From assembly GCA_965371225.1 (NCBI GenBank), contig CBDUXP010000007.1, forward strand, positions 28,392 through 92,391: a stretch of 64,000 nucleotides of DNA, read 5' to 3'. How positions within the stretch are numbered: the stretch's first letter is position 1; every line of letters begins with the position of its first letter. The DNA is from an uncultured bacterium (lineage in GTDB: Bacteria; Abyssobacteria; SURF-5; CBDUXP01). Below are positions 1-64,000 of the stretch, piece by piece. The notes under the pieces were generated by a model. It had not been told where the DNA came from. It ran no database searches and saw only the letters and a list, made by a program, of their open reading frames with translations. The position numbers were made by a program, and so were the translations under genes.

Positions 1-351
1 GCGCGGAAACCCGACGTGCGCATCATCGCGGTCGAGCCGGAAGGCTCGCCCGTGCTCAGCGGCGGCAAACCGGGCCCGCACAAGATCCAAGGCATCGGCG
101 CCGGTTTTATTCCGGACATTCTCAACATGGACGTGGTGGACGAGGTCCTCACCGTCGGCAATGAGGAATCGTTCGCCATGGCCAGGCGCTTGGCGAAGGA
201 AGAGGGCATCCTCTGCGGCATCTCCTCCGGCAGCAACGTGGTGGCGAGTTTGGAATACGCCGCCCGCCCCGAAGCCGCCGGCCAAGTGATCGTCACGATG
301 CTGCCGAGCACCGGTGAGCGCTACCTGAGCACTCCACTGGCGGAAGAGTAA
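1..351 (+). CDS. cysK: Cysteine synthase (O-acetylserine sulfhydrylase), C-terminal fragment. The gene starts upstream of the window.
   Basis: The translation [22 protein letters not shown]...GISSGSNV matches the conserved C-terminal half of CysK/CysM. The reading frame is open from nt 1. Confidence 0.8.
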
Positions 352-438
352 GACCACCTCGAGTGCGCTGGCAGGGGCCCGGCGCTTGTGGCATGCTTGA
401 GCGTCACGGTGGCCTGGCCCGCCGGGCGTGAGGGCCCC

Positions 439-1437
439 ATGGCAAACGTCATCATCCGCCCACCTTGGTGGTTGCCCGACAGCGACGCGACGGACGAAAC
501 GCGCTTCTGGAACCGGCGCAGCTTCCTGCGGGCCATGGGCACGGCGGGCATCGGCGCACTGGGTGCGGCGAGTGGCACCCTCACCGGCTGCGCGCAGGAC
601 GCGGGCGGGGAGAGTGCCGTGGCGCCGCTCCCGCCACCCCCAGGGGTGCCGGACGACGTGCAGGCGCGGTTCCCTGCGTCGCGAAACGAGGCCTTTGCGG
701 TCGACCGCGCCATCACGCCCGAAGCCGTCGCCGGGCGGTACAACAACTTTTACGAATTCACCACGGACAAGGCGCAGGTGTGGCGCCTGGCCCGCCAACT
801 CCAGAGTCGGCCGTGGACCATCGAGATCGCCGGGCTCGTCAACAAACCGCAGACGATTGATGTGGACGACCTGATACGCACCATGCCGATCGAGGAACGG
901 GTCTACCGGTTTCGCTGTGTGGAAGCGTGGGCGATGACGGTGCCCTGGACGGGTTTTCCGTTGCGCGAGCTTATCAAGCGCGTGGAACCGACCGCGCAGG
1001 CCAAGTACGTGCGCCTGCTGACGTTCTTGCGTCTCGAGCAGGCGCCCGGCCAGCGGGCGCAGCCGTGGTATCCCTGGCCGTACTTTGAGGGGCTGCGCAT
1101 GGACGAGGCCCTGAACGACCTGTCGTTGCTCGTGGTCGGGGCGTACGGGAAGCCGCTCCCGAACCAACACGGCGCCCCCGTCCGCCTCATCGTGCCGTGG
1201 AAGTACGGATTCAAGAGCATCAAATCCATCGTGCGCATCGAGTTCACTGCGGAACAACCACGCACGTTCTGGAACCAGGTCACCCCCAGCGAATACGACT
1301 TCTGGGCGAACGTGAATCCCCGCGTTCCGCACCCGCGATGGTCGCAAGCCACGGAACGTTTGATCGATACGCAGGAGCGCGTCGCCACCCGGCCGTATAA
1401 CGGATACGCCGACCAGGTCGCGTCCCTGTACGCTTAA
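439..1437 (+). CDS. msrP: Protein-methionine-sulfoxide reductase catalytic subunit MsrP (YedY, sulfite-oxidase-family molybdoenzyme)
   Basis: Twin-arginine signal RRSFLRAMGTAGIGALGAA, then a YedY-like core (YNNFYEFT, PIEERVYRFRCVEAW, HGAPVRLIVPWKYGFKSIK). The internal ATG at 439 was chosen over the upstream alternative start at 388. Confidence 0.85.
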   Translation: MANVIIRPPWWLPDSDATDETRFWNRRSFLRAMGTAGIGALGAASGTLTGCAQDAGGESAVAPLPPPPGVPDDVQARFPASRNEAFAVDRAITPEAVAGRYNNFYEFTTDKAQVWRLARQLQSRPWTIEIAGLVNKPQTIDVDDLIRTMPIEERVYRFRCVEAWAMTVPWTGFPLRELIKRVEPTAQAKYVRLLTFLRLEQAPGQRAQPWYPWPYFEGLRMDEALNDLSLLVVGAYGKPLPNQHGAPVRLIVPWKYGFKSIKSIVRIEFTAEQPRTFWNQVTPSEYDFWANVNPRVPHPRWSQATERLIDTQERVATRPYNGYADQVASLYA

Positions 1438-1605
1438 CGCCGGCACGCGCACGCAACGTTTTCGCGTTCACCGTCAGGTAATCCTCGGCAAATCCTGCCG
1501 ATCATTCATTTAAATTCCGCCAGTAGCGGAAACGTTGCTGACACTGCCGCCAAAAGTGGCGCGACGCTTTTGCAGCCGTCCCGCGAGCCCTGATATACCT
1601 AACAT

Positions 1606-2958
1606 ATGAGTTTTGACGCGGGAGTCATTGCGCCGCAACGGATTAGCAACCAGCCGATCCGCCACGACCTCTTGGCCAGGCTGCGCACCTACGCGGCGGC
1701 CGCCGTCATGTGTGCGCTGGCCGTAGCGCTCCTCTTCGCGATCCAAGCGTTCAGTACCCCCTATCCCCTGCCCGTGTCCCTGAGCCTCGTCACCGCCCTC
1801 TTCCTGCTCGTGGTCGTAGTGATCCATCTCTTCTTGTCCCGCCACCGGTGGTACGAGTGGCGCACGGACGGGCTGCTGTTCAAGACCGCCTTCGGCCGTA
1901 CGCGGCTCATTCCCTGGGAGCGGTTCCGCGACGTGCGTTATTTCGCCGGCGTGGCCGTGCCCTTTAGCGTCAAGATCGCCCGCCGCAGTCGGCCGGTCCT
2001 CCTAGGGGTGCACCATCCCGATCTGCCTGCCTGGACGAGCGAATGCATGCGGCGGATGCCCATCGACATGACCCGCGGCGGCCCCCTGACCACCGTGCGG
2101 CGGGAGTGGCTGTTCCTGGTGGGCGCGTGCAGCCTGGGCGCGGCCCTGCTGCTATCCCCCATCGGAATCCTCCGGGCGCTGTACGGCGCGCCGGGGTTCG
2201 CCGTGTGGCTCCTGGCCGTGGGCAGCATTGCGGGCACGCTCGCCGCCATCCTGCGTGAACCCTTGCGTTGGACCCGGATCGGCATCACGCTCGGGCGCGG
2301 CCGGAGGCAGCGGCATTACCGGTGGAACGAAATTCGCGGAGAGTGGCGCCGGACCTTCACCGGTGTGGCCGGCCTCTATCTGCACATCCCGAACGCGCCG
2401 ACGCTGCGGGTGCGACTGGGCGGGTGGGGCGCGCCGCGTTTCGTCGCGTGTCTCGACGCGCCGCCGCCGGCGCCCGCCCGGCAGAGCAGCATGAGCACGG
2501 TGAGCACCGGCGCTCTCTTCCCCTGCATGTTGGCCCTGTTCACCCTGATCGTCGGCATCCAGGTACATCAGAGTTCGCGCCTCTTCAGCGAACTCTCCTT
2601 CGACCGGGTGCGGGCCTTGGCCGGCGTCCAGACCCTCGCGAGGATTATCGAAGTGCGGCAGGATGACCGCGGCCTGCGCGTGCGGTACGCGTTCGAAGCC
2701 GACGGCCGCCGCCATCGCGGACAGGGCTGGCTCCTCACCACCGCCTTGACCAACCTCAAGCACCGGTCGTTCATCCCCGTGCGGTATTTCCCCGGGAAGC
2801 CCCGCGTGTCCGTGCCCGTCGGAGAGCCGACCTTGTACTACGCGTTGTACTACGCCCTCTTCGCGCTCTTCCACGCCATCTTCGTGATCCCGCTGATCGC
2901 CCTGTGGAGCGTCACCCCCGCGCCCCGCCCGTTCACCGTGCCCGGCTTCGCCGCGTAA
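1606..2958 (+). CDS. Hypothetical polytopic membrane protein (several TM segments; the C-terminal part resembles a DUF3592-like TM plus beta domain)
   Basis: 450-aa ORF with multiple long hydrophobic stretches (AAAAVMCALAVALLFAI, VTALFLLVVVVIHLF, LFPCMLALFTLIVGI, YYALFALFHAIFVIPLIALW). Nothing coding is evident on the opposite strand. An AT-richer promoter-like region lies immediately upstream. Confidence 0.55.
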   Translation: MSFDAGVIAPQRISNQPIRHDLLARLRTYAAAAVMCALAVALLFAIQAFSTPYPLPVSLSLVTALFLLVVVVIHLFLSRHRWYEWRTDGLLFKTAFGRTRLIPWERFRDVRYFAGVAVPFSVKIARRSRPVLLGVHHPDLPAWTSECMRRMPIDMTRGGPLTTVRREWLFLVGACSLGAALLLSPIGILRALYGAPGFAVWLLAVGSIAGTLAAILREPLRWTRIGITLGRGRRQRHYRWNEIRGEWRRTFTGVAGLYLHIPNAPTLRVRLGGWGAPRFVACLDAPPPAPARQSSMSTVSTGALFPCMLALFTLIVGIQVHQSSRLFSELSFDRVRALAGVQTLARIIEVRQDDRGLRVRYAFEADGRRHRGQGWLLTTALTNLKHRSFIPVRYFPGKPRVSVPVGEPTLYYALYYALFALFHAIFVIPLIALWSVTPAPRPFTVPGFAA

Positions 2959-3211
2959 ACGCCGCGGCGCCACCACCCGCAACTGCGGTGCTGACCGGGC
3001 TCGCGCGCTTCAACAAGCTCTTTGTCGTCTGGGTGGTGTTGTGCAGCGCCATCGGGGTCGTTGTGCCCGCGGCGTTTGCGTAGTTCCGCCCGTTCATCGT
3101 CCCCGGGCGATCAGTCGGCCTCCTGACCGGGCCCAAGCCGCGGGGGCGGGGCGGCATTGAGGCGCCCGGGGCCGGGTGATACACTTCTAACGCATAGCGT
3201 CACGAGCCTTT

Positions 3212-4456
3212 GTGACGCCATGTGAAACTGCTGTGATTCGCCGTATTCCACAGGCGGCTTGGTTGAGCGTTCTGCTCGCCATGGCGCCGATTCACCACCG
3301 GCCGGCCGGGGGGGAAGCCGCTGTCCCGCCCGCCCAGCCTGCCCCGCGTGCCGTGCCACCGGCCGTACGCGCGCAACTTCACGCGCCGGAACCCGCCGAG
3401 CGCATCCGGGCAGTACGCGGGTTGGCCCCCTACGGTCAAAATGCCGTCGAACCGCTGTTTGCCATGCTGACGGACCCCGAGCCCTCCGTCCGCTGGGCCG
3501 CGCTCGGCACCCTCAACAGCTTGCAACACGCCGACCTGGTCCCGCCCATCCTCGCCGCCCTCCCCAGCGCGGACGAGCGGATGCAGGTGCGCCTGTATTT
3601 CCTGCTCGCGCGGCATGCGGACCGCCGGACCTGGGACACGCTCGTGGCTGGCCTGGGACACACGGACAAGAACGTCCGGCAGGTCTGTGCGGACGGGCTG
3701 ACCCGCACCGCACAGCCCGGTGATGAAGCCGTGCTCGGGAAGGCGTTGGCGACGGCCTCCCCCGCCGTGGCGCTGGGGCTGGTCCAAGCCCTGGCACCGC
3801 TCGGTACGCCGGAGGCAGCCGCCGCCCTGGCGCCCCTGCTGCAGCACGAGGACGCCACGTACCGGCAGTACGGCGCGCAGGGGCTGGCCGAACTGGGCCG
3901 ACCGGAAGCGGTGGCGTACCTGACGCAGCATCTTCACGACTCGTCTGCCGAAGTGCGGTCGTGGGTGTACTACGGCATCAGCCAGCATGGCGACGGGAGC
4001 ACCTTCGACATCCTTCTGGCCGGCACCGCCGACCCGGATGCCTACATCCGCAAGGAAAGCGCTTGGGGCCTCGGTCGGCTCGCAGACGCGCGGGCCCTGT
4101 CCGCGCTGCAGGGCGCCCTGACAGACGAGGAACCTACGGTGCGCGGGAGCGCGGCCGAGGCGCTGGGGATGCTCAACCACCCGGCAGCACTGCCCGATCT
4201 GCAGCGTGCCGCCGCGGACCCCGACCCGACCGTCCGTTTGCTGGCCGCAGAATCCCTGCTCCGCCTGGGGGATGCGAGCGGGACTGCCGAACTGATCGAG
4301 AACCTGCGCCATGACAACCGGCACTTCCGCCGAGTCGCGTTACGCGGCCTGACGCTGTACAGCGGGCAAGCTTTCGGCGGCGATTACGACGCGTGGAAGG
4401 CGTGGTGGGCCGCGCAATCGGCCACCCCCGTCCCGCCGCCGGCAGGCCAGGAGTAG
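3212..4456 (+). CDS. HEAT-repeat (PBS-lyase-like) protein with an N-terminal signal-like segment
   Basis: Repeated ~30-aa units carry a D/E-P-x-x-x-V-R core (EPSVRWAALGTL, DKNVRQVCADGL, DAYIRKESAWGLGRL, EPTVRGSAAEALGML, DPTVRLLAAESLLRL). A hydrophobic N-terminus follows RRIPQAAWLSVLLAMAP. The stop lies 2 nt before the patatin start. Confidence 0.7.
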   Translation: MTPCETAVIRRIPQAAWLSVLLAMAPIHHRPAGGEAAVPPAQPAPRAVPPAVRAQLHAPEPAERIRAVRGLAPYGQNAVEPLFAMLTDPEPSVRWAALGTLNSLQHADLVPPILAALPSADERMQVRLYFLLARHADRRTWDTLVAGLGHTDKNVRQVCADGLTRTAQPGDEAVLGKALATASPAVALGLVQALAPLGTPEAAAALAPLLQHEDATYRQYGAQGLAELGRPEAVAYLTQHLHDSSAEVRSWVYYGISQHGDGSTFDILLAGTADPDAYIRKESAWGLGRLADARALSALQGALTDEEPTVRGSAAEALGMLNHPAALPDLQRAAADPDPTVRLLAAESLLRLGDASGTAELIENLRHDNRHFRRVALRGLTLYSGQAFGGDYDAWKAWWAAQSATPVPPPAGQE

Positions 4457-4458
4457 CG

Positions 4459-5943
4459 ATGGCGAAACGCACCCCGCTGCGCCCGCGGGTCTACATCGTC
4501 GGTGCCACGAAGCGACACGTTGGGGAGGTGCAGCGGATCTTCCGGGACCTCAAGCAGTCTCGCGGGCTGCATGTGGAAACGCAGACCTTCGTCGGATTCG
4601 ACCAACTCCGCCCGCACCTGGAACGCTACGTGAACCTCGTCGTGTTCAACTTCCGCGGCGTGGATCCGGCGCAATTCAAGGGGGCCTTGCGCGACCTCCG
4701 GACCGTGTACAGCGGCCGCATGGTCATCGTCAACGACGACCCCAGCGTCCACCCGTGCATCTGGGGGCGCTTCTACGGGATGAACTACCAGGTCGCGGAC
4801 CCGGCGGCCCTGAGCCCGTACATCGCCCGGACCCTGAGCCGGACGCCGCCGCGCGGGCGCACCGCGATCGTGTTCGCCGGCGGGGGCATTCTGGGCGGCT
4901 TCACCGAGGTGGGGGTCTACAACGCCCTCCACGACATGGGCCTGCGCGACTTCGACATGTACCTGGGCCTCAGCGCCGGCGCCCACGTGGCGGCCGTCGC
5001 CGCGCACCGGATTCCCCCCCGCACCATGATCGAACGGGGCGGGCTCGGGCTGCTGGATTTTTACAGCCCCAATGTGCGCGATGCCGTCAGCAAGAGTCTC
5101 TTCTTCCTGCCAAACCTCATTCAGGGCTCGCTGGAGTATCTTCGCAGTCCGTCCCCCGACCTCTTGTTTCTCCTCTCCAGTCTCTTTCCCAGTGCGGCGC
5201 TCACGGGCAAACGCATCTCACGGAGCCTCGAACGGGCAATCCGGCAAGCCGGGGGCACCAATAGCTTCAAGGACTTGCTCGACCGCGGCGTCGAACTGTA
5301 CGTGACCGCCATGGATCTGGACACCACGGAGCTGAGGGTGTTCGGGGCCGACGACGATGTCGACGTCCCGATTTCCCTGGCGGTCCGGGCGTCCGCCGCC
5401 CTGCCCCTGGCCTACCGCCCAGTGGAGATTGACGGCCGCCAGTACATCGACGGCGGCATCCACACCACCGCCCCGATCGACGTGGCCATCGACCACGGCG
5501 CCGACCTCATCATCTGCGTCAATCCGCTCGTGCCCTTCGTGGCCGACGAGCCGGGCACCATCCAGCGGCTCGGGGCCGTCGGGGTGGCCGAGCAGAGCTA
5601 CCGGACGGTGTTGCGCCAACGGTTGCAGAGCGACATTCAGTACTACCGGCTGGCGCATCCGCGGCGCCTCATCCTCTTGATCGAACCCGACCTGCGGAAC
5701 GCGGCGCTGTTCCACAATCCGCTCAACGCCAATCCGGACCTGATCGCCCGCGCGCTCGCGGAGGGTTACGATTCGGTCCGCCGCTATATGGAGCGGGACT
5801 GGGACTTCGTCGAACGCAGTTTCCTGTACCACGGCCGTCCCATTTCCCGCACGATCATGGAGCGCGTCAGCACCGCCCTGCGCCACTCGGAACTCTCGCA
5901 CGAAGCGCTGATGGACGTGTTCGCCGCGGAAGCCGAGGCCTAG
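4459..5943 (+). CDS. Patatin-like phospholipase with an N-terminal pseudo-receiver (CheY-fold-like, phospho-acceptor Asp absent) domain
   Basis: The three patatin motifs are intact: oxyanion loop FAGGGILGG, nucleophile elbow GLSAG, and the catalytic Asp in YIDGGI. The preceding ~140 aa have a receiver-like beta/alpha pattern (VYIVGA...NLVVFNFRG...RMVIVND) without the conserved acidic residues. The ATG at 4459 lies immediately after the HEAT gene stop. Confidence 0.8.
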   Translation: MAKRTPLRPRVYIVGATKRHVGEVQRIFRDLKQSRGLHVETQTFVGFDQLRPHLERYVNLVVFNFRGVDPAQFKGALRDLRTVYSGRMVIVNDDPSVHPCIWGRFYGMNYQVADPAALSPYIARTLSRTPPRGRTAIVFAGGGILGGFTEVGVYNALHDMGLRDFDMYLGLSAGAHVAAVAAHRIPPRTMIERGGLGLLDFYSPNVRDAVSKSLFFLPNLIQGSLEYLRSPSPDLLFLLSSLFPSAALTGKRISRSLERAIRQAGGTNSFKDLLDRGVELYVTAMDLDTTELRVFGADDDVDVPISLAVRASAALPLAYRPVEIDGRQYIDGGIHTTAPIDVAIDHGADLIICVNPLVPFVADEPGTIQRLGAVGVAEQSYRTVLRQRLQSDIQYYRLAHPRRLILLIEPDLRNAALFHNPLNANPDLIARALAEGYDSVRRYMERDWDFVERSFLYHGRPISRTIMERVSTALRHSELSHEALMDVFAAEAEA

Positions 5944-5977
5944 ACCAACCCTCGCGCAGTCCACCGCGCCGGGCGCT

Positions 5978-6006
5978 TTGACCGCCGCCGGGGGCCTGGC
6001 TATACT
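5978..6006 (+). promoter_or_regulatory. Sigma70-type promoter (TTGACC, 17-nt spacer, TATACT) for the downstream secreted-protein gene
   Basis: Near-consensus -35 and -10 hexamers with a 17-nt spacer, read directly from the sequence. An AGGTGG Shine-Dalgarno lies about 10 nt before the ATG at 6057. Confidence 0.45.
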
Positions 6007-6056
6007 GGGCGCCGAGCCGATGGAGGGGAAAGGCTTGGCTCGAAAGGTGGGATGTA

Positions 6057-6788
6057 ATGCCTAGACGAGCGACCAACACTTTGGGGCGCTGGACTACCTT
6101 CCTGATCCTCACGGTCGTCCTCCCCACACTGGCGGAAGCTGCGGACAGCGTGGCGCTCAAGGCCGGCCCGATCATCGAGGGCGAAATCACGGTCGAGAAC
6201 GAGCAGATCATCAAGATCCGCGTGAAGAACGGCCGGGTCATGCAGTTTCCGCGCGCGGTGATCGAAGCCGTCACGTATGGGCCGAACTCCACCGCGCCGA
6301 GCCAAGTGCAGCAGCGCGAGGATGATTCCAAGGCCGACCTGAAGGAAGCCCAGGAAACCGTCAAGCGGATCCGGAAGCGGCGCCGCCGCCGGCGGAAGCC
6401 GAAGGAGGAAGGGAAGATCGAAGAGACCGGCCAAGTCGCCGCCCAGGGCATCATGGCGGACGGGACGCTCATCATCCCCCCGCAGGGGACGCCGGAAGAA
6501 GACAAGTGGATTGAAGAGTTGCGAAACGGCAAGAACAAGATCGTCGCGTGCCGCACCTTGGCCGAGTTGCAATCCCTGATCGCGCTGCCCGACCTGATTA
6601 ACGCGCTCGATGCCGATGGCCCGATCCTTCGGCGAGAGGCCAACACCGCCCTAATGAAGATCACCCATCAAAACTTCCGCTTTGTTTACGACCAACGGAG
6701 TCGCAGCACCCGGGTCGAGGCGATCAAGCGCTGGCGCAAGTGGTACGAGGAGGCGAGCGGCAAGAAGGTGCCCTGGTCGCGCATGTAG
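6057..6788 (+). CDS. Hypothetical secreted protein with a Lys/Arg-rich low-complexity linker
   Basis: Signal peptide (WTTFLILTVVLPTLAEAAD), then a KRIRKRRRRRRKPKEEGK stretch. It has its own strong promoter and RBS. Confidence 0.5.
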   Translation: MPRRATNTLGRWTTFLILTVVLPTLAEAADSVALKAGPIIEGEITVENEQIIKIRVKNGRVMQFPRAVIEAVTYGPNSTAPSQVQQREDDSKADLKEAQETVKRIRKRRRRRRKPKEEGKIEETGQVAAQGIMADGTLIIPPQGTPEEDKWIEELRNGKNKIVACRTLAELQSLIALPDLINALDADGPILRREANTALMKITHQNFRFVYDQRSRSTRVEAIKRWRKWYEEASGKKVPWSRM

Positions 6789-6804
6789 GGTCTCACGGCC
6801 CGGC

Positions 6805-8568
6805 CTAGCCGCTGGGGCCTGGTGCGGCGGATGCCCGCCGGCCCGCGCGCACCGCCACGACCAAGCTGCACAGCAGCGCGCTCGCGGCGACGCCCATGAA
6901 TTGCAAGAGCCCCACGAGCAGGACCGCGACGGCCGGGTCGCGCTGATCCCAAGGGTGGGGGTCTAGCCCGAAGCCCACTAAAAAGACGGCAGCGCCCGCC
7001 GTCGCCACCGCGGCCAGGCCGCCCGCCACGCTGGCAACCACGCTGCCGAACTTCGGCGCCGCCGCGGTCTGGCGGCGCGCAAGCCAACGGGCCGTGAGGT
7101 AGGCCGCTATCAGCCCCAGCGCGCCCTCGCCGAATCGCGGGAGGGCGAACGGGGCAAGCCCCCGACGGCCCGGGCCGCTCAGGCTGTACCCGTTTCCCCC
7201 GGCCAGGAACAGCCCTACGGGCACAAGGACCCCGACCGCGATACCGGCGATCAGCCAAACGGGCGGGTTCTTCGCGGGGGGCGCGCCCGCGCGCGCGGCC
7301 CGCCGGCGCAGGAGCCCCGAGAGAACCATGGCCCCGAGTCCCAGGCCGGTCGCCGCATAGAGCCGCGGCCGTAAGAACCGCTGGGCGGCGAGGGCCAAGT
7401 GCTCGTGCCACCGAAAGCGCAACGCAGAGGCCAGGTTGGCCGCTTCCGACCACGCCAGCTTCCACTGCTGCGCGCCCAGCGCCGCATCCACCAGGTCGGT
7501 CCGCAAACCCCGCGGCATCGGCGCATCCAACTGCGGATCGGCCAGACCCAGCCGGTCGAGGCGGAAGCGATACGCTTGCAACCGTTGCGCCACCGTATCG
7601 CGCCCGCGGCGCGCGCGAACTTCCGGCGCACAGTCCAGCGCGTCATACAGGGGCCAGCCTTCGTTGTGGGTCGGGATGGGTGTCCCCAGCAGCCACGCCA
7701 CGGTCGAGGCGAGGTCCCCCTGCTCCGCCTGACCCGCGGTACCTGGCCGAATGCCCGCGCCCGCTAACACGCAGGGCACAGTCGCCACGACCGGTTCTCC
7801 GCCCATGTGCCCGCCGCGGTCCAGGTGCCCGTGATCGGCGGTGACTACGAGCGTCTCGCGCGTGAAGTCCAGCGCCCGAGCAATCTCCCCAATGCGTTCC
7901 CCCGTCCGCCGGGCCATCTCCAGATACTCGGGGGACGCACCACCCGCCACGTGGCCGGCGCGGTCCACGATGTCAAAGTGCACCCAGATCAGATTCGGTG
8001 CGTCCGGTTGGGCCAACACTTCGAGCAGGCGGGGCAGCAGGACGTCATCGTCCGCGTAGCCCGGCGCGCTCGGCAGCGAATTCGGCGCATCCAGAAACTG
8101 TTCGAGCGCGTACGGGGAGCGCCACGTCACGACGTTGCCCGTGCGCAACCCTGCCTGATGCGCCGCAGTGTAGATACTGCCGAACGTCCGGTAAAAGCCG
8201 GGGCCGACCGCGGCCGCTCCGGTGTTGTTGAGCATGCCGATGGTGAGTTGCGGCGCGCCGGTGGCAATCACATGCGAGAGCGGGATGGAGGCGGTGGGCG
8301 GCGCCACGCTCAGCGTCCAGTCGGCACCCTGCTCCCGGAGGGTATTGAGCGACGCCATCGCTCGCGACGCGTCCACGCGCAAGCCGTCCACCACGCACAG
8401 CACCACCCGCTCCGTCAGCGGCTCCCCCGCCGGACCCCACGGTAGCGGCTCAGCGAACGGCGTGCGGTACAGCGTCGCGCGGGCGTTCAGTTGCGTGAGC
8501 AGCCCCGCGCCGCACACTCCCAACGCCGCAACCAGGAACAGGAGTCGCGCAGGCGTAAATCGGAACAT
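6805..8568 (-). CDS. Alkaline-phosphatase-superfamily enzyme (nucleotide pyrophosphatase/phosphodiesterase-like) with a C-terminal multi-TM anchor
   Basis: Metal-ligand motifs of the AP/NPP fold (VVDGLRVD near the N-terminus, VTADHGH later). The C-terminal ~200 aa are strongly hydrophobic. Confidence 0.6.
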   Translation of the reverse strand: MFRFTPARLLFLVAALGVCGAGLLTQLNARATLYRTPFAEPLPWGPAGEPLTERVVLCVVDGLRVDASRAMASLNTLREQGADWTLSVAPPTASIPLSHVIATGAPQLTIGMLNNTGAAAVGPGFYRTFGSIYTAAHQAGLRTGNVVTWRSPYALEQFLDAPNSLPSAPGYADDDVLLPRLLEVLAQPDAPNLIWVHFDIVDRAGHVAGGASPEYLEMARRTGERIGEIARALDFTRETLVVTADHGHLDRGGHMGGEPVVATVPCVLAGAGIRPGTAGQAEQGDLASTVAWLLGTPIPTHNEGWPLYDALDCAPEVRARRGRDTVAQRLQAYRFRLDRLGLADPQLDAPMPRGLRTDLVDAALGAQQWKLAWSEAANLASALRFRWHEHLALAAQRFLRPRLYAATGLGLGAMVLSGLLRRRAARAGAPPAKNPPVWLIAGIAVGVLVPVGLFLAGGNGYSLSGPGRRGLAPFALPRFGEGALGLIAAYLTARWLARRQTAAAPKFGSVVASVAGGLAAVATAGAAVFLVGFGLDPHPWDQRDPAVAVLLVGLLQFMGVAASALLCSLVVAVRAGRRASAAPGPSG

Positions 8569-8626
8569 GGTCAGAGTGTACTAGCCGCGCGGTCAAGGGC
8601 CCCGGCGATGGCCGCCGTGCGACAGC

Positions 8627-10009
8627 CTACGGGACGAGCTGGTTCCCGTACAGACTCAACGAACCGTTCGACAGGCCGAGGACCACGTCGTTATCGGTAT
8701 CCGCATCGAAGTCGCCCGCGATAATCGCCGTGGGCGGCGCGGCGACCGCAAGCGTCGGCCCCGCCACGAACACCCCGGCGCCGTCATTCACGAAGAACCG
8801 CAACTCGTCCAGGGCCCCGGCCGTATCGCCAATCACCGCCAAGTCCTGCACCGCGGGCGCGGCATCGCTGAATGGCGTCGCAAGCAGGTCCTGCGGTTGC
8901 CCCGGCCCAAACCCGGTCGCCACCTGCGTGGCGGCGAGCAGAGTCCCAGGGGTAGCTGGATCGTTGATCCGGATTTCCAGGTTGCCGTCATCGCGCAGAA
9001 TCACGATATCGCTCAGGTTGTTGATGCCGTCGCCGTCAAAGTTGGCCACCGCGATGGACACTCCGGCCGATCCAATTGTGAACACTGAATCCGGCAGCGC
9101 CCCATTGGTCGTCAAGTTGGCATTCAGCCACACCTCGATCTGCCCCGCAGCCCCCGCATCGGTCAGCGCGATGACATCGACCAGGGCGTCCGCGTTGAAT
9201 ATGCCGAGGGCAACATCGATCACGTTGCCAGTCGCGGCCAGGCTGGCCGTCTCGGCCAAGAGACCCGCGCCGTTATTCAGCGAAACGGTCACACTGGTTC
9301 CGGTCTCGTCCGCGGTCACGAGGTCGACCAAGCCGACGTTCATGCCGTCTACATCAGCCAATATGACGCGCCGGGGTTGCCCGCCGCCTAAGGCATAGGT
9401 ACGGACACCCCCAATGCCGGAGAACTCCCCGATGTCACCCCCGGAATTATCCGAATCGTTCAAGACCGCTTCCAAGTGCGGTCCCGCCCCGGTCACCCCA
9501 TCCGCGACGACTAAATCCAGCAGGGCATCGCCGTCGATCTCTCCAATCGCAACGCCGCCTGGCAGCTTTGCGGTCGCGGCGATATTAGCGACGTTTCCAG
9601 GTTGCGCCAGCGTGCTCGCGTAGGGCCCCGCCGTGACCGCAGGATTCATGAAGGGGAAGGCGCCCGGCAAGGCCGTGACGTCAAACAACTGCGTCAGCAC
9701 CGGGGTCGCGGTGTTGGTGATTGCAACGAAGTCCACGGACGCCCCGGCTCCGGGATCGAGAATGCCCGCGGCCAACGTTCGAATCGTCGCGGCGCCGGCA
9801 ACCGCCTGGTTCGTGTCGAAAAGGAATGCAATGATGCTGGCCGCCGGGGGCGGGACTCCGCCGCCTCCCCCACCGCCGCCGCCGATGCCGCCGATGGGGC
9901 TGTTCCCACTGTTCCCGCCCCCCACGTCACAGGCGGCAAGCGCGAGGCACAGGGCAAGCGGGAGCGCGCGACGCGTACCCCGGCGCGTCCAGGCGTGTAA
10001 AACTGTCAT
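8627..10009 (-). CDS. FG-GAP/VCBS-repeat lipoprotein
   Basis: Lipobox LALCLALAAC, a Gly/Pro linker, and repeated GDxDGDGxxDLV-type FG-GAP units (GEIDGDALLDLVVADG, ADVDGMNVGLVDLV, ANFDGDGINNLSDIVIL, GDFDADTDNDVVLG). The start was set at the internal ATG preceding the signal peptide. Confidence 0.65.
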   Translation of the reverse strand: MTVLHAWTRRGTRRALPLALCLALAACDVGGGNSGNSPIGGIGGGGGGGGGVPPPAASIIAFLFDTNQAVAGAATIRTLAAGILDPGAGASVDFVAITNTATPVLTQLFDVTALPGAFPFMNPAVTAGPYASTLAQPGNVANIAATAKLPGGVAIGEIDGDALLDLVVADGVTGAGPHLEAVLNDSDNSGGDIGEFSGIGGVRTYALGGGQPRRVILADVDGMNVGLVDLVTADETGTSVTVSLNNGAGLLAETASLAATGNVIDVALGIFNADALVDVIALTDAGAAGQIEVWLNANLTTNGALPDSVFTIGSAGVSIAVANFDGDGINNLSDIVILRDDGNLEIRINDPATPGTLLAATQVATGFGPGQPQDLLATPFSDAAPAVQDLAVIGDTAGALDELRFFVNDGAGVFVAGPTLAVAAPPTAIIAGDFDADTDNDVVLGLSNGSLSLYGNQLVP

Positions 10010-10164
10010 AGGAGGGCGCCCTCCCGGCGGGCACCAGCAGGTACTTCGGCAAACTCGATCAGAGAATTCTAGCACGCCGGCGACGTAAGTGTCGAGCCAG
10101 CTTAGAGTTGCGTCGCTTGATTCGCAGCCGGAGGCGGTGGGGCCAGGTGCAGGCCCAAGCGGAG

Positions 10165-11703
10165 CTATAGCGGGGGCGCCCGGCGGACCAGCTCGTAGGC
10201 CAGGCGGTCGCGCGTAGCACGCAGGGGCTTGGCGCTGTGGGGCTCCGGATCGTGGCCCAGCAGGGCGAAGGCCAGGGGGGCCCGGCCGGGCGCGCGCACG
10301 TAGCCGGCCAAGGCGAGGACCCCATCCAGGGACCCACTTTTGCCGCGCAGTTCCCCATGGCGAATGGACTTGGCCAGATCGGTCATGTTCGGGTCGACTC
10401 CCACATGCACCAGGGACCGCTCGAACAACGCGCCGTGCTCGTGGTAGGCCATGGCCATGAGGAGGCGCACGAGCGCCGAGGCGGTGGCGCGGTTCTCCCG
10501 CCCGAGGCCCGACCCGTCCACCAGCCGAAAGGTCCCCGGCTCAACCCCCAGCTCACAAACTGCCTCGTCGATGACGCGGAGCCCCTCGGCCCAGGAGCCG
10601 TCCGTCCCCACCGCCCGACCCAGCGTCTTGCACAGGAGTTCGGCATGAAGATTCTGGCTGCGGCTGTTGATGACCCGGACCATCTCGAACAAGGGTTGGG
10701 AGACGTGGCGCGCAATCTGCCGGGTGTACGGGAGGGCCGGCCCGTTGGCGCGAGTCACGATTTCCGGTGCACCCGCAACGGCGACGCCGGCGCGTTCTAA
10801 CGCATCACGAAACACCCATGCGGCGAACAGGGCGGGCCGTTCGAGCGCCACGGGCAGGGGTTCAATCCGCGCGCGCTGCCCGATCGTGCCGCCAATGGTG
10901 ATGAAGTTCGAGCCCGGCGCGCGCCAGGCAAAGAGTTTGCGCCGGCGCCCCGGGCCCGTCTTCGCCTGCAGCCGCACGCGGACGTACCGGGTCATGGGTT
11001 CCCACCGGAGCGCCGCGCGCGCGCCGACCACCGCGCCCGGCCCGATGTACACATCGACGCAGTTGTCGTTGAACGACAGCGCGCTGACCCGCGCGGCGTA
11101 CCAGCGGTGTTGGTCTTCCATCTTCCAGGGGCCGAAGTCCAGGTCCTCGAAATGGGTGCCGTCGCCATAGACGGCGCCCGTCACCCGCTCGATTCCCGCA
11201 GCGCGCACCTGCTGCGCCAGCGTGTCCAACACTGCGGTGATGCGGTCTTTATAAAAGCGCCCAGAGAGGTTCGGATCCCCCCGGCCGTAGAGCACCAAGT
11301 CGCCTTGCAGTTCCCCGTCGACGATTGGGCCCTGTGCGTACACGGACGTGGTCATCGTGTAGGTCGGTCCCAGCCGGTGCAGGGCCGCGGCCGTCGTGAA
11401 CAGCTTGACGTTCGACGCCGGCATCCGGGACTCGTCCGCGCGGTGGGCGTACAGCGTCTCCCCCGTGTCCAGCCGGTCCACCCGCACCGCCCAGGTGCGG
11501 CCGGCCGCCTCGGCCTCCCGTACGGCCTCGCCCAGCACGGACGCCAAGTCCGCTGGGGCGGCCCAAGCGCCCGTCGCGCCCAGACACACCCACGCCGCCA
11601 CAAGGGCGCGGAAGACCACGCCGACGTTCACTGCGAACGACGACGGGCGCGCGCACGCCGCGCGGTCACCCGAGCCAGCCGATGGGCGAAGCGCGCTTCC
11701 CAC
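10165..11703 (-). CDS. dacB: D-alanyl-D-alanine carboxypeptidase/endopeptidase (PBP4, peptidase S13)
   Basis: PBP4-family similarity throughout (MPASNVKLFTTAAAL, LYGRGDPNLS, the SxxK/SxN context) plus an N-terminal signal peptide. The start may instead be a GTG about 70 nt downstream of 11703. Confidence 0.8.
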   Translation of the reverse strand: MGSALRPSAGSGDRAACARPSSFAVNVGVVFRALVAAWVCLGATGAWAAPADLASVLGEAVREAEAAGRTWAVRVDRLDTGETLYAHRADESRMPASNVKLFTTAAALHRLGPTYTMTTSVYAQGPIVDGELQGDLVLYGRGDPNLSGRFYKDRITAVLDTLAQQVRAAGIERVTGAVYGDGTHFEDLDFGPWKMEDQHRWYAARVSALSFNDNCVDVYIGPGAVVGARAALRWEPMTRYVRVRLQAKTGPGRRRKLFAWRAPGSNFITIGGTIGQRARIEPLPVALERPALFAAWVFRDALERAGVAVAGAPEIVTRANGPALPYTRQIARHVSQPLFEMVRVINSRSQNLHAELLCKTLGRAVGTDGSWAEGLRVIDEAVCELGVEPGTFRLVDGSGLGRENRATASALVRLLMAMAYHEHGALFERSLVHVGVDPNMTDLAKSIRHGELRGKSGSLDGVLALAGYVRAPGRAPLAFALLGHDPEPHSAKPLRATRDRLAYELVRRAPPL

Positions 11704-12866
11704 TCCGCCAGCTTGGCCGGCGCGCCACTAGTGAAGGTACCGGTGCGCTCCAGCCGGTCGAGGGCGCGCCGGCACCAGCCCTCGGCCGCCGCAAAGTCCT
11801 TTCGCCGGTGCTCGTACAGTTTGGCCAGTTCCTCCAAGGCGCTGAAGGCGAGCGACCACTCGGCCGAGAGGAGCTGCTGCCAGAGCTGCTCGGCGGCGGG
11901 CCAGTCCGCCCGGCGTTTCGCGAGCCGGGCCAACCGCCACCGCGCGTCTTCGGCCGTTTCGGCCACGGGCGACTCGGCGGCGCGCGCGTAGCACGCGGCA
12001 GCCTGCGCCCGGGCGTCCGCCTGGTCCGCCGCCTCCAACGTGCGGCCGACGTGCACCAGGTCCTCCAGTTCGACCGCCGGTGCGTGCAAGGGATCCCGGC
12101 CGACGGCGCTGACGCAAACCGCCAGGGCCGCCAGAGACAAGATGTCGGTCGCGTTGTGTTCGAGAATGGGGTCGAGCAAGGCGGCATTCTGCTCGCGCAG
12201 GGCACGGAAATACTGGCCGGGGATCTGCGCCCCGGGAAGATCATCCTGTCTCCCGAGGCCAAACAGGTGCCGCTCGACCGTGCCCAGGCTGGCGTCGCGC
12301 AGACGCGGCCGCCACACGCGCCGCACCGTATGCAACAGGTCCACGTGCGGCGTCGCCTCCAGCGGCCAGTGGCGCCGGTGCATGACGAACCGATCGCGCA
12401 ACAGCGGAACATCGAAGCTCTTGCCGTTGTACGTGACCAACACGGTGCACTGTTGCAGCCGCGCATCCACCGCGGCGAGCATCGCGGGCTCTTCGGGGTA
12501 GTCGCGCATGACATACTGCCGGACCACGAAGTGGTCTCCTTCAAACGCGCCGAGGCCAATCAAAAACGCCACGGTCCCGGCGCCGCCGTTCAGGCCGGTG
12601 GTTTCCGTGTCGAGGAAGACCCACCCGTCGACCGGATACCGCGCGAGTCCCGCGGTCTTCGCCAGAGAGCCGAGCGCGCGGGCATCCACGCGGTTGGGAT
12701 CCAACACCACATCGCCATGCACCTGATCCGCGGCGCAGTGCACCTCGCGGAGGTCGAATGCCGTAACGGTACCCGTCGCGCGCCGGTGCGGCGCCACCGG
12801 ACGCGGACGATCCGGCAGCGCACGGCCCTGGGGATCCAGGTGCCGCAGCCGCTCGCGCAGGCTCAT
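11628..12866 (-). CDS. mrfB: DEDD-type (RNase H-like) 3'-5' exonuclease, YprB/MrfB-like
   Basis: Exo I motif FLDTETTGL, with Exo II/III-like context following (YNGKSFDVPLL, HNATD). The ATG at 12866 overlaps the upstream helicase stop in an ATGA arrangement. The longer 518-aa ORF N-terminus lies antisense inside the helicase gene and is not believed. Confidence 0.7.
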   Translation of the reverse strand: MSLRERLRHLDPQGRALPDRPRPVAPHRRATGTVTAFDLREVHCAADQVHGDVVLDPNRVDARALGSLAKTAGLARYPVDGWVFLDTETTGLNGGAGTVAFLIGLGAFEGDHFVVRQYVMRDYPEEPAMLAAVDARLQQCTVLVTYNGKSFDVPLLRDRFVMHRRHWPLEATPHVDLLHTVRRVWRPRLRDASLGTVERHLFGLGRQDDLPGAQIPGQYFRALREQNAALLDPILEHNATDILSLAALAVCVSAVGRDPLHAPAVELEDLVHVGRTLEAADQADARAQAAACYARAAESPVAETAEDARWRLARLAKRRADWPAAEQLWQQLLSAEWSLAFSALEELAKLYEHRRKDFAAAEGWCRRALDRLERTGTFTSGAPAKLAEWEARFAHRLARVTARRARARRRSQ

Positions 12867-15178
12867 GCCGGGACGGGCGCGGCAGGGCGGGCGGGCGCGC
12901 GGGCGGCGCCACAGTCCGCGAGCACCAGATCGAGCAAGCGAAGGGCGGCGGCCTTGCCCTCCTCCCCCACCTCGAGCGGCGGGCCGACACACGAGGGACA
13001 TCCGCACTCGCACGCACAGCCCGCAATCAACTCGCGCGCCCCGGCGAAGACCATCTCCTGCAAGCGGAAGAGTTTGTCGCTGTAGCCCACGCCGCCGGGA
13101 TAGTTGTCGTACACGTAGACCGTGGCGCGCTCGCTGAACGGCGCACGCACCATCGGCACGGCGCGCACGTCGCGGGGATCGCACATGAGGTAAATCGAGG
13201 CCACTTGCCCGAGCACGTGGGCGACGGCTTGCAGCGCCCCGCCGATGATTTGCGGCCCGACGCCGATGTCTTCGAGCGCCTCCGGCGTAAAGTCGCGCCA
13301 GAACGCCGTCGTGTGCAGGTGCGATTCCGGCAGGTAGATGCGGCCGACCCCCAGGTTCTCGTGCGTGCGGAACTTTACTTTCTTGTACGCGACCGGGAGG
13401 GTGGACACCGCGACTTCGCCGCAGCCGACGCTGCCGCGCGGGGCCGGCGCGTCCTGGAACACCGCGAGCACCTTGATCGCCGTTTTCGATTCCGCGTCCG
13501 TGTAGTAGTCCACCTCCACGGGTTTCACATACGCCTTCTTGTCGTCGTAGTCGAGGCGCTCGACGGAGTAGGTGGCGCCTTCGTGAATGTAGATCGCCCC
13601 TTCGTACACCTCGAGCGTAGCGGCCACGTAATCCACTTCGCCGATGACGCGGTCACCGTTCTGGCAGTCGACGATCACCACGTTCTCCGGCGACGCGCTG
13701 CGCAGGCTCACGTCTTCCGCGGGATACGCGTCGGCCGCCCAATACCACCGGCCCTCCACGTGCCGCACCAGCTCCAACTCCTCCAGGTACGCGAGCATCT
13801 CGCCCATCTCGTCGACGCCGAAGCGCTCCCCGTCCTCGAAGGGCAGCTCGAACAGGGCGCACTTGAGGTGGCCCAGCAAGAGGATGAGGTTGTTCGGATC
13901 CACCACGCCGTGTTCCGGCGGCTGATCGAAGAAGTAGTCCGGATGGTGCATCAGGAACTGGTCCACCGGCGCGCTCGAGCCCACGAGAATCGCGGCGCTC
14001 ACGCTGCTGCGCCGCCCCGCCCGGCCCGCCTGCTGCCAGGTGCTCGCAATGCTGCCGGGATAACCCGCCATCAGACAGGCGTCCAGCGCGCCGATGTCGA
14101 TGCCCAACTCCAAGGCGTTCGTACTGACCACGCACCGGATGCTCCCATCCCGCAGCCCCGCTTCGATCGCCCGCCGCTCGTTGGGAAGGTACCCGCCGCG
14201 GTAGCCCGTGATCCGCCCGGCTTTCTGCCGCCGGGAGCGGGCCTGCTCCTTCAGGTACGTGGTCAACAGTTCCACCCGCAGCCGGCTCCGCCCGAAGACG
14301 ATCAGCTGCGTGCCCTTGTCCATCAGGCGGCTGGCCAGCCGCTGCGTCTCATTAATGACCGAGCGGCGAATGCCCAGCGCCGCGTCCACCACGGGGGGGT
14401 TGTACAGGATGATGTGTTTTTCGCCGCGCGGCGCTCCGTTGTCGTCGATGAGTTCGACGTCCTCCCCGAGCAGTTTCGTGGCGAGTTCGCGCGGATTCGC
14501 AATCGTGGCGCTGCAGCAGATGAACTGCGGCTGCGTGCCGTAGAACGCGCACAGGCGCCGCAGGCGGCGCACGAGATTGGCGAAGTGGGAGCCGAACACC
14601 CCGCGGTACTGGTGCACTTCGTCGATCACGACGTAGCGGAGGTTCTCGAACAACTGTGTCCACTTCGTGTGGTGCGGCAGGATGCCGGTGTGCAGCATGT
14701 CCGGGTTCGTGAGCACGATGTGCCCCGAGCGGCGAATGGCCCGGCGCGCGTCGGCCGGCGTGTCCCCGTCGAACGTGTGCACGCGCAACGGCGTGGGCAA
14801 ACGGTCGCGCAGGCCGCGCAAGGTGTTCAGCTGATCGTTGGCCAGGGCCTTGGTCGGGAAGACGTACAACGCGCGCGCGGCCGGGTCCCGGAGCACCCGC
14901 TGCAACACCGGCAGGTTGTAGCACAAGGTTTTCCCAGACGCGGTGGGCGTCACGATGACCACGTGCCGGCCGCGGCCGACGGCGTCCCACGCGGCAAGCT
15001 GGTGGCTGTACAGAGAGCGGATCCCGTCAGCGGCCAGGGCCGCCTGCAAGCGGGGATCGAGCGTGGGCGGGAAGGGCGCGGTGACCGCCGCGCGCGCCGG
15101 TATGGTGCGCCAGGCCGCCACATTGGCCTGCACCCGCGGATCCGCACGCAACTGGTCGAGGGCTTGGGCGAGGTTCAT
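12863..15178 (-). CDS. mrfA: DEAD/DEAH-box superfamily-2 helicase with a C-terminal DUF1998 zinc-finger domain, YprA/MrfA-like
   Basis: Walker A TPTASGKT, DEVH box (VVIDEVH) and motif VI QQAGRAGRR. The C-terminal 4-Cys cluster CACECGCPSC is typical of DUF1998. Confidence 0.8.
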   Translation of the reverse strand: MNLAQALDQLRADPRVQANVAAWRTIPARAAVTAPFPPTLDPRLQAALAADGIRSLYSHQLAAWDAVGRGRHVVIVTPTASGKTLCYNLPVLQRVLRDPAARALYVFPTKALANDQLNTLRGLRDRLPTPLRVHTFDGDTPADARRAIRRSGHIVLTNPDMLHTGILPHHTKWTQLFENLRYVVIDEVHQYRGVFGSHFANLVRRLRRLCAFYGTQPQFICCSATIANPRELATKLLGEDVELIDDNGAPRGEKHIILYNPPVVDAALGIRRSVINETQRLASRLMDKGTQLIVFGRSRLRVELLTTYLKEQARSRRQKAGRITGYRGGYLPNERRAIEAGLRDGSIRCVVSTNALELGIDIGALDACLMAGYPGSIASTWQQAGRAGRRSSVSAAILVGSSAPVDQFLMHHPDYFFDQPPEHGVVDPNNLILLLGHLKCALFELPFEDGERFGVDEMGEMLAYLEELELVRHVEGRWYWAADAYPAEDVSLRSASPENVVIVDCQNGDRVIGEVDYVAATLEVYEGAIYIHEGATYSVERLDYDDKKAYVKPVEVDYYTDAESKTAIKVLAVFQDAPAPRGSVGCGEVAVSTLPVAYKKVKFRTHENLGVGRIYLPESHLHTTAFWRDFTPEALEDIGVGPQIIGGALQAVAHVLGQVASIYLMCDPRDVRAVPMVRAPFSERATVYVYDNYPGGVGYSDKLFRLQEMVFAGARELIAGCACECGCPSCVGPPLEVGEEGKAAALRLLDLVLADCGAARAPARPAAPVPA

Positions 15179-15352
15179 GCCTGTGGGGACCGCCGCGAGG
15201 GACGCGCCGCCGCCTCGCCAGGCCGAATGGCCGAGTATAGCGAAGACAAACCGAAACTACAAGACACACCCACAGTGCAGAATGTCGGGGCGCCCTGCCC
15301 CCGCCCCGCTAGATATAGGGGAGTGCTGCACCGCGGTCGGCACCCGGCCGAT

Positions 15353-15380
15353 TTGCATCTGCCCCCGAGTCCGGTATCAT
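15353..15380 (+). promoter_or_regulatory. Putative sigma70-like promoter (TTGCAT, 16-nt spacer, TATCAT) giving a leaderless transcript for the TPR lipoprotein
   Basis: Hexamers read from the sequence. The -10 ends about 8 nt before the ATG at 15389, so transcription would start at or next to the start codon. Confidence 0.35.
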
Positions 15381-15388
15381 GCCTGTGT

Positions 15389-17017
15389 ATGCGCGCCTGG
15401 CGGGGAGACCTGCGCACTTACATTCTCGTGTGCTGTGCGGCCGGAGTGCTGCCGCTGTTGGGCTGCAATTCGACACCGAAGGCTGGGTTCAGCCTGGCCA
15501 ACCTGCCCGCGGCGGGGATGCATGAGGAGCCCCTGCCCAGTATCGCCGAGGCTCGGGCGGCGCCGCGCGTGCTGGTGCTGCCGCTGGCGGACCGGGCCGC
15601 GCCCAATCGCATCGGGCGGATGCACAATGCGATCGACGATCTCATTCGGCGCGACCTGATGCTGCTGCCGGAACTCTCGGTGTTTCCGGATAACGCGGTC
15701 CCGATCCCCCTGGCCTCCCTCTATGCCGAAGAGTACCGCGCGCTGGACACCGCGCTCTGGGCGGGGGAACGGGCGGGGGCCACCCACGTGCTCATCGGCG
15801 AGATCGCCGCGCGTGGGGAGCAGATCGTCGTGGAAATTGATCTGATCGACATGCAAGCCCGCGAGATCACGAACTCGGTCCGCGTGCAGGCGGGCCCCAG
15901 GCGCATCGACAAGGAACTGCCGCGCTTGCGGCGGACGGTGATGGAGTTTTTCCGGGACGATTCTGCCCCCCTGAAGAAGACGGTGCCGGGCTTCACGCCC
16001 CCCCACGCCGTGCTCGAGGATTGCGGCTACGGCCAGAACCGCCTCGCCAACGGGGAGTACAGCCAAGCCCTCATCGACTTCTACGCGGCGGCGAAGCACA
16101 AGCGGCCGTACGCGGGCGCGTACGTGGGGATCGCGGAGACGCAACTCCTCCTGGGCGGGTTAGACCTGTCGGATCGCGCGTTCGGGGTCGCGCTCGAGCG
16201 GGATCCGGACTACGTGGAGGTGTACTGGCGGTACGCGGTCATGCGCATCCGCGTGCGCGGCGGCGGCCCCGAAGCGCTGGCGCTGTGTCAGCGGGCGTCA
16301 TTGCGCGCGCCCCTGTTCGGTCCCGCACACTTGACGCTGGGGACCCTGTGGTTTGCGGAGAAGCAGTACGAGCACGCCGACCGGCACTTCGAACTCGCCG
16401 CCACCCTGCTGCCGAACTCCCTGTGGCCCATCTACAATCACGCGCACGTGCGGCGGGTCCAGGGGGACCTGGCGGGCGCGCGCGCCGCCCTGGAACGCGC
16501 CCTGGATCTCGGCCCCCGGCAGCCGCGAATCCATTTCGACCTCGGTCAGCTCCTCCAAGAGCAAGGCGACGACAAGGGCGCGCTGGAACGGTTCAAGAGC
16601 GCCGTCAACTACGACCCGCAGAATCCGCTGTTCCGCTACCACACGGCCGTCCTCTTCGAACGCCTGGGCCAGGCGGACGAGGCGTTGGCGGCGTACCAGG
16701 CGGCGATGGCGATCCCCTTTCGCCACGAGTGGCTCCACCGGAAGCTCGCCGAAGCGTTTCTGCGCCTGAAGCGCCTGCAGGAGGCCGAGCGCACGCTGGC
16801 GGCCGGGTACGCGGACGGCATTCGTGATCCCGAGCATGTGCTCCTGTACGCGAGCGTGCTCCTGCAGCGCGGGCAGAAAAACCACTTGCGACGGCGGGAT
16901 TATTCGACGCGGGCCGGCAACCTGCTCCTCCCGCTACGGGACATGGAGATGACGGCTACGCAGCAGGCGCGGGCGGAGGAATTGGCGGAAGCCGCCGTCC
17001 GCATGGGGACGCGCTAG
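15389..17017 (+). CDS. TPR-repeat lipoprotein
   Basis: Lipobox VLPLLGC, then multiple TPR-like helical repeats. The upstream 728 codons of the 1270-aa track ORF are antisense to mrfA and were rejected. Confidence 0.65.
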   Translation: MRAWRGDLRTYILVCCAAGVLPLLGCNSTPKAGFSLANLPAAGMHEEPLPSIAEARAAPRVLVLPLADRAAPNRIGRMHNAIDDLIRRDLMLLPELSVFPDNAVPIPLASLYAEEYRALDTALWAGERAGATHVLIGEIAARGEQIVVEIDLIDMQAREITNSVRVQAGPRRIDKELPRLRRTVMEFFRDDSAPLKKTVPGFTPPHAVLEDCGYGQNRLANGEYSQALIDFYAAAKHKRPYAGAYVGIAETQLLLGGLDLSDRAFGVALERDPDYVEVYWRYAVMRIRVRGGGPEALALCQRASLRAPLFGPAHLTLGTLWFAEKQYEHADRHFELAATLLPNSLWPIYNHAHVRRVQGDLAGARAALERALDLGPRQPRIHFDLGQLLQEQGDDKGALERFKSAVNYDPQNPLFRYHTAVLFERLGQADEALAAYQAAMAIPFRHEWLHRKLAEAFLRLKRLQEAERTLAAGYADGIRDPEHVLLYASVLLQRGQKNHLRRRDYSTRAGNLLLPLRDMEMTATQQARAEELAEAAVRMGTR

Positions 17018-18150
17018 CGTCGGCCCGAGCGCCGGCCGGCGTCGCCGGCCAGGAGCTGCTCCGCCAGCGCGACGAAGTTCCCCGGCTCATTCGAAGAGCG
17101 CATAGCCAAGTCACGGTCGATGAGACCTGCCACGTACAGTTGCGCCAGGTGTTGTTCGAGCGTAATCATCCCTTCGCCCGACGCCACTTCCATGGCCGTA
17201 TACACCTGATGCACTTTCGAGTCGCGAATGAGCGACTGAATCCCAGTATTCATAATCATGATCTCGCGAACGGCGATGCGCCCCTGATCCTGGTCCGCCC
17301 GCGGAAGCAGAATCTGGGCTAACACGGCGCGCAGCGTGGAGGAGAGCTGCTGCCGGACCTGTTCCTGATGATCCCCGGGGAACACATCGATCACGCGGTT
17401 GATCGTGTCCACGGCGCCGTTGGTGTGCAGCGTCGCGAACACCAAATGCCCCGTTTCCGCAATGGTCAGTGCCGCAGTGATCGTCTCCAAGTCGCGAATC
17501 TCCCCGATCAGCACCACGTCCGGATCCTGCCGCAGGACCCGGCGCAGCCCCTCCGTGAACGACTCGGTATGCGTGCCGATCTCCCGTTGATTGATCATCG
17601 CACGTTTGTCCTCAAAGCTGAACTCGATGGGATCTTCGAGGGTGACGATGTGGCATCGCCGCGTCCGGTTGATGTGCTCCAACATGGCCGCGAGGGTCGT
17701 GGACTTGCCGGAGCCGGTCGGGCCGCACACCAGCACGAGCCCATTGCGAATCTCGGTCAGCCCCGCCACTATCTGCGGCAATCCCAGGTCGGCCATGCTG
17801 GGAATGCGCGTGGGCACCGGCCGCAGGGCCGCCGTCACGCCATGATCGTTGCGCGAGACGTTCACCCGAAAGCGCCCAAGACTCGGGACCGCATACGTGA
17901 AGTCGAGTTCGTTGTGCTGCTCGAAGTACGACCGATGGTGGTCGGACAGGAAGCTGTAGATCAACTTGGTGCAGGCCTTTTCATCCAGCTTCGGGAGTTG
18001 CTTGTGGGCACGCAACTCGCCATCCAGCCGAAAGAGCGGCGAGCGATCCGGGGTGAGATGGATGTCCGACGCGCCGGCCCGCTTCGAGGCGCGCAAGACG
18101 GTGGCAATGTCCAGATCCTCTTGCTCGATGGGGTCCCGGCGCTCGTTCAT
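17014..18150 (-). CDS. pilT: Type IV pilus retraction ATPase PilT
   Basis: Walker A GPTGSGKSTTLAAM, an Asp box and His box (TLEDPIEF...GEIRD...ATLHTN). The N-terminal domain is typical of PilT/PilU. Confidence 0.85.
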   Translation of the reverse strand: MNERRDPIEQEDLDIATVLRASKRAGASDIHLTPDRSPLFRLDGELRAHKQLPKLDEKACTKLIYSFLSDHHRSYFEQHNELDFTYAVPSLGRFRVNVSRNDHGVTAALRPVPTRIPSMADLGLPQIVAGLTEIRNGLVLVCGPTGSGKSTTLAAMLEHINRTRRCHIVTLEDPIEFSFEDKRAMINQREIGTHTESFTEGLRRVLRQDPDVVLIGEIRDLETITAALTIAETGHLVFATLHTNGAVDTINRVIDVFPGDHQEQVRQQLSSTLRAVLAQILLPRADQDQGRIAVREIMIMNTGIQSLIRDSKVHQVYTAMEVASGEGMITLEQHLAQLYVAGLIDRDLAMRSSNEPGNFVALAEQLLAGDAGRRSGRR

Positions 18151-19316
18151 GCGTTACCTCGGCCCGCGCCGGCCAAGCGGGCACCCCGCTGGGCCCGCCG
18201 AATGGCCCGGACGCGGCCGGCGATGCTCCCGAGCCCGGCTTCGCGCCGCGCCACGCTGATCGGGGCGTCATCGTCCGCGGGACAGTTTTCCCATGCCGCC
18301 GCAATGGCCTCACCCCCGCGGCGGCATGCGTCGTGCGCGGCGTCCAGCAGTGCGCCGACGCTGTCCTCACCTTCCACCCCCGCATCGCGCAAAGCCACGA
18401 TGGTCAGGCCCAGCAGGCGCGCGGCCGCCAAGGCGGATTGGGCCTGCGCAATGGGCGTCGCCTCTTCCCCGCCGGTGGCTGCCGAGGCGCCGGGGGGCCC
18501 GGCCAGCGTCTCGTTCAACTGCCACGCCAGCAGTCCGCTGAACAGGCCGCACCCAAACGTGTCTTCGTGGTCCCGGAAGTTCCGGACCATCCCGCGGTAG
18601 GCGGTGTCCTTTGGGCCAATGAGGTTTCCCGCAGGCACGGCGCACCGCTCGAGTTGCACTTGTGCGTGCGGAGAGGTCTCGAGGAAGCCCAGGTCCATGG
18701 GAGGGCTGATTTCCACCCCGGGCCAGTCCCGCTCGACGATGAACGCACTGATGCCCCGCAGCGGGCCGGTGTCGTCCGTCACCGCGATCACGATAAGCAG
18801 ATCGCTTTCCGGCCCGTTCGTGATGTACGCCTTCTGGCCCGTCAGGAAATAGGTGTCGCCTTCCAGCTCGGCGCGCGTTTTGAGGTGCCGGGGATGGGCG
18901 CCGGTCTCCGGTTCGGACACGGCCAAGCAGATAAGGGACTCGCCGTTGAGCAGGCGCGGGAGGTAGCGTTCCCGTTGCGCGTCAGTGGCATACGGCAGGA
19001 ACAAGTTGGACACTACCTGATTGTGGATATTCAGCGACACCCCCAGGCCCAGGTCCTGGCCGTGCTCCACCATCGCCTCCAGCGCGAGCAGCAGGCTGCG
19101 CGCATCCCGGCCCGTGCCGCCCTGGTCCTCCGGCACCAACACGCCCGTAAATCCCGCCGCGGCCAGACGCCGCCACAGATCCCGGTCGAACCGTCGCGCC
19201 CGCGCCCGCTCAGCCCGGGTGGGCGCCACCGCCTCCTCCGCCAACCGTGCCATAGCCTCGCGGAATTGCAGATGCTCCGGAGTCAGGAGGCCCGTTGCCA
19301 GAGCCACGTCGTACAT
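18147..19316 (-). CDS. Acyl-CoA dehydrogenase family protein
   Basis: ACAD fold signatures (CLAVSEPETGAHP, GQKAYITNGPESD). The stop overlaps the pilT ATG in an ATGA arrangement. Confidence 0.75.
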   Translation of the reverse strand: MYDVALATGLLTPEHLQFREAMARLAEEAVAPTRAERARARRFDRDLWRRLAAAGFTGVLVPEDQGGTGRDARSLLLALEAMVEHGQDLGLGVSLNIHNQVVSNLFLPYATDAQRERYLPRLLNGESLICLAVSEPETGAHPRHLKTRAELEGDTYFLTGQKAYITNGPESDLLIVIAVTDDTGPLRGISAFIVERDWPGVEISPPMDLGFLETSPHAQVQLERCAVPAGNLIGPKDTAYRGMVRNFRDHEDTFGCGLFSGLLAWQLNETLAGPPGASAATGGEEATPIAQAQSALAAARLLGLTIVALRDAGVEGEDSVGALLDAAHDACRRGGEAIAAAWENCPADDDAPISVARREAGLGSIAGRVRAIRRAQRGARLAGAGRGNA

Positions 19317-19325
19317 GGTCCTAGT

Positions 19326-20654
19326 CTACTGGACCGTCGGATTGGAAAGCTCCGGCACGTGGTCCGCAAGAGGGGACGGGGGTGCCGGCGCCGTCGCGCG
19401 CCAGAAGGCATAGCCCGCGGCCCGCATCGGGATCGCTTCCAGCGTGAACCACCCGGCGGCGAGGCCGCTGCCCAGCAGGCCGGCACCCACGGCCCCCCGC
19501 ACCATGACTCCCAACTGCCGCTTGCGCACGGCGCGCCAGGGAACCACCAGGAGGCCGAGGGCGCAGAGCGTCAGGGCGCCGCCCAACAGCAGGACGATCT
19601 CCCCCGCCTGCCCCGATTCCATCAACAGCCGCCATCCTGCGAGCGTGCCCGGGACGAGGTGCTCGATCGGGGGTGGGGGCGGCGCCACGTCGTAGGGTGC
19701 AGGGAGCGCCGCGGTCGAGACGCGCGTGAGCGTGGTGCCGATGGCGGGATGATCCGTCAGGGGTTGGGGCGGCGCACCGGGCACGGGCACGGGATCCGTA
19801 AAGATCTGTTCCGGTGGAGTGGTCACCTGCCAGGTGATCTCCCGACCCGGGCGCATCCAGACGAGATCGATCCGACCCGCGCCGCCGGCCGCTCCCGCCT
19901 CATCCCATGGCGCACCGCGCGCGGCCGCCGCGTTCGGCTGGTGGGCCTGGCCGCGCAAGAGACGATAGAACGCGGACTGGCGCATGAAGTTGAAGTCGCC
20001 GACCACGATGGCGGGCGCGTGCCCAGCGCGGGCGGCCACGGCATGGCGGAGGGTGTGCACCTGATGCCAGCGGTCGTACGCGTACTGGTCGTCCATCTCA
20101 TCCCCACCGGGCGGGCGGGCCTGATAGCGCGCGTGCAGGTGCGTCACGCCAAACCAGAGGGGCCCGTCGGGAAGGTCCAGGCGCACCACCCCGATCCCCT
20201 TCCCGCCCCACCAGTCACCATGCCAAATCTTCCAGGGCTTCCCGTTGACCGGAAAAGACGTGTAGTGCCGCTCACCAATGGGATACCGGGACAGCACCAG
20301 CAATCCACTTTCCCCCTCATCCGTGGCGAAATCCGCCTGATACGGAAAATGATCGGCCACCGCCTGCCGCAAGGCCAGCCGCGGGACGGCTGCCCACACC
20401 TCTTGCAACCCCACCACGTGCAGGTCGCTGGCGATGAGGCGCTCGGCCAAGGCGGCGAAGCGCTCGTCGATAAAGGTGGACACCCGGGGAATGCCCCACA
20501 TGTTGATGGTCGCCACCCGCAAGGTTGCGGAAACCGGGCGGGGCGCAGGCGGAGGTTCGGCGCGCGCCCCCTCATCGCCGCCTTGGGCGTGGAGCGTGAC
20601 GGGCCGCATGAACGCGAAACTCCCGGCGACGAGAAGCACAACAAGCGGCCGCAT
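19326..20654 (-). CDS. Endonuclease/exonuclease/phosphatase (EEP) family protein with a signal peptide and a C-terminal TM anchor
   Basis: EEP motifs (ATINMWG, VVGLQEVW, VVGDFN). There is a hydrophobic N-terminus and a hydrophobic C-terminal segment (IVLLLGGALTLCALGLLVV). Confidence 0.65.
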   Translation of the reverse strand: MRPLVVLLVAGSFAFMRPVTLHAQGGDEGARAEPPPAPRPVSATLRVATINMWGIPRVSTFIDERFAALAERLIASDLHVVGLQEVWAAVPRLALRQAVADHFPYQADFATDEGESGLLVLSRYPIGERHYTSFPVNGKPWKIWHGDWWGGKGIGVVRLDLPDGPLWFGVTHLHARYQARPPGGDEMDDQYAYDRWHQVHTLRHAVAARAGHAPAIVVGDFNFMRQSAFYRLLRGQAHQPNAAAARGAPWDEAGAAGGAGRIDLVWMRPGREITWQVTTPPEQIFTDPVPVPGAPPQPLTDHPAIGTTLTRVSTAALPAPYDVAPPPPPIEHLVPGTLAGWRLLMESGQAGEIVLLLGGALTLCALGLLVVPWRAVRKRQLGVMVRGAVGAGLLGSGLAAGWFTLEAIPMRAAGYAFWRATAPAPPSPLADHVPELSNPTVQ

Positions 20655-20716
20655 GGCGCGCCTAGCCTACACGAGCAGCGGGCGGAGGCGGCGATTCATG
20701 CTAGGCTGCGCCGGTT

Positions 20717-21688
20717 ATGGCGCGACGGAACACTACGCTCACCGCCGTCGCGGGCCTGCGCGTCGGCCAGTGGACGGATGCTGACGCGCTCACCGGCTGC
20801 ACGGTGGTGGTGTGCGACGTGCCCACGGTTTGCGGGGTGGACGTGCGCGGCTCGGCGACGGGCACGCGTGAGATCGAACTCTGCCGCCCGCCTCACGTAG
20901 CCGACTGCATCGATGCGCTCGTGCTCTCCGGCGGCAGTGCCTTCGGCCTCGCCGCAGCCGACGGCGTGCAGCAGGAGTTGGAGCGAGACGGTCGGGGCTT
21001 CGCAGTGGGCGACGTACGGATCCCGCTGGTTCCGGCGGCGATTCTGTTCGACCTGAGCATCGGCGCGGCGCACGTTCGCCCGGACGCGGAGGCCGGGGCC
21101 GCGGCCTATCAGGCGGCCACGAACCGGCCGGTGCGGCAGGGCAACGTGGGTGCCGGTACCGGGGCGACAGTCGGCAAGATGGGTGGACTCGCGCGCGCCA
21201 TGAAGGGGGGCCTGGGTTCCGCGGCGTTGCCCGTGGGGGGCAGTACCGTCGGCGCGCTCGTGGCGGTGAACGCCCTCGGCGACATTCGAGACCCGCGCAC
21301 GGGCGCGATCGTTGCAGGTCTGCGGCGCGCGAGCGGGCGGGGATTCGCCGACGCTGCCAAGACGCTGCGTGAGGCGGCCTCGCACCCGGTCCCGACGGGG
21401 GCGAACACGGTGATCGGGTGCGTGGCCACGGACGCGCGCCTGTCCAAGGACGAGGCGACCCTCTTGGCCCGGGCGGGGGCCACGGCTATCGCCAAATGCT
21501 GCTCCCCGGCCCATCTGCCGTCCGATGGAGACGTGGCGTTTGGACTGGGACATCGGGACGGTGACCGTCGCGTGCCCATCGCCCAGCTCGCTGCCGGGGC
21601 GACCGAGGCGATGGTGCGCGCGATACTGAACGCGGTCCGCTACGCCCGCCCCGCGGGAGGGGTGCCGGCAGCCGCGAAGGGCCGATGA
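20717..21688 (+). CDS. P1-family peptidase (DmpA/OAT-like L-aminopeptidase/D-Ala-esterase, peptidase S58)
   Basis: DmpA family similarity (GNVGAGTGATVGK, the self-processing Ser/Thr context, NAVG..ALGDI). Confidence 0.75.
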   Translation: MARRNTTLTAVAGLRVGQWTDADALTGCTVVVCDVPTVCGVDVRGSATGTREIELCRPPHVADCIDALVLSGGSAFGLAAADGVQQELERDGRGFAVGDVRIPLVPAAILFDLSIGAAHVRPDAEAGAAAYQAATNRPVRQGNVGAGTGATVGKMGGLARAMKGGLGSAALPVGGSTVGALVAVNALGDIRDPRTGAIVAGLRRASGRGFADAAKTLREAASHPVPTGANTVIGCVATDARLSKDEATLLARAGATAIAKCCSPAHLPSDGDVAFGLGHRDGDRRVPIAQLAAGATEAMVRAILNAVRYARPAGGVPAAAKGR

Positions 21689-22377
21689 AGCTCCCCGCAT
21701 CGCGCCCGGCCATCTTCCTCGAACGGGTGAACCGGTTCACCGCCCTGGTGAGCGTCGACGGGGAACCCGCCGTCGCGCACGTGCCGCACACGGGCCGGTT
21801 GCGGGAACTCTTGCAGTTGGGGGCGGCATGCCGCGTCGTGCCGGCGCCGGAAAATGGGAACCGGAAGACGGACTGGGACCTGCTCCTCGTGCGCCACCAC
21901 CGGCGGTGGGTGTGCATCGACACGCGCTGGGCGAACGCGCTCGTCGCAGCCGGCCTCCAGCAGGGCGCGCTGCCGGGGTTCGCCGCGTGGCCGCAGGTGG
22001 AAGCGGAGGTGCGCGTCGGGAGCCAGCGGCTGGACTTCCGCGTGAGCAACGGCCGGGATGACTGTTACATCGAAGTGAAGTGCGTCACCCTGGTGGAGGA
22101 GGGCACGGCGCTCTTTCCCGACGCGCCGACCAAGCGGGGGACGGAGCACCTCTGGCGGCTGAGCGAACTCGCCGCCGACGGGCACGGCGCCGCGCTGGTG
22201 TTTGTCCTGTTGCGCAACGATGCGGAGGAACTGCTCCCGCACCGGGAACACGATCCGGCTTTTGCCGCCGCGCTAGCCGGGGCGCGCCGGGCAGGTGTCC
22301 GGCTGCAAGCCTGGACGACGGAGGTGCGGCCGCGCACCATGACCTTGGCACGCACCATCCCCGTCCTGTGCGCGTAG
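21685..22377 (+). CDS. sfsA: Sugar fermentation stimulation protein SfsA (DNA/RNA nuclease SfsA family)
   Basis: SfsA N-terminal motif FLERVNRFTALV and the later CYIEVK..VTL core. There is an ATGA overlap with the upstream peptidase gene. Confidence 0.8.
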   Translation: MKLPASRPAIFLERVNRFTALVSVDGEPAVAHVPHTGRLRELLQLGAACRVVPAPENGNRKTDWDLLLVRHHRRWVCIDTRWANALVAAGLQQGALPGFAAWPQVEAEVRVGSQRLDFRVSNGRDDCYIEVKCVTLVEEGTALFPDAPTKRGTEHLWRLSELAADGHGAALVFVLLRNDAEELLPHREHDPAFAAALAGARRAGVRLQAWTTEVRPRTMTLARTIPVLCA

Positions 22378-22384
22378 GCCGCCG

Positions 22385-24037
22385 CTAGACCAGCTTCCCC
22401 GTGAGACGCGCCTCGGCGACGTTACCCATGAACGCACGCATGCTGTTGAGGTAGTCGATGGAATCGTCGAGCACCTGCTCGGCGGGGATGTTCGTCTCCC
22501 CTTTGACCATGCGCTCCACGTGCTCATCCTTCAAGCGCGCGGCGAGCGCCTTGATCTCGTCGGTCAGCTTCAGCACGTGCTTGGCTCGGACGATACCGTC
22601 CCCGGGACCAACGATGGCCGCGCGCAATTCCTCCATGGCGCGAAGCGTAAGGCCCGACACCTCCTGAAAGTGTTCCATGACGGCGGGATCGTACACGGCT
22701 TCGAGACGCTGCTGCAGCCGCATGAGCCGCTCGCCGAAGTCCGATATCTTCTCGATGTCGTTTACCGCGTGGAAGATGCGCGGCAGGCGCAACGCATCGT
22801 CCGGGCTCATTTCCTGCTGCGCGACTTCGTTGAGATAGCGGAATATTTCGACCTGCAGGGTATCGACGTTGTCTTCCAGCTTCTCCACTTCCTTCAGGTT
22901 GTCCTGGTTGTCCCGAATTCCCTGAATCGCCAACCCGAGCCCGTCGTGAGCCAACTCGAGCATGTGCCCGATCTCCCGCACGACGGCGTTCACCGCCAAG
23001 GTCGGGCTCTGGAGCAGGTTGCGATCCAGGTATTTGGGTCCCGCGAAGCCCACCTCCTTACCTTCGGCCACGCCCTTCGTGGCCAGCCAGGCCAATTGTC
23101 GGGTAAAGGGGAGGAAGACGAGCATATTGATGACGTTGAAGAGGGTGTGTGAGACGGCGATATGCGAGGTGATGGTGGCCTGGGAGAGGTCCCAGGGGGT
23201 GATGGCGTCCACCAGGGTGCGGAATACGCCGAACCAAATGAGCGGCAGGGCCCAGGCGGCGCCGAACAGGTTAAACAAGGTATGCGCCATGGCGGCCCGT
23301 TTCGCGTTCGCCGTCTCCACGCTGAGGGCCGCCAACTGCGCCGTGATCGTGGTGCCGATGTTGTCCCCGATCAGAATGGGGAGCGCCGCCTCGAACGAGA
23401 TCTGCCCCTGCATCGCTAACAACTGGAGGATGGTGATCGTGGCACTGCTGCTCTGCAGCAGGACAGTGAAGACGATTCCGGCCACGAGACCGAGGAGCGG
23501 ATACCGGGCGAAGTTGACGGTCGCCTCCCGCAGCAGATCGCTGTCCTTCAACGGCTCGAACCCGTCTTTCAAGAGGCTCAAACCCAGAAATAACACGCCG
23601 AACCCAAAGATGAACTGCCCCGCGAAGCGCCACCGGTGCCGCTTCGCGTAGGAGCGCAGCAGCAAGCCCAATGCGATGGCCGGCATCGCGTACTTCGTGA
23701 TTTTGAAGACGGCGAGGACGGAGAAGAGGCTGACCAGCCAGGCGGTCGTGGTGGTGCCGATATTCGCGCCCATAATCACGCCGATGGCCTGCTTGAGATT
23801 CAGCAGGTTGGCGTTCACGAAGCCCACCACCAGCACGGTGGTGGCCGAACTGCTCTGCATCAGCGTGGTCATGGCAGTGCCCGCGAGGACCGCCACGATT
23901 CGGTTCCGCGTGAAGAAGCCGAGGACGCTCTTCAGTTGGTGGCTCGCCATGTTCTGGAGACCGTCGGCCATCTCCCGCATTCCGAAGAAGATCAGCGCGA
24001 TACCACCCGCGGCCAGAAAGAGGACGCCCGTAATCAT
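22385..24037 (-). CDS. Na/Pi cotransporter family protein (NptA/YjbB-like, with C-terminal PhoU-like domains)
   Basis: Two repeated transporter halves (LQSSSATTVLVVGFV / LQSSSATITILQ) plus C-terminal PhoU-type helical repeats. The start was moved to the internal ATG so the gene does not overlap greA. Confidence 0.75.
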   Translation of the reverse strand: MITGVLFLAAGGIALIFFGMREMADGLQNMASHQLKSVLGFFTRNRIVAVLAGTAMTTLMQSSSATTVLVVGFVNANLLNLKQAIGVIMGANIGTTTTAWLVSLFSVLAVFKITKYAMPAIALGLLLRSYAKRHRWRFAGQFIFGFGVLFLGLSLLKDGFEPLKDSDLLREATVNFARYPLLGLVAGIVFTVLLQSSSATITILQLLAMQGQISFEAALPILIGDNIGTTITAQLAALSVETANAKRAAMAHTLFNLFGAAWALPLIWFGVFRTLVDAITPWDLSQATITSHIAVSHTLFNVINMLVFLPFTRQLAWLATKGVAEGKEVGFAGPKYLDRNLLQSPTLAVNAVVREIGHMLELAHDGLGLAIQGIRDNQDNLKEVEKLEDNVDTLQVEIFRYLNEVAQQEMSPDDALRLPRIFHAVNDIEKISDFGERLMRLQQRLEAVYDPAVMEHFQEVSGLTLRAMEELRAAIVGPGDGIVRAKHVLKLTDEIKALAARLKDEHVERMVKGETNIPAEQVLDDSIDYLNSMRAFMGNVAEARLTGKLV

Positions 24038-24090
24038 GGGGTGGATTCCCGGTCCGCGGTCACGATGGAGGAGACCTCGTTGGGTGGTTT

Positions 24091-24561
24091 CTAGTGGGTG
24101 ATCCCGAGCACTTCGTAGTGCAGGGTGCCGGCCGGCACGGTGATCTCGACTTTTTCTCCCACCGCCGCGCCGAGCAACCCCCGACCGACGGGTGAGGAGG
24201 TGGAGATCTTGCCGTGCTTGAAGTCCGCTTCCGCCTCGCTCACCAGGTGATACACGAGTTCCTTGTCGCGCGTCAGGTCCCGAAGCGTGAGGGTGCATCC
24301 GACGCGCGCTTTATCATCCGCCGGCTTCTCCATGATGCGGGCCTGCGCCAGCGTCGTCTCCAACCCGGCGATGCGCTTCTCCAGAAACCCTTGGGCTTCC
24401 TTGGCCGCATCGTACTCGGCGTTCTCACTCAGGTCCCCGTGCGCGCGCGCCTCCGCGATCGCCCGCACGATCTCCGGACGTTTGACGGACCGCAACTTGT
24501 GCAGATCGGCGATCAATTTCTCGCGGCCTTCCGGAGTCAGCCAGACGGGTTCATCACCCAC
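24091..24561 (-). CDS. greA: Transcription elongation factor GreA
   Basis: Full-length match to GreA (LTPEGREKL...DLSENAEYDAAKE...VEITVPAG). Confidence 0.9.
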   Translation of the reverse strand: MGDEPVWLTPEGREKLIADLHKLRSVKRPEIVRAIAEARAHGDLSENAEYDAAKEAQGFLEKRIAGLETTLAQARIMEKPADDKARVGCTLTLRDLTRDKELVYHLVSEAEADFKHGKISTSSPVGRGLLGAAVGEKVEITVPAGTLHYEVLGITH

Positions 24562-24762
24562 AGGTCACCTCATTGCTCGCAAGCGGGGCAATGGTAGCGG
24601 ACCCCCCGGCGCACGGCAAGCCGCACGTCCGCCGGCGACCGCCCGGTATACTTGGGGTGTGCGCGCGTTCTTCCAGCAGTACGGGCCGGACCTGGGCCTG
24701 GGGGGGCTCATCCTCTACGTCCTGATCCTCGCTTGGGCCACCGCGCAACAACTCGCCGCGTC

Positions 24763-25521
24763 TTAACTCCGGGGCGCGGGGGGCTTCCGGCCCACCGCAA
24801 GCGCCGTAACGCCGAAGGGCAGATTCCGCGACCGCAGGGGGATCGCCTCCAGCCCGAAGAGGCGGGCGAGCAGATCGTTCACCCATCCCGGCCCCGTCAT
24901 CTCGAAGTCCGACCTGACCGGGTGCGACGCGGCGGCCGGGATCAACCGCCGCGCCATCCGCACCGCCGCGATGGGCAGAAACAGGAGCGCATTGCAATAG
25001 GTGGCCCGCTCCGCGCGCAGGCCCGCGCGTTCCATCAAGGCCGTCAGCTCGCGCAGGCGGTAGCGCTTCTGGTGCTGGTTGATCGTATCGTGATCGCCCC
25101 AGAGCGCCTGAAACGCCGGGACGGCGGCGAGGAGCGCGCCCCCGGGCTTGAGGCACCGCGCGCCCTCGGCTACGACGCCCGCGTCGTCGGCGACGTGTTC
25201 GATGAGGTCCAACATGGACACGAGGTCGAATTGGCCATCGGCAAGGGGCAGGGCCGCGCCGCTGCCCTGCACGAGGCCGGCGTCCGTGCGCTCGCGCGCG
25301 TAGGCGATCGCCTCCGGGGCCAGGTCCAACCCCACCACGTCCCCGTATGGCTGAAAGAACCGCAGCATGTGGCCCGTGCCGCAGCCTACGTCCAGAATCC
25401 GGGCCCCCGGCGTGTCGGGGAGGATCGCCGGCAGCAGCGCGCGCAGAATCGCCTGGCGGCCCCGGAACCACCAGTGCGCCTCCTCTACTCTTGCGTACTC
25501 GGCGTAGAAGTGGGTTTCCAC
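24763..25521 (-). CDS. Class I SAM-dependent methyltransferase (methyltransferase type 11/12)
   Basis: SAM-binding motif I ILDVGCGTG, with motif II/III context following (VVGLDLAPEAI, FDLVSMLDLIEHV). The 5' end is uncertain because the long ORF overlaps the GT2 gene, so a GTG near 25521 was assumed. Confidence 0.65.
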   Translation of the reverse strand: METHFYAEYARVEEAHWWFRGRQAILRALLPAILPDTPGARILDVGCGTGHMLRFFQPYGDVVGLDLAPEAIAYARERTDAGLVQGSGAALPLADGQFDLVSMLDLIEHVADDAGVVAEGARCLKPGGALLAAVPAFQALWGDHDTINQHQKRYRLRELTALMERAGLRAERATYCNALLFLPIAAVRMARRLIPAAASHPVRSDFEMTGPGWVNDLLARLFGLEAIPLRSRNLPFGVTALAVGRKPPAPRS

Positions 25522-26252
25522 CGGGCGGCCGCCTTGGGAAACTGGATGCGCCACCACATCCGCGCAATGGTCCACAACGTCCGGGGAATATTTCCGGGGC
25601 GCACCGTGGTCCGGCCCGCCTGCCGCGGGTAGTGGCGGACCCCCACCTGCTGGATCCGGAGGCGGGCTTTCGCGGCGCGTGACACTATTTCCGCATCCAC
25701 GAAGAAGTCGTCGCACACAATGTCGATGCGGTCGAACACCTCCCGCCGAAACAGTTTGAAGGCGCAATCGATATCCCGAACCGGCAACCAGAAGAGGACG
25801 AAGATGAGCTTGTTGTATATCCAGGAGAGGATACAGCGGAGGACCGAGTCATACCGGTAGATGCGAAACCCGATGACCACGTCATGGTCCCGCAGGTGCG
25901 GCACGAAGTAGCGCACCTCCCGAATGTCGAATTGGAGATCGGCGTCCGTGTAAAACAAGTACGGAAGGCGGGCGGCCTGGAATCCGCTCCGCAGCGCCGC
26001 ACCGTACCCCCGGTTCGCGCCGTGGTGAATCACGCGCACGTGGCCAGGATCGGCCGCCGCGAGCCGATCGGCGATGGCCCCGGTATCGTCCGTGCTGCCA
26101 TCATCGACCACGATGACTTCATACTCGGTCGCGAGAGGCGCCACCGCGCCGACGGCGGCGCGGACCGCGTTCTCGATGTTCTCCTCTTCGTCCAATGCCG
26201 GGAGGATGACCGACAGGCCGGCGCAGCGCTGGGCGGGCGTCGGGGCGCTCAC
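25485..26252 (-). CDS. Family 2 glycosyltransferase (dolichyl-phosphate mannosyltransferase-like)
   Basis: GT2 signatures: LSVILPALDEEENI, VIVVDDGSTDDT, YTDADLQ, CAFKLFRREVF. Confidence 0.8.
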   Translation of the reverse strand: MSAPTPAQRCAGLSVILPALDEEENIENAVRAAVGAVAPLATEYEVIVVDDGSTDDTGAIADRLAAADPGHVRVIHHGANRGYGAALRSGFQAARLPYLFYTDADLQFDIREVRYFVPHLRDHDVVIGFRIYRYDSVLRCILSWIYNKLIFVLFWLPVRDIDCAFKLFRREVFDRIDIVCDDFFVDAEIVSRAAKARLRIQQVGVRHYPRQAGRTTVRPGNIPRTLWTIARMWWRIQFPKAAARWKPTSTPSTQE

Positions 26253-26734
26253 GCGAATTCCTGGTCGAGCATGGACGTGATGAACTTGTCAAGCGAGACG
26301 GGATAGTACGCCATCTTCGGAGTCTGGATAACTCCCGTCGTAATGATTTCGCGCCGCTCCAATTCATCCAACACGCGACTCACCATGTCGGAGAGGCCGA
26401 ACTCGAACTCGCGCCGGCTGAAATCCTCCAAGTGCAGCTCCACCGGCTGGCGCTGGTACTTGAAAGCGAACACGCGGCCGACAATAGTCTCGTCCAGCGG
26501 CTCGGCGTCGAAGACCTCGCCGTAGGTGGGTGCCTGGTCGCCCGGCCGGACGATGAGTTTCGGGCTGACGAGGATTTTGCCGCGAATTTCGGTCGTCCGG
26601 AAGCCGGGCACTTCCGATTCGCCCAGCAGAATGTAGGGCAAATCGTGATATCCCGAATGCACGCCGAACGTCGGCTGCCGGATGATGCGTGTCTGCTCGT
26701 AGAGCCACTTCAACTGTTGAGGATCTTTCGGCAT
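26249..26734 (-). CDS. Hypothetical protein, with markedly lower GC than its neighbours
   Basis: 161-aa ORF starting at the internal ATG (MPKDPQQLKWLYEQ...). The codon usage is AT-richer than the flanking genes. No family was recognised. Confidence 0.45.
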   Translation of the reverse strand: MPKDPQQLKWLYEQTRIIRQPTFGVHSGYHDLPYILLGESEVPGFRTTEIRGKILVSPKLIVRPGDQAPTYGEVFDAEPLDETIVGRVFAFKYQRQPVELHLEDFSRREFEFGLSDMVSRVLDELERREIITTGVIQTPKMAYYPVSLDKFITSMLDQEFA

Positions 26735-26934
26735 AGTCGTGCGCGCCACCAGTCGGAACCCGCATGGTATTCTCCCGGCCCAACCCGGCGGCGTCAAGGG
26801 GCTGGCCGCCACCCGCCCGGGTGCTATACTTGGGCGATCTGCGAGCCAAAGCGGGGGGCGGAGGATCCAGTGCAACAGGCCTTTACCCGCGAGCCTTGGT
26901 TTGCCGAAACCGCCCGGCCCGTTCGAGCAGTGAC

Positions 26935-28029
26935 ATGCCATCGCGTTCCCCCGCCCTCGCAGTAATCCTCGCCACGAGCCTCCTCTTCAGCGGGTGTGGC
27001 TCCGACTCCAGCGCCGCCCCGCCCCCCGAGGAAGATACCGTCAGCATCGGGGTCCGGGTGGTCTCGGTTCAGCGCGGGGACATTATCTCGGTGATCGATG
27101 CCGTCGGCACGTTGCAGGCGGTTCAGGAAGCAACCATTTCCTCGCGCGTGCCCGGGCGCGTGGACGCGCTGCCCTTCGCCGTGGGCGATTGCGTGGACAC
27201 CGGAGACCTGCTGGTCCGGCTGGAACAGCAGGAATTCCACCTGGCCGTCCGCCAGGCGGAAGCGGCCGTCGGGTCGGCCCGCGCGCGCTTGGCGGGCGCG
27301 CGCCTGGTGCACAAGCGCGTGGACGAACTTCGGGCGCAACACATCGCGTCGACCGAACGGCAAGACGCGGCGGCCACGCAACTGGCCATCGGTCAGGCGG
27401 GGGTGCGGGAAGCCAATGCCGCCCTCGATATCGCCGAGGACCAGATGGCCAACAGCGTGATCCTTGCGCCGTTCCGGGGTGATGTGGCGCGTCTGGATGT
27501 GAACGTCGGGGAGCGCATCACGCCCGGCCAGCCGCTCCTGCACCTCGTGAATCTCGATACCGTGGAGATAGACGTCAGTGTGAGCGAGAAGCGTATCCAG
27601 GCGGTCACCCTGGGGCAGTCCGTGCGGGTGCGGGTGGACGGCTTTCCGACACAGAAGTTCGCGGGTGTCGTACACCGACTGTCGCCGACCGTCGACCCCG
27701 TCTCACGCACGTTCGTCGCCACCGTCCAGCTTGTTAACCCGGACCATCGGCTGCGCCCCGGGATGTTTACGCGCGTCGAAATTCAGGTGGGCGAGCATGT
27801 GGATGCCCTGGTGATCCACCGCGCCGGGTTGCTGGAACTGACCGGCGCACTCTGGGCCGTGCGCGTCCGCGACGGGCGGGCGGAGCGAGTAGAGGTAACG
27901 CCGGGCTTCCGGTACGGGGAGCACGTGGAGATCCAAGCCGGCCTCGACCTTGGGGATCAGGTGGTCACTGAGGGCGCCTACGGGCTGGGCAACGGCGCGG
28001 CGTTGCACATCATCGCCGACGCCGGCTAG
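26935..28029 (+). CDS. Efflux RND transporter periplasmic adaptor subunit (HlyD/MFP family), lipoprotein
   Basis: Lipobox LLFSGCGS, then a coiled-coil hairpin and beta-barrel adaptor regions typical of AcrA/MexA-like proteins. Confidence 0.8.
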   Translation: MPSRSPALAVILATSLLFSGCGSDSSAAPPPEEDTVSIGVRVVSVQRGDIISVIDAVGTLQAVQEATISSRVPGRVDALPFAVGDCVDTGDLLVRLEQQEFHLAVRQAEAAVGSARARLAGARLVHKRVDELRAQHIASTERQDAAATQLAIGQAGVREANAALDIAEDQMANSVILAPFRGDVARLDVNVGERITPGQPLLHLVNLDTVEIDVSVSEKRIQAVTLGQSVRVRVDGFPTQKFAGVVHRLSPTVDPVSRTFVATVQLVNPDHRLRPGMFTRVEIQVGEHVDALVIHRAGLLELTGALWAVRVRDGRAERVEVTPGFRYGEHVEIQAGLDLGDQVVTEGAYGLGNGAALHIIADAG

Positions 28030-28040
28030 CGGGGCACCTG

Positions 28041-31000
28041 ATGGGTCTGGCCGACTTCTCCGTCCGGCGCGCCGTCGCGGCCTCCATGATGGTCCTGATC
28101 GTGCTCGTCCTGGGCGCGGTGTCGTACTTCCTGATTCCGGTCGACATCATGCCGGACATGACGTTTCCGGTGATCATGGTGCAGATCGACTACGAGGGGG
28201 TGGGGCCGGAGGAGATCGAAAACTCGATCACCAAAATGGCGGAGGAGGCGTTGAGCCGCGTCGACGGAGTCAAGATGCTGCGCAGCGTCTCGACGCGCGG
28301 GTTCGTGCAACTCGTCATCGAATTCGATTGGGGGCGCAATCTGGACTCGGCGGTGATAGACGTTCGCGAGAAGCTCGACCAGATTCCGGATTTCATGTGG
28401 CCGGACGACGCCGACCGGCCCCGCATCCAGAAGTTCGACCCGTCGGATATCCCCCTCATGGGCATCACCGTGTACGGCGGCGGCAATGACGTGCACCAAC
28501 TCCAAGTGATCGCGGAAGATTATTGCGAGGACGTCATCGTCGGGGTGGAAGGCGTCGCCGCCGTCAGCATCTTCGGCGGGCCGCCCCGCCAGGTGTTGGT
28601 CTCCGTGGATCAGGACCGTCTTGCCGCCCACAACTTCGCCATCCAGACCGTGCTCGAAAAGCTCGCCAGCGAGAATTACAACCTCTCGGCCGGCAGCATG
28701 AAGGAAGGGCACAAGGACTATCTGGTCCGGGCGCTCGGGGAATTCACGTCCATCCGCGAAATTGAAGCGGTGATTCTCGGCATGGCTGGTGGGGCGCCCA
28801 TCCGATTGGCTGACGTCGCCACCGTCATTGAGACCTACGCGGACGACGTGGTCATTGCGCGGAACGACGGCGAGCCCAGCGTCATGTTGATGCTCACGAA
28901 ACAGTCCGGCGCGAATACCGTTGCGGTGAGCGCCCGGGTCTGGGAGAAAATCGCCGAGATTCAGGAGCAGCTCCCGCCCGGGATCGAAATCATAAAAACG
29001 TTCGACACCGCGGATTTCATCAACGAAGCGATTCGTAACGTCCTGGGCAACCTGCTGTGGGGCGGGATGCTGGCCGTGGGCGTTCTCCTGATCTTCCTCC
29101 GGCACCTGCGCCCCACCCTCATCATCGCCATCGCGATCCCCATCTCCCTGCTGACGGCGCTGGTCCCCATGTATTTCCTGGGCACCACGATCAACATGAT
29201 GTCGCTCGGCGGGCTCGCGCTGGCCACGGGCATGCTGGTGGACAACGCCATCGTCGTGCTCGAGAACATCTACCGGCGACAGGAGGATGAGGGGGAGCAC
29301 CGGATGGATGCGGCGCGGCGCGGCGCCCGCGAGGTGACCGGTGCGATCACCGGCTCCACCCTCACCACTATCGTCGTGTTCCTCCCCATCGCGTTCACGC
29401 AAGGATTCGCCGCGCGCCTGTTTCGCGACCTCGCCCTCACCGTGACGTTTGCGCTGGCCGCGTCGCTGTTTACCGCGGTCACGCTCGTGCCCATGCTCGC
29501 CTCCCGCCTGCTGGGTAGCACCACGCGCAGCCGGAGCAGCCGGGGGGTATGGATGCGGCAGCTGACCATCGCGTATCGGGGCTTGGCGCGCGCGGTGGTC
29601 GCGAATCGGTGGAGGGTCTTCGTGGTCGGCAACCTCCTCTGGGTCTTCAGCTTCTTCCTGTTCGGTGCGCTGGAGCGGGAGTTCTTGCCCACCCCGAACG
29701 ACGTCACGATCATGGTGACGGCTGAATTGCCTCGCGGCGTACGCCTGGAAGAAACCGATCGGATCGCCCGGCTGATCGAGGACATCCTGGCCGACTTTCC
29801 GGAGATCGTTTCCGCACGCGCCATGGTCGGGGTCGACACCCAGCGTGACGGCCCGGACCCCAAAAAAGCCTCATTCATCCTGACCCTCAGCCACCAATCG
29901 GACCGCGAGCGTACGGTGGCAGAAATCGTGGACGATATTCGGCAGCGCGTGAGCGCCATCCCCGGGATCGAACGGTTCAACTTCGTCAACCTCCAGAGCC
30001 AGAGCATGGGCGGGGGCGGCGGGAAACCCATCGAGTTGAAAATTTTCGGCAAGGACCTGGAGACCCTGGTCGCGCTCTCCTACGCCACCCTCGAGCGACT
30101 GAAAGAGACGGACGGCGTCCTCGATCCCGAAATTCAATTGACCTACGGGGATCCCGAAGTACAGGTGCGCTTCGACCGGGAGCGCGCCGCCCAACTGGGG
30201 ATGCCGATCCGGTTCACCGCCGACCTCATGGAAGCCGCGATTAAGGGGAAAGCGGCGAGCCGGTACCGCTCCCACGGCGAGGAGTACGACATCGTGGTGC
30301 GGTTGGACGAGGTTGACCGGAACAGCGTGGCGGACATCGGGGCCCTCCACTTCATCACCCCCACGGGCGCCCGCACCCAGCTCAGCGATCTTGCGGACGT
30401 CCGCTATGGCGCGGGACCGACGCGCGTGTACCGGGAAAATCAGAAGCGGGCCGCCACCATCGTCTGCAACAAGGCAGTGGGCTATGGGGATGCGAGCGTC
30501 GTCGCGAACATTCAAGTGGCCCTTGCGGACCTGCCCTTACCGCCGGGGTACTACATCGAGTACGGGGGGTCGTACGAGCGCATGCAGGAGACGCTGCGCG
30601 ATCTGGGCTTCGCCGCGGCGCTGGCGGTGCTGCTGGTGTACATGATCATGGCGGCGCTGTTTGAATCGCTCGTCCTGCCCCTGGCGATCATGCTGTCCGT
30701 GCCCTTCGCCTTCGTGGGCTCGCTCTGGGCGCTGCTAATCACCGGCACCACCCTCTCCGCCGTGTCCGGCATCGGCACGATCCTGCTCGCGGGCATTGTC
30801 GTGAACAACGGCATTGTGCTCGTGGACTATGCCAATCAGTGCCGGCTCCGTGGCGTGTCCCCCGAGGCAGCGATCATCAAGGCCTGCGTGACGCGCCTGC
30901 GGCCGATCCTGATGACCAACTGCACGACGATTCTCGCGCTGTTGCCCATGGCGCTGATCGGCGGGGCCGGCGTGGAAATGCGCCGGCCACTGGCCATCAG

Positions 31001-31181
31001 CATCATTGGGGGCCTCACCTTCGGCGTGGTGCTCACGCTGGTGCTCTTGCCCTCCGCGTATCTCCTCCTGTCGACGCTGGGAGACCGGGTGAGCCGCGCG
31101 ACCCTACGCGTGCTGCATGGGGAGGAGGACGCCGCTCTCCCGGCAGCAGGGGCCGACCGGGGGCCCACTGAGCCGTTCTAG
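28041..31181 (+). CDS. Efflux RND transporter permease subunit (AcrB/CzcA family)
   Basis: 1046 aa with a 12-TM, two-large-loop architecture and conserved AcrB-family segments (FFLRHLRPTLIIAIAIPISLL, GLALATGMLVDNAIVVLENI). Confidence 0.9.
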   Translation: MGLADFSVRRAVAASMMVLIVLVLGAVSYFLIPVDIMPDMTFPVIMVQIDYEGVGPEEIENSITKMAEEALSRVDGVKMLRSVSTRGFVQLVIEFDWGRNLDSAVIDVREKLDQIPDFMWPDDADRPRIQKFDPSDIPLMGITVYGGGNDVHQLQVIAEDYCEDVIVGVEGVAAVSIFGGPPRQVLVSVDQDRLAAHNFAIQTVLEKLASENYNLSAGSMKEGHKDYLVRALGEFTSIREIEAVILGMAGGAPIRLADVATVIETYADDVVIARNDGEPSVMLMLTKQSGANTVAVSARVWEKIAEIQEQLPPGIEIIKTFDTADFINEAIRNVLGNLLWGGMLAVGVLLIFLRHLRPTLIIAIAIPISLLTALVPMYFLGTTINMMSLGGLALATGMLVDNAIVVLENIYRRQEDEGEHRMDAARRGAREVTGAITGSTLTTIVVFLPIAFTQGFAARLFRDLALTVTFALAASLFTAVTLVPMLASRLLGSTTRSRSSRGVWMRQLTIAYRGLARAVVANRWRVFVVGNLLWVFSFFLFGALEREFLPTPNDVTIMVTAELPRGVRLEETDRIARLIEDILADFPEIVSARAMVGVDTQRDGPDPKKASFILTLSHQSDRERTVAEIVDDIRQRVSAIPGIERFNFVNLQSQSMGGGGGKPIELKIFGKDLETLVALSYATLERLKETDGVLDPEIQLTYGDPEVQVRFDRERAAQLGMPIRFTADLMEAAIKGKAASRYRSHGEEYDIVVRLDEVDRNSVADIGALHFITPTGARTQLSDLADVRYGAGPTRVYRENQKRAATIVCNKAVGYGDASVVANIQVALADLPLPPGYYIEYGGSYERMQETLRDLGFAAALAVLLVYMIMAALFESLVLPLAIMLSVPFAFVGSLWALLITGTTLSAVSGIGTILLAGIVVNNGIVLVDYANQCRLRGVSPEAAIIKACVTRLRPILMTNCTTILALLPMALIGGAGVEMRRPLAISIIGGLTFGVVLTLVLLPSAYLLLSTLGDRVSRATLRVLHGEEDAALPAAGADRGPTEPF

Positions 31182-31636
31182 GAGTAATCGGGGGTCGTGG
31201 TATTGCGGCGCTGGTGGTCGTAACCGACCCAGCGCGACTCGCCGGCCACCAGGTGCTCCTTCTTCCACAGCGGCGTATGCAACTTGATCTCGTCCATGAT
31301 CCACTGGCAGGCGTCGAACGCCGGCTTCCGATGGGCGCTCGCGCAGGCGATGGCCACCAGCGTGTCCCCGACCGCGCGCTCGCCGATGCGGTGCGTGATG
31401 GCCACGTCGGACAGGTCGAATTGCGTGATGGCGCGCTCCGCAACGCTCGTGAGCGACTTCACGGCCATGGACTCATAGCACTCCCACGACATGCCGGAAA
31501 TGGGCTGCCCGTCCGGGGCAAGGCTGCGCACGGTGCCGAGGAACGTCACGATCGCACCGATATCGTCCGCCCGCAACGGAGCCACCAGGGCGTCCAACTG
31601 AAAATCGCCTTCCTGGATGCGAATGTGCGGCACCAT
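31178..31636 (-). CDS. moaE: Molybdopterin synthase catalytic subunit MoaE
   Basis: MoaE family match (GAIVTFLGTVR...WKKEH). The start overlaps the moaD stop. Confidence 0.85.
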   Translation of the reverse strand: MVPHIRIQEGDFQLDALVAPLRADDIGAIVTFLGTVRSLAPDGQPISGMSWECYESMAVKSLTSVAERAITQFDLSDVAITHRIGERAVGDTLVAIACASAHRKPAFDACQWIMDEIKLHTPLWKKEHLVAGESRWVGYDHQRRNTTTPDYS

Positions 31637-31881
31637 CAGCCCCCGCTGACGGGTGGGATCAAGGCGATCGTATCCCCCGCTTTCACTCTGGCGCCCTCGT
31701 GCGCATACTCTTCGTTAAGCGCCACGAGACAGCTGGGCAGCGCCTGGCCGATCGCCGGGTAGTCGGCCGCCAAGTCCTCGAGTATGCGGCTCACCGGCGT
31801 CCCGTCCGGTGCGTCGAGTTCGAGTTCCCCGAACCCCACACGCTCGCGCAAACCGGCAAAACACAGAATCGTCACCGCCAC
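31636..31881 (-). CDS. moaD: Molybdopterin synthase sulfur-carrier subunit MoaD
   Basis: 81-aa ubiquitin-like protein ending in Gly-Gly (IALIPPVSGG). A GTG start is assumed, because the longer upstream extension is not MoaD-like. Confidence 0.7.
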   Translation of the reverse strand: MAVTILCFAGLRERVGFGELELDAPDGTPVSRILEDLAADYPAIGQALPSCLVALNEEYAHEGARVKAGDTIALIPPVSGG

Positions 31882-31933
31882 GCGGGCACTGTAGCATAGC
31901 CATGTACCCCGTACACCGACCACTACGCATCGT

Positions 31934-32311
31934 ATGACCAGAGCCACCGTCCTCCTTATCGACGACAACCTCTTCTTCCTGGACAAGCTGAAGCACCAGG
32001 TGGAAGCTGCGGGCTTTGCGCCCAAGTCGGCCATGTTCTCTGCTGCGGTCGACTCCGCCCTCGACTCTCGCTTGCCCGCCGCCGTCGTGGTCAACCTGGA
32101 AGCGGACCGCATGGACGCGCTCGCCATCATCGCGGACCTCCGCGCGCACCAGGGGCTCGCGAGCACGCCGATCGTGGCGTTTGCGGGCCACGTGAAGCCG
32201 GAATTACTTCAGCAGGGTCAGGAAGCAGGCGCGACGCGCGTCGTCACCAACGGCCAGATCGCATCCGGCTTGGCGCAGATGCTCCAGGAACTGTGCGCCG
32301 AACAGCCCTGA
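31934..32311 (+). CDS. Single-domain response regulator (CheY-like receiver)
   Basis: Receiver motifs are present: VLLIDDN near the N-terminus, an Asp in AAVVVNLEADRMD, and a conserved Lys context. There is no output domain. Confidence 0.7.
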   Translation: MTRATVLLIDDNLFFLDKLKHQVEAAGFAPKSAMFSAAVDSALDSRLPAAVVVNLEADRMDALAIIADLRAHQGLASTPIVAFAGHVKPELLQQGQEAGATRVVTNGQIASGLAQMLQELCAEQP

Positions 32312-32328
32312 CGACCGACGGGGCGGTG

Positions 32329-33465
32329 TTACCCCTCGTCGGCCCGCCCCGCCCCTTGCGCGGCGATGACTTGCTCGGGCGCGCCGTGCGGCTGGAGCGG
32401 CGGCGGCTTGGGCAAGCCAAGGCGCGGGGCCAGGTCGTCCGCCAGCCACGCCCCGAGGACGGCGTATCCGCGCGTATTGGGATGCCGCTGCTCGCTCATG
32501 AGGCGGTCCGGCCCGAGGGAGACGAACAGCGGACGGACATCGCGCACGGGCACCTGGAACGTGGCGCCTGCCTGCTGGAGCTGCGCGACGGTGATGGGCC
32601 GCTGGTTGTACAGGACGAGAATGAGCGACGGTATCCCGCGGTCCCGCAACATGGCGAGCATGCGGGTGTAATTGTCGTACGTCTTGTTCGCGCGTTCGGG
32701 ATCGACCGCATCAGGCGCCGCGGCTTCCCGGGCGCGCAGGACGGCGCGCTTATAGCGGCGGTACGCGGCGCTCCGGGTGAGGCCCCGCTGCATGACCGCG
32801 CGCCAGTCGGACCGGCCGTGCGCGGCCAGAAACACCCGCATCTCCCGGGGATGCATCCAGACATCGTTATGCCCATAGGCCAGGATCACGAAGTCCGGCT
32901 TCAGCGGCAGGATCACCTGCTCGAGCCACAGCACCCCGTGGTCGCTGGAATAGGACGGGACGCCCGCGTTGATCACCTCGACGCGACCCGGGGCCACGCG
33001 GTCGAGCTGCTGTTGCACCACCGCCGGGTAGGTGAATTCGTCCGGCGCGTTCAGCCCGAAGGTGACGCTGTCTCCCAGGCAGGCCAGGCGCACCGCCGGC
33101 CGGGCATCGCGGAGTTCCGGGCCGCGGAATCCCTGGGCGTTCAACCGGACGTGGTAGGTCTGCTCGACCGCCTGCATGGGATTGAGATTGACCAGGTACC
33201 GGTACTCCGTCTCGTAGTGCGGCCGCGGCCGCCAGAGCAGGTCCCGATCGAGCACGAACATACTCTGGGGGCTCGTGCGGTAATGATCCTCTATACCGAT
33301 GACCTCGGCCGCATAGGGGTTGGCGTTGGACTCCACCAGCCAGGCCAGCCCCTCCACCCCCAGCCCGAGGAGCAGCAGAAACACGAGCGTGAAGGCGGCG
33401 CTCTTGAGCGGCCCCGGGCTGGCGGACGTGTGGGGCGGCGCGGGCGCGGGCGCCGAATCGGCCAT
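32329..33465 (-). CDS. SGNH/GDSL-family hydrolase
   Basis: GDSL block LACLGDSVTFG, with later D-x-x-H-type context. There is an N-terminal hydrophobic segment. The start was set at the internal ATG (MADSAPAP...). Confidence 0.65.
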   Translation of the reverse strand: MADSAPAPAPPHTSASPGPLKSAAFTLVFLLLLGLGVEGLAWLVESNANPYAAEVIGIEDHYRTSPQSMFVLDRDLLWRPRPHYETEYRYLVNLNPMQAVEQTYHVRLNAQGFRGPELRDARPAVRLACLGDSVTFGLNAPDEFTYPAVVQQQLDRVAPGRVEVINAGVPSYSSDHGVLWLEQVILPLKPDFVILAYGHNDVWMHPREMRVFLAAHGRSDWRAVMQRGLTRSAAYRRYKRAVLRAREAAAPDAVDPERANKTYDNYTRMLAMLRDRGIPSLILVLYNQRPITVAQLQQAGATFQVPVRDVRPLFVSLGPDRLMSEQRHPNTRGYAVLGAWLADDLAPRLGLPKPPPLQPHGAPEQVIAAQGAGRADEG

Positions 33466-33858
33466 GCGCCGAGTATACCAACCGCGAGTGTCCGGCCCGC
33501 CCGAGGAGACGGCCGGCGTGCGAGGGTAGCGCAACAGGGGGGAGTCTTGACACTCTAGTACGCGCCGGGTAGCCTTGCGCCGAATTGCGTTCCCGCATGC
33601 CACGAGGGGAACCCATCCGACGCGGGGCCGCAGCGGCGCCGTCAGGGAGCGGTGGCCGGTGGCGGCCCCCGGCGCGGACGGGCTGGAGCACTGGACGGGC
33701 GGTTCGCGGCCCGTGTGGTCCCCGACGGCTGGGAAACGGGATTCCCCCGCCGAACGACATCACGCCATGCACGGTAGACCACAGACTGGTGCCGCCCCCG
33801 GTGGGCGGCGTGGTACACCTGCTGCGCGCGCACATAGAGAGCCTGAAAGGACGACGCT

Positions 33859-34623
33859 ATGGACGCCATGAACCTGCTTGAGTCGCTCTTCCGCTGGACG
33901 CACGTCGTGGCCGGCATCCTGTGGATTGGCTTGCTGTTCTTCTTCAATTGGGTCAACAGCGCCTTTGCGCCGACCATGGATGCGGACACGAAGAAGAAGG
34001 TCGTGCCCGAGCTGCTCCCCCGCACGCTCTACTGGTTCCGCTGGGGCGCCGCGTACACCTGGATCACCGGGGTCGTCCTCCTGCTGCTCGTTTTCTACCA
34101 CACGGGGATCGTGCGCGAAAACACCGAGGCAGGCTTGACCACCGGCACCTGGATCTTCTTCGCCCTCACGTTTGCGCTCGTGTTCGCGTACGACGCACTG
34201 GCCAAGGGCCCCATGAAGCCCCTGCCCAACGCGTTCTGGGGCGGCGTGATCGGGACCGCGATTTGGGTGTTTGTCCTGGGCGTGATCGGCGGCTTCAGTT
34301 TCCGGGGCGTGGCCATCCACTTGGGGACCCTGTTCGGGAGCAGCATGGCGTTCAACGTGTGGTTCCGCATCTGGCCGGCGCAGCAGAAGATCATCACCGC
34401 GATCAAGAACGGCGAGGCGCCCGACGCGGACCTGACCGCGCTGGCGGGCCTGCGGTCGAAGCACAACACCTACATGTCCATCCCGCTGGTGTTCGTCATG
34501 CTGAACCAGCACAGCACCTGGGCGGCCAGCCCATCACTACTGTGGTTGCCCGCGGTGGTCGCCGTCGGGTGGCTCGTGTGCACGCAGCTGTACAACAAGG
34601 CCAAGACCGTCCCCGGCTTCTAA
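33859..34623 (+). CDS. Integral membrane protein, DUF989/urate-hydroxylase-PuuD-N-terminal-like
   Basis: Six predicted TM helices. The N-terminal motif FRWTHVVAGILWIGLLFFFNWVN resembles the membrane domain of PuuD-type proteins. This family assignment is recalled from memory and was not searched. Confidence 0.5.
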   Translation: MDAMNLLESLFRWTHVVAGILWIGLLFFFNWVNSAFAPTMDADTKKKVVPELLPRTLYWFRWGAAYTWITGVVLLLLVFYHTGIVRENTEAGLTTGTWIFFALTFALVFAYDALAKGPMKPLPNAFWGGVIGTAIWVFVLGVIGGFSFRGVAIHLGTLFGSSMAFNVWFRIWPAQQKIITAIKNGEAPDADLTALAGLRSKHNTYMSIPLVFVMLNQHSTWAASPSLLWLPAVVAVGWLVCTQLYNKAKTVPGF

Positions 34624-34688
34624 CCCCCGGGGACGGGCAGCGGCCCAAGCGGCCCCAGAGCCTGGGCCGACGTCCCTGGAGGGCCGGG

Positions 34689-35504
34689 ATGCCTGGATAT
34701 CGACGACGCGTGAGGACCGCGGCCGTGCTCGCGGTGTGCGTGCTCGGGTGCGGACAGAAGGAATCGGACCCGGCCGCGCCTTCCCCCGCCCCCGCGGCGG
34801 CGGCGCCGGCCCCGGTAGCCGAGCCCACGCCGGCTCCCATCCCGCCCCCCCCCGGCAGCGGCGTTAAGCTGACCGGCACCGTGACCGGGCCAGTGCCGGC
34901 GGACGAACCGAAGGCGCTTCGCATGGCCGCGGATACCTACTGCAAGAACGCGCACGATGCGCCGGTGTATAGCCAGGCGGCTGCGATCGGCGCCGACGGC
35001 GCCGTGCAGTGGGCGTTCGTGTACGTGAAGGTGGGCCTAGACCATATAGCGTTCCCCACGCCCGAGGCGCCGGTGGTGCTGGACCAGAAGGGCTGCATGT
35101 ACGAGCCCCACGTCTTCGGCGTGCAGACCGGGCAGACTATCGAGATTCACAACAGCGACAAGACGCTGCACAACGTCCACGCGCTGCCCAAGCGCCCGAA
35201 CAAGGCCTTCAACATCGCCCACCCCGCGGTGGCCAGCATAGTGCACAGGCGAAGCTTCAAGTGGCCGGAAGTCGCGGTGCGCATCAAGTGCGACGTGCAC
35301 CCGTGGATGAACGCATACGCCGGAGTCGTGCCCCACCCCTTCTTTGCCGTGACGGACGCGAACGGCCGCTTCGCCATCGCCGACCTGCCGCCGGGCGAGT
35401 ACACCGTCGCGGCGTGGCACGAGCGGCTCGGCGAAGTCGAAGGACCGATCACGATCCCGGGGGATGGCGCGCCCACCCTCGACTTGGCGTTTACCGAGCC
35501 GTAG
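34689..35504 (+). CDS. Cupredoxin (amicyanin/pseudoazurin-like blue copper protein) lipoprotein
   Basis: Lipobox VLGCGQ, a Pro/Ala linker, then the type-1 copper ligand pattern HNVH ... C-D-V-H-P-W-M (Cys-x2-His-x2-Met, as in amicyanin CTPHPFM). Confidence 0.55.
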   Translation: MPGYRRRVRTAAVLAVCVLGCGQKESDPAAPSPAPAAAAPAPVAEPTPAPIPPPPGSGVKLTGTVTGPVPADEPKALRMAADTYCKNAHDAPVYSQAAAIGADGAVQWAFVYVKVGLDHIAFPTPEAPVVLDQKGCMYEPHVFGVQTGQTIEIHNSDKTLHNVHALPKRPNKAFNIAHPAVASIVHRRSFKWPEVAVRIKCDVHPWMNAYAGVVPHPFFAVTDANGRFAIADLPPGEYTVAAWHERLGEVEGPITIPGDGAPTLDLAFTEP

Positions 35505-35513
35505 CGGCCGGCG

Positions 35514-36074
35514 CTACTTGATCAGCGGGAGCGCCTGCTTGAATTCCGGCGTGCCGGCTTTGCCCATGATCTCGTACATGGCGGCCTCGGTACTCGTGAG
35601 CACCACGCCCGCGTCCCGCATCTTCTGCACGCCCTGCGCGTACTCCTCCGGCTTGCGGGATTCCACCGCGTCCGCGAGCACGTGCGCCTTGTAGCCCGCA
35701 TGAAGCGCGTCGAGCGCGGTCTGCGCGACGCAGATGTGCGCCTCGACACCGGTCACAACCACGCTCCCCACGTTCTCCGCCGCGAGCGCCTTCACGAAGG
35801 CGTCATTGCCGAAGCAACTGAATTCCGTCTTCTCGGTGGGCGCCAGGCCGTCCATCTCGGCTTGAATTGTCTCGACCGTCCGGCCGAGGCCGCGGGGATA
35901 CTGCTCCGTCCAGAGGATCGGCAGGCCGTAAATCTTCGCAAACCGGATGAACTTGACGGTATTCGCGGTCACGCGCTCCACCGCGTTCGGATCGAACACG
36001 GCCAGCAGCTTCTCCTGGAAATCGACGACCAACAGCGCAGTATTCTCGGCGGTCAAGATGTGGTCGTGTCGCAT
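35514..36074 (-). CDS. Isochorismatase-family cysteine hydrolase
   Basis: Isochorismatase-like fold signatures (ALLVVDFQ, VVVTGVEAHICV). Confidence 0.8.
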   Translation of the reverse strand: MRHDHILTAENTALLVVDFQEKLLAVFDPNAVERVTANTVKFIRFAKIYGLPILWTEQYPRGLGRTVETIQAEMDGLAPTEKTEFSCFGNDAFVKALAAENVGSVVVTGVEAHICVAQTALDALHAGYKAHVLADAVESRKPEEYAQGVQKMRDAGVVLTSTEAAMYEIMGKAGTPEFKQALPLIK

Positions 36075-37585
36075 CAGGATTCCTCCCCGCCGCCGGGTGG
36101 GGCCGCGGCCGCCGTCCGCCCCGAAGCCCGTGCGCGAAGCAGGACAGGCACCCGCCGTATCGGCACCATCAGCTCCCCATTCAGCGGCTTGACCACCGCC
36201 ATATTGAATTGCCCGATCGTATTCTGCACCATCTCGCCGATTTCCACGGTCTCATCGGTCAGCTTCAGCGAGACCTGCGTCGCCACATCCGCCTCCAGCG
36301 CATTGAGCTTGTATTCGCGCGTCGCGGCGTAATCCCACCACAGGACGTACACGAGCGCGTCGGAACCCCGGCGCGGAAACTGCAGCACCACCACCTCGTT
36401 CTGCCCATCGCTCAGCACGGACGCCGAGTCGTAATCCACCTGACCCAGCAGCCGCACGAGCAATCGGTACGAGGTGTACGCCAGCTTCGGCGCGCCATCG
36501 TGATCCCGCAGCCCGCTGTAAAACGTCCGATTCTTCCACTGGTGCGGACCTTGCTCCGTAATCCCGGCCTCGTAAATGCGGTGCACCCCGTTCGCGAGCA
36601 TGTAGGTATACCGGCGCACGAGATCGGCCCCCTGCGTGAGTTCGCTGGCCTCGCGATCCCGCATGGCATTGCGCGGCGTATAGCGGCTGTACGAACAGCT
36701 CAACGTGCACCAGAGGGGCCGATCCCCCGCCCGCACGCGCATCGCCTTCACCGCCTTGCGTAATTCCTCCGACACCAGCGTGCGCGGCAGATACTCGAAC
36801 GCCACCACGTCCACCTGTGCGCCAGCCGGGCTGGCCAGGATCCCGTCCAGCACGTCTAAGCCCGAGTCCCGCTCGTCCGCCGAACTGATTGCCCCGACCA
36901 CCACCCGGGCCGTGGGCTCCGCCGCGCGGATCGCGTCGGCGGCCGCGCCGAGCACGCGCACGTATTGGTCCACGGTGGCGTAGCGCCCCCCGCTCAGCCC
37001 GACCAAGAGGTCCGGCGTCTCCCCCACCTGCCACGCGCCGATCCGGAAGCGGAGGCCGGGCATGTCGTCGGTCCCATCGCCGTCATACCGCTCGACCACG
37101 GCCCGCACCCACGCGCCATACGCCTCGAGGTCCGCGGGCAGGTACCGGTGCCCTTGCTCGGCATCGACCGCCGGGTCCCGGTGCAGAGCCAACACCGGCA
37201 AGACGTTGATGCCCGCCCGTTGCGCCGCCGTGACCAGCGCATCCGTGCGGGCGAAGGTGATGTCCGTGCCCCGACCCCGGGGATCCATCCGATCCCAGGC
37301 GAAGCCGGCGTACTCCCCCGGCCGGACGCGATAGTGGCGGGCGCCAAGTTCCGTGGCGTGGGCCAGGTCCTTGTCCTCGAGCACCGCCATCACCTCGGAG
37401 GGATTGAGGCGCTGCAACTCGGCCTGCTCCTCGGAATAGTCGAATACCCGGCTCAGACCGAAGGGCGATGCCAATTCGGGATACACCGGCACGGCTTCCG
37501 CCCCACCGCGCACGGGCCCCACCCACAGCAGGCAGCCGACCGTGCAGACTACAACCCGGGTTCCAGCCGCGATGGAGAGTCGCAT
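36074..37585 (-). CDS. Putative secreted glycoside hydrolase (TIM-barrel, GH5/GH39-like)
   Basis: Signal peptide, then a ~400-aa domain with an alternating beta/alpha pattern and candidate catalytic acids. The family assignment is tentative. Confidence 0.45.
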   Translation of the reverse strand: MRLSIAAGTRVVVCTVGCLLWVGPVRGGAEAVPVYPELASPFGLSRVFDYSEEQAELQRLNPSEVMAVLEDKDLAHATELGARHYRVRPGEYAGFAWDRMDPRGRGTDITFARTDALVTAAQRAGINVLPVLALHRDPAVDAEQGHRYLPADLEAYGAWVRAVVERYDGDGTDDMPGLRFRIGAWQVGETPDLLVGLSGGRYATVDQYVRVLGAAADAIRAAEPTARVVVGAISSADERDSGLDVLDGILASPAGAQVDVVAFEYLPRTLVSEELRKAVKAMRVRAGDRPLWCTLSCSYSRYTPRNAMRDREASELTQGADLVRRYTYMLANGVHRIYEAGITEQGPHQWKNRTFYSGLRDHDGAPKLAYTSYRLLVRLLGQVDYDSASVLSDGQNEVVVLQFPRRGSDALVYVLWWDYAATREYKLNALEADVATQVSLKLTDETVEIGEMVQNTIGQFNMAVVKPLNGELMVPIRRVPVLLRARASGRTAAAAPPGGGEES

Positions 37586-37597
37586 AGGTGGCCTAGT

Positions 37598-38572
37598 TTA
37601 CACGCCAACCGGCACCGGCTCCGCCACGGGGCACAGATGAGGCGACAAGGCGCGGAAAAAGGCCAGATCGTGGCGGTGCGAGGATTTCACCACCGTGAAG
37701 TGGCACCCCTCCAGCGGCCCGGCCAAGGCGACGGTGCCGAGGAAATCGATGATCTTGTGCCGCACGAATTCGTCCGCCACCCCCCCGTACCGCACCGGTC
37801 CGCGAACCCGGCCCCGCTCCATAATCAACATGCTCTGTTCGGAGATGCCGGTCCCCAGTCCGTACCGCGGGTAGAAGAGGCGCGCCCCGAAGCGCACGAG
37901 GGCCGATGGCAGCCACGCGTACTGGTTCATCAATGTGCGCGCCCGGCTGACCTGGTCCCGAAACGCGACGGGCTCCACGTCCAACGTCACCGTGGCGTCA
38001 GGGATGCCCAGATGTGGGTAGCCGCCCGTATACGTCACGCGCAGGCCGGGTCCCGGTTCCACGCGGACGGAGTCTCCCCGCTGGGCATCCGTCAGCTCGA
38101 AGGGCGCACTCACGGTGCGCGGACGCCGCGGCGCAGGCTGTGTCACCACCCCCGCCGCCTCGATGGCGGCGATGAAGCCTTCCGTGCTGTCGGCAAGCAA
38201 GGGCAGCGCCTGGCGGTGGAAGAGCTTGGGCCAGAGCCCCGGCTTCTCGAGGACGACGGTCGCGTTATCGATGCCCCACGCGACGAAAACCGCGTTCAGG
38301 TGTTCCACGTTCGTGATGACGGTGTCGCCGTCCTGGAGACAGATGCACCGATCCCGATTCGTCGCCGTCTCCAGCGTCGCGGGCACGGGCACGGATTCCA
38401 AGACGACGGTGTCGCGATCGGCTCGCCCCAGGGCATACCGCAAGCCCGACTCCGGTCGGGCGGGTAACACGCGGACGCGGGTGCGGGCCCCGCTCTGCAG
38501 CTCCTGCCCGGCGACCCACGCCGTCGGCGCGGCCAGCGTCCGTTGCCGTGTGCGGCTAATAACCGGCCGCAC
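37598..38572 (-). CDS. lpxC: UDP-3-O-acyl-N-acetylglucosamine deacetylase LpxC
   Basis: LpxC motifs EFVRHKIIDFLG and HRHD, and overall family similarity. Confidence 0.85.
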   Translation of the reverse strand: MRPVISRTRQRTLAAPTAWVAGQELQSGARTRVRVLPARPESGLRYALGRADRDTVVLESVPVPATLETATNRDRCICLQDGDTVITNVEHLNAVFVAWGIDNATVVLEKPGLWPKLFHRQALPLLADSTEGFIAAIEAAGVVTQPAPRRPRTVSAPFELTDAQRGDSVRVEPGPGLRVTYTGGYPHLGIPDATVTLDVEPVAFRDQVSRARTLMNQYAWLPSALVRFGARLFYPRYGLGTGISEQSMLIMERGRVRGPVRYGGVADEFVRHKIIDFLGTVALAGPLEGCHFTVVKSSHRHDLAFFRALSPHLCPVAEPVPVGV

Positions 38573-40373
38573 CCCCTTCGCGGCGGGGATCGCTTCCCCC
38601 CATGATCAAGCCCGTGTCCGCCTCGACCCAGATGGCCTGCACATCGCCGAAGGACCGCCGCCGGACGGGCGACCCCCCCTCGACGGCATGGCCCCGCCCC
38701 TCCAGTTCCGACTGGACCTCGGGCGCCAGGGCAAAGCGCTCCGCCCCCAGGACGGGCGGGAGCCACTGGTGGTGGACCCGCGGCGCGTCAACCGCTTCCT
38801 GCACGGTCATGCCGAAGTCCACCATGTTGATGATGGTTTGTAGGACGGCGGTGATAATCCTGCTGCCACCGGGACTCCCGAGAACCAAGGCGACCCGGCC
38901 GTCCTTCGACAGGAGGGTCGGCGTCATGCTGCTCAGGGGAATCTTGCCCGGCGCCACGGCATTCGCTTCTCCCCCGACGAGCCCGTACAGATTGGGCACG
39001 CCGGGCTTCGCGCTGAAATCATCCATCTCGTTGTTCAGGAAGATGCCCGTCCGCCCCGCCACCACGCCCGCGCCAAAGTTCGCATTCAGCGTCTGCGTCA
39101 GCGCGACCGCGTTCCCCCAGCGATCCACCACGGAGAGGTGCGTCGTCTGCCCGGACTCGTAGCGCAGAGGGGTCCCCGGAGCGATGTCCTCGCTGGGCCG
39201 GGCCCAGTCCGGCGCGATGGCCATGCGCAGTTCCTCGGCGTACTCCTTGGACGTGAGACCGCGCACCGGCACCCTGACGAATGCGGGATCGCCGAGGAAC
39301 TTGGACCGGTCCGCATACGCCAGCTTCATGGTTTCCGCCAGGCGGTGCGTGTAGTCCACCGAGCCATAGCCCCAGGCGGCCAGGTCGTACCCCTCGAGCA
39401 CGTTCAACATCTGGAGCAGGTGCACGCCGCCGGAGCTGGGGGGCGGCATAGACCACACGTCGTAACCCCGGTAGGTGCCGTGCACGGGCATCCGAATCAT
39501 CGGCCGGTAGTTGGCGAGGTCCGCACGCGTGATGAGTCCGCCATGCGCCGCCATATCCTCCGCGATGGCCGCCGCAATCCGCCCGTGGTAGAAATCCTGC
39601 CACCCGGCCCGCGCGAGCCGCTTGAGCGTTCGGGCCAGCTGGCGTTGGCGGAGCAGGGTGCCTTCCGGCAGCGGGTCACCTTCATCGGTGAGGAGGATGG
39701 CCGCCGCCTCGGCATCGGTCGCCAACACGGCGCGCCGGCTGCGAATGGCCCGATGCAAGTGGGCGCTGACAGGAACGCCCCGGTCCGCAAGCCGAATGGC
39801 AGGGCGCAGGACAGTGCCGAGCCGCCTGGTGCCGTAGTCCTGGAGCGCGAGCGCCAAGCCGGCCACGCCCCCCGGCACTCCCGCGGCCAAGTACCCGTCG
39901 ACGCTCCGCCGCGGTACCACCTGGCCCGACTCGTCCAAGTACATATCGCGGGAGGCCGCCGCCGGCGCTTTCTCGCGAAAATCGATCACGACCACGTTCT
40001 GCTGCGCCGCGCGATAGATCAGCATGAACCCGCCGCCGCCGATGACTCCCGCGTACGGGGTGACCACGTTCAACGCGAACGAGGTGGCCACAGCCGCGTC
40101 CACCGCGGTCCCGCCATCACGCAAGACCTGCACGCCGACTTCCGAGGCGAGGGGATGCCCACTGACGACCACGCCGTTACGCGCGGCAAGGGGGCGCCGC
40201 GACGCGGCGGCCACCGGCGTACTCGGCGAAGCGAGCAGCCCCGCGGCGATGGAGAGGATGACGAGGCGAGGCACGTAGTGGTTCATAGGTTTCGTCGCTT
40301 CCGCGGTGCAGCGTGGGACGCCCGGATGGGTCAAGCGGTGCGGCGCATTATAGCGATGACGGCCCCTGCGCAC
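38556..40373 (-). CDS. ggt: Gamma-glutamyltransferase
   Basis: GGT signature around the autoprocessing Thr (GQTTHLSVVDRWGNAVALTQTLN) and a signal peptide. Confidence 0.9.
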   Translation of the reverse strand: MRRGRHRYNAPHRLTHPGVPRCTAEATKPMNHYVPRLVILSIAAGLLASPSTPVAAASRRPLAARNGVVVSGHPLASEVGVQVLRDGGTAVDAAVATSFALNVVTPYAGVIGGGGFMLIYRAAQQNVVVIDFREKAPAAASRDMYLDESGQVVPRRSVDGYLAAGVPGGVAGLALALQDYGTRRLGTVLRPAIRLADRGVPVSAHLHRAIRSRRAVLATDAEAAAILLTDEGDPLPEGTLLRQRQLARTLKRLARAGWQDFYHGRIAAAIAEDMAAHGGLITRADLANYRPMIRMPVHGTYRGYDVWSMPPPSSGGVHLLQMLNVLEGYDLAAWGYGSVDYTHRLAETMKLAYADRSKFLGDPAFVRVPVRGLTSKEYAEELRMAIAPDWARPSEDIAPGTPLRYESGQTTHLSVVDRWGNAVALTQTLNANFGAGVVAGRTGIFLNNEMDDFSAKPGVPNLYGLVGGEANAVAPGKIPLSSMTPTLLSKDGRVALVLGSPGGSRIITAVLQTIINMVDFGMTVQEAVDAPRVHHQWLPPVLGAERFALAPEVQSELEGRGHAVEGGSPVRRRSFGDVQAIWVEADTGLIMGGSDPRREGGAAGY

Positions 40374-40499
40374 CCCGGTTGCGCGAGGCGGGGGCGTTTG
40401 TTAACATGCCACCGTTAGAGTCTATTGCCGGTCACCGACCATGGAGTTGGGCGCGGGGGACGCGCCCGGGGGTCCGGGGCGCGTCGGGAAAGGCAGCAG

Positions 40500-40943
40500 A
40501 TGGCGAAGATCCTGATCGCTGACGATGAGGGCGATCTCCTCGAAGTCATGCGGGCAACGCTGGAGGCCACCGGGCATAAGGTGGGGACCGCGCGCGACGG
40601 CGTCATCGCGCGCAAGATGCTCGCGAAATTCCCGTTCGACTGTGCCATTCTGGATGTGGTGATGCCCCGGCTCAATGGGGTAGCACTGCTGAAGATGATC
40701 CGGAAGAGCCGCTCCCGCCAGAATCTGCCGGTCTGCCTGATGACCGCGAATCCACAAGAGCGCGATGCCCTGCTGAAAAGTGAAGGCTTGGCCGCCGATG
40801 TCCTCCTCATCAAGCCCTTCAATACCATGGATCTCATCGAGGCCGTGACGGCGATGACCGAGGCGGGCACAAGTCAGCCCGATGAGCAGGGCCGGCGCCT
40901 GAAAACCACCCTCCCCGGCCGGCACCGGACCACGAGCATCTGA
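40500..40943 (+). CDS. Single-domain response regulator (CheY-like receiver)
   Basis: Starts MAKILIADDEGDLLEV. The phospho-acceptor is in CAILDVVMPRLNG and a conserved Lys sits in LLIKPF. There is no output domain. This is the first gene of a co-directional cluster. Confidence 0.75.
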   Translation: MAKILIADDEGDLLEVMRATLEATGHKVGTARDGVIARKMLAKFPFDCAILDVVMPRLNGVALLKMIRKSRSRQNLPVCLMTANPQERDALLKSEGLAADVLLIKPFNTMDLIEAVTAMTEAGTSQPDEQGRRLKTTLPGRHRTTSI

Positions 40944-41037
40944 GCCCGGGCCGCCGGCGACCCTGGTGCCCCACCGCCGAGGGTGCGGTAGAATTAGAAT
41001 AGAATACGGCTGCTCCGGCAGCGTTTCGCTGACCCCT

Positions 41038-41514
41038 ATGGCACAGACTTGGGCTGAACACGAATCCTGCGCCCGGTGCGGCGCCTCCCTGGGCGGGGAG
41101 TTCCGCACAAATCACCTGGGGGTCCGGTTCTGCCAAACCTGCTATGAGGATAGCGTGGTCCCCCGCGCAGCGGAGCGGAGCCCGGACCCCGTCCTGGAAC
41201 AGGTGTGCAATCGCTGCCGGGGCTCCCTGATCAATGGCTACCACGCAAATTACATGGGCGTCCTCTTCTGCACCGCGTGTTTCGAGCGGACGCACACGCC
41301 GGAAGGCCGGCCACGCGCGGACTGGGCAGAACGCGAGGCGCTGAGCGTGGCCCAACAGCCCCGCGACCGGGATGAGGACGGGGACGCGCCTGCCGGCGAG
41401 GATGAAGAGGGCATCTATCTTCACGACGTCTTTTTCGTCACGACGATTCTCGCCCTGGTGATGTACGCGGTGTCGCGCTTCGGCGGCGCGCTGCTAGCCC
41501 TCGGCGGCTACTAG
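41038..41514 (+). CDS. Tandem zinc-ribbon protein with an acidic linker and a C-terminal TM anchor
   Basis: Two C-x2-C-x17-C-x2-C modules (CARCGASLGGEFRTNHLGVRFCQTCY and CNRCRGSLINGYHANYMGVLFCTACF), a Glu/Asp-rich stretch, and a C-terminal hydrophobic helix. There is a 4-nt gap to the archease gene. Confidence 0.45.
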   Translation: MAQTWAEHESCARCGASLGGEFRTNHLGVRFCQTCYEDSVVPRAAERSPDPVLEQVCNRCRGSLINGYHANYMGVLFCTACFERTHTPEGRPRADWAEREALSVAQQPRDRDEDGDAPAGEDEEGIYLHDVFFVTTILALVMYAVSRFGGALLALGGY

Positions 41515-41518
41515 CCGC

Positions 41519-41947
41519 GTGCCCGCCGCAACGTTCGAGCGGATCGACCACACGGCCGACGTCGGCTTGCGTCTCCTGGCCCCCACCGAAGCCGACCTGT
41601 TCGTCACGGCGGTCGCGGGCCTGCACGCACTCTGGGGGCTTCCCGCGCCCGAGCCGCCGGCGGGCGCGCCGACGGAGCCACTGGAAGTGCATGGGGCGGA
41701 CATCGAAAGCCTCCTGGTCGCCTGGCTGAACGAATTGATCTTTCAAGCGACGGCGGCGGGGCGAGTGGCCGCGAGCGTGCAGGAGCCCTGCCTGGCGGAC
41801 GGCCGGTTCCGGGCGGAGGTGGCCTGGCAGCCCGTACAGTGGGACACCTCGGTGGACGGGGCGGACATCAAGGCGGCCACCTACCACACCGTACACGTGA
41901 CCGAAACGGCGGAAGGCTTCACCACGACGATCATCTTCGACGTGTGA
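41519..41947 (+). CDS. Archease (RtcB activator)
   Basis: N-terminal FERIDHTADVG motif and an archease-length protein immediately upstream of rtcB. Confidence 0.8.
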   Translation: MPAATFERIDHTADVGLRLLAPTEADLFVTAVAGLHALWGLPAPEPPAGAPTEPLEVHGADIESLLVAWLNELIFQATAAGRVAASVQEPCLADGRFRAEVAWQPVQWDTSVDGADIKAATYHTVHVTETAEGFTTTIIFDV

Positions 41948-41963
41948 GCCGGCCAGGCGGGCA

Positions 41964-43496
41964 ATGCTGATGGGCTGGTTGAAGCGGAAAAAGCCAAAGA
42001 AGCGGCGCGACGCGATCGTGGCGCGCACCCTCGACGTCGACGGCGACGCGTCGGCCCTGACGTACAACCGCGTCTCGGACGTGCTCTGGGAGATCCCCCG
42101 CACCGGGAACATGCGCGTGCCCGCGCGGATCTACGCGACCCGGGCTGGCCTGGAACGCATCAAACAGGACAAAGCCCCGCTCCAGGCCGTGAATGTGGCG
42201 CACCTGCCCGGCATCGTGAAGTATTCCCTCGCCATGCCGGACATCCATTGGGGCTACGGGTTTCCCATCGGTGGCGTGGCCGCAACCGACCCGGCCGAGG
42301 GGGGCGTTATCTCGCCCGGCGGCGTCGGCTATGACATCAATTGCGGGTGCCGCCTGGTGACCACCGGCCTAACGCGGGAGGAGGTGCAGCCCAAGATGGC
42401 GGCGCTCGTGAATCGCTTGTTCGAACAGATTCCCACGGGGGTCGGCGCAAACCACGCCATCGATAAGCTCTCGGTCGCGCAGCTGCGCAAGCTCATCGTC
42501 GATGGGGCGGAGTACGCGACCGCCCAGGGGTATGGCGACGCCGCCGAGCTGGACCACATCGAAGGAGGCGGTAAGTTCGAGGGTGCCGATCCGAAAGCGC
42601 CCTCGACCAAAGCGTTTCAGCGGGGGATCAATTCCGTCGGCACCCTCGGCTCCGGGAATCATTTCCTCGAAGTGGGGTACGTGGACGAACTGTACGATAC
42701 CGCCACCGCCGCGGCATTCGGCCTTGTCGAAGGCATGGTGACGGTCCTCATCCACACCGGCTCGCGCGGCTTCGGCCATCAGGTGTGCGTCGATCATTTG
42801 GAGCAGATGTCGCATGCCGGCCGCAAATACGATCTGCACCTGCCCGACCGGCAGTTGGCAGCCGCCCCTATCGAATCACCAGAGGGGGAACAGTACCTGA
42901 CCGCTATGGGGTGCGCGGCGAATTACGCGTGGGTGAACCGGCAAGTCATCCAGCAGTTGGCCCGCGACGCGTTCATGCACGTGTTCGATATATCGCCGAC
43001 AGACTTGGCGTGGCGGCTGTTGTACGATGTCTGCCATAACATCGCCAAGATGGAGACCCATACCGTGGACGGTGAGGCGCGTCGGCTGTGCGTCCATCGC
43101 AAGGGGGCGACTCGCGCGTTCCCTTCGGGGCATCCGGACCTCCCGCCGGCGTTCCGGACGACCGGCCAACCCGTACTCATCCCAGGGGACATGGGGCGAG
43201 GCTCCTTCGTGTGCGTCGGTCTCCCGGGAGCCATGGAGGAAACGTTCGGCAGCACGTGCCACGGCGCGGGGCGCGCTATGAGCCGCCGCCAGGCATTGAA
43301 GCGCGCAAAAGGGCGCTCGATCGTGGACGAACTTCGACAGCAGGGCATTATCGTGAAAGCGAAAAGTCACGCCACCATCGGGGAAGAAATGCCCGAGGCA
43401 TACAAGGACGCCACCGACGTGGTGAGGGTTGTGGACCGTGCCGGCATCAGTCGGACCGTGGCCAAGCTCCGCCCGCTGGGCGTCATTAAGGGATAA
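41964..43496 (+). CDS. rtcB: RNA-splicing ligase RtcB (3'-phosphate/5'-hydroxyl RNA ligase)
   Basis: Full-length RtcB with metal/GTP-binding histidines (DIHWGYGFPIGG, GYDINCGCRL, GSGNHFLEV, HTGSRGFGHQV, the nucleophile His in STCHGAGR). Confidence 0.9.
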   Translation: MLMGWLKRKKPKKRRDAIVARTLDVDGDASALTYNRVSDVLWEIPRTGNMRVPARIYATRAGLERIKQDKAPLQAVNVAHLPGIVKYSLAMPDIHWGYGFPIGGVAATDPAEGGVISPGGVGYDINCGCRLVTTGLTREEVQPKMAALVNRLFEQIPTGVGANHAIDKLSVAQLRKLIVDGAEYATAQGYGDAAELDHIEGGGKFEGADPKAPSTKAFQRGINSVGTLGSGNHFLEVGYVDELYDTATAAAFGLVEGMVTVLIHTGSRGFGHQVCVDHLEQMSHAGRKYDLHLPDRQLAAAPIESPEGEQYLTAMGCAANYAWVNRQVIQQLARDAFMHVFDISPTDLAWRLLYDVCHNIAKMETHTVDGEARRLCVHRKGATRAFPSGHPDLPPAFRTTGQPVLIPGDMGRGSFVCVGLPGAMEETFGSTCHGAGRAMSRRQALKRAKGRSIVDELRQQGIIVKAKSHATIGEEMPEAYKDATDVVRVVDRAGISRTVAKLRPLGVIKG

Positions 43497-43498
43497 GC

Positions 43499-44983
43499 AT
43501 GCCCACACCGTCTCCCTCCCCCACGCGGGTCATGGTCATTGCCGACACGCAGGACGGACTGAACGCCGCCGCGCAGGCGCTTCGCGACTGGGCCACAGAA
43601 GCCGGCCAGAACCTGGAGCTGCTCGCGGTCCACGGGCTGGGGGGCGCGCAGGCGCACCTGCATCAGTACATCAACCTCGTCGTCCTCAACTACGTGGGCC
43701 TCCCCGCCGCCCGCGCCATCCCCACCCTGGCCGGACTGCGGGACGCCTACTGCGGGCCCGCGATCGTGGTCAGCGACGACGCCACGGTGGATTCCTGCAC
43801 GTGGGGCCGGCGATACAGCGCGGATTACCATGCGGATGCGCTGGCCGCGCTGGGCGGATACGTGGCCAAAGTGCTCGAGCGGGACCGGCCGCAGGGAAAG
43901 ACGGCGCTCGTGTTCGCCGGTGGCGGCATCCTCGGCGGGTTCAACGAGGCGGGCAGCTTGAAAGCCCTCTACGACTTCGGCATTCGCGAGGCCGACATGT
44001 ACATCGGCCTCAGTGCCGGCTCGTGGGTGGCGGCCATGGCGGCGAACGATGTCACGCCCGAACTGATGATCGAACACCCCCATCTGCACCCGCGCGACTT
44101 CTACCAGTTGAACGGCCGGGACATACTGCGCCAGCTCACCATGTTGGGGCCCAACGTGGTCCGGAGCCTCGCCCAGCGCGTCCTGCATCCGGACAGCGAT
44201 TGGCTCTTCCAACTCTCCAGTATCTTCACCACCTCGCCTCTGACCGGGGACCGGCTGCGGCAGCGGTTCTGCGAGGTGCTCGGCCAGGAGGGGGGCACCA
44301 ACGATTTCGGCGAACTCCGGGAACGCGGGCGGGAACTGTACATCATGGCCGTGGAACTGGATTCCGCCGAACGTCGGGTGTTCGGCGAGGGCGACGACAT
44401 CCACGTCCCCATCTCGGAGGCCGTCAGCGCCTCGTCGGCGCTCCCGATGTTCTACCGGCCGGTGCATATCGACGGCCGCGACTACGTGGACGGTGGGCTC
44501 GCGCGCTCCGCCTGCATCGACACCGCGATTGACAACGGCGCCGACCTCATCGTGTGTCTCAATCCCCTGGTGCCCTACACGGGTGGGGATCCGGGGCACA
44601 TCAAAGCGTTGGGCCTGGCGGGCATCGCCGAGCAGAGCGTGCGCGCGCTCATCCACTCCCGCCTGCACGCGACGGTGGAACGGTTCCGGCAGATTCACCC
44701 GCACGTGACGATCCTCCTCATCGAACCCGATACGAACGATCCCGCCATGTTCCACAACCCCCTGCGCGGGAGCGAGAATATGATTCAACTGGCCGCGCTG
44801 GAGGGATTCAAGTCGACCAAGGCGTTCCTGGAAGAACGGTCGGAATTCATCCAGCATATCTTCGCCAGCCACGGGCGCACGCTAGCCGTCCCGGCCGCGG
44901 ACGATGCGGGAGCCGGAGACGTGCCGTTCGACCACATGCCCGAGACCTGGGTGGACGATCCGGACGTTCAGGAACTGGCGTGA
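43499..44983 (+). CDS. Patatin-like phospholipase, paralog of the 4459..5943 gene, with an N-terminal pseudo-receiver domain
   Basis: Patatin motifs FAGGGILGG, GLSAG and YVDGGL. The N-terminal receiver-like pattern (VMVIAD...NLVVLNYVG...AIVVSDD) is co-linear with the first paralog. The start is 2 nt after the rtcB stop. Confidence 0.8.
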   Translation: MPTPSPSPTRVMVIADTQDGLNAAAQALRDWATEAGQNLELLAVHGLGGAQAHLHQYINLVVLNYVGLPAARAIPTLAGLRDAYCGPAIVVSDDATVDSCTWGRRYSADYHADALAALGGYVAKVLERDRPQGKTALVFAGGGILGGFNEAGSLKALYDFGIREADMYIGLSAGSWVAAMAANDVTPELMIEHPHLHPRDFYQLNGRDILRQLTMLGPNVVRSLAQRVLHPDSDWLFQLSSIFTTSPLTGDRLRQRFCEVLGQEGGTNDFGELRERGRELYIMAVELDSAERRVFGEGDDIHVPISEAVSASSALPMFYRPVHIDGRDYVDGGLARSACIDTAIDNGADLIVCLNPLVPYTGGDPGHIKALGLAGIAEQSVRALIHSRLHATVERFRQIHPHVTILLIEPDTNDPAMFHNPLRGSENMIQLAALEGFKSTKAFLEERSEFIQHIFASHGRTLAVPAADDAGAGDVPFDHMPETWVDDPDVQELA

Positions 44984-45507
44984 TGCCCCTGGAACGGGCG
45001 TTTTGCGGCCGGCGCCTGGAACTCCTGCAAGGGGACATCACCGAGCAAGCGACCGACGCCATCGTCAACGCGGCGAATAACCATCTCGTCCTCGGTGCGG
45101 GCGTGGCCGGGGCGATTCGGACGAAGGGCGGGCCGAGCATTCAGGAGGAGTGCACCCGTCTGGGCCCCATCCCGATAGGGGAAGCAGCCGTGACCGGGGC
45201 CGGGAACCTTGCGGCCCGCCACGTGATTCATGCGGCAAGCATGGGCGATGAACCGGTCAGCGCCAGGTCGTTGCGGGACAGCACGCACAACAGCTTGAAA
45301 CGCGCGAGGGAACTCGGGTTGACCTCTATCAGCTTTCCCGCCATCGGGACGGGGATCGGTGGCTTCTCGCTCCACGAAGCCGCGACGATCATGCTCGGCA
45401 CCGCCAAGGAGCACTTGGAAGCCGACACGACGCTGGACCTCGTCCGCTTCGTTCTGTGGAGCGAGGCCGATTACCAGGCGTTTGAGACGATCCTTAACCG
45501 GCTCTAG
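44983..45507 (+). CDS. Macro-domain protein (MacroD/YmdB-type ADP-ribose/O-acetyl-ADP-ribose hydrolase)
   Basis: Motifs VNAANNHLVLGAGVAGAI and AIGTGIGGF. The ATG overlaps the patatin stop in TGATG. Confidence 0.85.
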   Translation: MPLERAFCGRRLELLQGDITEQATDAIVNAANNHLVLGAGVAGAIRTKGGPSIQEECTRLGPIPIGEAAVTGAGNLAARHVIHAASMGDEPVSARSLRDSTHNSLKRARELGLTSISFPAIGTGIGGFSLHEAATIMLGTAKEHLEADTTLDLVRFVLWSEADYQAFETILNRL

Positions 45508-45559
45508 ACCGGTCCGGCGGCGGCGCCCGTGGCTGGCGGCGTTGGTAGTCGGAACCGCG

Positions 45560-48391
45560 ATGCCAGCCGTGGCAGCGGCCGCGCCACCCGCACCGCCCGA
45601 CCCGGTCGCGGTCCTGGTTCCAGGCGGCCCGCAAGACTTCTGGGGCTGGACCCTCGGTCCGCGTACCATGCCCGAGGGGCTGCACGCGACCGTGCGGTTC
45701 GCAGGCTGGTCCGAGACCGCCACCCGCGAAGCGTTGCTGGAGAGCATGGTGGCCGGAACCGCGGCGGATCTCGTCCTGCTGCGGCCCCAGGACGTGCCCC
45801 CCTTGGCGGACGCCGGCCTCCTGGCCGACCTGGCTGACGAACCCGCCGTGGCTCAGGTGCGCACGCACGCCGGCGCCGGAGTGGTGTCGTGCATCGCCGA
45901 CGGTGATGCCGTGTGGGGTATCGCGGCAGGGTTGACGCTGCCGCTCGTGCTCATCCGGCCGGAACACGCCACCGGCCTACCCATCCCCGACACGTGGGCG
46001 GCGTTCTTCGCTCGCCTGCCGAGCCCCGCACGGGACAACGGCGTCGCGCTGGACCCGGGCCAACTGGAACTGACCTTCGACTGGTTGCGCCGCCGCGCGC
46101 AGCTCCGGCTGGACGCGACGGGAATGGACGCGCCCGCCGCCTGGGGCGCGTGTCTGACGCTCCTGCGCCGCTTGCACTCGACGCCGAGCGCTACGCGGTT
46201 CTGGCAGAAGCGTTGGTCGCCGGCCGTGCCCACCTTTCGGCGCGGCCGCGCCGCGGTGGCCATCGCCGACACGGAGGCATTGCGGGATACGACACCCGGC
46301 ATAACCGGCACGCACGCGATGCCCCTGCCGGCCATCGGTGCGGGCGGCGACCGGTATCCCGTCGCGGTGGCCGGCGTGTGGGTGGTGCCCGCGGGGACGG
46401 ACGTGACGCGGGTTCGGCCGCTGCTCGCGTTCGTCACCAGTGCGGCATTCGCCGCGCGCCTGGCGCAGCACCACGGGTGGGCGCCCGTACGCACCGATGC
46501 CTGGGACCTGATGGGCGCGCTGCTCGAACGCATTCCCGCCTGGCAGACCGTGCAGCGGCTCTTGCAAGGAGCGGTCCGGACCGAGGCGGAAGGGCCCGGG
46601 GTAGATGCGCGACGCGTGCGCATGGCCCGAGCCGCTGGGCTCTGGCTCTCGGGCGTGCATCCCGACCCAGCCGCTGCGTGGCGGGCTGCGCAGGCCGCGG
46701 AATGGCAGGCCGCTCCGCCGCTACCCCAGCCGTTTCTGCGAATCGCGTCGGCGTCGATGAAGGCATCCACGTCGACAGAGGTGCCGAGAACCCTGGCACA
46801 AGGCGAGACGGCGCTGCTTGAACTCGCCGCCCCGCCGCCCAAGTCGCTGGCCGGCGCGGGGGAGGTCGTCGTCTACGCGCGTGTGAACGGGCGAGCAATC
46901 CCGTTGCCGGCCCAGTTGGCCTTCGTGACCGGCGAACGGGATGCTCTGCGCCCGGCCGGAGTGGGACAGACAGCCGCGCCGCCGACCGCCCGATACTTCG
47001 TCGACGTGCACGTACCGTTCGGTACACCACTAGGCCGGTACGACCTCACCCTTGCGCCGGGCGGGGACACCGGGGGATCCTCGGACGGGATGCCGATCGG
47101 ATCCGTGCGAGTGACCGCGATCCCGACCGACGAGCGAACGGTACCCGCCTTGTGCGGGTTGGGCCTGCCGGCAGGCTCTCCGTACACGGACGCGGTACGC
47201 ACCCTGCTGCTCGATCACGGTTTTACTCCTTTCCCCCTGCCGCTCGATGCGCCGCTCGTGGCCGATCCCCGGCGCGGGCCTCTCGTGTTGCGACGCTGGC
47301 ACGATCCCACGCAAGCTGAGCGTGACGCGCACGCGGCCGGGGAGGCGGGGGTGCTGGCGGACGTGCTCGAGTATTCGTACGACGAACCGACGCTCCTCCA
47401 CTTTCCGCACCTGCGACACGAAGCGGCGCGGTACCAGGCGCTGGGCGTACGGGTGCTCGCGACGCATCCGCCCGATCCGCTGTTGGCAGGGACCGCGCAG
47501 GTGTGGGGTGTGCACACGGCCCTGCGGCCGACGCACACGCCGAGCACGCCGGACGCGTGGCGCACGGTGGTCCGACGCATGGCGGATGCCCGGGCGCGGG
47601 GGGAAGACGTGTGGTGGTATACCGCGGGGGATGTCGCCCCCCTCCCCAGCCTGCAGCTCCACGCGAACCTGACGCGCCTCCGCGCCGCCTTTTTTCGGTT
47701 GCCCGCGTTGGGATTCTCGGGCGTGCTTCAGCCGGAGGCGGCGGCGTGGGGTCCCGACCCCGGCGAATTAGACCGGGGGGCGCTGGGGGTCGGCGAGGGA
47801 ATTCTGTGCTTTCCGGCACGCGATGGCTCGGCGGTGGTCCGACCCAGCGTCCGCCTGAAGGCCTTGCGCGAGGGACGGTGGACCCTCCACCTGCTCGCCC
47901 AGTTACACCGGCAGCTCGCGGCGCGGACGGCGGCACTGCCGGACGGCGCGGCGTGGACGGCATACCCGGCGGAACGGCTAGCGGCGTACGGTCGCGCGGT
48001 GGTCAGACCTGAGGCGTTAGCGCTCGGTGACGCCGTGCATCCGCTCATGCACCTCACCACGGATCCCAGGCACTTGGCGACGGTCGCGCGCGCATTGCGC
48101 CTGGAACTCGAGGGGGCATTCAGGGGACCGTGGCTGCTGGTACGCGCGGACGTGCCGGACTGGAGCGTGACGACCGCGGACCGCGTCACGCTCTCCGGCC
48201 GCGTCCCGGCCCAGGGGACGGTATCCGTCGCGGGGCGACGCGTCGTGACCACCGCGAACGGGAATTTTACCGTGACACCGATGCTGGACCTTGGCTTGAC
48301 CCTGCTCGACATCGAGGTCCGCTCGGGCGGGAAGGCGCATCGCATGACGTGGCACGTGTGGCGCGCCGCCGGCCCGTTGTCTGGCGCATAG
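45560..48391 (+). CDS. Large hypothetical protein. The N-terminal ~400 aa resemble an ABC-type extracellular solute-binding protein (family 1) without a signal peptide. The C-terminal ~550 aa are uncharacterised.
   Basis: 944 aa from the first plausible ATG after the macro-domain gene (a TTG at 45542 is also possible). The N-terminal pattern FWGW...AADLVLL...DAGLLADL...GDAVWGIA is typical of sugar-SBP folds. Confidence 0.5.
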   Translation: MPAVAAAAPPAPPDPVAVLVPGGPQDFWGWTLGPRTMPEGLHATVRFAGWSETATREALLESMVAGTAADLVLLRPQDVPPLADAGLLADLADEPAVAQVRTHAGAGVVSCIADGDAVWGIAAGLTLPLVLIRPEHATGLPIPDTWAAFFARLPSPARDNGVALDPGQLELTFDWLRRRAQLRLDATGMDAPAAWGACLTLLRRLHSTPSATRFWQKRWSPAVPTFRRGRAAVAIADTEALRDTTPGITGTHAMPLPAIGAGGDRYPVAVAGVWVVPAGTDVTRVRPLLAFVTSAAFAARLAQHHGWAPVRTDAWDLMGALLERIPAWQTVQRLLQGAVRTEAEGPGVDARRVRMARAAGLWLSGVHPDPAAAWRAAQAAEWQAAPPLPQPFLRIASASMKASTSTEVPRTLAQGETALLELAAPPPKSLAGAGEVVVYARVNGRAIPLPAQLAFVTGERDALRPAGVGQTAAPPTARYFVDVHVPFGTPLGRYDLTLAPGGDTGGSSDGMPIGSVRVTAIPTDERTVPALCGLGLPAGSPYTDAVRTLLLDHGFTPFPLPLDAPLVADPRRGPLVLRRWHDPTQAERDAHAAGEAGVLADVLEYSYDEPTLLHFPHLRHEAARYQALGVRVLATHPPDPLLAGTAQVWGVHTALRPTHTPSTPDAWRTVVRRMADARARGEDVWWYTAGDVAPLPSLQLHANLTRLRAAFFRLPALGFSGVLQPEAAAWGPDPGELDRGALGVGEGILCFPARDGSAVVRPSVRLKALREGRWTLHLLAQLHRQLAARTAALPDGAAWTAYPAERLAAYGRAVVRPEALALGDAVHPLMHLTTDPRHLATVARALRLELEGAFRGPWLLVRADVPDWSVTTADRVTLSGRVPAQGTVSVAGRRVVTTANGNFTVTPMLDLGLTLLDIEVRSGGKAHRMTWHVWRAAGPLSGA

Positions 48392-48469
48392 GCCTGTGTT
48401 ACCATGCGCCGAACGCACGTTCGGACACGTGTAACCCCCTGCCCTCGTTAGGCTAACGACAGCGCACGC

Positions 48470-49420
48470 ATGGGCCGCACCGGCTTCCTCACCCATGAGA
48501 GCTTTCTCCTGCACGACACGGGCCCCAGGCACCCGGAGCAGCCGGACCGCCTCCGGGCCATCTGGAACAAGGTCGATAACTCCCCTATTGCTAAAGACTT
48601 AGCGAGACCGGAAGTGCAGGCCGTGCCCTTCGCCGAGGCGGAGCGCTGTCATGGGCAAGGCGTAATCGACACGGCGGAGCGGGTCTTTGCGACCGAGGGC
48701 CTCGGCTACTTGGACGGGGACACCGTGGCGGGACCCGGGACCCAAGAGGCGGCGTGCCGGGCCATCGGGGCCGGGCGACTGGCGGCCGACCTGGTGGCGG
48801 CCGGTGAGCTGACGAATGCGTTTTGCGCCGTGCGGCCCCCCGGCCATCACGCAACACCCTCTCGTTCCATGGGCTTCTGCGTGTTCAACAATGTCGCTTT
48901 GCTGGCCCGCACTTTGCAGGACGACCACGGGGCGGAACGAATCCTGATCGTGGACTGGGACGTCCACCACGGGAACGGCACGCAGGACATCTTCTACGAC
49001 GATCCGGCGGTGCTGTACTTCAGCGTGCACCAGTCCCCGCACTATCCCGGCACGGGCGCCGCCACCGAAACGGGCGGTGGTCCCGGGCGCGGCGCCACCC
49101 TGAACGTACCGCTGCCCGCGGGCGCCGGCGATGCTGAATACGGCGCCATCTTCGAGAAGATTCTCGTGCCCGCCGCAGACGCGTTCTGCCCGGACTGGGT
49201 CCTGGTGTCAGCGGGGTTCGATGCCCACGCGGCCGACCCGCTCGGGGGCATGGCGCTCAGTGCCGCCGGATTCGCGGCCCTGACCGATCGGGTGACGGCG
49301 ATCGCAGCGCGCCACTGTGGCGGACGGTGCATCAGCTATCTGGAGGGGGGCTACGATCTCGAGGGGCTGGCGGACTCGGTCGCCGCCCACCTGGAACGGC
49401 TGCAGGCCGCAGCCGCGTAA
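48470..49420 (+). CDS. Histone-deacetylase-family protein (acetoin utilisation AcuC/HDAC-like amidohydrolase)
   Basis: HDAC signatures RPPGHHA, DWDVHHGNGT and YLEGGY. Confidence 0.85.
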   Translation: MGRTGFLTHESFLLHDTGPRHPEQPDRLRAIWNKVDNSPIAKDLARPEVQAVPFAEAERCHGQGVIDTAERVFATEGLGYLDGDTVAGPGTQEAACRAIGAGRLAADLVAAGELTNAFCAVRPPGHHATPSRSMGFCVFNNVALLARTLQDDHGAERILIVDWDVHHGNGTQDIFYDDPAVLYFSVHQSPHYPGTGAATETGGGPGRGATLNVPLPAGAGDAEYGAIFEKILVPAADAFCPDWVLVSAGFDAHAADPLGGMALSAAGFAALTDRVTAIAARHCGGRCISYLEGGYDLEGLADSVAAHLERLQAAAA

Positions 49421-49437
49421 CGTCTTCGGAGGCATAT

Positions 49438-50622
49438 ATGTGGCACATGATTCGACGTCCGGGGTGGATGATCTTGGTGGCCGGCCTCGCCGTGGGGTGC
49501 GGCCAGCGGGGAGAGGCGCCACCGCCCAGTCCGCCCTCCAGTCCGGAAGCCGCGGCCACGGAGATCCTTCTGGGAGTGGCGGCACCGTTCACCGGCGATG
49601 TGGCGCAGTTCGGCGTGAGCATTCGTAAGGGTGCCGACCTCATGGTGGAGGAAGTAAACGGGCGAGGCGGCATCCATGGCGCCCAGGTGAAATTGATCTA
49701 TGAGAATGACGCCGGCAACCCCCAGGAAGCGGCTATCGTAGCCCGCAAATTGGCAAGCAACAGCGCGATCACCGCCGTCATCGGCCATTTCAACAGCTCG
49801 TGCTCCCTGGCCGGGAAGCCGATCTACAAGGCTGCGGAGATTCTCCAGTTCTCCCCCGCCAGCACGAATCCGATGGTGACGAAGGGCAGCGAGTGGACGT
49901 TTCGCAACATTTATGACGACGACTTTCAGGGGTACTCCCTTGCCCATTACGTGTACGACAGGTTGCATCTGCAATCCGTCGGCGTGTTCTACGACAACGA
50001 CGACTATGGAATCGGCCTGAAGGATGCGTTCATCAGAGAGGCGAACAACCTCGGTATCGAGATCGTCGGTCTGGAGAGTTTCGAGCGCGACACGGTAGAT
50101 TTCACGCCGCAACTGGTCAAGATCGGCGGCGCGAAACCTGAGGCCATCATCATTGGGGGCCTCTATACCCAAGCGGGGCAGATCGCCGCCCAAGCCCGGC
50201 GCATGGGCCTGACGGCGCTCCTCCTGGGCGCCGACGGCCTGCACTCCATCGACCTCATCAAGATCGGCGGCGAGGCGACCGAAGGGATGCTCATCACGGT
50301 CCCCTTCCTCATGGAGCTGGGGGACGACAACACGAAGGCTTTCGTGGCGCGGTATCAGGCCAAGTACAACGAGGACCCCGATTCCTGGTCCGCCCTGTCG
50401 TACGACGCGGTGGGCACGGTGTTGACCGCCATCGAGCGGGTCGGCACGAACCGGCGGGCGGTGCGCGACGCGGTGGCGGCTATGGACTCGCCGGAGACGG
50501 GATACCAGGGGGTCACGGGCGTGTCGTACTTCGACGCGCAAGGCGACACGCGGAAGCCCGTGCACGTGGCCACGATCAGGGATGGGGCCTTCGTCCCCGC
50601 GGAGCTGCAACTGCTGGACTAG
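49438..50622 (+). CDS. livK: Branched-chain amino acid ABC transporter substrate-binding lipoprotein (LivJ/LivK family)
   Basis: Lipobox LAVGCGQ, then Leu/Ile/Val-binding-protein family similarity (ILLGVAAPFTGDVAQFG, VIGHFNSS). Confidence 0.8.
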   Translation: MWHMIRRPGWMILVAGLAVGCGQRGEAPPPSPPSSPEAAATEILLGVAAPFTGDVAQFGVSIRKGADLMVEEVNGRGGIHGAQVKLIYENDAGNPQEAAIVARKLASNSAITAVIGHFNSSCSLAGKPIYKAAEILQFSPASTNPMVTKGSEWTFRNIYDDDFQGYSLAHYVYDRLHLQSVGVFYDNDDYGIGLKDAFIREANNLGIEIVGLESFERDTVDFTPQLVKIGGAKPEAIIIGGLYTQAGQIAAQARRMGLTALLLGADGLHSIDLIKIGGEATEGMLITVPFLMELGDDNTKAFVARYQAKYNEDPDSWSALSYDAVGTVLTAIERVGTNRRAVRDAVAAMDSPETGYQGVTGVSYFDAQGDTRKPVHVATIRDGAFVPAELQLLD

Positions 50623-50644
50623 CCCCTCCCCCCCTGCGCGACCC

Positions 50645-51772
50645 ATGGAATACCTGATTCTGGGCCTCTCCATCGGAGGGGCCTATGCCTTAATCGCCGT
50701 CGGGTACACCATGGTGTACGGCATTATTCAACTGATCAACTTCGCGCACGGCGAAATTTTCATGTTCGGCGCGTTCTGCACGTTCGCGTTCATCGTGCCG
50801 ACGGCCACTCGCGAGAGCACGGCCATGGCCGGGGTCATGGGGCTCGTGTTCCTGGTGGTCGGGAATTTCGCCGCGGCCCCGCGCATTCGGTCCATGCCGC
50901 TCCGCCTCCCCCTGGTGGCGCTCGGCGCGGGGGCCTTGGCCCTGGGGTTCTACCAACTCTGCATCCACCACATCAGCTTCCATTTCGCCGTGCCCCTGGC
51001 GATGGTGTTCACGGCGTGTCTGGGCGTCGCGGTCGACCGGCTCGCCTACGCGCCCCTGCGCCACGCCCCGCGCCTGGCGCCGCTGATCACCGCCATCGGC
51101 ACCTCGCTGTTGCTGAGCAATCTGATGATGGTCATCTGGGGTGCCCGGACGCGCGCCTACCCGGAGGAGTACATTCCGGACATCCTCACCGTGCCGCTCA
51201 CGGTGCGCGGGGAATTCTTCACCGAAGAGATGCGCCACGCCATGACGTGGTCGGAATTGCTCTTGGAGCGGCACGAGATTCGCCTGTGGGGCGACCAGGT
51301 CGTCACCATTCTGAGCGCGTCCGTGTTTGTGACGTCCGTGGTGCTCATGATGCTGCTGAACCTGATCGTGCACCGGACGAAACTGGGCCGGGCCATGCGG
51401 GCGTGCGCGGAGGACAAAGCGGTGGCCGCGCTCATGGGCGTCAACGTGGACCGGACGATTGCCGCGACGTTCGCCATCGGCTCCGCCCTGGCAGCCGTGG
51501 GGGGCGCCCTGTACGCCCTGAACTACCGGAGCTTGAAGCCGACCATGGGCTTCTGGGTGGGCGTCGTCGCGTTCTCCGCGGCCGTCCTCGGTGGCATCGG
51601 GAACCTCACGGGCGCCATGCTCGGCGGCTTCATCATCGGCGTCGCCGCGGCATTCGCCACGCCGTTGGGCGTCTCCAATTGGAGTAACGGCGTCGCCTTC
51701 GCCATCATGATTCTCGTCATCATCTTCCGGCCCAGCGGACTGTTCGGCCGCGCGACGGCGAAGCGAGCCTGA
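50645..51772 (+). CDS. livH: Branched-chain amino acid ABC transporter permease (LivH)
   Basis: Starts MEYLILGLSIGGAYALIAVGYTMVYG, with 8-10 TM helices. Confidence 0.8.
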   Translation: MEYLILGLSIGGAYALIAVGYTMVYGIIQLINFAHGEIFMFGAFCTFAFIVPTATRESTAMAGVMGLVFLVVGNFAAAPRIRSMPLRLPLVALGAGALALGFYQLCIHHISFHFAVPLAMVFTACLGVAVDRLAYAPLRHAPRLAPLITAIGTSLLLSNLMMVIWGARTRAYPEEYIPDILTVPLTVRGEFFTEEMRHAMTWSELLLERHEIRLWGDQVVTILSASVFVTSVVLMMLLNLIVHRTKLGRAMRACAEDKAVAALMGVNVDRTIAATFAIGSALAAVGGALYALNYRSLKPTMGFWVGVVAFSAAVLGGIGNLTGAMLGGFIIGVAAAFATPLGVSNWSNGVAFAIMILVIIFRPSGLFGRATAKRA

Positions 51773-51773
51773 C

Positions 51774-52817
51774 ATGCTCGAGGCCGCGAAACGGTACCGG
51801 CAACGCGTCACCGCCCTCGGAGACCGATTCCTCCGCAACCATCCGTGGATGCTGCTGGCGGTGCTGGTAGTCGCGATCCTGCTGGCCCCGCGCGTGATGA
51901 GCCCGCCCGTGTTGAACATCGCCATCCTAATCGGGATGTACATGATCGCCGCGTCGGGATTGAACGTGACCGTCGGCATTACCGGGCTGCTCGACCTGGG
52001 TTATGTGGGGTTCCTAGCAATCGGCGCTTATACGACCGCGGTCGCGGCGACCACCTACGAGATCAACTACTGGATCGCCCTGGCGCTGGGCACGGCGCAC
52101 GCGGCCCTGTGGGGCGTGCTGCGCGGCGCGCCGACCCTCCGCCTCACGGGCGACTACTTCGCCATCGTGACCTTCGGTTGTGCGGAGCTCGCGTGGCTCG
52201 CCATTCGGAACCTGGACGGCCTGACTCGTGGAGCGCGGGGCTTTCCGGACATTACGCCGCCGTCGATCCTGGGGCGCGAATTTGCGATCGATCCGCCCGT
52301 CGCCTACTGGTATCTGGTCATGGGGCTGACCGTGGCCACGGTGTTCATCATCCGCCGGCTGGTGTATTCGCGGGTCGGCCGGGCCTGGATGGCGATCCGC
52401 GAAGACGAGACCGCCGCCGCCTGTCTGGGCGTGAACGTCCAGCAGTACAAGACCTATGCGTTCGCGATCAGCGCCGGCCTGGGGGGCCTCGCGGGCGGCT
52501 TCTACGCCGGCTACCTGCAAAACCTGCACCCCGACAGTTTCAAGTTCCTCGAATCCGTCTGGATTCTCTGCATGGTCGTGATCGGGGGCATGGGCAGCGT
52601 CACCGGAGCGCTGCTGGGCGCGATCATCTTTGTCACGGTTCGGGAACTGCTGCGCGACGTGCTCGGCCGGGTAAACCTGCCGGCGGAGTCGCTGTATCTG
52701 CTGTTCGGCATGGCGCTCGTATTCATGATGCGTTTCCGGCCGGAAGGGCTGATCAACACCCGCACCATGCGCGCGGAATTGCACGCCACCACGGCAGATG
52801 GCGCCCCCCGTGCGTGA
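51774..52817 (+). CDS. livM: Branched-chain amino acid ABC transporter permease (LivM)
   Basis: LivM-family permease, with a 1-nt gap from livH. Confidence 0.8.
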   Translation: MLEAAKRYRQRVTALGDRFLRNHPWMLLAVLVVAILLAPRVMSPPVLNIAILIGMYMIAASGLNVTVGITGLLDLGYVGFLAIGAYTTAVAATTYEINYWIALALGTAHAALWGVLRGAPTLRLTGDYFAIVTFGCAELAWLAIRNLDGLTRGARGFPDITPPSILGREFAIDPPVAYWYLVMGLTVATVFIIRRLVYSRVGRAWMAIREDETAAACLGVNVQQYKTYAFAISAGLGGLAGGFYAGYLQNLHPDSFKFLESVWILCMVVIGGMGSVTGALLGAIIFVTVRELLRDVLGRVNLPAESLYLLFGMALVFMMRFRPEGLINTRTMRAELHATTADGAPRA

Positions 52818-52827
52818 TCGGCTGCCC

Positions 52828-53601
52828 ATGCTCCGCGTCGAGCACCTCACCCAGCGGTTCGGGGGCGTCGTGGCGCTCAACGACGTGTCGTTCGAGGTGT
52901 ACCCGGGGGAGATCGCCAGCCTCATCGGCCCGAACGGTGCCGGGAAGACCTCCCTGTTCAACGTGGTAACCGGGTTGTACGAGCCCGCGGACGGTGCGGT
53001 GCGATTCGGCGTGGATGAACCTCAAGACCTCACGCATCTGTCCCCGAATGCCATTACGCGGCTCGGCATTGCGCGGACTTTTCAGAATCTGCGGTTGTTC
53101 AACAACCTCACGGTGCTCGATAACGTCATGATCGGCCGGCACTGCCGGCTGTACTCGCGCATGGTGGGCGCCGTGCTTCGGACCGCGTCCCAGCGCAAGG
53201 AGGAGGCCGAAGCCCGAGACGCGGCGCTCGCCCTGTTGGCTTACGCGGGCCTCGAGGAGCAGGCGCATGGCCTGGCCAATGGGCTGCCTTTTGGGGACGC
53301 GCGACGCCTGGAGATTGCGCGGGCGCTGGCGGCGGACCCGAAGCTGCTACTCCTGGACGAACCGGCCGCGGGCATGAATCCCATCGAGTCACAAGCGCTC
53401 ATGGAATTCGTGCGGGATATCCGCGGACGGGGCATCACTATTCTGCTCATCGAGCATGACATGCAGGTCGTGATGGGCATCAGCGACCGCGTGATCGTGT
53501 TCGACCACGGCGTCAACATCGCGGAGGGGAAGCCCGAGGAGATTCAGCGCCACCCCCAAGTCATCGAGGCGTATCTTGGGACGGGATCGGATCAAGCCTA
53601 G
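52828..53601 (+). CDS. livG: Branched-chain amino acid ABC transporter ATP-binding protein (LivG)
   Basis: Walker A GPNGAGKTS, signature LPFGDARRLEIARAL, Walker B LLLLDEPAAG. Confidence 0.85.
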   Translation: MLRVEHLTQRFGGVVALNDVSFEVYPGEIASLIGPNGAGKTSLFNVVTGLYEPADGAVRFGVDEPQDLTHLSPNAITRLGIARTFQNLRLFNNLTVLDNVMIGRHCRLYSRMVGAVLRTASQRKEEAEARDAALALLAYAGLEEQAHGLANGLPFGDARRLEIARALAADPKLLLLDEPAAGMNPIESQALMEFVRDIRGRGITILLIEHDMQVVMGISDRVIVFDHGVNIAEGKPEEIQRHPQVIEAYLGTGSDQA

Positions 53602-54314
53602 TGCTGGACGTGCGCGACCTGGTAGTGGCCTACGGGGCGATCGAGGCGCTGCATGGGGTGTCCTTCGGCGTGGAAGAAGGCGAGATCGTCACGCTCATCG
53701 GGGCCAACGGCGCGGGGAAGACTACGGCGTTGCACGCTATCTCCCGCCTGGTCAATGCGAAGGCCGGCGCCATCCACTTCGCTGGCCAGCCGATTCACGA
53801 AGAATTGCCGGGCCGGGTCGTCGCTTTGGGCATCAGCCAAGTGCCGGAAGGGCGACGATTGTTTCAGGAAATGACGGTGCTGGAGAATTTGCAGATGGGT
53901 GCGTACCTCCGCGCGGCGGGCCCGGAAGTCCGCGCCGATATCGACCTGTCGTTCTCGTACTTTCCGATCCTGCGGGAGCGCGCCGGCGCGCGGGCCGGCA
54001 CGCTCAGCGGCGGCGAGCAACAGATGCTCGCCATCGCCCGTGGCCTCATGGCGCGGCCGCGGCTCCTGCTCCTGGATGAACCCTCGCTCGGGTTGGCCCC
54101 GAAACTCGTGGAACAGATCTTCGGCATCATCCAGCGGATCAATGGGGACGGCACCACCATCCTCCTGGTGGAGCAGAATGCGCGTATGGCCCTGAGTATT
54201 GCGGACCGGGCATACGTGCTGGCGAGCGGCAACGTGCACATGACCGATACGGGGGCCGCCTTGCTGCGGAATGATGACGTGCGCCGTACGTACCTCGGCG
54301 AAACGAGCGGCTAG
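53601..54314 (+). CDS. livF: Branched-chain amino acid ABC transporter ATP-binding protein (LivF)
   Basis: Walker A GANGAGKTT, signature LSGGEQQMLAIARGL, Walker B LLLLDEPSLG. Confidence 0.85.
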   Translation: MLDVRDLVVAYGAIEALHGVSFGVEEGEIVTLIGANGAGKTTALHAISRLVNAKAGAIHFAGQPIHEELPGRVVALGISQVPEGRRLFQEMTVLENLQMGAYLRAAGPEVRADIDLSFSYFPILRERAGARAGTLSGGEQQMLAIARGLMARPRLLLLDEPSLGLAPKLVEQIFGIIQRINGDGTTILLVEQNARMALSIADRAYVLASGNVHMTDTGAALLRNDDVRRTYLGETSG

Positions 54315-54766
54315 GGCGTTTCGGACGAGGCGTCCCCCGCTGCCAGAAGGTGCAGCAGCGCGCCCTGTCCCCCCGCGAGGTCACCAAGGGCCGCATCGTT
54401 CAACGCCAGCCAGAAGAATTCGAACACCACCGGCGGGCCGCCGTCGGACCGGTGCCGTTCCACGTGGTGCCACTCCGCGGGAGGTTCGGCCCGAAGACCC
54501 ACGTGAAATACATGCCGTTCCTGTACCTCCGCCCGGACCGGTGACAGGTCGAACTCGGTTACACCAAGCAGGCGGGGGGCGGGAAGATCGGTCAGGCCCG
54601 TCTCTTCGTGGATCTCGCGCAGCACCGCCTGGGCAGGCGCCTCACCCGCCTCGACTGTCCCCGCAGGCACCTGCAAGCCCGCGTCAGGTATATCTCGCTG
54701 CCGGAATACCAGGAGCCGGCCCGCCCAGGTGATGTAAGCGAGCACCTTCGTGACGCGCGTGCTCAT
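54311..54766 (-). CDS. NUDIX hydrolase
   Basis: Nudix box G-x5-E-x7-REIHEETGL. The start was set at the internal ATG (MSTRVTKVLAY). Confidence 0.7.
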   Translation of the reverse strand: MSTRVTKVLAYITWAGRLLVFRQRDIPDAGLQVPAGTVEAGEAPAQAVLREIHEETGLTDLPAPRLLGVTEFDLSPVRAEVQERHVFHVGLRAEPPAEWHHVERHRSDGGPPVVFEFFWLALNDAALGDLAGGQGALLHLLAAGDASSETP

Positions 54767-54820
54767 GGTGCGTTCGCGGAACCGCCGGTCATCGCCCACC
54801 GGGGACGGCCCGCGCCCGAC

Positions 54821-55246
54821 TCAGGCTACCAGATGTTCGTACCCGTTCTCGTCCAACCACTCGCGAAACATCTTGTACACGGGCTTCGTGATGGGAATGA
54901 GCTTGAGAGCTTTGGCGATCTTGCCCTTCGTCTTGATCTGACCGCGGGCGATAGCGATGGGCACGTTGACCTTCCCCTGGAAATAGCGAATGGCGACGTC
55001 TGAATCCATCATCATTTCCACGTCCGGGTCCCAGTCCCGTTGCTTGTCGCCCCAGATCCAGTGCAGATGTTGGCCAGTCTCGACGGGGTCATCCTCCGCC
55101 GCGACCGCGTTCAGTATGAGTTTCATGTCTGGGAAAATGAACCGTTGGGGCACCCGCGCGCGTCGGAGCCGCGGTCCCATTTTGGCGTCGGTGCTCATCA
55201 GGTCCATCACGGCGTCCATGACCGTCCTGAATTCTTCTTTATCCAT
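54821..55246 (-). CDS. SCP2 (sterol-carrier-protein-2-like) domain protein
   Basis: The C-terminal ARGQIKTKGKIAKALKLIPI matches the SCP2 signature region. Confidence 0.6.
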   Translation of the reverse strand: MDKEEFRTVMDAVMDLMSTDAKMGPRLRRARVPQRFIFPDMKLILNAVAAEDDPVETGQHLHWIWGDKQRDWDPDVEMMMDSDVAIRYFQGKVNVPIAIARGQIKTKGKIAKALKLIPITKPVYKMFREWLDENGYEHLVA

Positions 55247-55262
55247 CGATCTCTCCCGCCTT

Positions 55263-56459
55263 CTACGGCCGGCCCCGAATGCCCTCTGCCCCCAGGAGGT
55301 GCTCGTTCATGAGGGTCAGGCCTTGAATATCATAGATGTCCTGCGCGAAATACGGAATAGGGAGTACGAACTCGGACTTGCGGCAGTAAGCGCGCAATCG
55401 CTCGACGGCCTGGCGATCGGCGTCGGCCAACTGCTGAAAGTTGTCGAACGTCTCCGCAAGCTGGGCGCCCAGCCGATCGAATGCCGCGCCTTCTGTGGCG
55501 CTGCGCCCTAGGGCGGCCAGGGCGGCCATGCCTTCCCCATCCCGGCGCCAACGGGTGTAGGCGGATTTCATGCCCCGGCGCGACAGGTAATTCTCATGCA
55601 CCTTATTGACGATGAAGCCGCCGAACGGCATCCGGTAGTCCTTCAGCTTGTCATAGAAAAAGATGGACTCCTCCAGCGTCAGGTCCTCGGGGCTCGTCAC
55701 CAAGAGGAAGACCGTCGCCTTGCTCCGGAGGATGCGGCTGACCTTCGCCGCGCGCTCTTTGAAGCCGTCGTACATACCTTCAAAACCCAGAAAGAACTCC
55801 GACACAATCTTCAACACGGTCAAGCCGGTGACTTTCTCCAGGGCGCTCAGGACCGTTCGCGTGCCGCGCTGCATCACCCGCAGCCCCGCCCCCGCCACGC
55901 CGAAGTACGGCTTGAGAAACCATTGCAGGATCGAGCCGTCCAGAAACTCCGTCATGCGTGTTGGAGCATCCAGAAAATCCAGAGCGTGGCGCGTGGGCGG
56001 TGTGTCCAGCACGATCAAATCGTATTCCCCTTCGAGGTGCAGTTCGTACAGCTTCTCCATCGCCATGTACTCCTGCGAACCCGCCAACGCGTTTGAAATG
56101 TTCTGATACAGGAGATTGCCAAGAATACGGTCGGCGATCTCGGGCGAAGGGGCGTGCCGCCCCACCAAGTCATCGAACGTGCGCTTGGTATCCAACATCA
56201 TCGCCCACAGCGTCCCCCGCATCTCCAACCCCGCTTGGGCGCACTTGTCGCGGGGAACTTGCCGCGCCTCGTTGCCCAACTCCGACAGGCCGAGGGAGTT
56301 GGCCAAGCGCTTGGCAGGATCAATCGTCAGGACAAGGGCGTTCAGACCCTGATCCGCCGCGGCCAGCGCCAGGGACGCCGCCGTCGTGGTCTTGCCGACC
56401 CCCCCGCTGCCGCAGCACACGACAATTCGTTTCGAGTCGAGACAATCGCGCAGATTCAT
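55263..56459 (-). CDS. ArsA/GET3-family anion-transporting-type ATPase, single-domain homolog
   Basis: Deviant Walker A VVCCGSGGVGKTTTAASLA. It overlaps the upstream paralog by 4 nt. Confidence 0.8.
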   Translation of the reverse strand: MNLRDCLDSKRIVVCCGSGGVGKTTTAASLALAAADQGLNALVLTIDPAKRLANSLGLSELGNEARQVPRDKCAQAGLEMRGTLWAMMLDTKRTFDDLVGRHAPSPEIADRILGNLLYQNISNALAGSQEYMAMEKLYELHLEGEYDLIVLDTPPTRHALDFLDAPTRMTEFLDGSILQWFLKPYFGVAGAGLRVMQRGTRTVLSALEKVTGLTVLKIVSEFFLGFEGMYDGFKERAAKVSRILRSKATVFLLVTSPEDLTLEESIFFYDKLKDYRMPFGGFIVNKVHENYLSRRGMKSAYTRWRRDGEGMAALAALGRSATEGAAFDRLGAQLAETFDNFQQLADADRQAVERLRAYCRKSEFVLPIPYFAQDIYDIQGLTLMNEHLLGAEGIRGRP

Positions 56460-57439
56460 GCGAGGTCGACCGCGTCCAACCGCTCCTCAAGACTCGTGGA
56501 GACCGTGTCCACGAGGTCGAAGTCCAGGCTGCTTGAAAAGACGAAGGGAACCTCGACGGCCACGTGCCGGATCTCCCGTGTGAGTTTGGTGATGTACTTC
56601 TCGTTCAGGGCGCGCCGCCGGACTGCGGCGTCCATACAGGCGATCATGGCCTGTACGAGCGCCGCGTCCCGCGGGGGAAGCTCAGCGGTGTCCAGGCGCG
56701 CGGACAACTCCGCCAGGGTAGCCTGCTGAGCCGCGCTTAACACCTTGGGATATACCCCGTTGATGATCAGGCTAGCCAGGGGAATGCCCAATTCCCCCTC
56801 GATCGCGTGATACATTTCGATGGCTTCATTAGCCGGCATGTCCTCGGCCAGCGTGACCAGTAAAAACCGCGTGCGGCGCTTGTCTTTCAAGAGCGCGATG
56901 ATCTTTTCCGCTTGCTTGAAAATGGGGCCCATCTTCAGCGTCTTCTTCACCAGATACGGGACGCGGAGAAAGGAAATGCCATGGCCGGTGGCCGGGGCAT
57001 CGACGATAATGAGGTCCCACTTGGGCTTCGCCGACCGGCGCGTGCGGCGTTCCTCTTCCAGCATTCGGATTCGGCCGAGCGTCACGAGTTCCTTCAGCCC
57101 CGGGGCGGCCGCCACGAAATATCGATAGATGGGGCTCTCCACCACCTGGCGGGCCAACGCGCGCAGCGGCACCTGGGACTGAATGAATTCGTCCATCACG
57201 CGCTCGGGATGCAGATTCACTGCCCAGACGTTCTCAAATACCTGGCGCCCGTCATGCCCCACCTCCGGCGCGCCGAAGAGCTGGGAAATCCGCTCCTTGG
57301 AATCGAGTTCGACAGCCAGCACGCGTTTGCCCCGGCGAGCGGCCATGAGGGCCGTGGCCGCCACCACGGTGCTTTTCCCCACGCCGCCTTTGCCCGATAC
57401 GATCAGGAGGCGTTTATTGAGCAGACCGGTTACATTCAC
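56456..57439 (-). CDS. ArsA/GET3-family ATPase, single-domain homolog (second paralog)
   Basis: Deviant Walker A LLIVSGKGGVGKSTVVAATAL. Confidence 0.8.
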   Translation of the reverse strand: MNVTGLLNKRLLIVSGKGGVGKSTVVAATALMAARRGKRVLAVELDSKERISQLFGAPEVGHDGRQVFENVWAVNLHPERVMDEFIQSQVPLRALARQVVESPIYRYFVAAAPGLKELVTLGRIRMLEEERRTRRSAKPKWDLIIVDAPATGHGISFLRVPYLVKKTLKMGPIFKQAEKIIALLKDKRRTRFLLVTLAEDMPANEAIEMYHAIEGELGIPLASLIINGVYPKVLSAAQQATLAELSARLDTAELPPRDAALVQAMIACMDAAVRRRALNEKYITKLTREIRHVAVEVPFVFSSSLDFDLVDTVSTSLEERLDAVDLA

Positions 57440-57549
57440 GCCACGAACTCCCGCTGGACGGGCGAGCCGCTCATCCCGGCCTGTCGCCGGCTTACAGCCG
57501 CCTGCACCGTGGGCACGGGCGCTGAGAAATGAGTGAATCCGGCAATCAG

Positions 57550-59331
57550 TTACTCACGTTCAAACCAGCGCTCCCATTCGAAATCGGCCGTCGGCAATAG
57601 GTCGGCGGTACGGTGCACCAAGATCGCGCGAATTTCCGACGCCGTGGCGGCCGACAACGCTTCCGCCGCCACCGCCTGGGAATCGCTCAGGGAGATGGAC
57701 CGGATGATGCGCTTGATCTCCGGAATTTCGGCGGGGACCATGCTGAACTCGCGCAAGCCCAGGCCGAGCAGGAGCATAGTGAACCCGGGGTGGCCTGCCA
57801 GATCGCCGCAGAGACTCACGGGCCTCTGGGCCTGTTCCGCGGCGCGGAGCAGATGGTGGAGACTGCGGATGATACTGGGATGCGCGGGCACGTACAGGTG
57901 CGAGACTAGTTCGTTGATGCGGTCCACCGCGAGCGTGTACTGAATGAGGTCGTTGGTGCCCACGCTCAGAAAATCGCATTCCCGCGCGAGCAGATCGGCG
58001 GTGAAGACGGCCGAGGGAATTTCGATCATCGCGCCAACAGCCATGTGCTCGGGCAGCGTCGCGGCCTCCGCGACCAACTCCGCCCAGGTTTGATCGAACG
58101 CCTCCCGCGCCCGCCGAAAGTCCTCGAGCCCGGTGACCATGGGAAACATGACGCGCACGTCCCCATGGGCGCCCGCCCGGCAAATGGCCCGCAGCTGCGT
58201 GCGGAACAACTCAGGATGCGCGAGACTGAACCGAATCGCGCGACAGCCCATGACGGGATTCGCCTCATGGTAGTCGTACTGCCCGTCCAGCACCCGATCC
58301 GCGCCCACGTCAAGGGTGCGGATGGTGACGGGCTGCCCGGCGAACCGTTCCGCGACCCGCCGGTACGCCTGATATTGCTCCTCTTCATCGGGCAGTGTGG
58401 GGCGATTCAAGAAGAGATATTCGGTCCGGTACAGCCCCACGCCTGTCGCGCCATGCATGTCGAGACTCACCACTTCGTCCGGCAGGTCAATATTTGCTTG
58501 AAGCTGGACTTCGATCTCGTCCGTCGTCTCCGCCCGTAAATCCTCCAACTGGTCCAGCTCGTGCTCGAACTCGATCACATGGGCCCGCCGTTCTTCCGTC
58601 GCGGCAATCATCTGCGCATCCGGATGCACGGTGACCTCACCCCGATACCCGTCCACGATCAACGTATCCCCGGGCCGGATGCGATAGAGCTGGGCCTTGG
58701 CGCCGACGACGGCGGGAATCTCGAGGGCCTTCGCCAGAATGGCCGTGTGGCTTGTCTGGCCGCCCGCCACCGTGACGAACGCCCGCACATGCTCCCGGTC
58801 CAACTGCATGGTGTCCGACGGGGTGAGGTCGTGCGCCACGACAATCACCGGCCCGTCCAACTTCTCGAGGCTCGCCGCCTCTCCAGTCGCCAATTTGCTC
58901 TGCACGCGCCGACACACGTCAGCGATATCCACAAAGCGATCCGCCAAATAGGGGTCGTCGACATGCTGAAACCGTTCGCGGAGCGTCGTCACCTCGTCAG
59001 CGAGAATGTACTCGACGTTCCGCAACTCGGACCGCACCCGTTGGGGGATGCGGCCGAAGAAGGTGGTGTCCTGCAGGAGTTGCAAATGCGACTTGAAGAT
59101 TTCCTCCACACTGGGCTCGCCGATTTCTTCCATCGCGCGCCGACTCAGGGCCTCTATGTCTTTCCGCGTCTCGAGCACAGCCAGCGTAAGGCGTTGGATC
59201 TCCGCGTCCACCTCTTCTTCCTGAATCCGCCGCGGGACGACGTAGAAATCCTCGCTGAAGTGGATGTGCGCCCGGCCCACGGCGATCCCCGGCGACGCCG
59301 GCACCCCGGTAATGACGTTCGCTTCAGGCAT
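57550..59331 (-). CDS. ptsI: Phosphoenolpyruvate-protein phosphotransferase (PTS enzyme I)
   Basis: Full-length EI. The phospho-His region is GGQTSHTAILAKALEIPAVVG, followed by the PEP-binding TIM barrel. The start was chosen just downstream of ptsH. Confidence 0.9.
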   Translation of the reverse strand: MPEANVITGVPASPGIAVGRAHIHFSEDFYVVPRRIQEEEVDAEIQRLTLAVLETRKDIEALSRRAMEEIGEPSVEEIFKSHLQLLQDTTFFGRIPQRVRSELRNVEYILADEVTTLRERFQHVDDPYLADRFVDIADVCRRVQSKLATGEAASLEKLDGPVIVVAHDLTPSDTMQLDREHVRAFVTVAGGQTSHTAILAKALEIPAVVGAKAQLYRIRPGDTLIVDGYRGEVTVHPDAQMIAATEERRAHVIEFEHELDQLEDLRAETTDEIEVQLQANIDLPDEVVSLDMHGATGVGLYRTEYLFLNRPTLPDEEEQYQAYRRVAERFAGQPVTIRTLDVGADRVLDGQYDYHEANPVMGCRAIRFSLAHPELFRTQLRAICRAGAHGDVRVMFPMVTGLEDFRRAREAFDQTWAELVAEAATLPEHMAVGAMIEIPSAVFTADLLARECDFLSVGTNDLIQYTLAVDRINELVSHLYVPAHPSIIRSLHHLLRAAEQAQRPVSLCGDLAGHPGFTMLLLGLGLREFSMVPAEIPEIKRIIRSISLSDSQAVAAEALSAATASEIRAILVHRTADLLPTADFEWERWFERE

Positions 59332-59599
59332 AGGCCTCCCCAAAGCCCGACGCGAAATACTCCACGAGGAACTGCAGGCACGCCTCCTCGTCCGGTCCGT
59401 CCAGGTGCGCGATAACTTCCGCGCCGTTTCCCGCGGCGAGCGTGAGCAAACCGATGATGCTCTTCGCGTTCACCCGCTCGCCATCCTTCTCCAAATAGAC
59501 ATCACAGCGGAACTTGTTCAGTTTCTCCACCAGCTTGGCCGCCGGTCGCGCGTGCAGCCCTATCTCATTTGTTACGCGCATGGTCACAGACCGGCTCAC
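59324..59599 (-). CDS. ptsH: Phosphocarrier protein HPr
   Basis: His15 context IGLHARPAAKLV and Ser46 context NAKSIIGLLTLAAG (the HprK target). Confidence 0.8.
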   Translation of the reverse strand: MSRSVTMRVTNEIGLHARPAAKLVEKLNKFRCDVYLEKDGERVNAKSIIGLLTLAAGNGAEVIAHLDGPDEEACLQFLVEYFASGFGEAYA

Positions 59600-60480
59600 G
59601 TAGCTTCCGCCCGCAAAAGGTCTCGATGCTGCACGTGAACCCGCCCGACCGGCGCCGCCCGGCCAAGGGCCTCTGCCAGGGCGACCCCGAGGGCGACCGA
59701 CCGGTGCCGGCCTCCCGTACAGCCGACCCCGATCGTCAGGTAGCTCTTGCCCTCACGCGAGTAGGCCGGTAGTGCAAACGCGAGCAAGCCCACCATGCGG
59801 TCGAGGAATTCCGCGGTGGGCTCCGCCGTGAGGACGTAGTCGCGCACGGGCGCGTCCAATCCGGTCAGGGGCCGCAACGCTGGATCGTAGTGCGGATTCG
59901 GGAGGAATCGCGCATCGAAGAGCAAGTCCACTTCAGCGGGCACCCCGTACTTATACCCGAAAGAGACCACCTGCACCTGCATCCGCACGCGCTCGGACGG
60001 GGCCGCGTATCGTTCCCGCAACACATCCCGAAGCTGGTGGACGGTCAGCCGCGAGGTATCGATCACCGCAGCCGCCTGCCGGCGCAGGACCGTCAGTTTC
60101 TCCCGCTCGGCTTCGATGGCACCCCGCAGGTCATCCGCGGCCGCCGCCATGGGATGCCGGCGCCGGGATTCGCTATAGCGTTGGACGAGAGTGTCCGTCG
60201 CTGCCTCCAGGAACAACACTTCATACCCGAGCCCGCGGCTCGTGAGCGCTTGGAGGTGCAGGGTGACATTCTCAAAGAACTCGCGCTCGCGAATATCGAT
60301 GACGAGCGCCACCCGCCCCAACGTCGGCCCTTCCGTGGTGCATAGCTCGGAGAAGGGCGGCAACAAAGCGGCCGGCATATTATCGATGCAGAAGTAGCCC
60401 AGGTCTTCCAGCACGTTCGCGGCGGCACTGCGGCCGGCGCCGGACAGGCCCGTGATGACGACGATATGCTGGGCGTCCAC
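59596..60480 (-). CDS. rapZ: RNase adapter protein RapZ (YhbJ family P-loop NTPase)
   Basis: Walker A VVITGLSGAGRS and RapZ family similarity. There is an ATGA overlap with ptsH. Confidence 0.85.
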   Translation of the reverse strand: MDAQHIVVITGLSGAGRSAAANVLEDLGYFCIDNMPAALLPPFSELCTTEGPTLGRVALVIDIREREFFENVTLHLQALTSRGLGYEVLFLEAATDTLVQRYSESRRRHPMAAAADDLRGAIEAEREKLTVLRRQAAAVIDTSRLTVHQLRDVLRERYAAPSERVRMQVQVVSFGYKYGVPAEVDLLFDARFLPNPHYDPALRPLTGLDAPVRDYVLTAEPTAEFLDRMVGLLAFALPAYSREGKSYLTIGVGCTGGRHRSVALGVALAEALGRAAPVGRVHVQHRDLLRAEAT

Positions 60481-60482
60481 GT

Positions 60483-61433
60483 TCAGGCGGAGCCGGTGTT
60501 CTGCGCCCGCAAGGCTTCCTGTAACTGTTCGTCAAGCTGGCGCGCGGTGTGGATGCCGAAGTCCTTCAGCCGCTGGTTCAAGGCTGCCACCTCGATAATG
60601 ATGGCAATGTTGCGGCCGGGGCGCACCGGGATCGTCAATTTCGGCAGGCGCAGCTCCAGCAAGATGAAGGAGTCTTCCTCGATCCCGAGCCGGTCGTACT
60701 CCTTCGAGACATCCCAGTCTTCCAATTCGATCACGAGGCGGACGCGCTTGGTGTCGCGCACGGCGCCCACGCCAAAGATATTCCGCACATCGACGATGCC
60801 GAGCCCGCGCACCTCCATGTGGTGCTTCACTAGCGCCAGGCCTGCCCCATAGAGGTAGCGGTCCGCGCGGCGCGTAATCGCCACAGCGTCGTCGGCCACC
60901 AGCCGATGCCCGCGTTCCACCAGTTCCAGTGCCGCTTCGCTCTTGCCCACGCCCGCGTGCCCGAGAATCAGGACGCCCACCCCATGGACATCCACCAAGG
61001 TGCCGTGCAGCGTCGTCTGCGGGGAGAAGCGCTCATCGAGGAACACGATCGCCTTGCTCACGACTTTCGTCGTGGTGAGCAGGGAGCGCAGCACCGGCAC
61101 TCGCGCCGCCTCGGCGGCTTCGAGAAACACGGGGGGCGGCATGAGGCCGCGGCTGATAATGAAGCAGGGAATATCGAACTCGAACATGCGCGTTACGCGT
61201 TCCTGCAGCGTGTCGGGCGGCAACTGGAGCATGTAGTTGATCTCGGTGAGCCCCATGACCTGCGCCCGATCAAACGCGAAATAGTCCAAGTACCCCGCGA
61301 GCGCGAGACCGGGCCGATTCACATCGGGAATGGACAGGGTGCGGTCGAGGCCTGCCTCACCAGCGATGACGTGCAGCCGCAACCCAGTCTTCTCTTCAGC
61401 GAGAAATTCGGCCACCGGAAGGGACGGGCGCAT
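60483..61433 (-). CDS. hprK: HPr kinase/phosphorylase
   Basis: P-loop ILGHAGVGKSEAALEL and the C-terminal HprK signature. Confidence 0.85.
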   Translation of the reverse strand: MRPSLPVAEFLAEEKTGLRLHVIAGEAGLDRTLSIPDVNRPGLALAGYLDYFAFDRAQVMGLTEINYMLQLPPDTLQERVTRMFEFDIPCFIISRGLMPPPVFLEAAEAARVPVLRSLLTTTKVVSKAIVFLDERFSPQTTLHGTLVDVHGVGVLILGHAGVGKSEAALELVERGHRLVADDAVAITRRADRYLYGAGLALVKHHMEVRGLGIVDVRNIFGVGAVRDTKRVRLVIELEDWDVSKEYDRLGIEEDSFILLELRLPKLTIPVRPGRNIAIIIEVAALNQRLKDFGIHTARQLDEQLQEALRAQNTGSA

Positions 61434-61456
61434 GTGGAGTCCCGCGCGCCGGGGCC

Positions 61457-62056
61457 CTACGACCGGGTAATCAACCCGAGCTGACCGTCGGGACCCCGGT
61501 AGAGGACGTCAACGCTATTGCTCTCGTCGTTGATGAAGGCGAAGAACCGGTGTCCGTTGGCGAGCAGGGCCTCGATGGCAAGGGTCAGCGGCATCGGCCC
61601 GGCCGGCGCGCGGGTCGGCAAATCCGCCGCCACCACCGCCCCTTCGGCCTCTGCGCCGGGGTCGATATCCCCCTCAGCCCACTCGTCCTCGGCCTCATTC
61701 CCGTCCCATTCTTGTTCGGCCACGGCCGCCGCGTGCAGGTCGCGCTCCGCATGGTCCGGGCCGGTTTTCTTGCGCCGCGTCACCCGGTCCTTGTGCTTGC
61801 GGACTTGCCGCTCCAGCCGGTGCACCGCCCGGTCCACCGCGGCGTACATGTCCGGATCCCGCTCCCGCACGTGCAACGTCACGTGATTCCCCGTGACCGT
61901 GATGTCAGTCACATGGTCGTCCCGTTCGAGAAACAGAATGACGTGCGCGTCGAGTAGATTATGGAAGAAATGCTCCAGCTTGGCGAGGCGCCGCGCGACG
62001 TGGTCCCGCAGGGGGCGCGTCACATCAATGTGGCGCCCAGTCACTCGGACTTGCAT
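61457..62056 (-). CDS. hpf: Ribosome hibernation promoting factor, long form (HPF/RaiA)
   Basis: N-terminal sigma54-modulation/S30EA domain (MQVRVTGRHIDVT) plus a C-terminal dimerisation domain. Confidence 0.85.
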   Translation of the reverse strand: MQVRVTGRHIDVTRPLRDHVARRLAKLEHFFHNLLDAHVILFLERDDHVTDITVTGNHVTLHVRERDPDMYAAVDRAVHRLERQVRKHKDRVTRRKKTGPDHAERDLHAAAVAEQEWDGNEAEDEWAEGDIDPGAEAEGAVVAADLPTRAPAGPMPLTLAIEALLANGHRFFAFINDESNSVDVLYRGPDGQLGLITRS

Positions 62057-62217
62057 TCACCACCCTCCTCTCGGCAACGGCTCCTTGGGCGCGGTCGGGG
62101 CGAGCTGCCGGCGCGGGCCACGAGTGTACTCATGCAGGGGGCGGCAGCCGAATGAGGCCCCTGCCGCGGACCAGTATCATACCCAGGACCTACGTAAGCG
62201 TCAATTTGGACAGGAGG

Positions 62218-62997
62218 TTACGTGTCCTTCCCCGCAACGTCGGCATCGGGCACGTACCGAAACTCTTCCCCCAAATAGACTTGCTTGGCCACCGGATGAT
62301 CGACCAGTTCCCGAGATGATCCGGACACCACGACCCGCCCCTCGTGGATGAGGTAGGCGCGGTCCACCACGTCCAGCGTTTCCCGCACGCTGTGGTCCGT
62401 AATCAGGATCCCCAGCCCCCGCGTGCGCAGATCCTTCACGAGGGTCTGCAGCCCGAACACGGCCTTCGGGTCCACGCCGGAAAACGGCTCGTCGAGCAAG
62501 AGAAACCGCGGCTCCAAAACCAGGGCGCGCCCGATTTCGACCCGGCGGCGCTCGCCCCCCGACAGCGCGTACGCGCGTTGGTCCGCGAGACCGTCGATCC
62601 CCATACTCTCCAGCATGCGCGTCACCCGGTCGCGCTGTTCCGCCACCGGAATGGGGAGCATCTCCGCGACGGCCTGCAGGTTTTCCCGCACCGTCATCCG
62701 GCGGAAGATGGACGCTTCCTGGGGGAGATAGCCCACCCCGCACCGCGCCCGTTGGTACATGGGCAGCCGCGTCAGCTCCTCGTTGTCCAGGAGCACACGC
62801 CCGGCATCGGGCCGGGTGAGGCCCACCACCATATTAAACGTCGTCGTCTTACCGGCCCCATTGGGGCCCAGCAGCCCCACGATTTCGCCAGCGGCCACGG
62901 CAATGTCCACGTCATTCACGACGCGCCGGCCCTTGTACGCCTTGACCAGGTGCTCCGCGGACAGCGTGCCGGTCAGCGCGGCGCCGTCACTCGCCAT
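62218..62997 (-). CDS. lptB: LPS export ABC transporter ATP-binding protein LptB
   Basis: Walker A GPNGAGKTT, signature LSGGERRRVEIGRAL, and LptB-length. Confidence 0.9.
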   Translation of the reverse strand: MASDGAALTGTLSAEHLVKAYKGRRVVNDVDIAVAAGEIVGLLGPNGAGKTTTFNMVVGLTRPDAGRVLLDNEELTRLPMYQRARCGVGYLPQEASIFRRMTVRENLQAVAEMLPIPVAEQRDRVTRMLESMGIDGLADQRAYALSGGERRRVEIGRALVLEPRFLLLDEPFSGVDPKAVFGLQTLVKDLRTRGLGILITDHSVRETLDVVDRAYLIHEGRVVVSGSSRELVDHPVAKQVYLGEEFRYVPDADVAGKDT

Positions 62998-63532
62998 CGC
63001 TGCTCGTGTCGAGTTGCTTCGGGAAAATCACGCCCCGGACGTTCCCCTCCGCGGACACGCGATTGGTTTCGAGATACACCCGAATCCGATCCGCCGTGAG
63101 TTGCCCCCGGTCATCCTCCACATAGTTGTCCTGCAGCAGGTCCACCGTCCCCTGGCGGCCGTCGTAGACCGCCAACTCGCTCTTCGCGGTTAACCCTTCC
63201 CGCATCATGACCACCCGGCCCTCCGCGACAATCCGATCGGCCTGTCGCGACCCCTCCACCGTAAAGATGGTGACCTTGGTGGCTTTCAGACGCGCCTCGC
63301 GCTGGTCCCGACCGACCACGATGATGTCCACGTGCCCCTGGAACACTTGCGGCTCGTCCGGGGTCTGGGTCACCGCCATGGAGTCGGCGTGGATCAGGCG
63401 GACCTCCTTGATCTCGCTGGGCACCACCGAGCCCCCCGCGGCCGTTTGCGGGCTCGCGGGCGGGACGCCCGCCGCGAGCACGCCGCCCCACGCGCCCAGC
63501 AGGACGAACGCCCTAGCCGGCCAGTTCCGCAT
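62987..63532 (-). CDS. lptA: LPS transport periplasmic protein LptA (OstA-N-like)
   Basis: Signal peptide plus OstA-like beta-jellyroll repeats. It sits between lptB and the lptC-like gene. Confidence 0.7.
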   Translation of the reverse strand: MRNWPARAFVLLGAWGGVLAAGVPPASPQTAAGGSVVPSEIKEVRLIHADSMAVTQTPDEPQVFQGHVDIIVVGRDQREARLKATKVTIFTVEGSRQADRIVAEGRVVMMREGLTAKSELAVYDGRQGTVDLLQDNYVEDDRGQLTADRIRVYLETNRVSAEGNVRGVIFPKQLDTSSDGE

Positions 63533-64000
63533 CGTGCAACACGCCGTGTACCTGGAAGAGCTTCACATCTTGCAGCCCAGGTGAGGTTTCCATTCCCGTT
63601 GCCGTGATGTGCGACTCGCCCCGGCGCAACGTCACGCGTCCGTCGGTTCGCAATTTTCGATTCGCCCCGCTCCAATACAGGATAGTGCTGTCCAGGGTAT
63701 CCCCGTTCGGCGCCGCAATATGCACGTGGCCCCGCAGGGTGGCATCCTGCGACGCCGGGTCGTAATCCGCCTCGTCCGCGGTCACGATCGTCGGCCTCGG
63801 GTCTTCCCCGAAGAACTGCAGGGTCACCTCTACCAGGTGGGCGGGTTCCTGCGGCCGCTGCTGCACCCGCGCCGCATGCAACTCCCACTCAGTGACCAGG
63901 CCCCGGGTCTGGCGGAACGTGACGTCTTCCAACTCCTGTTCCAGGCTCAGGCCCCCCAAGGCGCCCGAGGCCGAGAACGCGTCAGGCTCGGGAGCGGTGG
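63513..64000 (-). CDS. lptC: LptC-like protein, probably truncated at the window edge (the N-terminus lies beyond 64000)
   Basis: LptC-like beta-jellyroll sequence (TADEADYDPASQDATLRGHVHI). No N-terminal TM helix is present inside the window, so the gene probably continues beyond the end. Confidence 0.5.
   Translation of the reverse strand, partial: TAPEPDAFSASGALGGLSLEQELEDVTFRQTRGLVTEWELHAARVQQRPQEPAHLVEVTLQFFGEDPRPTIVTADEADYDPASQDATLRGHVHIAAPNGDTLDSTILYWSGANRKLRTDGRVTLRRGESHITATGMETSPGLQDVKLFQVHGVLHDAELAG

What the first reader, a model, noticed from the sequence alone, without database searches (positions are those of the whole stretch)
40374..45507. Extended RNA-repair-like operon: receiver, tandem zinc-ribbon membrane protein, archease, RtcB, pseudo-receiver patatin phospholipase, macro domain
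Six co-directional genes are packed with gaps of 4, 16 and 2 nt and a TGATG overlap, which suggests a single transcript. Established knowledge: archease activates RtcB, and macro domains hydrolyse ADP-ribose derivatives such as ADP-ribose-1''-phosphate generated during tRNA splicing/repair. A catalytically intact patatin-like lipase (GGGxxG, GxSxG and DGG motifs are all present) welded between rtcB and a MacroD-type gene is not a combination I know from the described Rtc systems. This is inference. It could be a stress or phage-triggered module that couples RNA-end healing and de-ADP-ribosylation to a membrane- or lipid-directed effector, or an abortive-infection-like effector restrained by the repair enzymes. 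The upstream receiver and membrane-anchored double zinc ribbon could be its signal input.
Basis: partly seen in the sequence, partly recalled or inferred. Interest (0 to 1): 0.85.

Follow-up and report, generated by a model that had tools for sequence, protein, structure and literature searches.

The report
RtcB–macro operon with inserted patatin lipase
A real, tightly packed gene cluster for RNA-end ligation (RtcB plus archease) with an ADP-ribose-removing macro enzyme is conserved in distant bacteria, but the lipase gene inside it occurs only in this lineage, so the "lipase coupled to RNA repair" idea is weakly supported.

Summary
The six co-directional genes exist as described: receiver 40500-40943, double zinc-ribbon membrane protein 41038-41514, archease, RtcB, patatin and macro. 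The gaps are 94/4/16/2 nt, followed by a TGATG overlap. All Pfam assignments hold. The patatin N-domain has a receiver fold without the phospho-acceptor Asp, so it is a pseudo-receiver.

The neighbourhood census splits the claim in two. First, receiver – zinc-ribbon – archease – RtcB – X – macro – large SBP/GH123-like protein is a conserved cluster. It recurs in five independent Hydrogenedentota/Abyssobacteria contigs with different upstream flanks, and macro is 58-61% identical. I found no description of it in the papers held. Second, X is a DUF498 gene in all five of those contigs. X is the patatin only in the window's own small clade, where the whole surrounding block is syntenic. Six more distant members of the same patatin family have no RtcB, archease or macro within about 10 kb. 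Five of them sit beside an ECF-sigma/HtrA cluster. The window also carries a second paralogue at 4459-5943.

I found no defence-system signature and no link to mobile elements. Best reading: this is a two-component-associated RtcB/archease RNA-ligation operon with a macro-domain partner, and a lineage-specific lipase gene occupies a variable slot in it. It is a new variant of a known kind and moderately interesting.

The parts
40374..40499 (.). Divergent intergenic region between GGT (- strand) and the receiver gene; probable promoter region
   Evidence: Two short blocks, GCGCATTATAGCGAT and TTTGTTAACATG, are shared with the relative L014. The sigma-70 consensus scan finds nothing.
40500..40943 (+). 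Stand-alone canonical response-regulator receiver (147 aa)
   Evidence: PF00072, 77 bits. D8/D9, D52, T82 and K105 are invariant in the alignment with orthologues from L014, L020 and L022, at 43-78% identity.
40944..41037 (.). 94-nt spacer with an AT-rich TAGAAT x3 element (40989-41005); possible internal promoter
   Evidence: The relative L026 lacks the receiver gene and starts the cluster at the zinc-ribbon gene.
41038..41514 (+). Tandem zinc-ribbon (LIM-like) protein with a C-terminal membrane anchor (158 aa)
   Evidence: No Pfam or NCBIfam family. The eight Cys of two CxxC...CxxC units are invariant. The family is rare, 42 clusters. It was found next to archease/RtcB in every locus examined.
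41519..41947 (+). Archease (142 aa, GTG start)
   Evidence: PF01951, 88 bits. It starts 4 nt after the zinc-ribbon stop.
41964..43496 (+). RtcB RNA 3'-phosphate/5'-OH ligase (510 aa, archaeal/eukaryal-like long type with a ~25-aa basic N-extension)
   Evidence: PF01139, 560 bits. It is about 60% identical to RtcB of many phyla.
43499..43894 (+). Pseudo-receiver N-domain of the patatin protein (residues 1-132); invariant C100-x-W102-G103-R104 motif on helix 4
   Evidence: AF2 pLDDT 93.8 with (beta-alpha)5 topology. The Foldseek top 50 are almost all receiver domains. Asn64 aligns with the acceptor Asp. The Pfam receiver HMM does not match.
43907..44527 (+). Patatin-like phospholipase domain (residues 137-343) of the 494-aa protein 43499-44983; Ser172 at 44012-44014, Asp331 at 44489-44491
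   Evidence: PF01734, 77 bits. The motifs are invariant. Closest structures are PlpD, CapE, VipD and ExoU.
44983..45507 (+). MacroD-type macro domain protein (174 aa); its start overlaps the patatin stop (TGATG)
   Evidence: PF01661, 116 bits. The closest solved structure is T. thermophilus TTHA0132, E 3e-48. It is 58-61% identical to the macro gene at the same position in five Hydrogenedentota loci.
45542..48391 (+). Large exported SBP_bac_8 / GH123-like protein; start uncertain (longest ORF from 45359; in-frame TTG at 45542, ATG at 45560). Conserved next gene of the cluster
   Evidence: PF13416, 39 bits. The C-terminal half is 24-29% identical to the ~1000-aa SBP_bac_8+GH123_cat protein that follows macro in L020 and L022-L025. 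It is absent in L016 and separated from macro by an inserted gene in L014.

Best explanation
The region is one probably co-transcribed operon built on an old, conserved cluster: receiver – tandem zinc-ribbon membrane protein – archease – RtcB – [variable slot] – MacroD-type macro – large exported SBP/GH123-like protein.

The core chemistry is RNA-end sealing. RtcB joins 3'-phosphate or 2',3'-cyclic-phosphate ends to 5'-OH ends, and archease makes it a multiple-turnover enzyme (established knowledge).

The macro protein is a conserved partner. Its most likely job (inference) is to remove ADP-ribose or a related adduct that blocks RNA phosphate ends or a protein component, so that RtcB can act. 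The stand-alone canonical receiver and the zinc-ribbon protein are the most likely regulatory or targeting input (inference).

The patatin lipase is not part of the conserved core. A paralogue of a pseudo-receiver-patatin family sits in the slot that holds DUF498 in the other lineage. It has become tightly packed there (2-nt gap, 1-nt overlap), so it is expressed with the operon. It probably contributes membrane-lipid hydrolysis or remodelling under the same, unknown stress condition. It is unlikely to be a toxin held in check by RtcB or macro.

Shown: the gene content, spacing, motifs and folds, the conservation pattern, and the lineage restriction of the patatin. Inferred: co-transcription, the macro substrate, the regulatory roles, the direction of the DUF498/patatin replacement, and the lipase's physiological role.
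For: Anatomy.

Conserved cluster: five contigs (L020 Abyssobacteria SURF_17, L022 Hydrogenedentota CP070779, L023, L024, L025) have Response_reg – zinc ribbon – Archease – RtcB – DUF498 – Macro – SBP/GH123 – VanZ. A sulfatase gene follows VanZ in four of them; L022 has a peptidase there. Their upstream flanks differ.

Orthology by tblastn and alignment: receiver 43-48% identity, zinc ribbon 31-47%, archease 30-33%, RtcB 59-63%, macro 58-61%, SBP 24-29%.

Zinc-ribbon family members share contig lengths with RtcB hits in at least six more cases.

Lineage restriction of the patatin:
- Clade-B loci L014/L015 and L016 keep RtcB-patatin-macro together with flanking genes.
- Family members L001, L002, L007, L008, L017 and L018 have no RtcB, archease or macro hit within about 10 kb. 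Five of them share a divergent unknown – ECF sigma – unknown – HtrA cluster.
- There is a second paralogue in the window at 4459-5943.
- DUF498 is unrelated to the patatin.

The patatin's composition matches the host: GC3 0.86, codon Jensen-Shannon divergence 0.037.

Macro and RNA ends:
- MacroD-type hydrolases, including bacterial ones, reverse ADP-ribosylation of RNA phosphate ends (PMC6582358 abstract).
- E. coli RtcB cannot ligate 3'- or 5'-ADP-ribosylated RNA (PMC9458441).
Against: - No transcript data exist, and the promoter/terminator scans are uninformative in this 67% GC genome.
- The 94-nt receiver/zinc-ribbon spacer and the receiver-less relative L026 allow more than one promoter.
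- The conserved presence of an exported SBP/GH123-like protein and VanZ right after macro (a 4-nt overlap in L023) does not fit a pure RNA-repair reading. The unit may serve something other than RNA repair.
- The five DUF498-type loci probably all belong to one phylum. The window's own phylum is unresolved. The number of truly independent lineages is therefore two.
- The very tight patatin-macro junction is conserved in clade B (overlaps of 1, 1 and 4 nt), which is compatible with real functional coupling.
- The direction of the replacement is not established: patatin replacing DUF498, or the reverse.
Confidence: 0.5

Rival explanations
1. One reading: the patatin is the membrane-directed effector of a stress- or phage-triggered (abortive-infection-like) module. 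RtcB and macro either restrain it or heal collateral damage, and the receiver and zinc ribbon provide the trigger.
For: - The patatin catalytic motifs are intact.
- The structural neighbours include CBASS lipases (CapE) and the toxins ExoU and VipD.
- The stop/start overlap with macro is conserved in clade B, as in many toxin-antidote pairs.
- The pseudo-receiver domain could receive a signal from the stand-alone receiver.
Against: - PADLOC gives only weak generic hits: phospholipase effector 1.7e-7, DarG 1.4e-6.
- There is no cyclase, DarT or other sensor gene in the cluster.
- Family members outside clade B lack an adjacent macro or RtcB, so the lipase does not need a cognate antidote.
- The macro gene predates the lipase at this position, or is independent of it. 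The same macro follows DUF498 in five other loci.
- There are no relatives with the N-domain on phages or plasmids.
- The surroundings are housekeeping genes in stable synteny.
Confidence: 0.08
2. The patatin is a functional replacement for DUF498 in the same pathway. Both would process a common small-molecule or RNA-linked ester, with macro acting on the product. One example is an acylated ADP-ribose or an acylated or aminoacylated RNA end. In that case the lipase-fold enzyme works as an esterase inside the RtcB/macro pathway, not on membranes.
For: - It occupies the same slot between RtcB and macro.
- No DUF498 homologue was found in the window or in the clade-B loci.
- Translational coupling with macro is conserved in clade B.
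- MacroD enzymes are known O-acyl-ADP-ribose deacylases, according to the NCBIfam names.
Against: - DUF498 and the patatin show no sequence relationship, and the function of DUF498 is unknown.
- The patatin family's other members live in envelope-stress-like contexts (ECF sigma/HtrA), not RNA contexts.
- No biochemical precedent was found in the papers searched.
Confidence: 0.12
3. Gene order without shared function. The cluster is an inherited stretch of synteny, a mixed 'uber-operon' of unrelated genes (RNA ligase, macro, exported glycan-binding protein). Neither macro nor the patatin works with RtcB.
For: - The cluster includes functionally unrelated products: SBP/GH123-like protein, VanZ and sulfatase.
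- Only two deep lineages are documented, and one of them is a single phylum.
- RtcB of Rhodothermus is solitary.
Against: - The order is kept while archease has diverged to 30-33% identity and the SBP protein to 24-29%, and while the upstream flanks differ. Synteny rarely survives that distance without selection.
- The zinc-ribbon family appears to exist only in this context.
- The spacings are very short or overlapping.
Confidence: 0.15

Closest known systems
RtcB–archease RNA ligase pair (archaeal/eukaryal tRNA-splicing ligase type; bacterial examples such as Thermus)
   Same: A long-type RtcB (PF01139, 560 bits) lies immediately downstream of archease (PF01951). This RtcB is about 60% identical to many bacterial RtcBs of this type.
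   Different: Here the pair is embedded between a receiver plus zinc-ribbon membrane protein and a macro gene. I did not find that arrangement described in the papers held.
E. coli rtcBA operon with the sigma-54 activator RtcR
   Same: It is an RtcB-centred operon with a dedicated signal-input protein encoded beside it.
   Different: There is no RtcA cyclase and no RtcR (CARF–AAA+–HTH) among the cluster genes. The input candidate is a single-domain receiver. Archease and macro are present instead.
MacroD-type macrodomain hydrolases (TTHA0132, YmdB, MacroD1/2, viral Mac1)
   Same: PF01661, 116 bits. The best solved relative is TTHA0132, E 3e-48. The NAAN and G-x-G-x-G-G-F motifs are conserved.
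   Different: It has a fixed genomic partnership with RtcB/archease. The substrate is unknown. The residue after GV is Ala (GAGVAGAI), as I recall for viral Mac1 macrodomains, not the Asp of MacroD1 or YmdB. That comparison is from the sequence plus my own knowledge.
Bacterial patatin-like phospholipases (PlpD, RssA, CapV/CapE, ExoU, VipD)
   Same: The Ser-Asp dyad and the oxyanion GGGxxG are intact, and the fold matches PlpD and CapE.
   Different: It has an N-terminal pseudo-receiver domain with an invariant CxWGR motif and a ~120-aa conserved C-terminal helical extension. There is no POTRA/beta-barrel domain, no cyclic-nucleotide sensor context and no secretion signal. The family is small: 29 clusters at 90% identity.
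Response-regulator receiver domains / pseudo-receivers
   Same: The N-domain has the (beta-alpha)5 CheY fold.
   Different: The acceptor Asp is replaced by Asn64, and that position varies across the family. There is no conserved Lys after beta5. The domain is not recognised by PF00072.

Membership tests
RtcB–archease ligase module | RtcB family protein (PF01139) above the gathering score | tested here: met
   559.6 bits against a cut-off of 27, covering the full-length profile.
RtcB–archease ligase module | Archease (PF01951) encoded adjacent to RtcB | tested here: met
   88.2 bits against a cut-off of 25. Its stop lies 16 nt before the RtcB start.
RtcB–archease ligase module | GTP/Mn-dependent 3'-P/5'-OH ligation stimulated by archease | not testable with these tools
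   This needs an enzyme assay.
E. coli-type Rtc system (RtcR–RtcB–RtcA) | RtcA RNA 3'-phosphate cyclase and a CARF/sigma-54 activator RtcR next to RtcB | tested here: not met
   None of the cluster genes from 40500 to 49420 matches such families in Pfam or NCBIfam. The rest of the window was only partly annotated.
Patatin-like phospholipase (PF01734) | GGGxxG oxyanion loop, GxSxG nucleophile elbow and a DG[G/A] catalytic Asp | tested here: met
   G141-G146, G170-S172-G174 and D331-G332 are invariant in 29 sequences. The Pfam score is 77 bits.
Patatin-like phospholipase (PF01734) | Lipid acyl-hydrolase activity | not testable with these tools
   This needs a biochemical assay.
CBASS CapV/CapE-type lipase effector | Encoded next to a CD-NTase cyclase and matching the effector profile strongly | tested here: not met
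   The PADLOC phospholipase effector hit is only 28.9 bits, E 1.7e-7. No cyclase-like gene is in the cluster.
DarTG toxin–antitoxin | DarG-type macro antitoxin paired with a DarT ADP-ribosyltransferase | tested here: not met
   The DarG profile scores 26 bits (PADLOC) and 24.8 bits against a cut-off of 250 (NCBIfam). There is no DarT-like gene.
Response-regulator receiver (for the patatin N-domain) | CheY-like (beta-alpha)5 fold | tested here: met
   AF2 pLDDT is 93.8. Foldseek hits are receiver domains with target-normalised TM 0.66-0.75.
Response-regulator receiver (for the patatin N-domain) | Phospho-acceptor Asp at the end of beta3 and a conserved Lys after beta5 | tested here: not met
   Asn64 aligns with Asp52 of the operon's own receiver. 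That column holds N/S/A/V/D/H across the family, and D109-x-H111 stands where the Lys would be. There is no PF00072 match.
MacroD-type macrodomain | Macro fold/profile with an ADP-ribose-binding NAAN motif and a glycine-rich phosphate loop | tested here: met
   PF01661, 116 bits. IVNAANN and FPAIGTGIGGF are invariant in 8 orthologues. The best PDB relatives are TTHA0132 and MacroD-type entries.
Conserved receiver–zinc-ribbon–archease–RtcB–X–macro–SBP/GH123 cluster (unnamed; defined here) | All six conserved genes are in this order and on one strand | tested here: met
   This holds in the window and in L014. It also holds in L020 and L022-L025, with X = DUF498. L016 lacks the SBP gene and L026 lacks the receiver.

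The most novel reading that the evidence does not exclude
The conserved receiver – zinc-ribbon – archease – RtcB – (DUF498 or patatin) – macro cluster may be an undescribed RNA-repair system. In it, the macro enzyme would strip ADP-ribose (or a related NAD-derived cap) from damaged RNA 3'- or 5'-phosphate ends to license RtcB ligation. That would counter RNA-ADP-ribosylating or RNA-cleaving toxins under phospho-relay control. In this lineage the pseudo-receiver lipase would be wired into the same signal through receiver/pseudo-receiver pairing.
Probability: 0.2. Interest if true: 0.7.

Novelty: new variant of a known kind. Interest (0 to 1): 0.45.

Why it matters
The physiological role of bacterial RtcB/archease outside the E. 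coli Rtc system is poorly defined. A fixed genomic partnership of RtcB with a MacroD-type hydrolase, a dedicated receiver and a family-specific zinc-ribbon protein gives a concrete hypothesis to test. ADP-ribosylated RNA ends are a natural block to RtcB: E. coli RtcB cannot ligate them (PMC9458441). The hypothesis is that a macro enzyme clears them. MacroD homologues, including bacterial ones, do reverse RNA-end ADP-ribosylation (PMC6582358).

The work also defines two small uncharacterised families. One is the tandem zinc-ribbon protein. The other is the pseudo-receiver-patatin family with its CxWGR motif.

The census also limits how much weight the lipase adjacency can carry. The lipase gene occurs between RtcB and macro only in this one clade.

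Tried and rejected
- My first tblastn census used receiver and zinc-ribbon coordinates that were off by one base. It missed the receiver, and the zinc-ribbon hit was in the wrong frame. I corrected this.
- The genome and metagenome scans with the patatin alignment returned few loci: 6 and 7, of which 3 and 2 were full-family members. The census therefore rests on 12 exact-protein contig look-ups.
- Homology between DUF498 and the patatin N-domain was rejected (hhalign probability 0.3%).
- The HEAT-repeat protein beside paralogue Pat2 is only about 29% identical to the HEAT protein upstream of the L020 and L024 clusters. That is generic repeat similarity, so I did not use it as a link.
- The promoter and terminator scans gave fewer hits than shuffles.
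- Rfam and tRNA scans of the whole window found nothing, so there is no Y-RNA-like or tRNA partner.
- I tried to place the organism taxonomically with PTS enzyme I. The nearest relative outside the clade is only 44-45% identical, and the only organism name among the top hits is a Nitrospinota MAG. The phylum remains unresolved.
- The afdb50 fold library was unavailable.
- The Burroughs & Aravind 2016 RNA-repair survey, recalled from memory as PMC5062991, is not held. I could not check whether it already lists an RtcB–macro neighbourhood.
- Literature searches for RtcB with macro/archease, with DUF498, or for receiver-patatin proteins found nothing relevant.


Full report
**1. Observation**

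The + strand between 40500 and 45507 carries six genes.

| Gene | Coordinates | Evidence |
|---|---|---|
| Stand-alone receiver | 40500-40943 | PF00072, 77 bits |
| Tandem zinc-ribbon protein with a hydrophobic C-terminus | 41038-41514 | no Pfam or NCBIfam family |
| Archease | 41519-41947 | PF01951, 88 bits |
| RtcB | 41964-43496 | PF01139, 560 bits |
| Patatin protein, 494 aa | 43499-44983 | PF01734 on residues 137-343 |
| Macro protein, 174 aa | 44983-45507 | PF01661, 116 bits |

- The gaps are 94, 4, 16 and 2 nt. The patatin stop overlaps the macro start (TGATG).
- The co-directional run continues past 45507. A ~950-1010-aa SBP_bac_8 protein runs to 48391. An HDAC-family gene and a branched-chain ABC transporter follow.
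- The receiver has all canonical phospho-relay residues.
- The zinc-ribbon protein has two CxxC-x17-CxxC units with all eight Cys invariant. Its most hydrophobic 19-residue stretch is 137-155.

**2. The patatin protein**

- It belongs to a small family of ~500-aa proteins: 29 clusters at 90% identity, 42-69% identical to the window protein. The only organism names in the hit list and locus titles are Planctomycetota MAGs (P0022 and P0027; L001 and L002).
- GGGxxG, GxSxG and DG are invariant, so the catalytic apparatus is intact.
- AlphaFold gives a confident model: pLDDT 81.6 for the whole protein and 93.8 for residues 1-132.
- The catalytic domain resembles PlpD, the CBASS lipase CapE, VipD and ExoU.
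- The N-domain is a (beta-alpha)5 receiver fold. Nearly all of the top 50 Foldseek hits are receiver domains, with target-normalised TM about 0.7.
- Asn64 stands where the acceptor Asp should be. It aligns with Asp52 of the operon's own receiver. That column varies across the family, there is no conserved Lys, and PF00072 does not match.
- "Pseudo-receiver" is therefore correct. An invariant C100-x-W-G-R104 motif lies on helix 4.

**3. Neighbourhood census from the patatin side**

- An NJ tree splits the family into three clades.
- Clade B contains the window and P0002-P0006. Its loci L014/L015 and L016 have the same archease – RtcB – patatin – macro arrangement. The patatin-macro overlap is 1 nt in L014/L015 and 4 nt in L016. 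L014/L015 also show the receiver and zinc-ribbon genes upstream, and L016 starts within the zinc-ribbon gene.
- These loci also share the surrounding genes: GGT and LpxC upstream in L014, and HDAC and the ABC transporter downstream in L014 and L016. This is whole-block synteny of close relatives, so it is not independent evidence.
- Clade A is 45-50% identical to the window protein. Six loci with up to 10 kb of flank each (L001, L002, L007, L008, L017, L018) contain no RtcB, archease or macro. Five of them share a divergently oriented unknown – ECF sigma – unknown – HtrA-like cluster.
- Clade C contains a second paralogue in this very window, Pat2 at 4459-5943, 44% identical. It directly follows a HEAT-repeat gene. 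The same pair occurs in L027.

**4. Census from the RtcB and zinc-ribbon side**

- The RtcB is the widespread long type. It is about 60% identical to RtcBs of many phyla.
- Look-ups of RtcB relatives and of zinc-ribbon relatives gave five contigs: L020 (Abyssobacteria SURF_17), L022 (Hydrogenedentota, complete genome CP070779), L023, L024 and L025. The zinc-ribbon family is rare, with 42 clusters.
- All five have the order Response_reg – zinc ribbon – Archease – RtcB – DUF498 – Macro – SBP_bac_8/GH123_cat (~1000 aa) – VanZ. Their upstream flanks differ. A sulfatase gene follows VanZ in four of them; L022 has a peptidase there.
- Identities to the window proteins are: receiver 43-48%, zinc ribbon 31-47%, archease 30-33%, RtcB 59-63%, macro 58-61%, SBP C-terminal half 24-29%.
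- At least six further zinc-ribbon hits sit on contigs of the same length as RtcB hits.
- RtcB of Rhodothermus is solitary.
- NCBI places Abyssobacteria inside Hydrogenedentota. The five loci therefore represent one phylum, though at least two classes.
- The window's own phylum could not be resolved. Its PTS enzyme I has no relative above 45% identity outside its clade.
- A clade-B relative, L026, has the same GGT/LpxC flank but no receiver gene.

**5. What this means**

- The conserved unit is receiver – zinc ribbon – archease – RtcB – X – macro – SBP/GH123-like. Gene order is kept while archease and the SBP protein have drifted to about 30% identity or less. The zinc-ribbon family appears only in this context. 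Both argue for selection on the arrangement and for a real RtcB–macro link.
- The slot X is variable. It holds DUF498 in 5 of 5 Hydrogenedentota loci and the patatin in the window clade only.
- DUF498 and the patatin are unrelated. No DUF498 homologue was found in the window or in the clade-B loci.
- The patatin's base composition and codon usage match the host, so it is not a recent foreign insertion.
- The patatin is thus a lineage-specific occupant of a variable slot. Its tight packing makes co-expression likely but does not show mechanistic coupling.

**6. Mechanism (mostly inference)**

- RtcB seals 3'-P or 2',3'-cyclic-P ends to 5'-OH ends, with help from archease (established knowledge).
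- MacroD-type enzymes, including bacterial homologues, remove ADP-ribose from phosphorylated RNA ends (PMC6582358).
- E. coli RtcB cannot ligate 3'- or 5'-ADP-ribosylated RNA (PMC9458441).
- A macro enzyme that unblocks ends for RtcB is therefore the most economical reading of the conserved pairing. De-ADP-ribosylation of a protein, or hydrolysis of a small ADP-ribose derivative, is not excluded.
- The receiver, and in L020 and L024 a divergent sensor-less HisKA kinase, suggests phospho-relay control.
- The role of the zinc-ribbon protein is unknown. It is membrane-anchored in some loci and is a ~90-aa soluble form in L025.
- The conserved exported SBP/GH123-like protein and VanZ do not fit an RNA-only story. 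They are the main unexplained element.

**7. The defence or abortive-infection idea**

- PADLOC returns only weak generic hits.
- There is no cyclase, DarT or nuclease sensor gene in the cluster.
- tblastn against phage and plasmid collections finds only generic patatin domains, below 33% identity and without the N-domain.
- The 64-kb window is ordinary chromosome: PTS enzyme I, HPr kinase, RapZ, AcrB, a D-Ala-D-Ala carboxypeptidase, LpxC and GGT.
- Patatin family members outside clade B have no adjacent macro.
- I give this reading a confidence of about 0.08.

**8. Novelty and verdict**

- I found no paper in the held library describing an RtcB–archease–macro neighbourhood, the zinc-ribbon family or a pseudo-receiver-patatin family.
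- The 2016 Burroughs & Aravind survey of RNA-repair systems is not held, so prior description cannot be excluded.
- The finding is a new variant of a known kind: an RtcB/archease operon with conserved macro, receiver and zinc-ribbon partners, plus a lineage-specific lipase gene.
- Interest is moderate, 0.45. The RtcB–macro link is a useful, testable lead. The headline feature, the patatin, is the least conserved part.

Noticed in passing
window 3212-5943 (+); L027 754-3446: A second member of the pseudo-receiver-patatin family (Pat2, 4459-5943) is 44% identical to the operon copy and closest to P0029. It directly follows a HEAT-repeat gene (3212-4456). The same HEAT-to-patatin pair, with overlapping stop and start, occurs in L027.
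   Followed up: partly
window 40989-41005: An AT-rich TAGAATTAGAATAGAAT element (three TAGAAT-like units) lies in the 94-nt receiver/zinc-ribbon spacer of a 67% GC genome. It may be an internal promoter or an operator. It is not conserved in sequence in L014.
   Followed up: partly
L026 3716-6148: A relative with the same isochorismatase – unknown – LpxC – GGT flank has the zinc-ribbon gene directly after the divergent GGT gene. The receiver gene is absent, so the receiver is dispensable for the cluster in at least one genome.
   Followed up: no
L001, L002, L007, L017, L018/L019 (upstream of the patatin match): Clade-A patatins lie divergent to a conserved cluster of unknown protein – ECF sigma factor (57-62% identical among loci) – unknown – Trypsin_2/PDZ (HtrA-like) protease. 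The two named loci (L001, L002) are Planctomycetota MAGs. This hints at an envelope-stress context for the family.
   Followed up: partly
L025 8001-8270; P0197-P0207: Some relatives of the zinc-ribbon protein are only ~90-100 aa, with two ribbons and no membrane segment. They carry faint LIM (PF00412) hits. The membrane anchor is therefore optional.
   Followed up: no
L020 1713-3781 (-); L024 2938-4983 (-): In two Hydrogenedentota loci, a sensor-less HisKA/HATPase kinase (228-248 aa) and a HEAT-repeat protein are encoded divergently upstream of the receiver. The kinase is a candidate cognate kinase. No homologue was found in the 64-kb window.
   Followed up: partly
window 45359-45560: The start of the large SBP-like gene is ambiguous. 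The longest ORF begins at GTG 45359, inside the macro gene. The signal-peptide-like RRRRPWLAALVVGTAMPAVAAAA segment lies just after the macro stop, upstream of the first in-frame TTG (45542) and ATG (45560). Either the two genes overlap or the start is unusual.
   Followed up: no
window 57550-59343 (-) and the whole window: PTS enzyme I has only one relative above 45% identity among 1.84 billion representatives, and that one is on the L016 contig. The organism is therefore a deep, poorly sampled lineage. No tRNA gene and no Rfam family were found in the 64 kb.
   Followed up: partly
window 12863-15178 (-): This is an MrfA/Hrq1-like helicase (DEAD, Helicase_C, WHD_HRQ1 and the MrfA zinc-binding domain). 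A 1270-aa ORF on the opposite strand (13205-17017) overlaps it and may be spurious.
   Followed up: no

Follow-up and report, generated by a model that had tools for sequence, protein, structure and literature searches.

A zinc-finger gene precedes archease and rtcB

The locus lies in a 64-kb stretch of bacterial DNA, which as a whole we call the window, and centres on a plus-strand gene of 158 codons (41038..41514; ATG at 41038, TAG at 41512-41514) that encodes a 158-aa tandem C4 zinc-finger, tail-anchored protein, hereafter ZnF. Four nucleotides past its stop, the GTG start codon at 41519 opens the gene for archease (41519..41947, plus strand; Pfam Archease, 7.6e-25). This is followed on the same strand by the genes for the RtcB RNA ligase (41964..43496; Pfam RtcB, 7.6e-168), for a patatin-like phospholipase (43499..44983), which starts 2 nt past the rtcB stop, and for a Macro-domain protein (44983..45507; Pfam Macro, 1.1e-33), whose ATG overlaps the patatin TGA. 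Given that the junctions from ZnF through the Macro-domain gene measure 4, 16, 2 and -1 nt, we regard znf–archease–rtcB–patatin–macro as a compact operon, and this packing indicates that the five genes are likely to be co-translated. An earlier note on this DNA had placed the small protein immediately upstream of archease and RtcB, and this is indeed its position.

The gene upstream of ZnF, also on the plus strand, encodes a stand-alone CheY-like receiver with no output domain (RR; 40500..40943; Pfam Response_reg, 1.7e-21) and ends 94 nt before the ZnF ATG, in agreement with the orphan receiver that the earlier note had reported just upstream. The neighbourhood of ZnF in the window comprises GGT, RR, archease, RtcB, patatin and Macro. 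The spacer between the receiver and ZnF genes holds an AT-rich element (TAGAAT x3; 40989..41005, plus strand) that, as read from the sequence, might be -10-like; a consensus scan for promoters and terminators called no sigma-70 promoter and returned nothing convincing, and the element is a lead only. A similar AT-rich patch occurs at one further ZnF locus, L001. No RNA family was found by Rfam within 38000-48500, and PADLOC assigned ZnF, archease and RtcB to no defence system.

ZnF is a genuine gene under purifying selection

The GC content of the ZnF reading frame by codon position (0.69/0.50/0.81) is similar to that of the neighbouring genes, GC3 included, and this coding pattern was not seen in the other frames. 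Compared with two orthologues, the finger domain has a dN/dS of 0.12-0.26, the hydrophobic tail 0.26-0.32 and the acidic linker 0.34-0.94. Because of the codon-position pattern and the low dN/dS of the fingers, we consider ZnF a genuine, translated gene under purifying selection; the suspicion that a frame shift might reveal the frame as untranslated was not borne out. A longer reading frame starting from a GTG at 40966 is unsupported, given its non-coding GC pattern and homologues that start at the ATG.

The protein carries CxxC pairs at residues 11, 32, 57 and 78, which make up two C-x2-C-x17-C-x2-C modules with 21 residues between them. Module 1 (41068..41142, plus strand; C11-x2-C14-x17-C32-x2-C35) is preceded by a conserved W5-x-E7, and module 2 (41206..41280, plus strand; C57-x2-C60-x17-C78-x2-C81) contains an invariant L-I-N-G followed by a nearly invariant Y68. 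Both Cys4 modules presumably bind zinc. They are homologous duplicates (hhalign probability 98.5%), yet only 38% identical (12/32), so that their earlier description as near-identical holds for the spacing but not for the sequence.

The fingers are followed by an acidic, fast-evolving linker, RDRDEDGDAPAGEDEEG (41362..41412, plus strand; residues 109-125), which had been recognised correctly beforehand; the net charge is -7 over residues 91-127, and the linkers of the whole clade to which the window protein belongs (clade A, below) carry charges of -7 to -9. At the C terminus, hydropathy, dN/dS and a predicted helix converge on a hydrophobic tail anchor, LHDVFFVTTILALVMYAVSRFGGALLALGGY (41419..41511, plus strand), which corresponds to a hydrophobic segment at about residues 128-157 with a Kyte-Doolittle maximum of 1.92 (peak given as 124-157 of 158). 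A single hydrophobic helix at the extreme C terminus and the lack of a signal peptide are the features of a tail-anchored protein, and the N-terminal domain would probably face the cytoplasm (N-in topology).

A small family with a conserved finger core and a variable anchor

A word-indexed search of 5.8 billion proteins returned 9 ZnF relatives, and only 8 of 1.84 billion cluster representatives reached E<1e-10 in an exhaustive HMM search; a profile search raised the family to 46 sequences in total. No relatives were found when a genome collection was scanned with the clade-A alignment, and none of the curated Pfam and NCBIfam models covers the window protein. Judging from these searches, the family appears to be small, rare and undescribed. 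Three remote matches (P0016-P0018, E about 1e-4) were excluded as other multi-finger proteins in unrelated contexts; one of them, P0017, sits within a T6SS cluster.

The family falls into two lineages. Clade A, the high-GC lineage of the window, has 9 members (66-69% GC), each with one C-terminal helix, and clade B is Abyssobacteria-like, with genomes of 49-59% GC. The clade-B metagenome-assembled genomes were labelled Abyssobacteria, Poribacteria or Lindowbacteria by their submitters; because their RtcB proteins are 72-90% identical to each other, we treat clade B as one lineage with inconsistent phylum labels. NCBI taxonomy places Abyssobacteria within Hydrogenedentota.

Clade-B proteins occur in a long form of about 200 aa with three hydrophobic helices and in a soluble short form of 73-125 aa, so that across the family the membrane anchor may consist of one transmembrane segment, of three or of none. 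The sub-clade with the short form lost its membrane part: a search for a separate reading frame encoding transmembrane segments downstream of the short-form genes found none, and all that is left of the lost part is a faint vestige of the last helix in the same frame, 'TLLIAAPFIILGR', at one short-form locus (L094). The membrane anchor ascribed to the window protein therefore stands as a single C-terminal helix but does not define the family. Since soluble forms without any transmembrane segment remain, the finger domain is the conserved core, and membrane anchoring is common but dispensable.

Conservation within the finger domain is pronounced. C32, C35, C57, C60, C78 and C81 are invariant in 46/46 members, as are G28, F31, L64-I65-N66-G67 and G74-V75, while C11, A12, R13 and C14, together with W5, E7, R30, S63 and Y68, are nearly invariant (at least 90% of the 46 members). 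The conserved residues form two recognisable motifs, CARC and LINGY, and the 17/21/17 spacing of the cysteines is retained in 43/46 members. The exceptions at C11 and C14 are N-terminally incomplete gene calls, such as P0051.

The fingers are probably treble clefs that resemble half a LIM domain

An AlphaFold2 model of ZnF built on the 46-sequence alignment has a mean pLDDT of 81.8, with values above 90 in module 1 and of 90-92 in module 2. Each module is predicted to consist of a knuckle and a beta-hairpin, followed by a helix that starts at the second CxxC (helices 33-46 and 79-85, with C32/C35 and C78/C81 at their starts). The acidic linker is predicted to be disordered (pLDDT about 50), and the C-terminal helix to span residues 124-156 (pLDDT 79-96). 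Because a helix starts at the second CxxC and the top matches are LIM and GATA fingers, the modules are probably better described as treble-clef fingers than as zinc ribbons; the latter label, used in the earlier note, is probably wrong, given that the best matches in both sequence and fold are to the LIM and GATA treble clefs. Weak Pfam matches of family members to DZR and Zn_ribbon_IS1595 were seen as well.

LIM domains are protein-interaction modules, and LIM (PF00412) is the commonest Pfam match of the family: at E<=0.1 it is found in 42/46 members, the lowest E being 1.5e-6. With 16.1 bits the window protein stays below the gathering threshold of 22.9 bits, whereas 4 of the 6 members scanned individually (P0046, P0022, P0048 and P0047) exceed it with 26.5-28.8 bits. 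These matches span only about positions 22-56 of the 58 in the profile, that is, the second LIM finger. Consistently, the best PDB profile match is PINCH LIM4 (1nyp, E=0.023), in which the W-x-E-H-x-x-C-A-R-C of ZnF aligns with the LIM motif 'WHvEHFvCakC'. ZnF has in common with the second LIM finger the C-x2-C-x17-C-x2-C pattern and the aromatic residue after it, but it has only half a LIM domain, without the C2HC first finger, and the stretch from C35 to C57 of the window protein offers no further His or Cys as ligand. In addition, its modules are 21 residues apart, whereas LIM fingers are fused by a 2-residue spacer, and its host is bacterial and the protein membrane-tethered.

On the structural side, the top Foldseek matches are the tandem DNA-binding fingers of GATA1 and GATA3 (E about 1e-3), which have the identical x2-x17-x2 cysteine spacing, the tandem arrangement and the treble-clef topology. 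Together with the RNA-repair context of the gene, this likeness would fit a nucleic-acid-binding accessory, which would either bind broken RNA and bring it to a membrane-proximal RtcB or, tethered to the membrane, bind DNA and regulate its own operon. The Foldseek TM-scores are low, however (0.18-0.29), no Pfam GATA match to the window protein was obtained at E<=1, and the basic tail with which GATA fingers contact DNA is missing. In the window protein the finger domain is free of lysine, its residues 1-90 carry a net charge of -2, and the acidic linker follows; across the family, the charge of the domain ranges from -5 to +5. Because the finger domain is neutral to acidic, nucleic-acid binding is disfavoured, and with it the nucleic-acid-binding sensor that the earlier note had envisaged; we consider an accessory of this kind decidedly unlikely.

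Two further assignments were weighed against the sequence of the fingers. Identity with the DksA/TraR C4 zinc finger was rejected on sub-cutoff scores (17.6 bits for the window protein against NF008243, for a cutoff of 96; PF01258 matches in 7/46 members, all below the gathering score) and because no N-terminal coiled coil is predicted. The other is a membrane anti-sigma factor of the ZAS type, which would govern how the operon is transcribed, as the earlier note had suggested from a resemblance to zf-HC2 proteins. Like the ZAS factors RsrA, ChrR and RslA, ZnF is small, has a membrane anchor and a cysteine-rich zinc domain in its cytoplasmic N-terminal part, and is encoded beside genes that it could control; its H8-x2-C11-x2-C14 superficially recalls the ZAS motif. 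The ZAS motif is H-x3-C-x2-C, however, with a different spacing after the histidine, and other members have Q, N or R in place of H8. The window protein has no match to zf-HC2 (PF13490) at E<=1, and of the 50 families that the 46 members match at E<=0.1, the 25 commonest do not include it. The predicted fold, a beta-hairpin and a helix, differs from the helical anti-sigma domain, there is no periplasmic or extracytoplasmic sensor domain, and soluble forms exist. Finally, the Pfam listings of 10 neighbourhoods contain no sigma-70 or ECF gene (Sigma70_r2 or r4) that could serve as a partner. The anti-sigma reading is thus largely refuted, and we regard it as extremely improbable.

The receiver–ZnF–archease–RtcB order is conserved in both lineages

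We recovered 17 distinct ZnF loci, of which 16 were informative for archease–RtcB and 12 for the receiver. Archease–RtcB lies downstream of ZnF on the same strand in 16/16 informative loci, and the receiver lies upstream in 11/12, which bears out the expectation that relatives would keep the small gene beside rtcB. The junction between ZnF and archease measures 2-30 nt in all long forms. Two loci deviate: at L003 (clade A) the receiver is absent and ZnF and archease are still together, and at L088 (clade B) an opposite-strand methyltransferase gene is inserted between ZnF and archease, and ZnF is truncated. Downstream of RtcB follows a patatin gene in clade A or a DUF498 gene in clade B, then in both clades a Macro-domain gene, whose product in the window is 60-62% identical to those of clade B, and next a large SBP/GH123-like gene. 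The genes that flank the conserved block differ from locus to locus.

The two clades are not close. RtcB is 60-62% identical between them, which is no higher than to other phyla, and with the differing outside flanks this makes simple inertia an unlikely explanation for the conserved order. As a control we used 80 GTDB rtcB loci of other phyla, whose RtcB proteins are 54-61% identical to that of the window. Archease adjoins rtcB in 68/80 of these loci, and neither a ZnF gene nor an adjacent receiver was found in any (0/80). The conserved order does rest on two deep lineages and hence on few independent evolutionary samples.

Could ZnF be a mere neighbour, functionally untied to RtcB? In that case the receiver and ZnF would make up a small signalling unit of their own, for instance a chemotaxis-like or stress switch at the membrane, adjacent to the ligase genes by shared ancestry alone. 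This would accord with the restriction of ZnF to two related lineages, with the apparently unrelated SBP/GH123 and VanZ genes in the block, with the insert at L088, which separates ZnF from archease while the fingers are kept, and with the histidine kinase and HEAT-repeat genes that adjoin the receiver in clade B. It is harder to reconcile with the uniformly tight ZnF–archease junctions of the long forms, which indicate operon coupling, with the locus that lost the receiver and kept ZnF–archease, and with a block that is kept at 60% RtcB identity while its outside flanks are not. We consider such independence unlikely.

A candidate adaptor between the receiver and archease–RtcB

Five residues of the receiver (D8, D9, D52, T82 and K105) are invariant among 9 orthologues from ZnF loci, and the window receiver is 47-49% identical to its clade-B orthologues. 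With all five of these phospho-acceptor residues in place, the receiver appears to be catalytically intact. At several clade-B loci the receiver adjoins two divergently oriented upstream genes, one for a histidine kinase without a sensor and one for a HEAT-repeat protein; no histidine kinase like that of clade B was found within the window. The sole constant neighbour of the receiver is the ZnF gene, and none of the 46 family members is a fusion of the two.

On these grounds we propose, with a probability of roughly 40%, that ZnF is a protein-interaction adaptor that links the receiver to archease–RtcB after translation. We find this the most economical reading because the receiver has no output domain and ZnF as its only constant neighbour, because the fingers resemble protein-interaction modules and because the genes are tightly packed. 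The two duplicated Cys4 treble-clef fingers would form the cytoplasmic N-terminal half of the protein and, in the window genome, be held at the inner face of the membrane by the disordered acidic linker and the tail anchor. There the finger domain would act as docking or output partner of a receiver that has no output of its own: docking of the receiver on the fingers would depend on phosphorylation, and the complex would modulate the availability, localisation, activation or membrane proximity of archease–RtcB. Such control would act after translation and not on transcription. The contact of ZnF with the receiver and/or archease–RtcB is inferred, as is the direction of any regulation.

The earlier note had proposed that ZnF, together with the receiver, could gate expression or activity of the RtcB operon. 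The functional link itself is favoured by the conserved order and by its absence from the 80 rtcB loci of other phyla, but activity is the likelier target of such gating than expression, since no DNA-binding domain can be recognised in the receiver or in ZnF. Taken together, ZnF probably serves RNA repair as a regulator or adaptor specific to these lineages, rather than acting as an anti-sigma factor.

Some observations sit less comfortably with an adaptor, namely the seemingly unrelated SBP/GH123 gene within the conserved block, the missing receiver at L003 and the methyltransferase insertion at L088. One possible point of contact, a pairing of the acidic ZnF linker with a polybasic stretch (KRKKPKKRR) that extends RtcB at its N terminus in the window and at L001, was rejected since L003 breaks it: the ZnF protein of that locus (P0007) keeps the acidic linker, and its RtcB is without the polybasic extension.

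The same cysteines allow for a different kind of control. Cys4 zinc sites work as redox switches in RsrA and Hsp33, and ZnF, with eight conserved cysteines in two Cys4 sites, could be a zinc-thiolate redox or metal switch in which oxidation or metal stress triggers release of zinc and alters its hold on RtcB or archease, thereby protecting or regulating a ligase with an oxidation-sensitive cysteine in its active site. A precedent for such sensitivity comes from metazoan RTCB, which is inactivated by oxidation and needs a dedicated protector, PYROXD1 (PMC12263435). Sequence does not separate a structural zinc site from a sensing one, however, the block holds no conserved gene for a redox enzyme, and the partnership with the receiver would be left unexplained, for which reasons we deem a switch of this kind very unlikely.

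The adaptor reading also has a more elaborate form, in which a phosphorelay controls a membrane-tethered LIM/GATA-like adaptor that binds the receiver as well as archease or RtcB and switches the ligase on, off or to the membrane post-translationally. We consider this version a long shot. If true, bacteria would have their own equivalent of RNA ligation by RtcB at a membrane, and a way of controlling RtcB that has nothing to do with RtcR.

Comparison with known systems

Bacterial control of RtcB-type RNA repair is known mainly through the paradigm of RtcR and sigma-54, and ZnF is a candidate for signal-dependent control of the ligase, or of its localisation, after translation. The family also gives an example of bacteria with treble-clef fingers of a half-LIM/GATA-like kind in a tandem module that stands alone. 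Its reach is limited by its confinement to two uncultured lineages.

For the proposed mechanism, a precedent is found in Caulobacter. The N-domain of ClpX is a C4 zinc-binding domain. It is through this N-domain that the receiver-only regulator CpdR acts (PMC5422525). As proposed for ZnF, a receiver here docks on a small zinc-binding domain of another protein and not on DNA. The analogy is one of mechanism only: apart from the generic C4 finger, ZnF is not homologous to ClpX, and it lacks an AAA+ partner.

The core of the operon is familiar. Archease and RtcB form a known and widespread pair, the 'tRNA splicing operon' (PMC3973293, PMC4604427), and the window has the same core pair, but the upstream addition of the receiver and ZnF is found only in the two lineages described here. 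Control of an RNA-repair response by a neighbouring gene likewise has a precedent in RtcR, which is encoded beside rtcB in the rtcBA operons of E. coli and Salmonella (PMC7790460). As there, a gene for a signalling protein adjoins rtcB in the window. RtcR, however, is a CARF–AAA+–HTH activator of sigma-54 that senses damaged tRNA, whereas the receiver and ZnF are without a DNA-binding domain, and the window has neither RtcR nor RtcA, with archease there instead. In the searchable literature, the RNA-repair neighbourhood survey of Burroughs and Aravind (2016) aside, neither the ZnF family nor the receiver–ZnF addition is described. What is already known is thus the type of fold and the core of the operon, and what is new is the family itself, the tandem half-LIM arrangement with its variable anchors and the coupling to a receiver and archease–rtcB.

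Downstream and upstream neighbours of the archease–rtcB locus

Immediately 3' of rtcB, the window carries genes for a patatin-like phospholipase and a Macro-domain protein (43499-45507), both translationally coupled to rtcB: the patatin gene follows after a gap of 2 nt and then overlaps the Macro gene by 1 nt. The Macro gene is kept 3' of rtcB in the window's own high-GC lineage (clade A) as well as in the Abyssobacteria-like lineage (clade B), at 60-62% identity, and patatin is replaced by DUF498 in clade B. The window Macro protein has a weak DarG-like match in PADLOC. Both the window RtcB and that of the clade-A locus L001 bear a polybasic N-terminal extension (MLMGWLKRKKPKKRRD..., encoded at 41964-42050 in the window), which is missing from L003 (also clade A), from clade B and from the other phyla examined.

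On the other side of the locus, three clade-B loci (L088, L093 and L094) have a 74-aa ORF and genes for a histidine kinase and a HEAT-repeat protein placed divergently 5' of the stand-alone receiver. The kinase is sensor-less, with ~240 aa and a HisKA+HATPase_c architecture, and the group may represent a cognate kinase module. No kinase of this type was found in the 64-kb window, where the sole counterpart of the group is a distant HEAT-repeat homologue (3191-4453). Between the receiver gene (40500-40943) and the zinc-finger gene (ZnF, 41038-41514) of the window, an AT-rich island of three overlapping TAGAAT hexamers (40989-41005) stands out in a genome of 67% GC, its ends lying 33-49 nt 5' of the ZnF ATG; a comparable patch is also seen in L001. 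The island may be an internal promoter located between the receiver gene and the ZnF operon; a consensus promoter scan made no call at 40989-41005.

Altered forms and remote relatives of ZnF

Several loci carry altered ZnF genes. In L094, a same-frame ORF fragment (7625-7786) lies 3' of a short, soluble ZnF and contains 'TLLIAAPFIILGR', a match to the final TM helix found in the long, three-helix forms; the fingers appear to have been retained while the membrane domain decayed. In L088, from a MAG labelled Poribacteria, ZnF is truncated to 103 aa without TM, and an opposite-strand methyltransferase gene (8398-9057) is inserted between it and archease. The ZnF reading frame of L100 (429-1052) is broken by an in-frame stop at 570-572, which could mean that the gene is a pseudogene, that the stop is recoded or that the sequence contains an error.

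Submitter phylum names are inconsistent, because the MAGs of L088 and L094, labelled 'Candidatus Poribacteria' and 'Candidatus Lindowbacteria', respectively, encode RtcB proteins that are 90% identical and are syntenic over long ranges with a contig from Abyssobacteria.

Four short family members (P0012, P0019, P0045 and P0049) are named 'formylmethanofuran dehydrogenase subunit E' by IMG, probably an annotation artefact arising from zinc-finger similarity alone. Other bacterial contexts also contain the finger module, since a remote relative, P0017 (L090, 6001-6438), has three similar C4 modules and is encoded by a Desulfobacterales MAG within a cluster of type VI secretion genes.

Follow-up and report, generated by a model that had tools for sequence, protein, structure and literature searches.

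The two adjacent ATPase genes described here encode distant homologues of Mycobacterium tuberculosis BagA and BagB (Rv3679/Rv3680) and not an arsenic pump. The BagA/BagB family has already been named and crystallised (PDB 6BS3; NCBIfam NF053622 and NF053621), and the novelty lies in the context: the pair is found at the 3′ end of an operon for the regulatory PTS and has a strongly conserved SCP2-fold neighbour (SCP2L), which offers a new clue to the role of the family. We consider it reasonably probable that the two proteins are the A and B subunits of a BagA/BagB-type heterodimeric ATPase with a hydrophobic client and an SCP2-fold partner, coupled to the PTS in an uncultured diderm bacterium.

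The genes concerned are all on the minus strand of the window, i.e. the whole 64-kb stretch of DNA that was analysed. The genes from hpf to ptsI were identified by Pfam matches of the orthologous genes in relatives.

57550-62056, minus: upstream same-strand block (hpf, hprK, rapZ, ptsH/HPr, ptsI), its linkage to bagAB conserved
61457-62056, minus: hpf
60483-61433, minus: hprK
59596-60480, minus: rapZ
59324-59599, minus: ptsH/HPr
57550-59343, minus: ptsI
57440-57549, minus: ptsI-bagA intergenic spacer, 110 nt
56456-57439, minus: bagA-like gene, 327 aa, GTG start with a GGGAG ribosome-binding site 5′ of it
55263-56459, minus: bagB-like gene, 398 aa, single-domain Get3/ArsA-fold ATPase
54821-55246, minus: SCP2L gene, 141 aa, SCP2-fold; starts 16 nt past the bagB stop and forms the 3′ end of the conserved block
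54311-54799, minus: NUDIX hydrolase gene, 162 aa from a GTG; alternative start at an ATG at 54766

The bagA stop and the bagB start share an ATGA at 56459-56456, giving a 4-nt overlap, and the pair is translationally coupled. The preliminary description had reported two separate ATPase genes with this overlap, followed by SCP2 and NUDIX genes; the coordinates and the ATGA check out, and both following genes are present, with Pfam or fold support. It had also placed the pair upstream of the PTS/HprK block, whereas by the direction of transcription the pair is downstream, 110 nt past ptsI.

Family placement of the two ATPases

Both proteins match Pfam ArsA_ATPase (97 bits for the BagA-like and 100 bits for the BagB-like protein; cut-off 24.3). 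The top NCBIfam families were BagA (NF053622, 147 bits; equivalog cut-off 400) and BagB (NF053621, 340 bits; cut-off 521), compared with 51–66 bits for the ArsA-specific models. As both proteins score under the equivalog cut-offs, they need not be functionally equivalent to the mycobacterial pair. Using phmmer, the top PDB sequence match of the BagA-like protein was 6bs3_A (Rv3679; E = 3.5e-28), and the BagB-like protein matched 6bs3_B (Rv3680; E = 1.5e-68), the next match being at 66 bits. The AlphaFold (AF2) model of the BagA-like protein (pLDDT 93.2) was likewise closest to 6bs3_A (TMq 0.81); its similarity to ArsA was lower (TMq 0.59).

A neighbour-joining (NJ) tree was anchored by Nocardia orthologues that match Rv3679 and Rv3680 over their full length (450 and 530 bits). 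The BagA-like protein fell inside the BagA clade (91% bootstrap) and the BagB-like protein inside the BagB clade (100%); neither grouped with the N- or C-terminal half of ArsA, or with Get3.

The M. tuberculosis pair (PDB 6BS3-6BS5) is therefore the best match by sequence, profile and fold, and occupies the same tree clades. In both systems, adjacent, translationally coupled single-domain genes are arranged A then B, and the P-loops are asymmetric, with GKGGxGKS in A and GSGGVGKT in B. The BagA-like protein here has GKGGVGKS with DAPATGH at switch II, and the BagB-like protein has GSGGVGKT with DTPPTRH; the trans-acting ‘signature’ lysine is thus lost in BagB, being replaced by serine. In both systems B is also longer, with a helical insert, and there are neither metalloid cysteines nor a CXXC motif. 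The differences are that the window BagA has only ∼28% identity to Rv3679 (structure-based alignment), while about half of the aligned residues of the window BagB are identical to Rv3680 over the first ∼280 residues, and that the host is a diderm and not an actinobacterium. The window BagA keeps the switch I aspartate and switch II histidine, where the Nocardia orthologue has glutamate and arginine.

The ArsA_ATPase matches could also be read as the A1 and A2 halves of a split ArsA, energising arsenite/antimonite efflux with a transporter encoded elsewhere. Both switch II motifs resemble the DTAPTGH of ArsA, and split single-domain ArsA pairs from some Firmicutes are mentioned in PMC6593721. 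With ArsA (a system typified by E. coli R773; the reference used was a Citrobacter plasmid sequence) the window proteins share the P-loop NTPase fold, a deviant Walker A, a DTAPTGH-like switch II and PF02374. However, ArsA is a single fused two-half polypeptide that binds As(III)/Sb(III) via Cys113, Cys172 and Cys422, positions which in our alignment are F/gap/G in the BagA-like protein and I/V/G in the BagB-like protein; the only cysteines that the orthologues have in common are the CC of the BagB P-loop. ArsA is also encoded with arsR, arsD and arsB or ACR3, whereas tblastn detected no ArsR, ArsC, ArsD or ACR3 homologue in the 64-kb window, Pfam scans of ∼50 window genes gave no ars family, and none of these four was seen in the flanks of the relatives' loci. 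With the cysteine triad, the ars genes, the NCBIfam scores and the tree all contrary, a split ArsA is effectively refuted, and we give it next to no probability.

The earlier proposal of a Get3-like pair rather than an arsenic resistance system is thus upheld by the tree, the missing triad and the missing ars genes. The metallochaperone role suggested alongside it is without support, because the ATPase pair has no conserved cysteine/histidine cluster.

Conserved PTS linkage and the SCP2-fold neighbour

The position of bagAB next to the PTS block is a conserved feature in its own right. The order hprK-rapZ-ptsH-ptsI-(ABH)-bagA-bagB-SCP2L was seen at all 10 loci with enough upstream sequence, from the window clade and from MAGs mostly labelled Hydrogenedentota/Abyssobacteria (NCBI taxonomy places Abyssobacteria inside Hydrogenedentota). 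ABH is an alpha/beta hydrolase gene present between ptsI and bagA in most of these genomes; its product matches Palm_thioest, LCAT, Lipase_2 and PGAP1 and is lipase/thioesterase-like. In the window, the genes of the PTS block and bagAB share a strand and are separated by short gaps; a scan of the 110-nt ptsI-bagA spacer revealed no terminator-like or promoter-like site and no Rfam match. Judging from the sequence, bagAB is probably co-transcribed with ptsI and the PTS block. Neither the hpf-hprK-rapZ-ptsH-ptsI context nor the SCP2-fold neighbour occurs in the Nocardia locus or in 80 sampled metagenomic BagB loci.

Across the window clade and the Hydrogenedentota-like clade, every locus has SCP2L directly 3′ of bagB, and in both clades synteny ends immediately 3′ of SCP2L. 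The Pfam SCP2 score of the protein (20.0 bits) is just under the cut-off of 21.3. Its AF2 model (pLDDT 93.6) was used for a Foldseek search, in which the significant matches were essentially SCP2-fold structures only, including 4jgx, 1ikt, 6h6p and 2yhe, so the SCP2 assignment of the 141-aa reading frame is correct. The alpha/beta SCP2 fold of ∼140 aa is shared with SCP2, the MFE-2 SCP2L domain, UbiJ-SCP2 and the alkylsulfatase C-terminal domain (E = 4e-6 to 5e-4, TMq 0.5–0.62), but identity to these proteins is only 10–19%. Unlike them, the SCP2L subfamily is unusually conserved internally: orthologues in distant lineages have 55–60% identity, 31 columns are invariant among 43 sequences, and the length across the window clade and the Hydrogenedentota-like MAGs is 141–147 aa. 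To our knowledge, no ligand or partner has been described for this subfamily.

The SCP2 linkage noted in the preliminary description is therefore conserved within one group of lineages but is not general: SCP2L was downstream of bagB in none of 54 other BagB loci. Conversely, no BagAB was found within 8 kb of SCP2L at ∼70 Thermoleophilia loci, about a third of which have SCP2L beside (often 3′ of) a PlsC/DAGAT-like acyltransferase gene. More distant SCP2L relatives were likewise unlinked to BagAB, and no BagB-SCP2 fusion was present among 643 family representatives. The association is one of synteny only, and the lineages concerned may share the arrangement by descent.

BagAB neighbourhoods vary widely by lineage, containing ParA-like and FtsZ-like genes, Get3d-HSP20 and phasins, or a prenyltransferase. 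Such variety is more what one would expect of a general housekeeping factor than of a machine dedicated to lipids.

Proposed function and its alternatives

The BagB-like protein has a conserved, amphipathic helical insert of ∼55–60 aa (residues ∼176–240) that aligns with the client-binding insert site of Get3/TRC40 and that BagA lacks; hydrophobic character is conserved in 37% of the insert columns. Neither protein has lost the Walker A lysine or the switch I aspartate, and ATP-driven open–closed cycling like that of Get3/TRC40 is plausible. By analogy with Get3, ATP binding would close the A–B dimer and form a hydrophobic site mainly from BagB. The two nucleotide sites would be asymmetric, because the trans-lysine comes from BagA alone, reaching into the BagB site. 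The client would be hydrophobic and possibly a lipid; given that the neighbours include a lipase-like hydrolase besides the SCP2-fold protein, a transmembrane segment may be no more likely than a lipid or acyl chain. SCP2L could serve this client as donor, acceptor or adaptor. Expression of the module may also be linked to the regulatory PTS (HprK/HPr/EI/RapZ); if true, this ties the module to carbon and envelope-precursor status. In 2020 work by Whitaker et al., FASII and mycolate-modifying enzymes were reportedly pulled down by BagA. Also in keeping with a lipid theme are the acyltransferase genes beside SCP2L in Thermoleophilia, phasin and acyltransferase genes at a further BagAB locus, and the connection of M. 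tuberculosis BagAB with glycerol and nitric oxide toxicity in work cited in PMC10597346.

The pair could instead be a true Get3 analogue, the heterodimer taking tail-anchored C-terminal transmembrane segments to the inner membrane with SCP2L unrelated or a minor accessory. Bacteria do have tail-anchored proteins (PMC3087755), the BagB insert is suitably located, and the BagA-like model matches Get3 structures, including those with a bound tail-anchor segment, with TM values of ∼0.66–0.69. However, Get3/TRC40 is a symmetric homodimer with a CXXC-bound zinc clasp, a composite methionine-rich groove and membrane receptors, whereas the window pair is asymmetric and neither ATPase has the CXXC motif by alignment; a symmetric groove of the Get3 type is impossible when a single subunit carries the insert. 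A Get1/Get2-like receptor was not seen near the locus, and we know of none for BagAB. Hu et al. (2019) reportedly saw marked differences from Get3, with no role in tail anchoring. Moreover, the conserved neighbouring genes encode lipid-type proteins and not membrane-protein biogenesis factors, and we regard a Get3 analogue as unlikely.

Get3d and bacterial Get3 homologues with a C-terminal alpha-crystallin domain (PMC10248533) are likewise bacterial single-domain Get3-fold ATPases. An alpha-crystallin/HSP20 domain is missing from the window proteins, and in the tree Get3d lies apart from both the BagA and the BagB clade. A Get3d-type gene does directly follow bagB in locus L089 and in three metagenomic loci.

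A role as a general stress chaperone/holdase or a detoxification helper (against electrophile, nitric oxide or carbon-overflow stress), with SCP2L a mere neighbour, seems to us possible but doubtful. Work cited in PMC10597346 ties M. tuberculosis bagAB to protection against glycerol/methylglyoxal and nitric oxide toxicity, and PMC6593721 mentions holdase activity of Get3 itself. The varied gene contexts of BagAB would agree with such a role, as would the position of the pair after ptsI, since the PTS is a sensor of PEP and carbon status and the linkage would then reflect carbon-flux stress. Such a role does not account for SCP2L being kept so strictly directly 3′ of bagB and being so unusually well conserved, nor for the lipase-like hydrolase before bagA, and Get3-like redox-switch cysteines are absent.

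It is very improbable that the proteins are a ParA/MinD-like ATPase pair acting in cell division or cargo positioning. The deviant Walker A is common to ParA/MinD, one BagA orthologue carries the annotation ‘chromosome partitioning protein’, and a divergent ParA-like and FtsZ-like gene pair adjoins bagAB in 31 of the 80 metagenomic BagB loci. Against this, ParA/MinD family models give only ∼20–32 bits and cover only the P-loop, the whole-protein fold matches are to Get3 and BagA, and the window clade has no ParA/FtsZ-like neighbours.

The NUDIX gene

The NUDIX gene is missing from this position in two relatives (L001, 74% identical, and L095, 72%), where SCP2L is directly followed by a convergent liv operon, so it is a lineage-specific passenger outside the conserved module. 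Its product matches Pfam NUDIX with E = 8e-16 and has a complete, perfect Nudix box, GTVEAGEAPAQAVLREIHEETGL.

Layout and family of the ATPase pair

Four closely packed genes were found on the minus strand at 54311-57439:

56456-57439, minus strand: ATPase gene for protein 1 (BagA-like, 327 aa), starting at GTG behind a GGGAG ribosome-binding site
55263-56459, minus strand: ATPase gene for protein 2 (BagB-like, 398 aa), with its own start and stop codons
54821-55246, minus strand: gene for SCP2L (141 aa), starting 16 nt past the bagB stop codon
54311-54799, minus strand: NUDIX gene (162 aa)

BagA and BagB, the bacterial Get3-like A and B proteins, are Rv3679 and Rv3680 of M. tuberculosis (PDB 6BS3). 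The TGA of bagA and the ATG of bagB share the sequence ATGA (56459-56456), and the identical 4-nt overlap is present in Nocardia (L090) and in two close relatives of the window, loci L001 and L095. With bagA upstream of bagB, as separate, adjacent and translationally coupled genes, the layout is that expected of a BagA/BagB pair. The ORF calls and Pfam matches agree with the preliminary description on every factual point of gene content, coordinates and overlap. It had also placed the pair upstream of the PTS/HprK block; the direction of transcription puts it downstream instead, the same-strand genes upstream of the pair being ptsI, ptsH, rapZ, hprK, hpf and lptB-lptA-lptC. On the downstream side, a liv-type ABC transporter operon on the plus strand converges on the block. 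A scan found no terminator-like site in the ptsI-to-bagA interval, and the sole good promoter-like site of the block lies ahead of hpf; a single transcription unit probably runs from hpf or hprK to SCP2L. No regulatory RNA or tRNA was found in the region.

Both proteins match Pfam ArsA_ATPase (97 bits for protein 1, 100 bits for protein 2). The top NCBIfam model was BagA for protein 1 (NF053622; 147 bits, against an equivalog cut-off of 400) and BagB for protein 2 (NF053621; 340 bits, aligned end to end, against a cut-off of 521). For the two proteins, the generic GET3/ArsA/TRC40 model scored ~95 bits and the ArsA equivalogs 51-66 bits. Because the BagA and BagB models were built from mycobacterial sequences, scores below the cut-offs argue against strict equivalence and not against family membership. 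On their sequences, proteins 1 and 2 are distant members of the BagA and BagB families rather than close copies. Among solved structures, protein 2 was closest to 6BS3 chain B (Rv3680; E = 1.5e-68, 235 bits, with the runner-up at 66 bits) and protein 1 to 6BS3 chain A (Rv3679; E = 3.5e-28, 102 bits), with ArsA second at 75 bits. The AlphaFold (AF2) model of protein 1 (pLDDT 93.2) had 6bs3_A as its top Foldseek match (TMq 0.81, TMt 0.80, 331 columns, full length); Get3 structures gave TM-scores of ~0.66 and ArsA gave 0.59.

The paralogs were also placed in a tree built by neighbour joining only (310 columns, 200 bootstraps) from a small set of 20 sequences. The ingroup consisted of orthologous bagA/bagB pairs of related loci and the Nocardia farcinica pair, which was checked against 6BS3 as full-length Rv3679/Rv3680 orthologues (450 and 530 bits). 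The remaining taxa were ArsA from a Citrobacter plasmid (arsRCDA-ACR3 operon), cut into halves, yeast Get3 (identical to PDB 2woj_A), a Get3d-like protein with an HSP20 domain and a ParA-like outgroup. Protein 1 fell within the BagA clade (91%) and protein 2 within the BagB clade (100%), both apart from the ArsA halves and Get3, which lie outside these clades. We regard the assignment of the pair as a predicted BagA/BagB-type, Get3-like heterodimeric ATPase as secure. PADLOC returned only generic P-loop or Nudix matches, and an anti-phage defence system was rejected as a candidate.

The labels 'anion-transporting ATPase', 'arsenite-transporting' and 'chromosome partitioning protein' are examples of automatic annotation corrected here; they would otherwise imply arsenic resistance. 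ArsA is a fused A1-A2 tandem polypeptide, whereas the window has two ORFs, each with its own start and stop codons. In the alignment, the positions of the arsenite-binding ArsA residues Cys113, Cys172 and Cys422 (114, 173 and 422 in the Citrobacter reference) are occupied by F, a gap and G in the BagA-like protein and by I, V and G in the BagB-like protein, so that the triad is absent from both. Protein 1 contains one cysteine only, and the only conserved cysteines of BagB orthologues are a CC immediately ahead of the P-loop. No tblastn match to ArsR, ArsC, ArsD or ACR3 was obtained in the 64 kb, Pfam scans of the window genes (the sole search covering ArsB-type proteins, PF02040) found no ars families, and ars genes are likewise absent from the flanks of the relatives. 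The missing cysteines, the lack of ars genes and the separate clade together rule out arsenic resistance, and the pair is securely unconnected with arsenic. The earlier view of a Get3-like pair with no arsB, arsD or arsR nearby is therefore borne out by the cysteines, the tree and the gene content.

In neither subunit has the Walker A lysine or the switch I aspartate been lost; the switch II motif is DAPATGH in A and DTPPTRH in B. The P-loops were asymmetric in each pair examined, Nocardia included, with GKGGVGKS in A and GSGGVGKT in B. The position of Get3 K26 is Ser in 8/8 aligned BagB sequences, again including Nocardia, and Lys in all BagA sequences; the 'signature' lysine of the deviant Walker A motif is kept in A and lost in B. 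In this ATPase class the signature lysine works across the dimer interface, and the asymmetry of the P-loops would thus make the nucleotide sites of an A-B dimer differ from one another.

The subunits also differ at the place of the Get3 client-binding/TRC40 insert, where BagB alone carries an amphipathic insert of ~55-60 residues. This insert is well conserved over 120 homologues, with conserved hydrophobic positions in a helical pattern. The AF2 model of the BagA-like protein has only two short helices at this position. The BagB insert is a candidate counterpart of the helical client-binding subdomain that forms a hydrophobic groove in Get3/TRC40. Unlike Get3, neither protein has a cysteine at the positions of the CXXC zinc motif (C285/C288). 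Among the neighbouring genes there was no candidate for a membrane receptor (Get1/Get2, WRB/CAML) or a pre-targeting partner.

The BagA/BagB family is already known, having been named, crystallised and partly characterised genetically. Within the Get3/ArsA fold it forms a bacterial branch that is widespread, with >8,000 BagB-like and >4,500 BagA-like clusters in the protein database, and its structure has been solved. Two reviews of Get3 homologues mention neither Rv3679 nor Mycobacterium nor a heterodimer. The present locus extends BagAB beyond the Actinomycetota to diderm candidate lineages.

Distribution of the PTS-bagAB-SCP2L block

The SCP2L protein scored 20.0 bits with Pfam SCP2 (PF02036), against a gathering threshold of 21.3, and many of its orthologues carry a precomputed match to this family. 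Its AlphaFold model (pLDDT 93.6) has the five-helix, five-strand alpha/beta architecture of SCP2. All 33 Foldseek matches listed at E <= 1e-3 were SCP2 domains, among them Yarrowia and human SCP2, the SCP2-like domain of MFE-2, UbiJ-SCP2 and the alkylsulfatase C-terminal domain (E = 4e-6 to 5e-4, TMq 0.5-0.62). As a model-based prediction, the SCP2 fold is secure. The family is compact, with 643 representatives (E <= 1e-3) in a set of 1.84 billion proteins, nearly all of them stand-alone and ~140 aa long. Its conservation is unusually high among SCP2 domains, with 55-60% identity across distant lineages and 31 invariant columns in 43 sequences. A profile search of the 1.84 billion representatives gave no Rosetta-stone fusion of SCP2L with an ArsA-like ATPase; the few long matches were unrelated or chimeric gene calls (e.g. 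AAA+ECH, MerR).

In L001 and L095, where BagB is 74% and 72% identical to the window protein, the order is lptB-hpf-hprK-rapZ-ptsH-ptsI-bagA-bagB-SCP2L, with the convergent liv operon directly next. A second, Hydrogenedentota-like group of MAGs (BagB 53-58% and PtsI 45-48% identical to the window proteins) has the order hprK-rapZ-ptsH-ptsI-[alpha/beta hydrolase]-bagA-bagB-SCP2L. The entire block is kept in 10/10 loci with sufficient upstream sequence, and synteny breaks off directly after SCP2L. The additional hydrolase (ABH, ~280-300 aa) matches the Palm_thioest, LCAT, Lipase_2, PGAP1 and DUF676 models. It is absent from the window clade, with no homologue anywhere in the window, and lies between ptsI and bagA in the second group:

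L003, 4109-5008: ABH gene
L004, 4159-5004: ABH gene
L006, 4106-5008: ABH gene
Five other loci: ABH gene in the same position

The second-group MAGs are labelled Hydrogenedentota, Abyssobacteria, Poribacteria or Lindowbacteria, or carry no label. Conservation across several phyla is weakened as a claim, since Abyssobacteria is a class within Hydrogenedentota in the NCBI taxonomy and the other phylum names are submitter labels. We therefore claim conservation across a deep divergence and not across many phyla.

The linkage does not follow SCP2L into other lineages. A profile scan found SCP2L in at least 540 genomes, and Thermoleophilia (Actinomycetota) made up most of the best 80. At ~70 Thermoleophilia loci no BagAB was found within 8 kb of SCP2L, and distant SCP2L members showed no BagAB linkage either. 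The commonest same-strand neighbours of Thermoleophilia SCP2L, at about a third of the loci, were an NAD-epimerase and a PlsC/DAGAT-like acyltransferase. Also recurrent at these loci are coiled-coil proteins, a MerR-adenylate cyclase and tilS.

These Thermoleophilia proteins (L011, L016-L087) are 53-61% identical to the window protein, and the gene order is coiled-coil, PNP (opposite strand), coiled-coil, NAD-epimerase, PlsC-type acyltransferase, SCP2L, MerR-adenylate cyclase, tilS, hpt. Identification of the coiled-coil proteins as phasins is weak, with one pairwise match (E = 4e-5, one protein against the C-terminus of a phasin of BagAB locus L089) and no Pfam match. Two SCP2L copies (L053, L078) occur on one Solirubrobacterales chromosome, OY970293.1.

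The reverse survey covered 80 metagenomic BagB loci (39-58% identity). bagA was immediately upstream of bagB in 45 of the 56 informative loci, and SCP2L was downstream of bagB in 0/54. The SCP2 linkage that the preliminary description had left unexplained is thus conserved in the window and Hydrogenedentota-like clades but is not general. As a general rule it is ruled out by the Thermoleophilia, the metagenomic loci and the distant members, and the PTS/SCP2L context of BagAB is specific to these two clades.

Other neighbours recur beside BagAB. A divergent ParA/MinD-like ATPase and an FtsZ-like protein (Tubulin + FtsZ_C) precede bagA-bagB as a pair in 31 of the 80 loci, a recurrent association (L106-L177, L088:3529-5947) in a large, mostly soil-derived clade. 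A Get3d-HSP20 gene follows bagB in three metagenomic loci, and two have a phasin. Locus L089 combines BagAB with Get3d-HSP20, two phasins, a methyltransferase and two acyltransferases, an arrangement suggestive of a connection with storage-lipid or PHA granules. The Get3d-like protein is a third Get3-fold ATPase, with an HSP20/alpha-crystallin domain (L089:1725-7555, L102, L166, L168); in L089 the PHB_acc_N/phasin proteins, the methyltransferase and the two PlsC/DAGAT-like acyltransferases come after its gene. In the cultured Lujinxingia vulgaris, BagAB stands beside a cis-prenyltransferase, without SCP2L or PTS genes. The genetically tractable M. smegmatis is another cultured species that carries BagAB but not SCP2L. 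BagAB is a widespread factor whose neighbours differ by lineage. A cis-prenyltransferase gene (UppS-like, PF01255) divergently adjoins a distant SCP2L member, besides lying near the L. vulgaris BagAB pair (L092:1887-3255 and L097:4812-8149); with one case each near SCP2L and near BagAB, this may be chance.

Possible client of BagAB

Full-text searches returned no literature linking HprK or RapZ to ArsA, and none combining Get3, ArsA and bacteria with an SCP2 term; the conserved PTS-BagAB-SCP2L arrangement therefore appears undescribed. It shows that BagA and BagB share a conserved context of three to four genes with the SCP2-fold protein and the lipase-like hydrolase, where a regulatory PTS operon ends. 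Based on synteny within a limited number of uncultured lineages, it is a useful, testable lead on BagAB function.

The ATPase would cycle between open and closed states, and the BagB insert would handle a hydrophobic client. With that insert at the Get3 client-binding place, the role of the pair may alternatively be tail-anchor targeting. The gene context points to a lipid or other hydrophobic small-molecule client. Whitaker et al. reportedly described FASII and mycolate-enzyme interactors of BagA in 2020. As cited in PMC10597346, M. tuberculosis bagAB is implicated in protection against glycerol- and nitric-oxide-induced toxicity; action as a general stress holdase may be a further alternative. 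The proposed cycling and client handling rest on the SCP2-fold and lipase-like genes beside the pair, on acyltransferases and phasins at other loci and on the published mycobacterial phenotypes; by this reading, the ATPase may act on a lipid or acyl chain and not on a transmembrane helix.

A more specific reading, which we put forward as speculative and on balance unlikely, is that BagA, BagB and SCP2L, with the lipase/thioesterase-like hydrolase in most relatives, form an ATP-driven three-component machine. The client to be extracted, carried or delivered would be a lipid or acyl chain and not a tail-anchored protein, and expression or activity of the machine would be tied to the regulatory PTS (HprK/HPr/EI/RapZ). 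If true, the BagAB family would gain its first molecular function, and the Get3 fold an ATPase that acts on lipids.

The NUDIX gene and other genes of the window

The NUDIX translation contains GTVEAGEAPAQAVLREIHEETGL, a perfect Nudix box (GX5EX7REUXEEXGU), and scores 58.6 bits with Pfam NUDIX (cut-off 21.1). At 54311-54314, 4 nt are shared between the stop of this gene and that of a livF-like ABC ATPase gene (53601-54314) converging on it. The gene is missing in L001 and L095, which excludes it as part of the module. It occupies what is a ~30-nt gap in both relatives, which fits a recent insertion, and we regard it securely as a recent local addition.

Upstream, lptC-lptA-lptB-hpf-hprK-rapZ-ptsH-ptsI forms an envelope/regulatory cluster, for which 61457-63959 (minus strand) was noted. 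The proteobacterial order is lptB-rpoN-hpf-ptsN-rapZ-npr; here the lptB-hpf interval is without rpoN and the cluster without ptsN or an EIIA gene. A sigma-70-like promoter match lies at 62204-62176, within the 161-nt lptB-hpf gap. HPr retains the His-15-type (GLHARPA) and Ser-46-type (NAKSIIGL) motifs.

Long ORFs of 450, 374, 467 and 503 aa (1606-2958, 3200-4324, 11682-13085 and 36074-37585) have coding-type GC3 and no Pfam match, and a 1010-aa protein (45359-48391) has only a weak solute-binding-protein domain. In the region 40425-44983, genes for a response regulator, a 182-aa unknown ORF and the RNA ligase repair pair of archease and RtcB precede one for a patatin-like phospholipase. Another patatin-like gene is present at 4393-5943, and 32329-33603 encodes a GDSL lipase.
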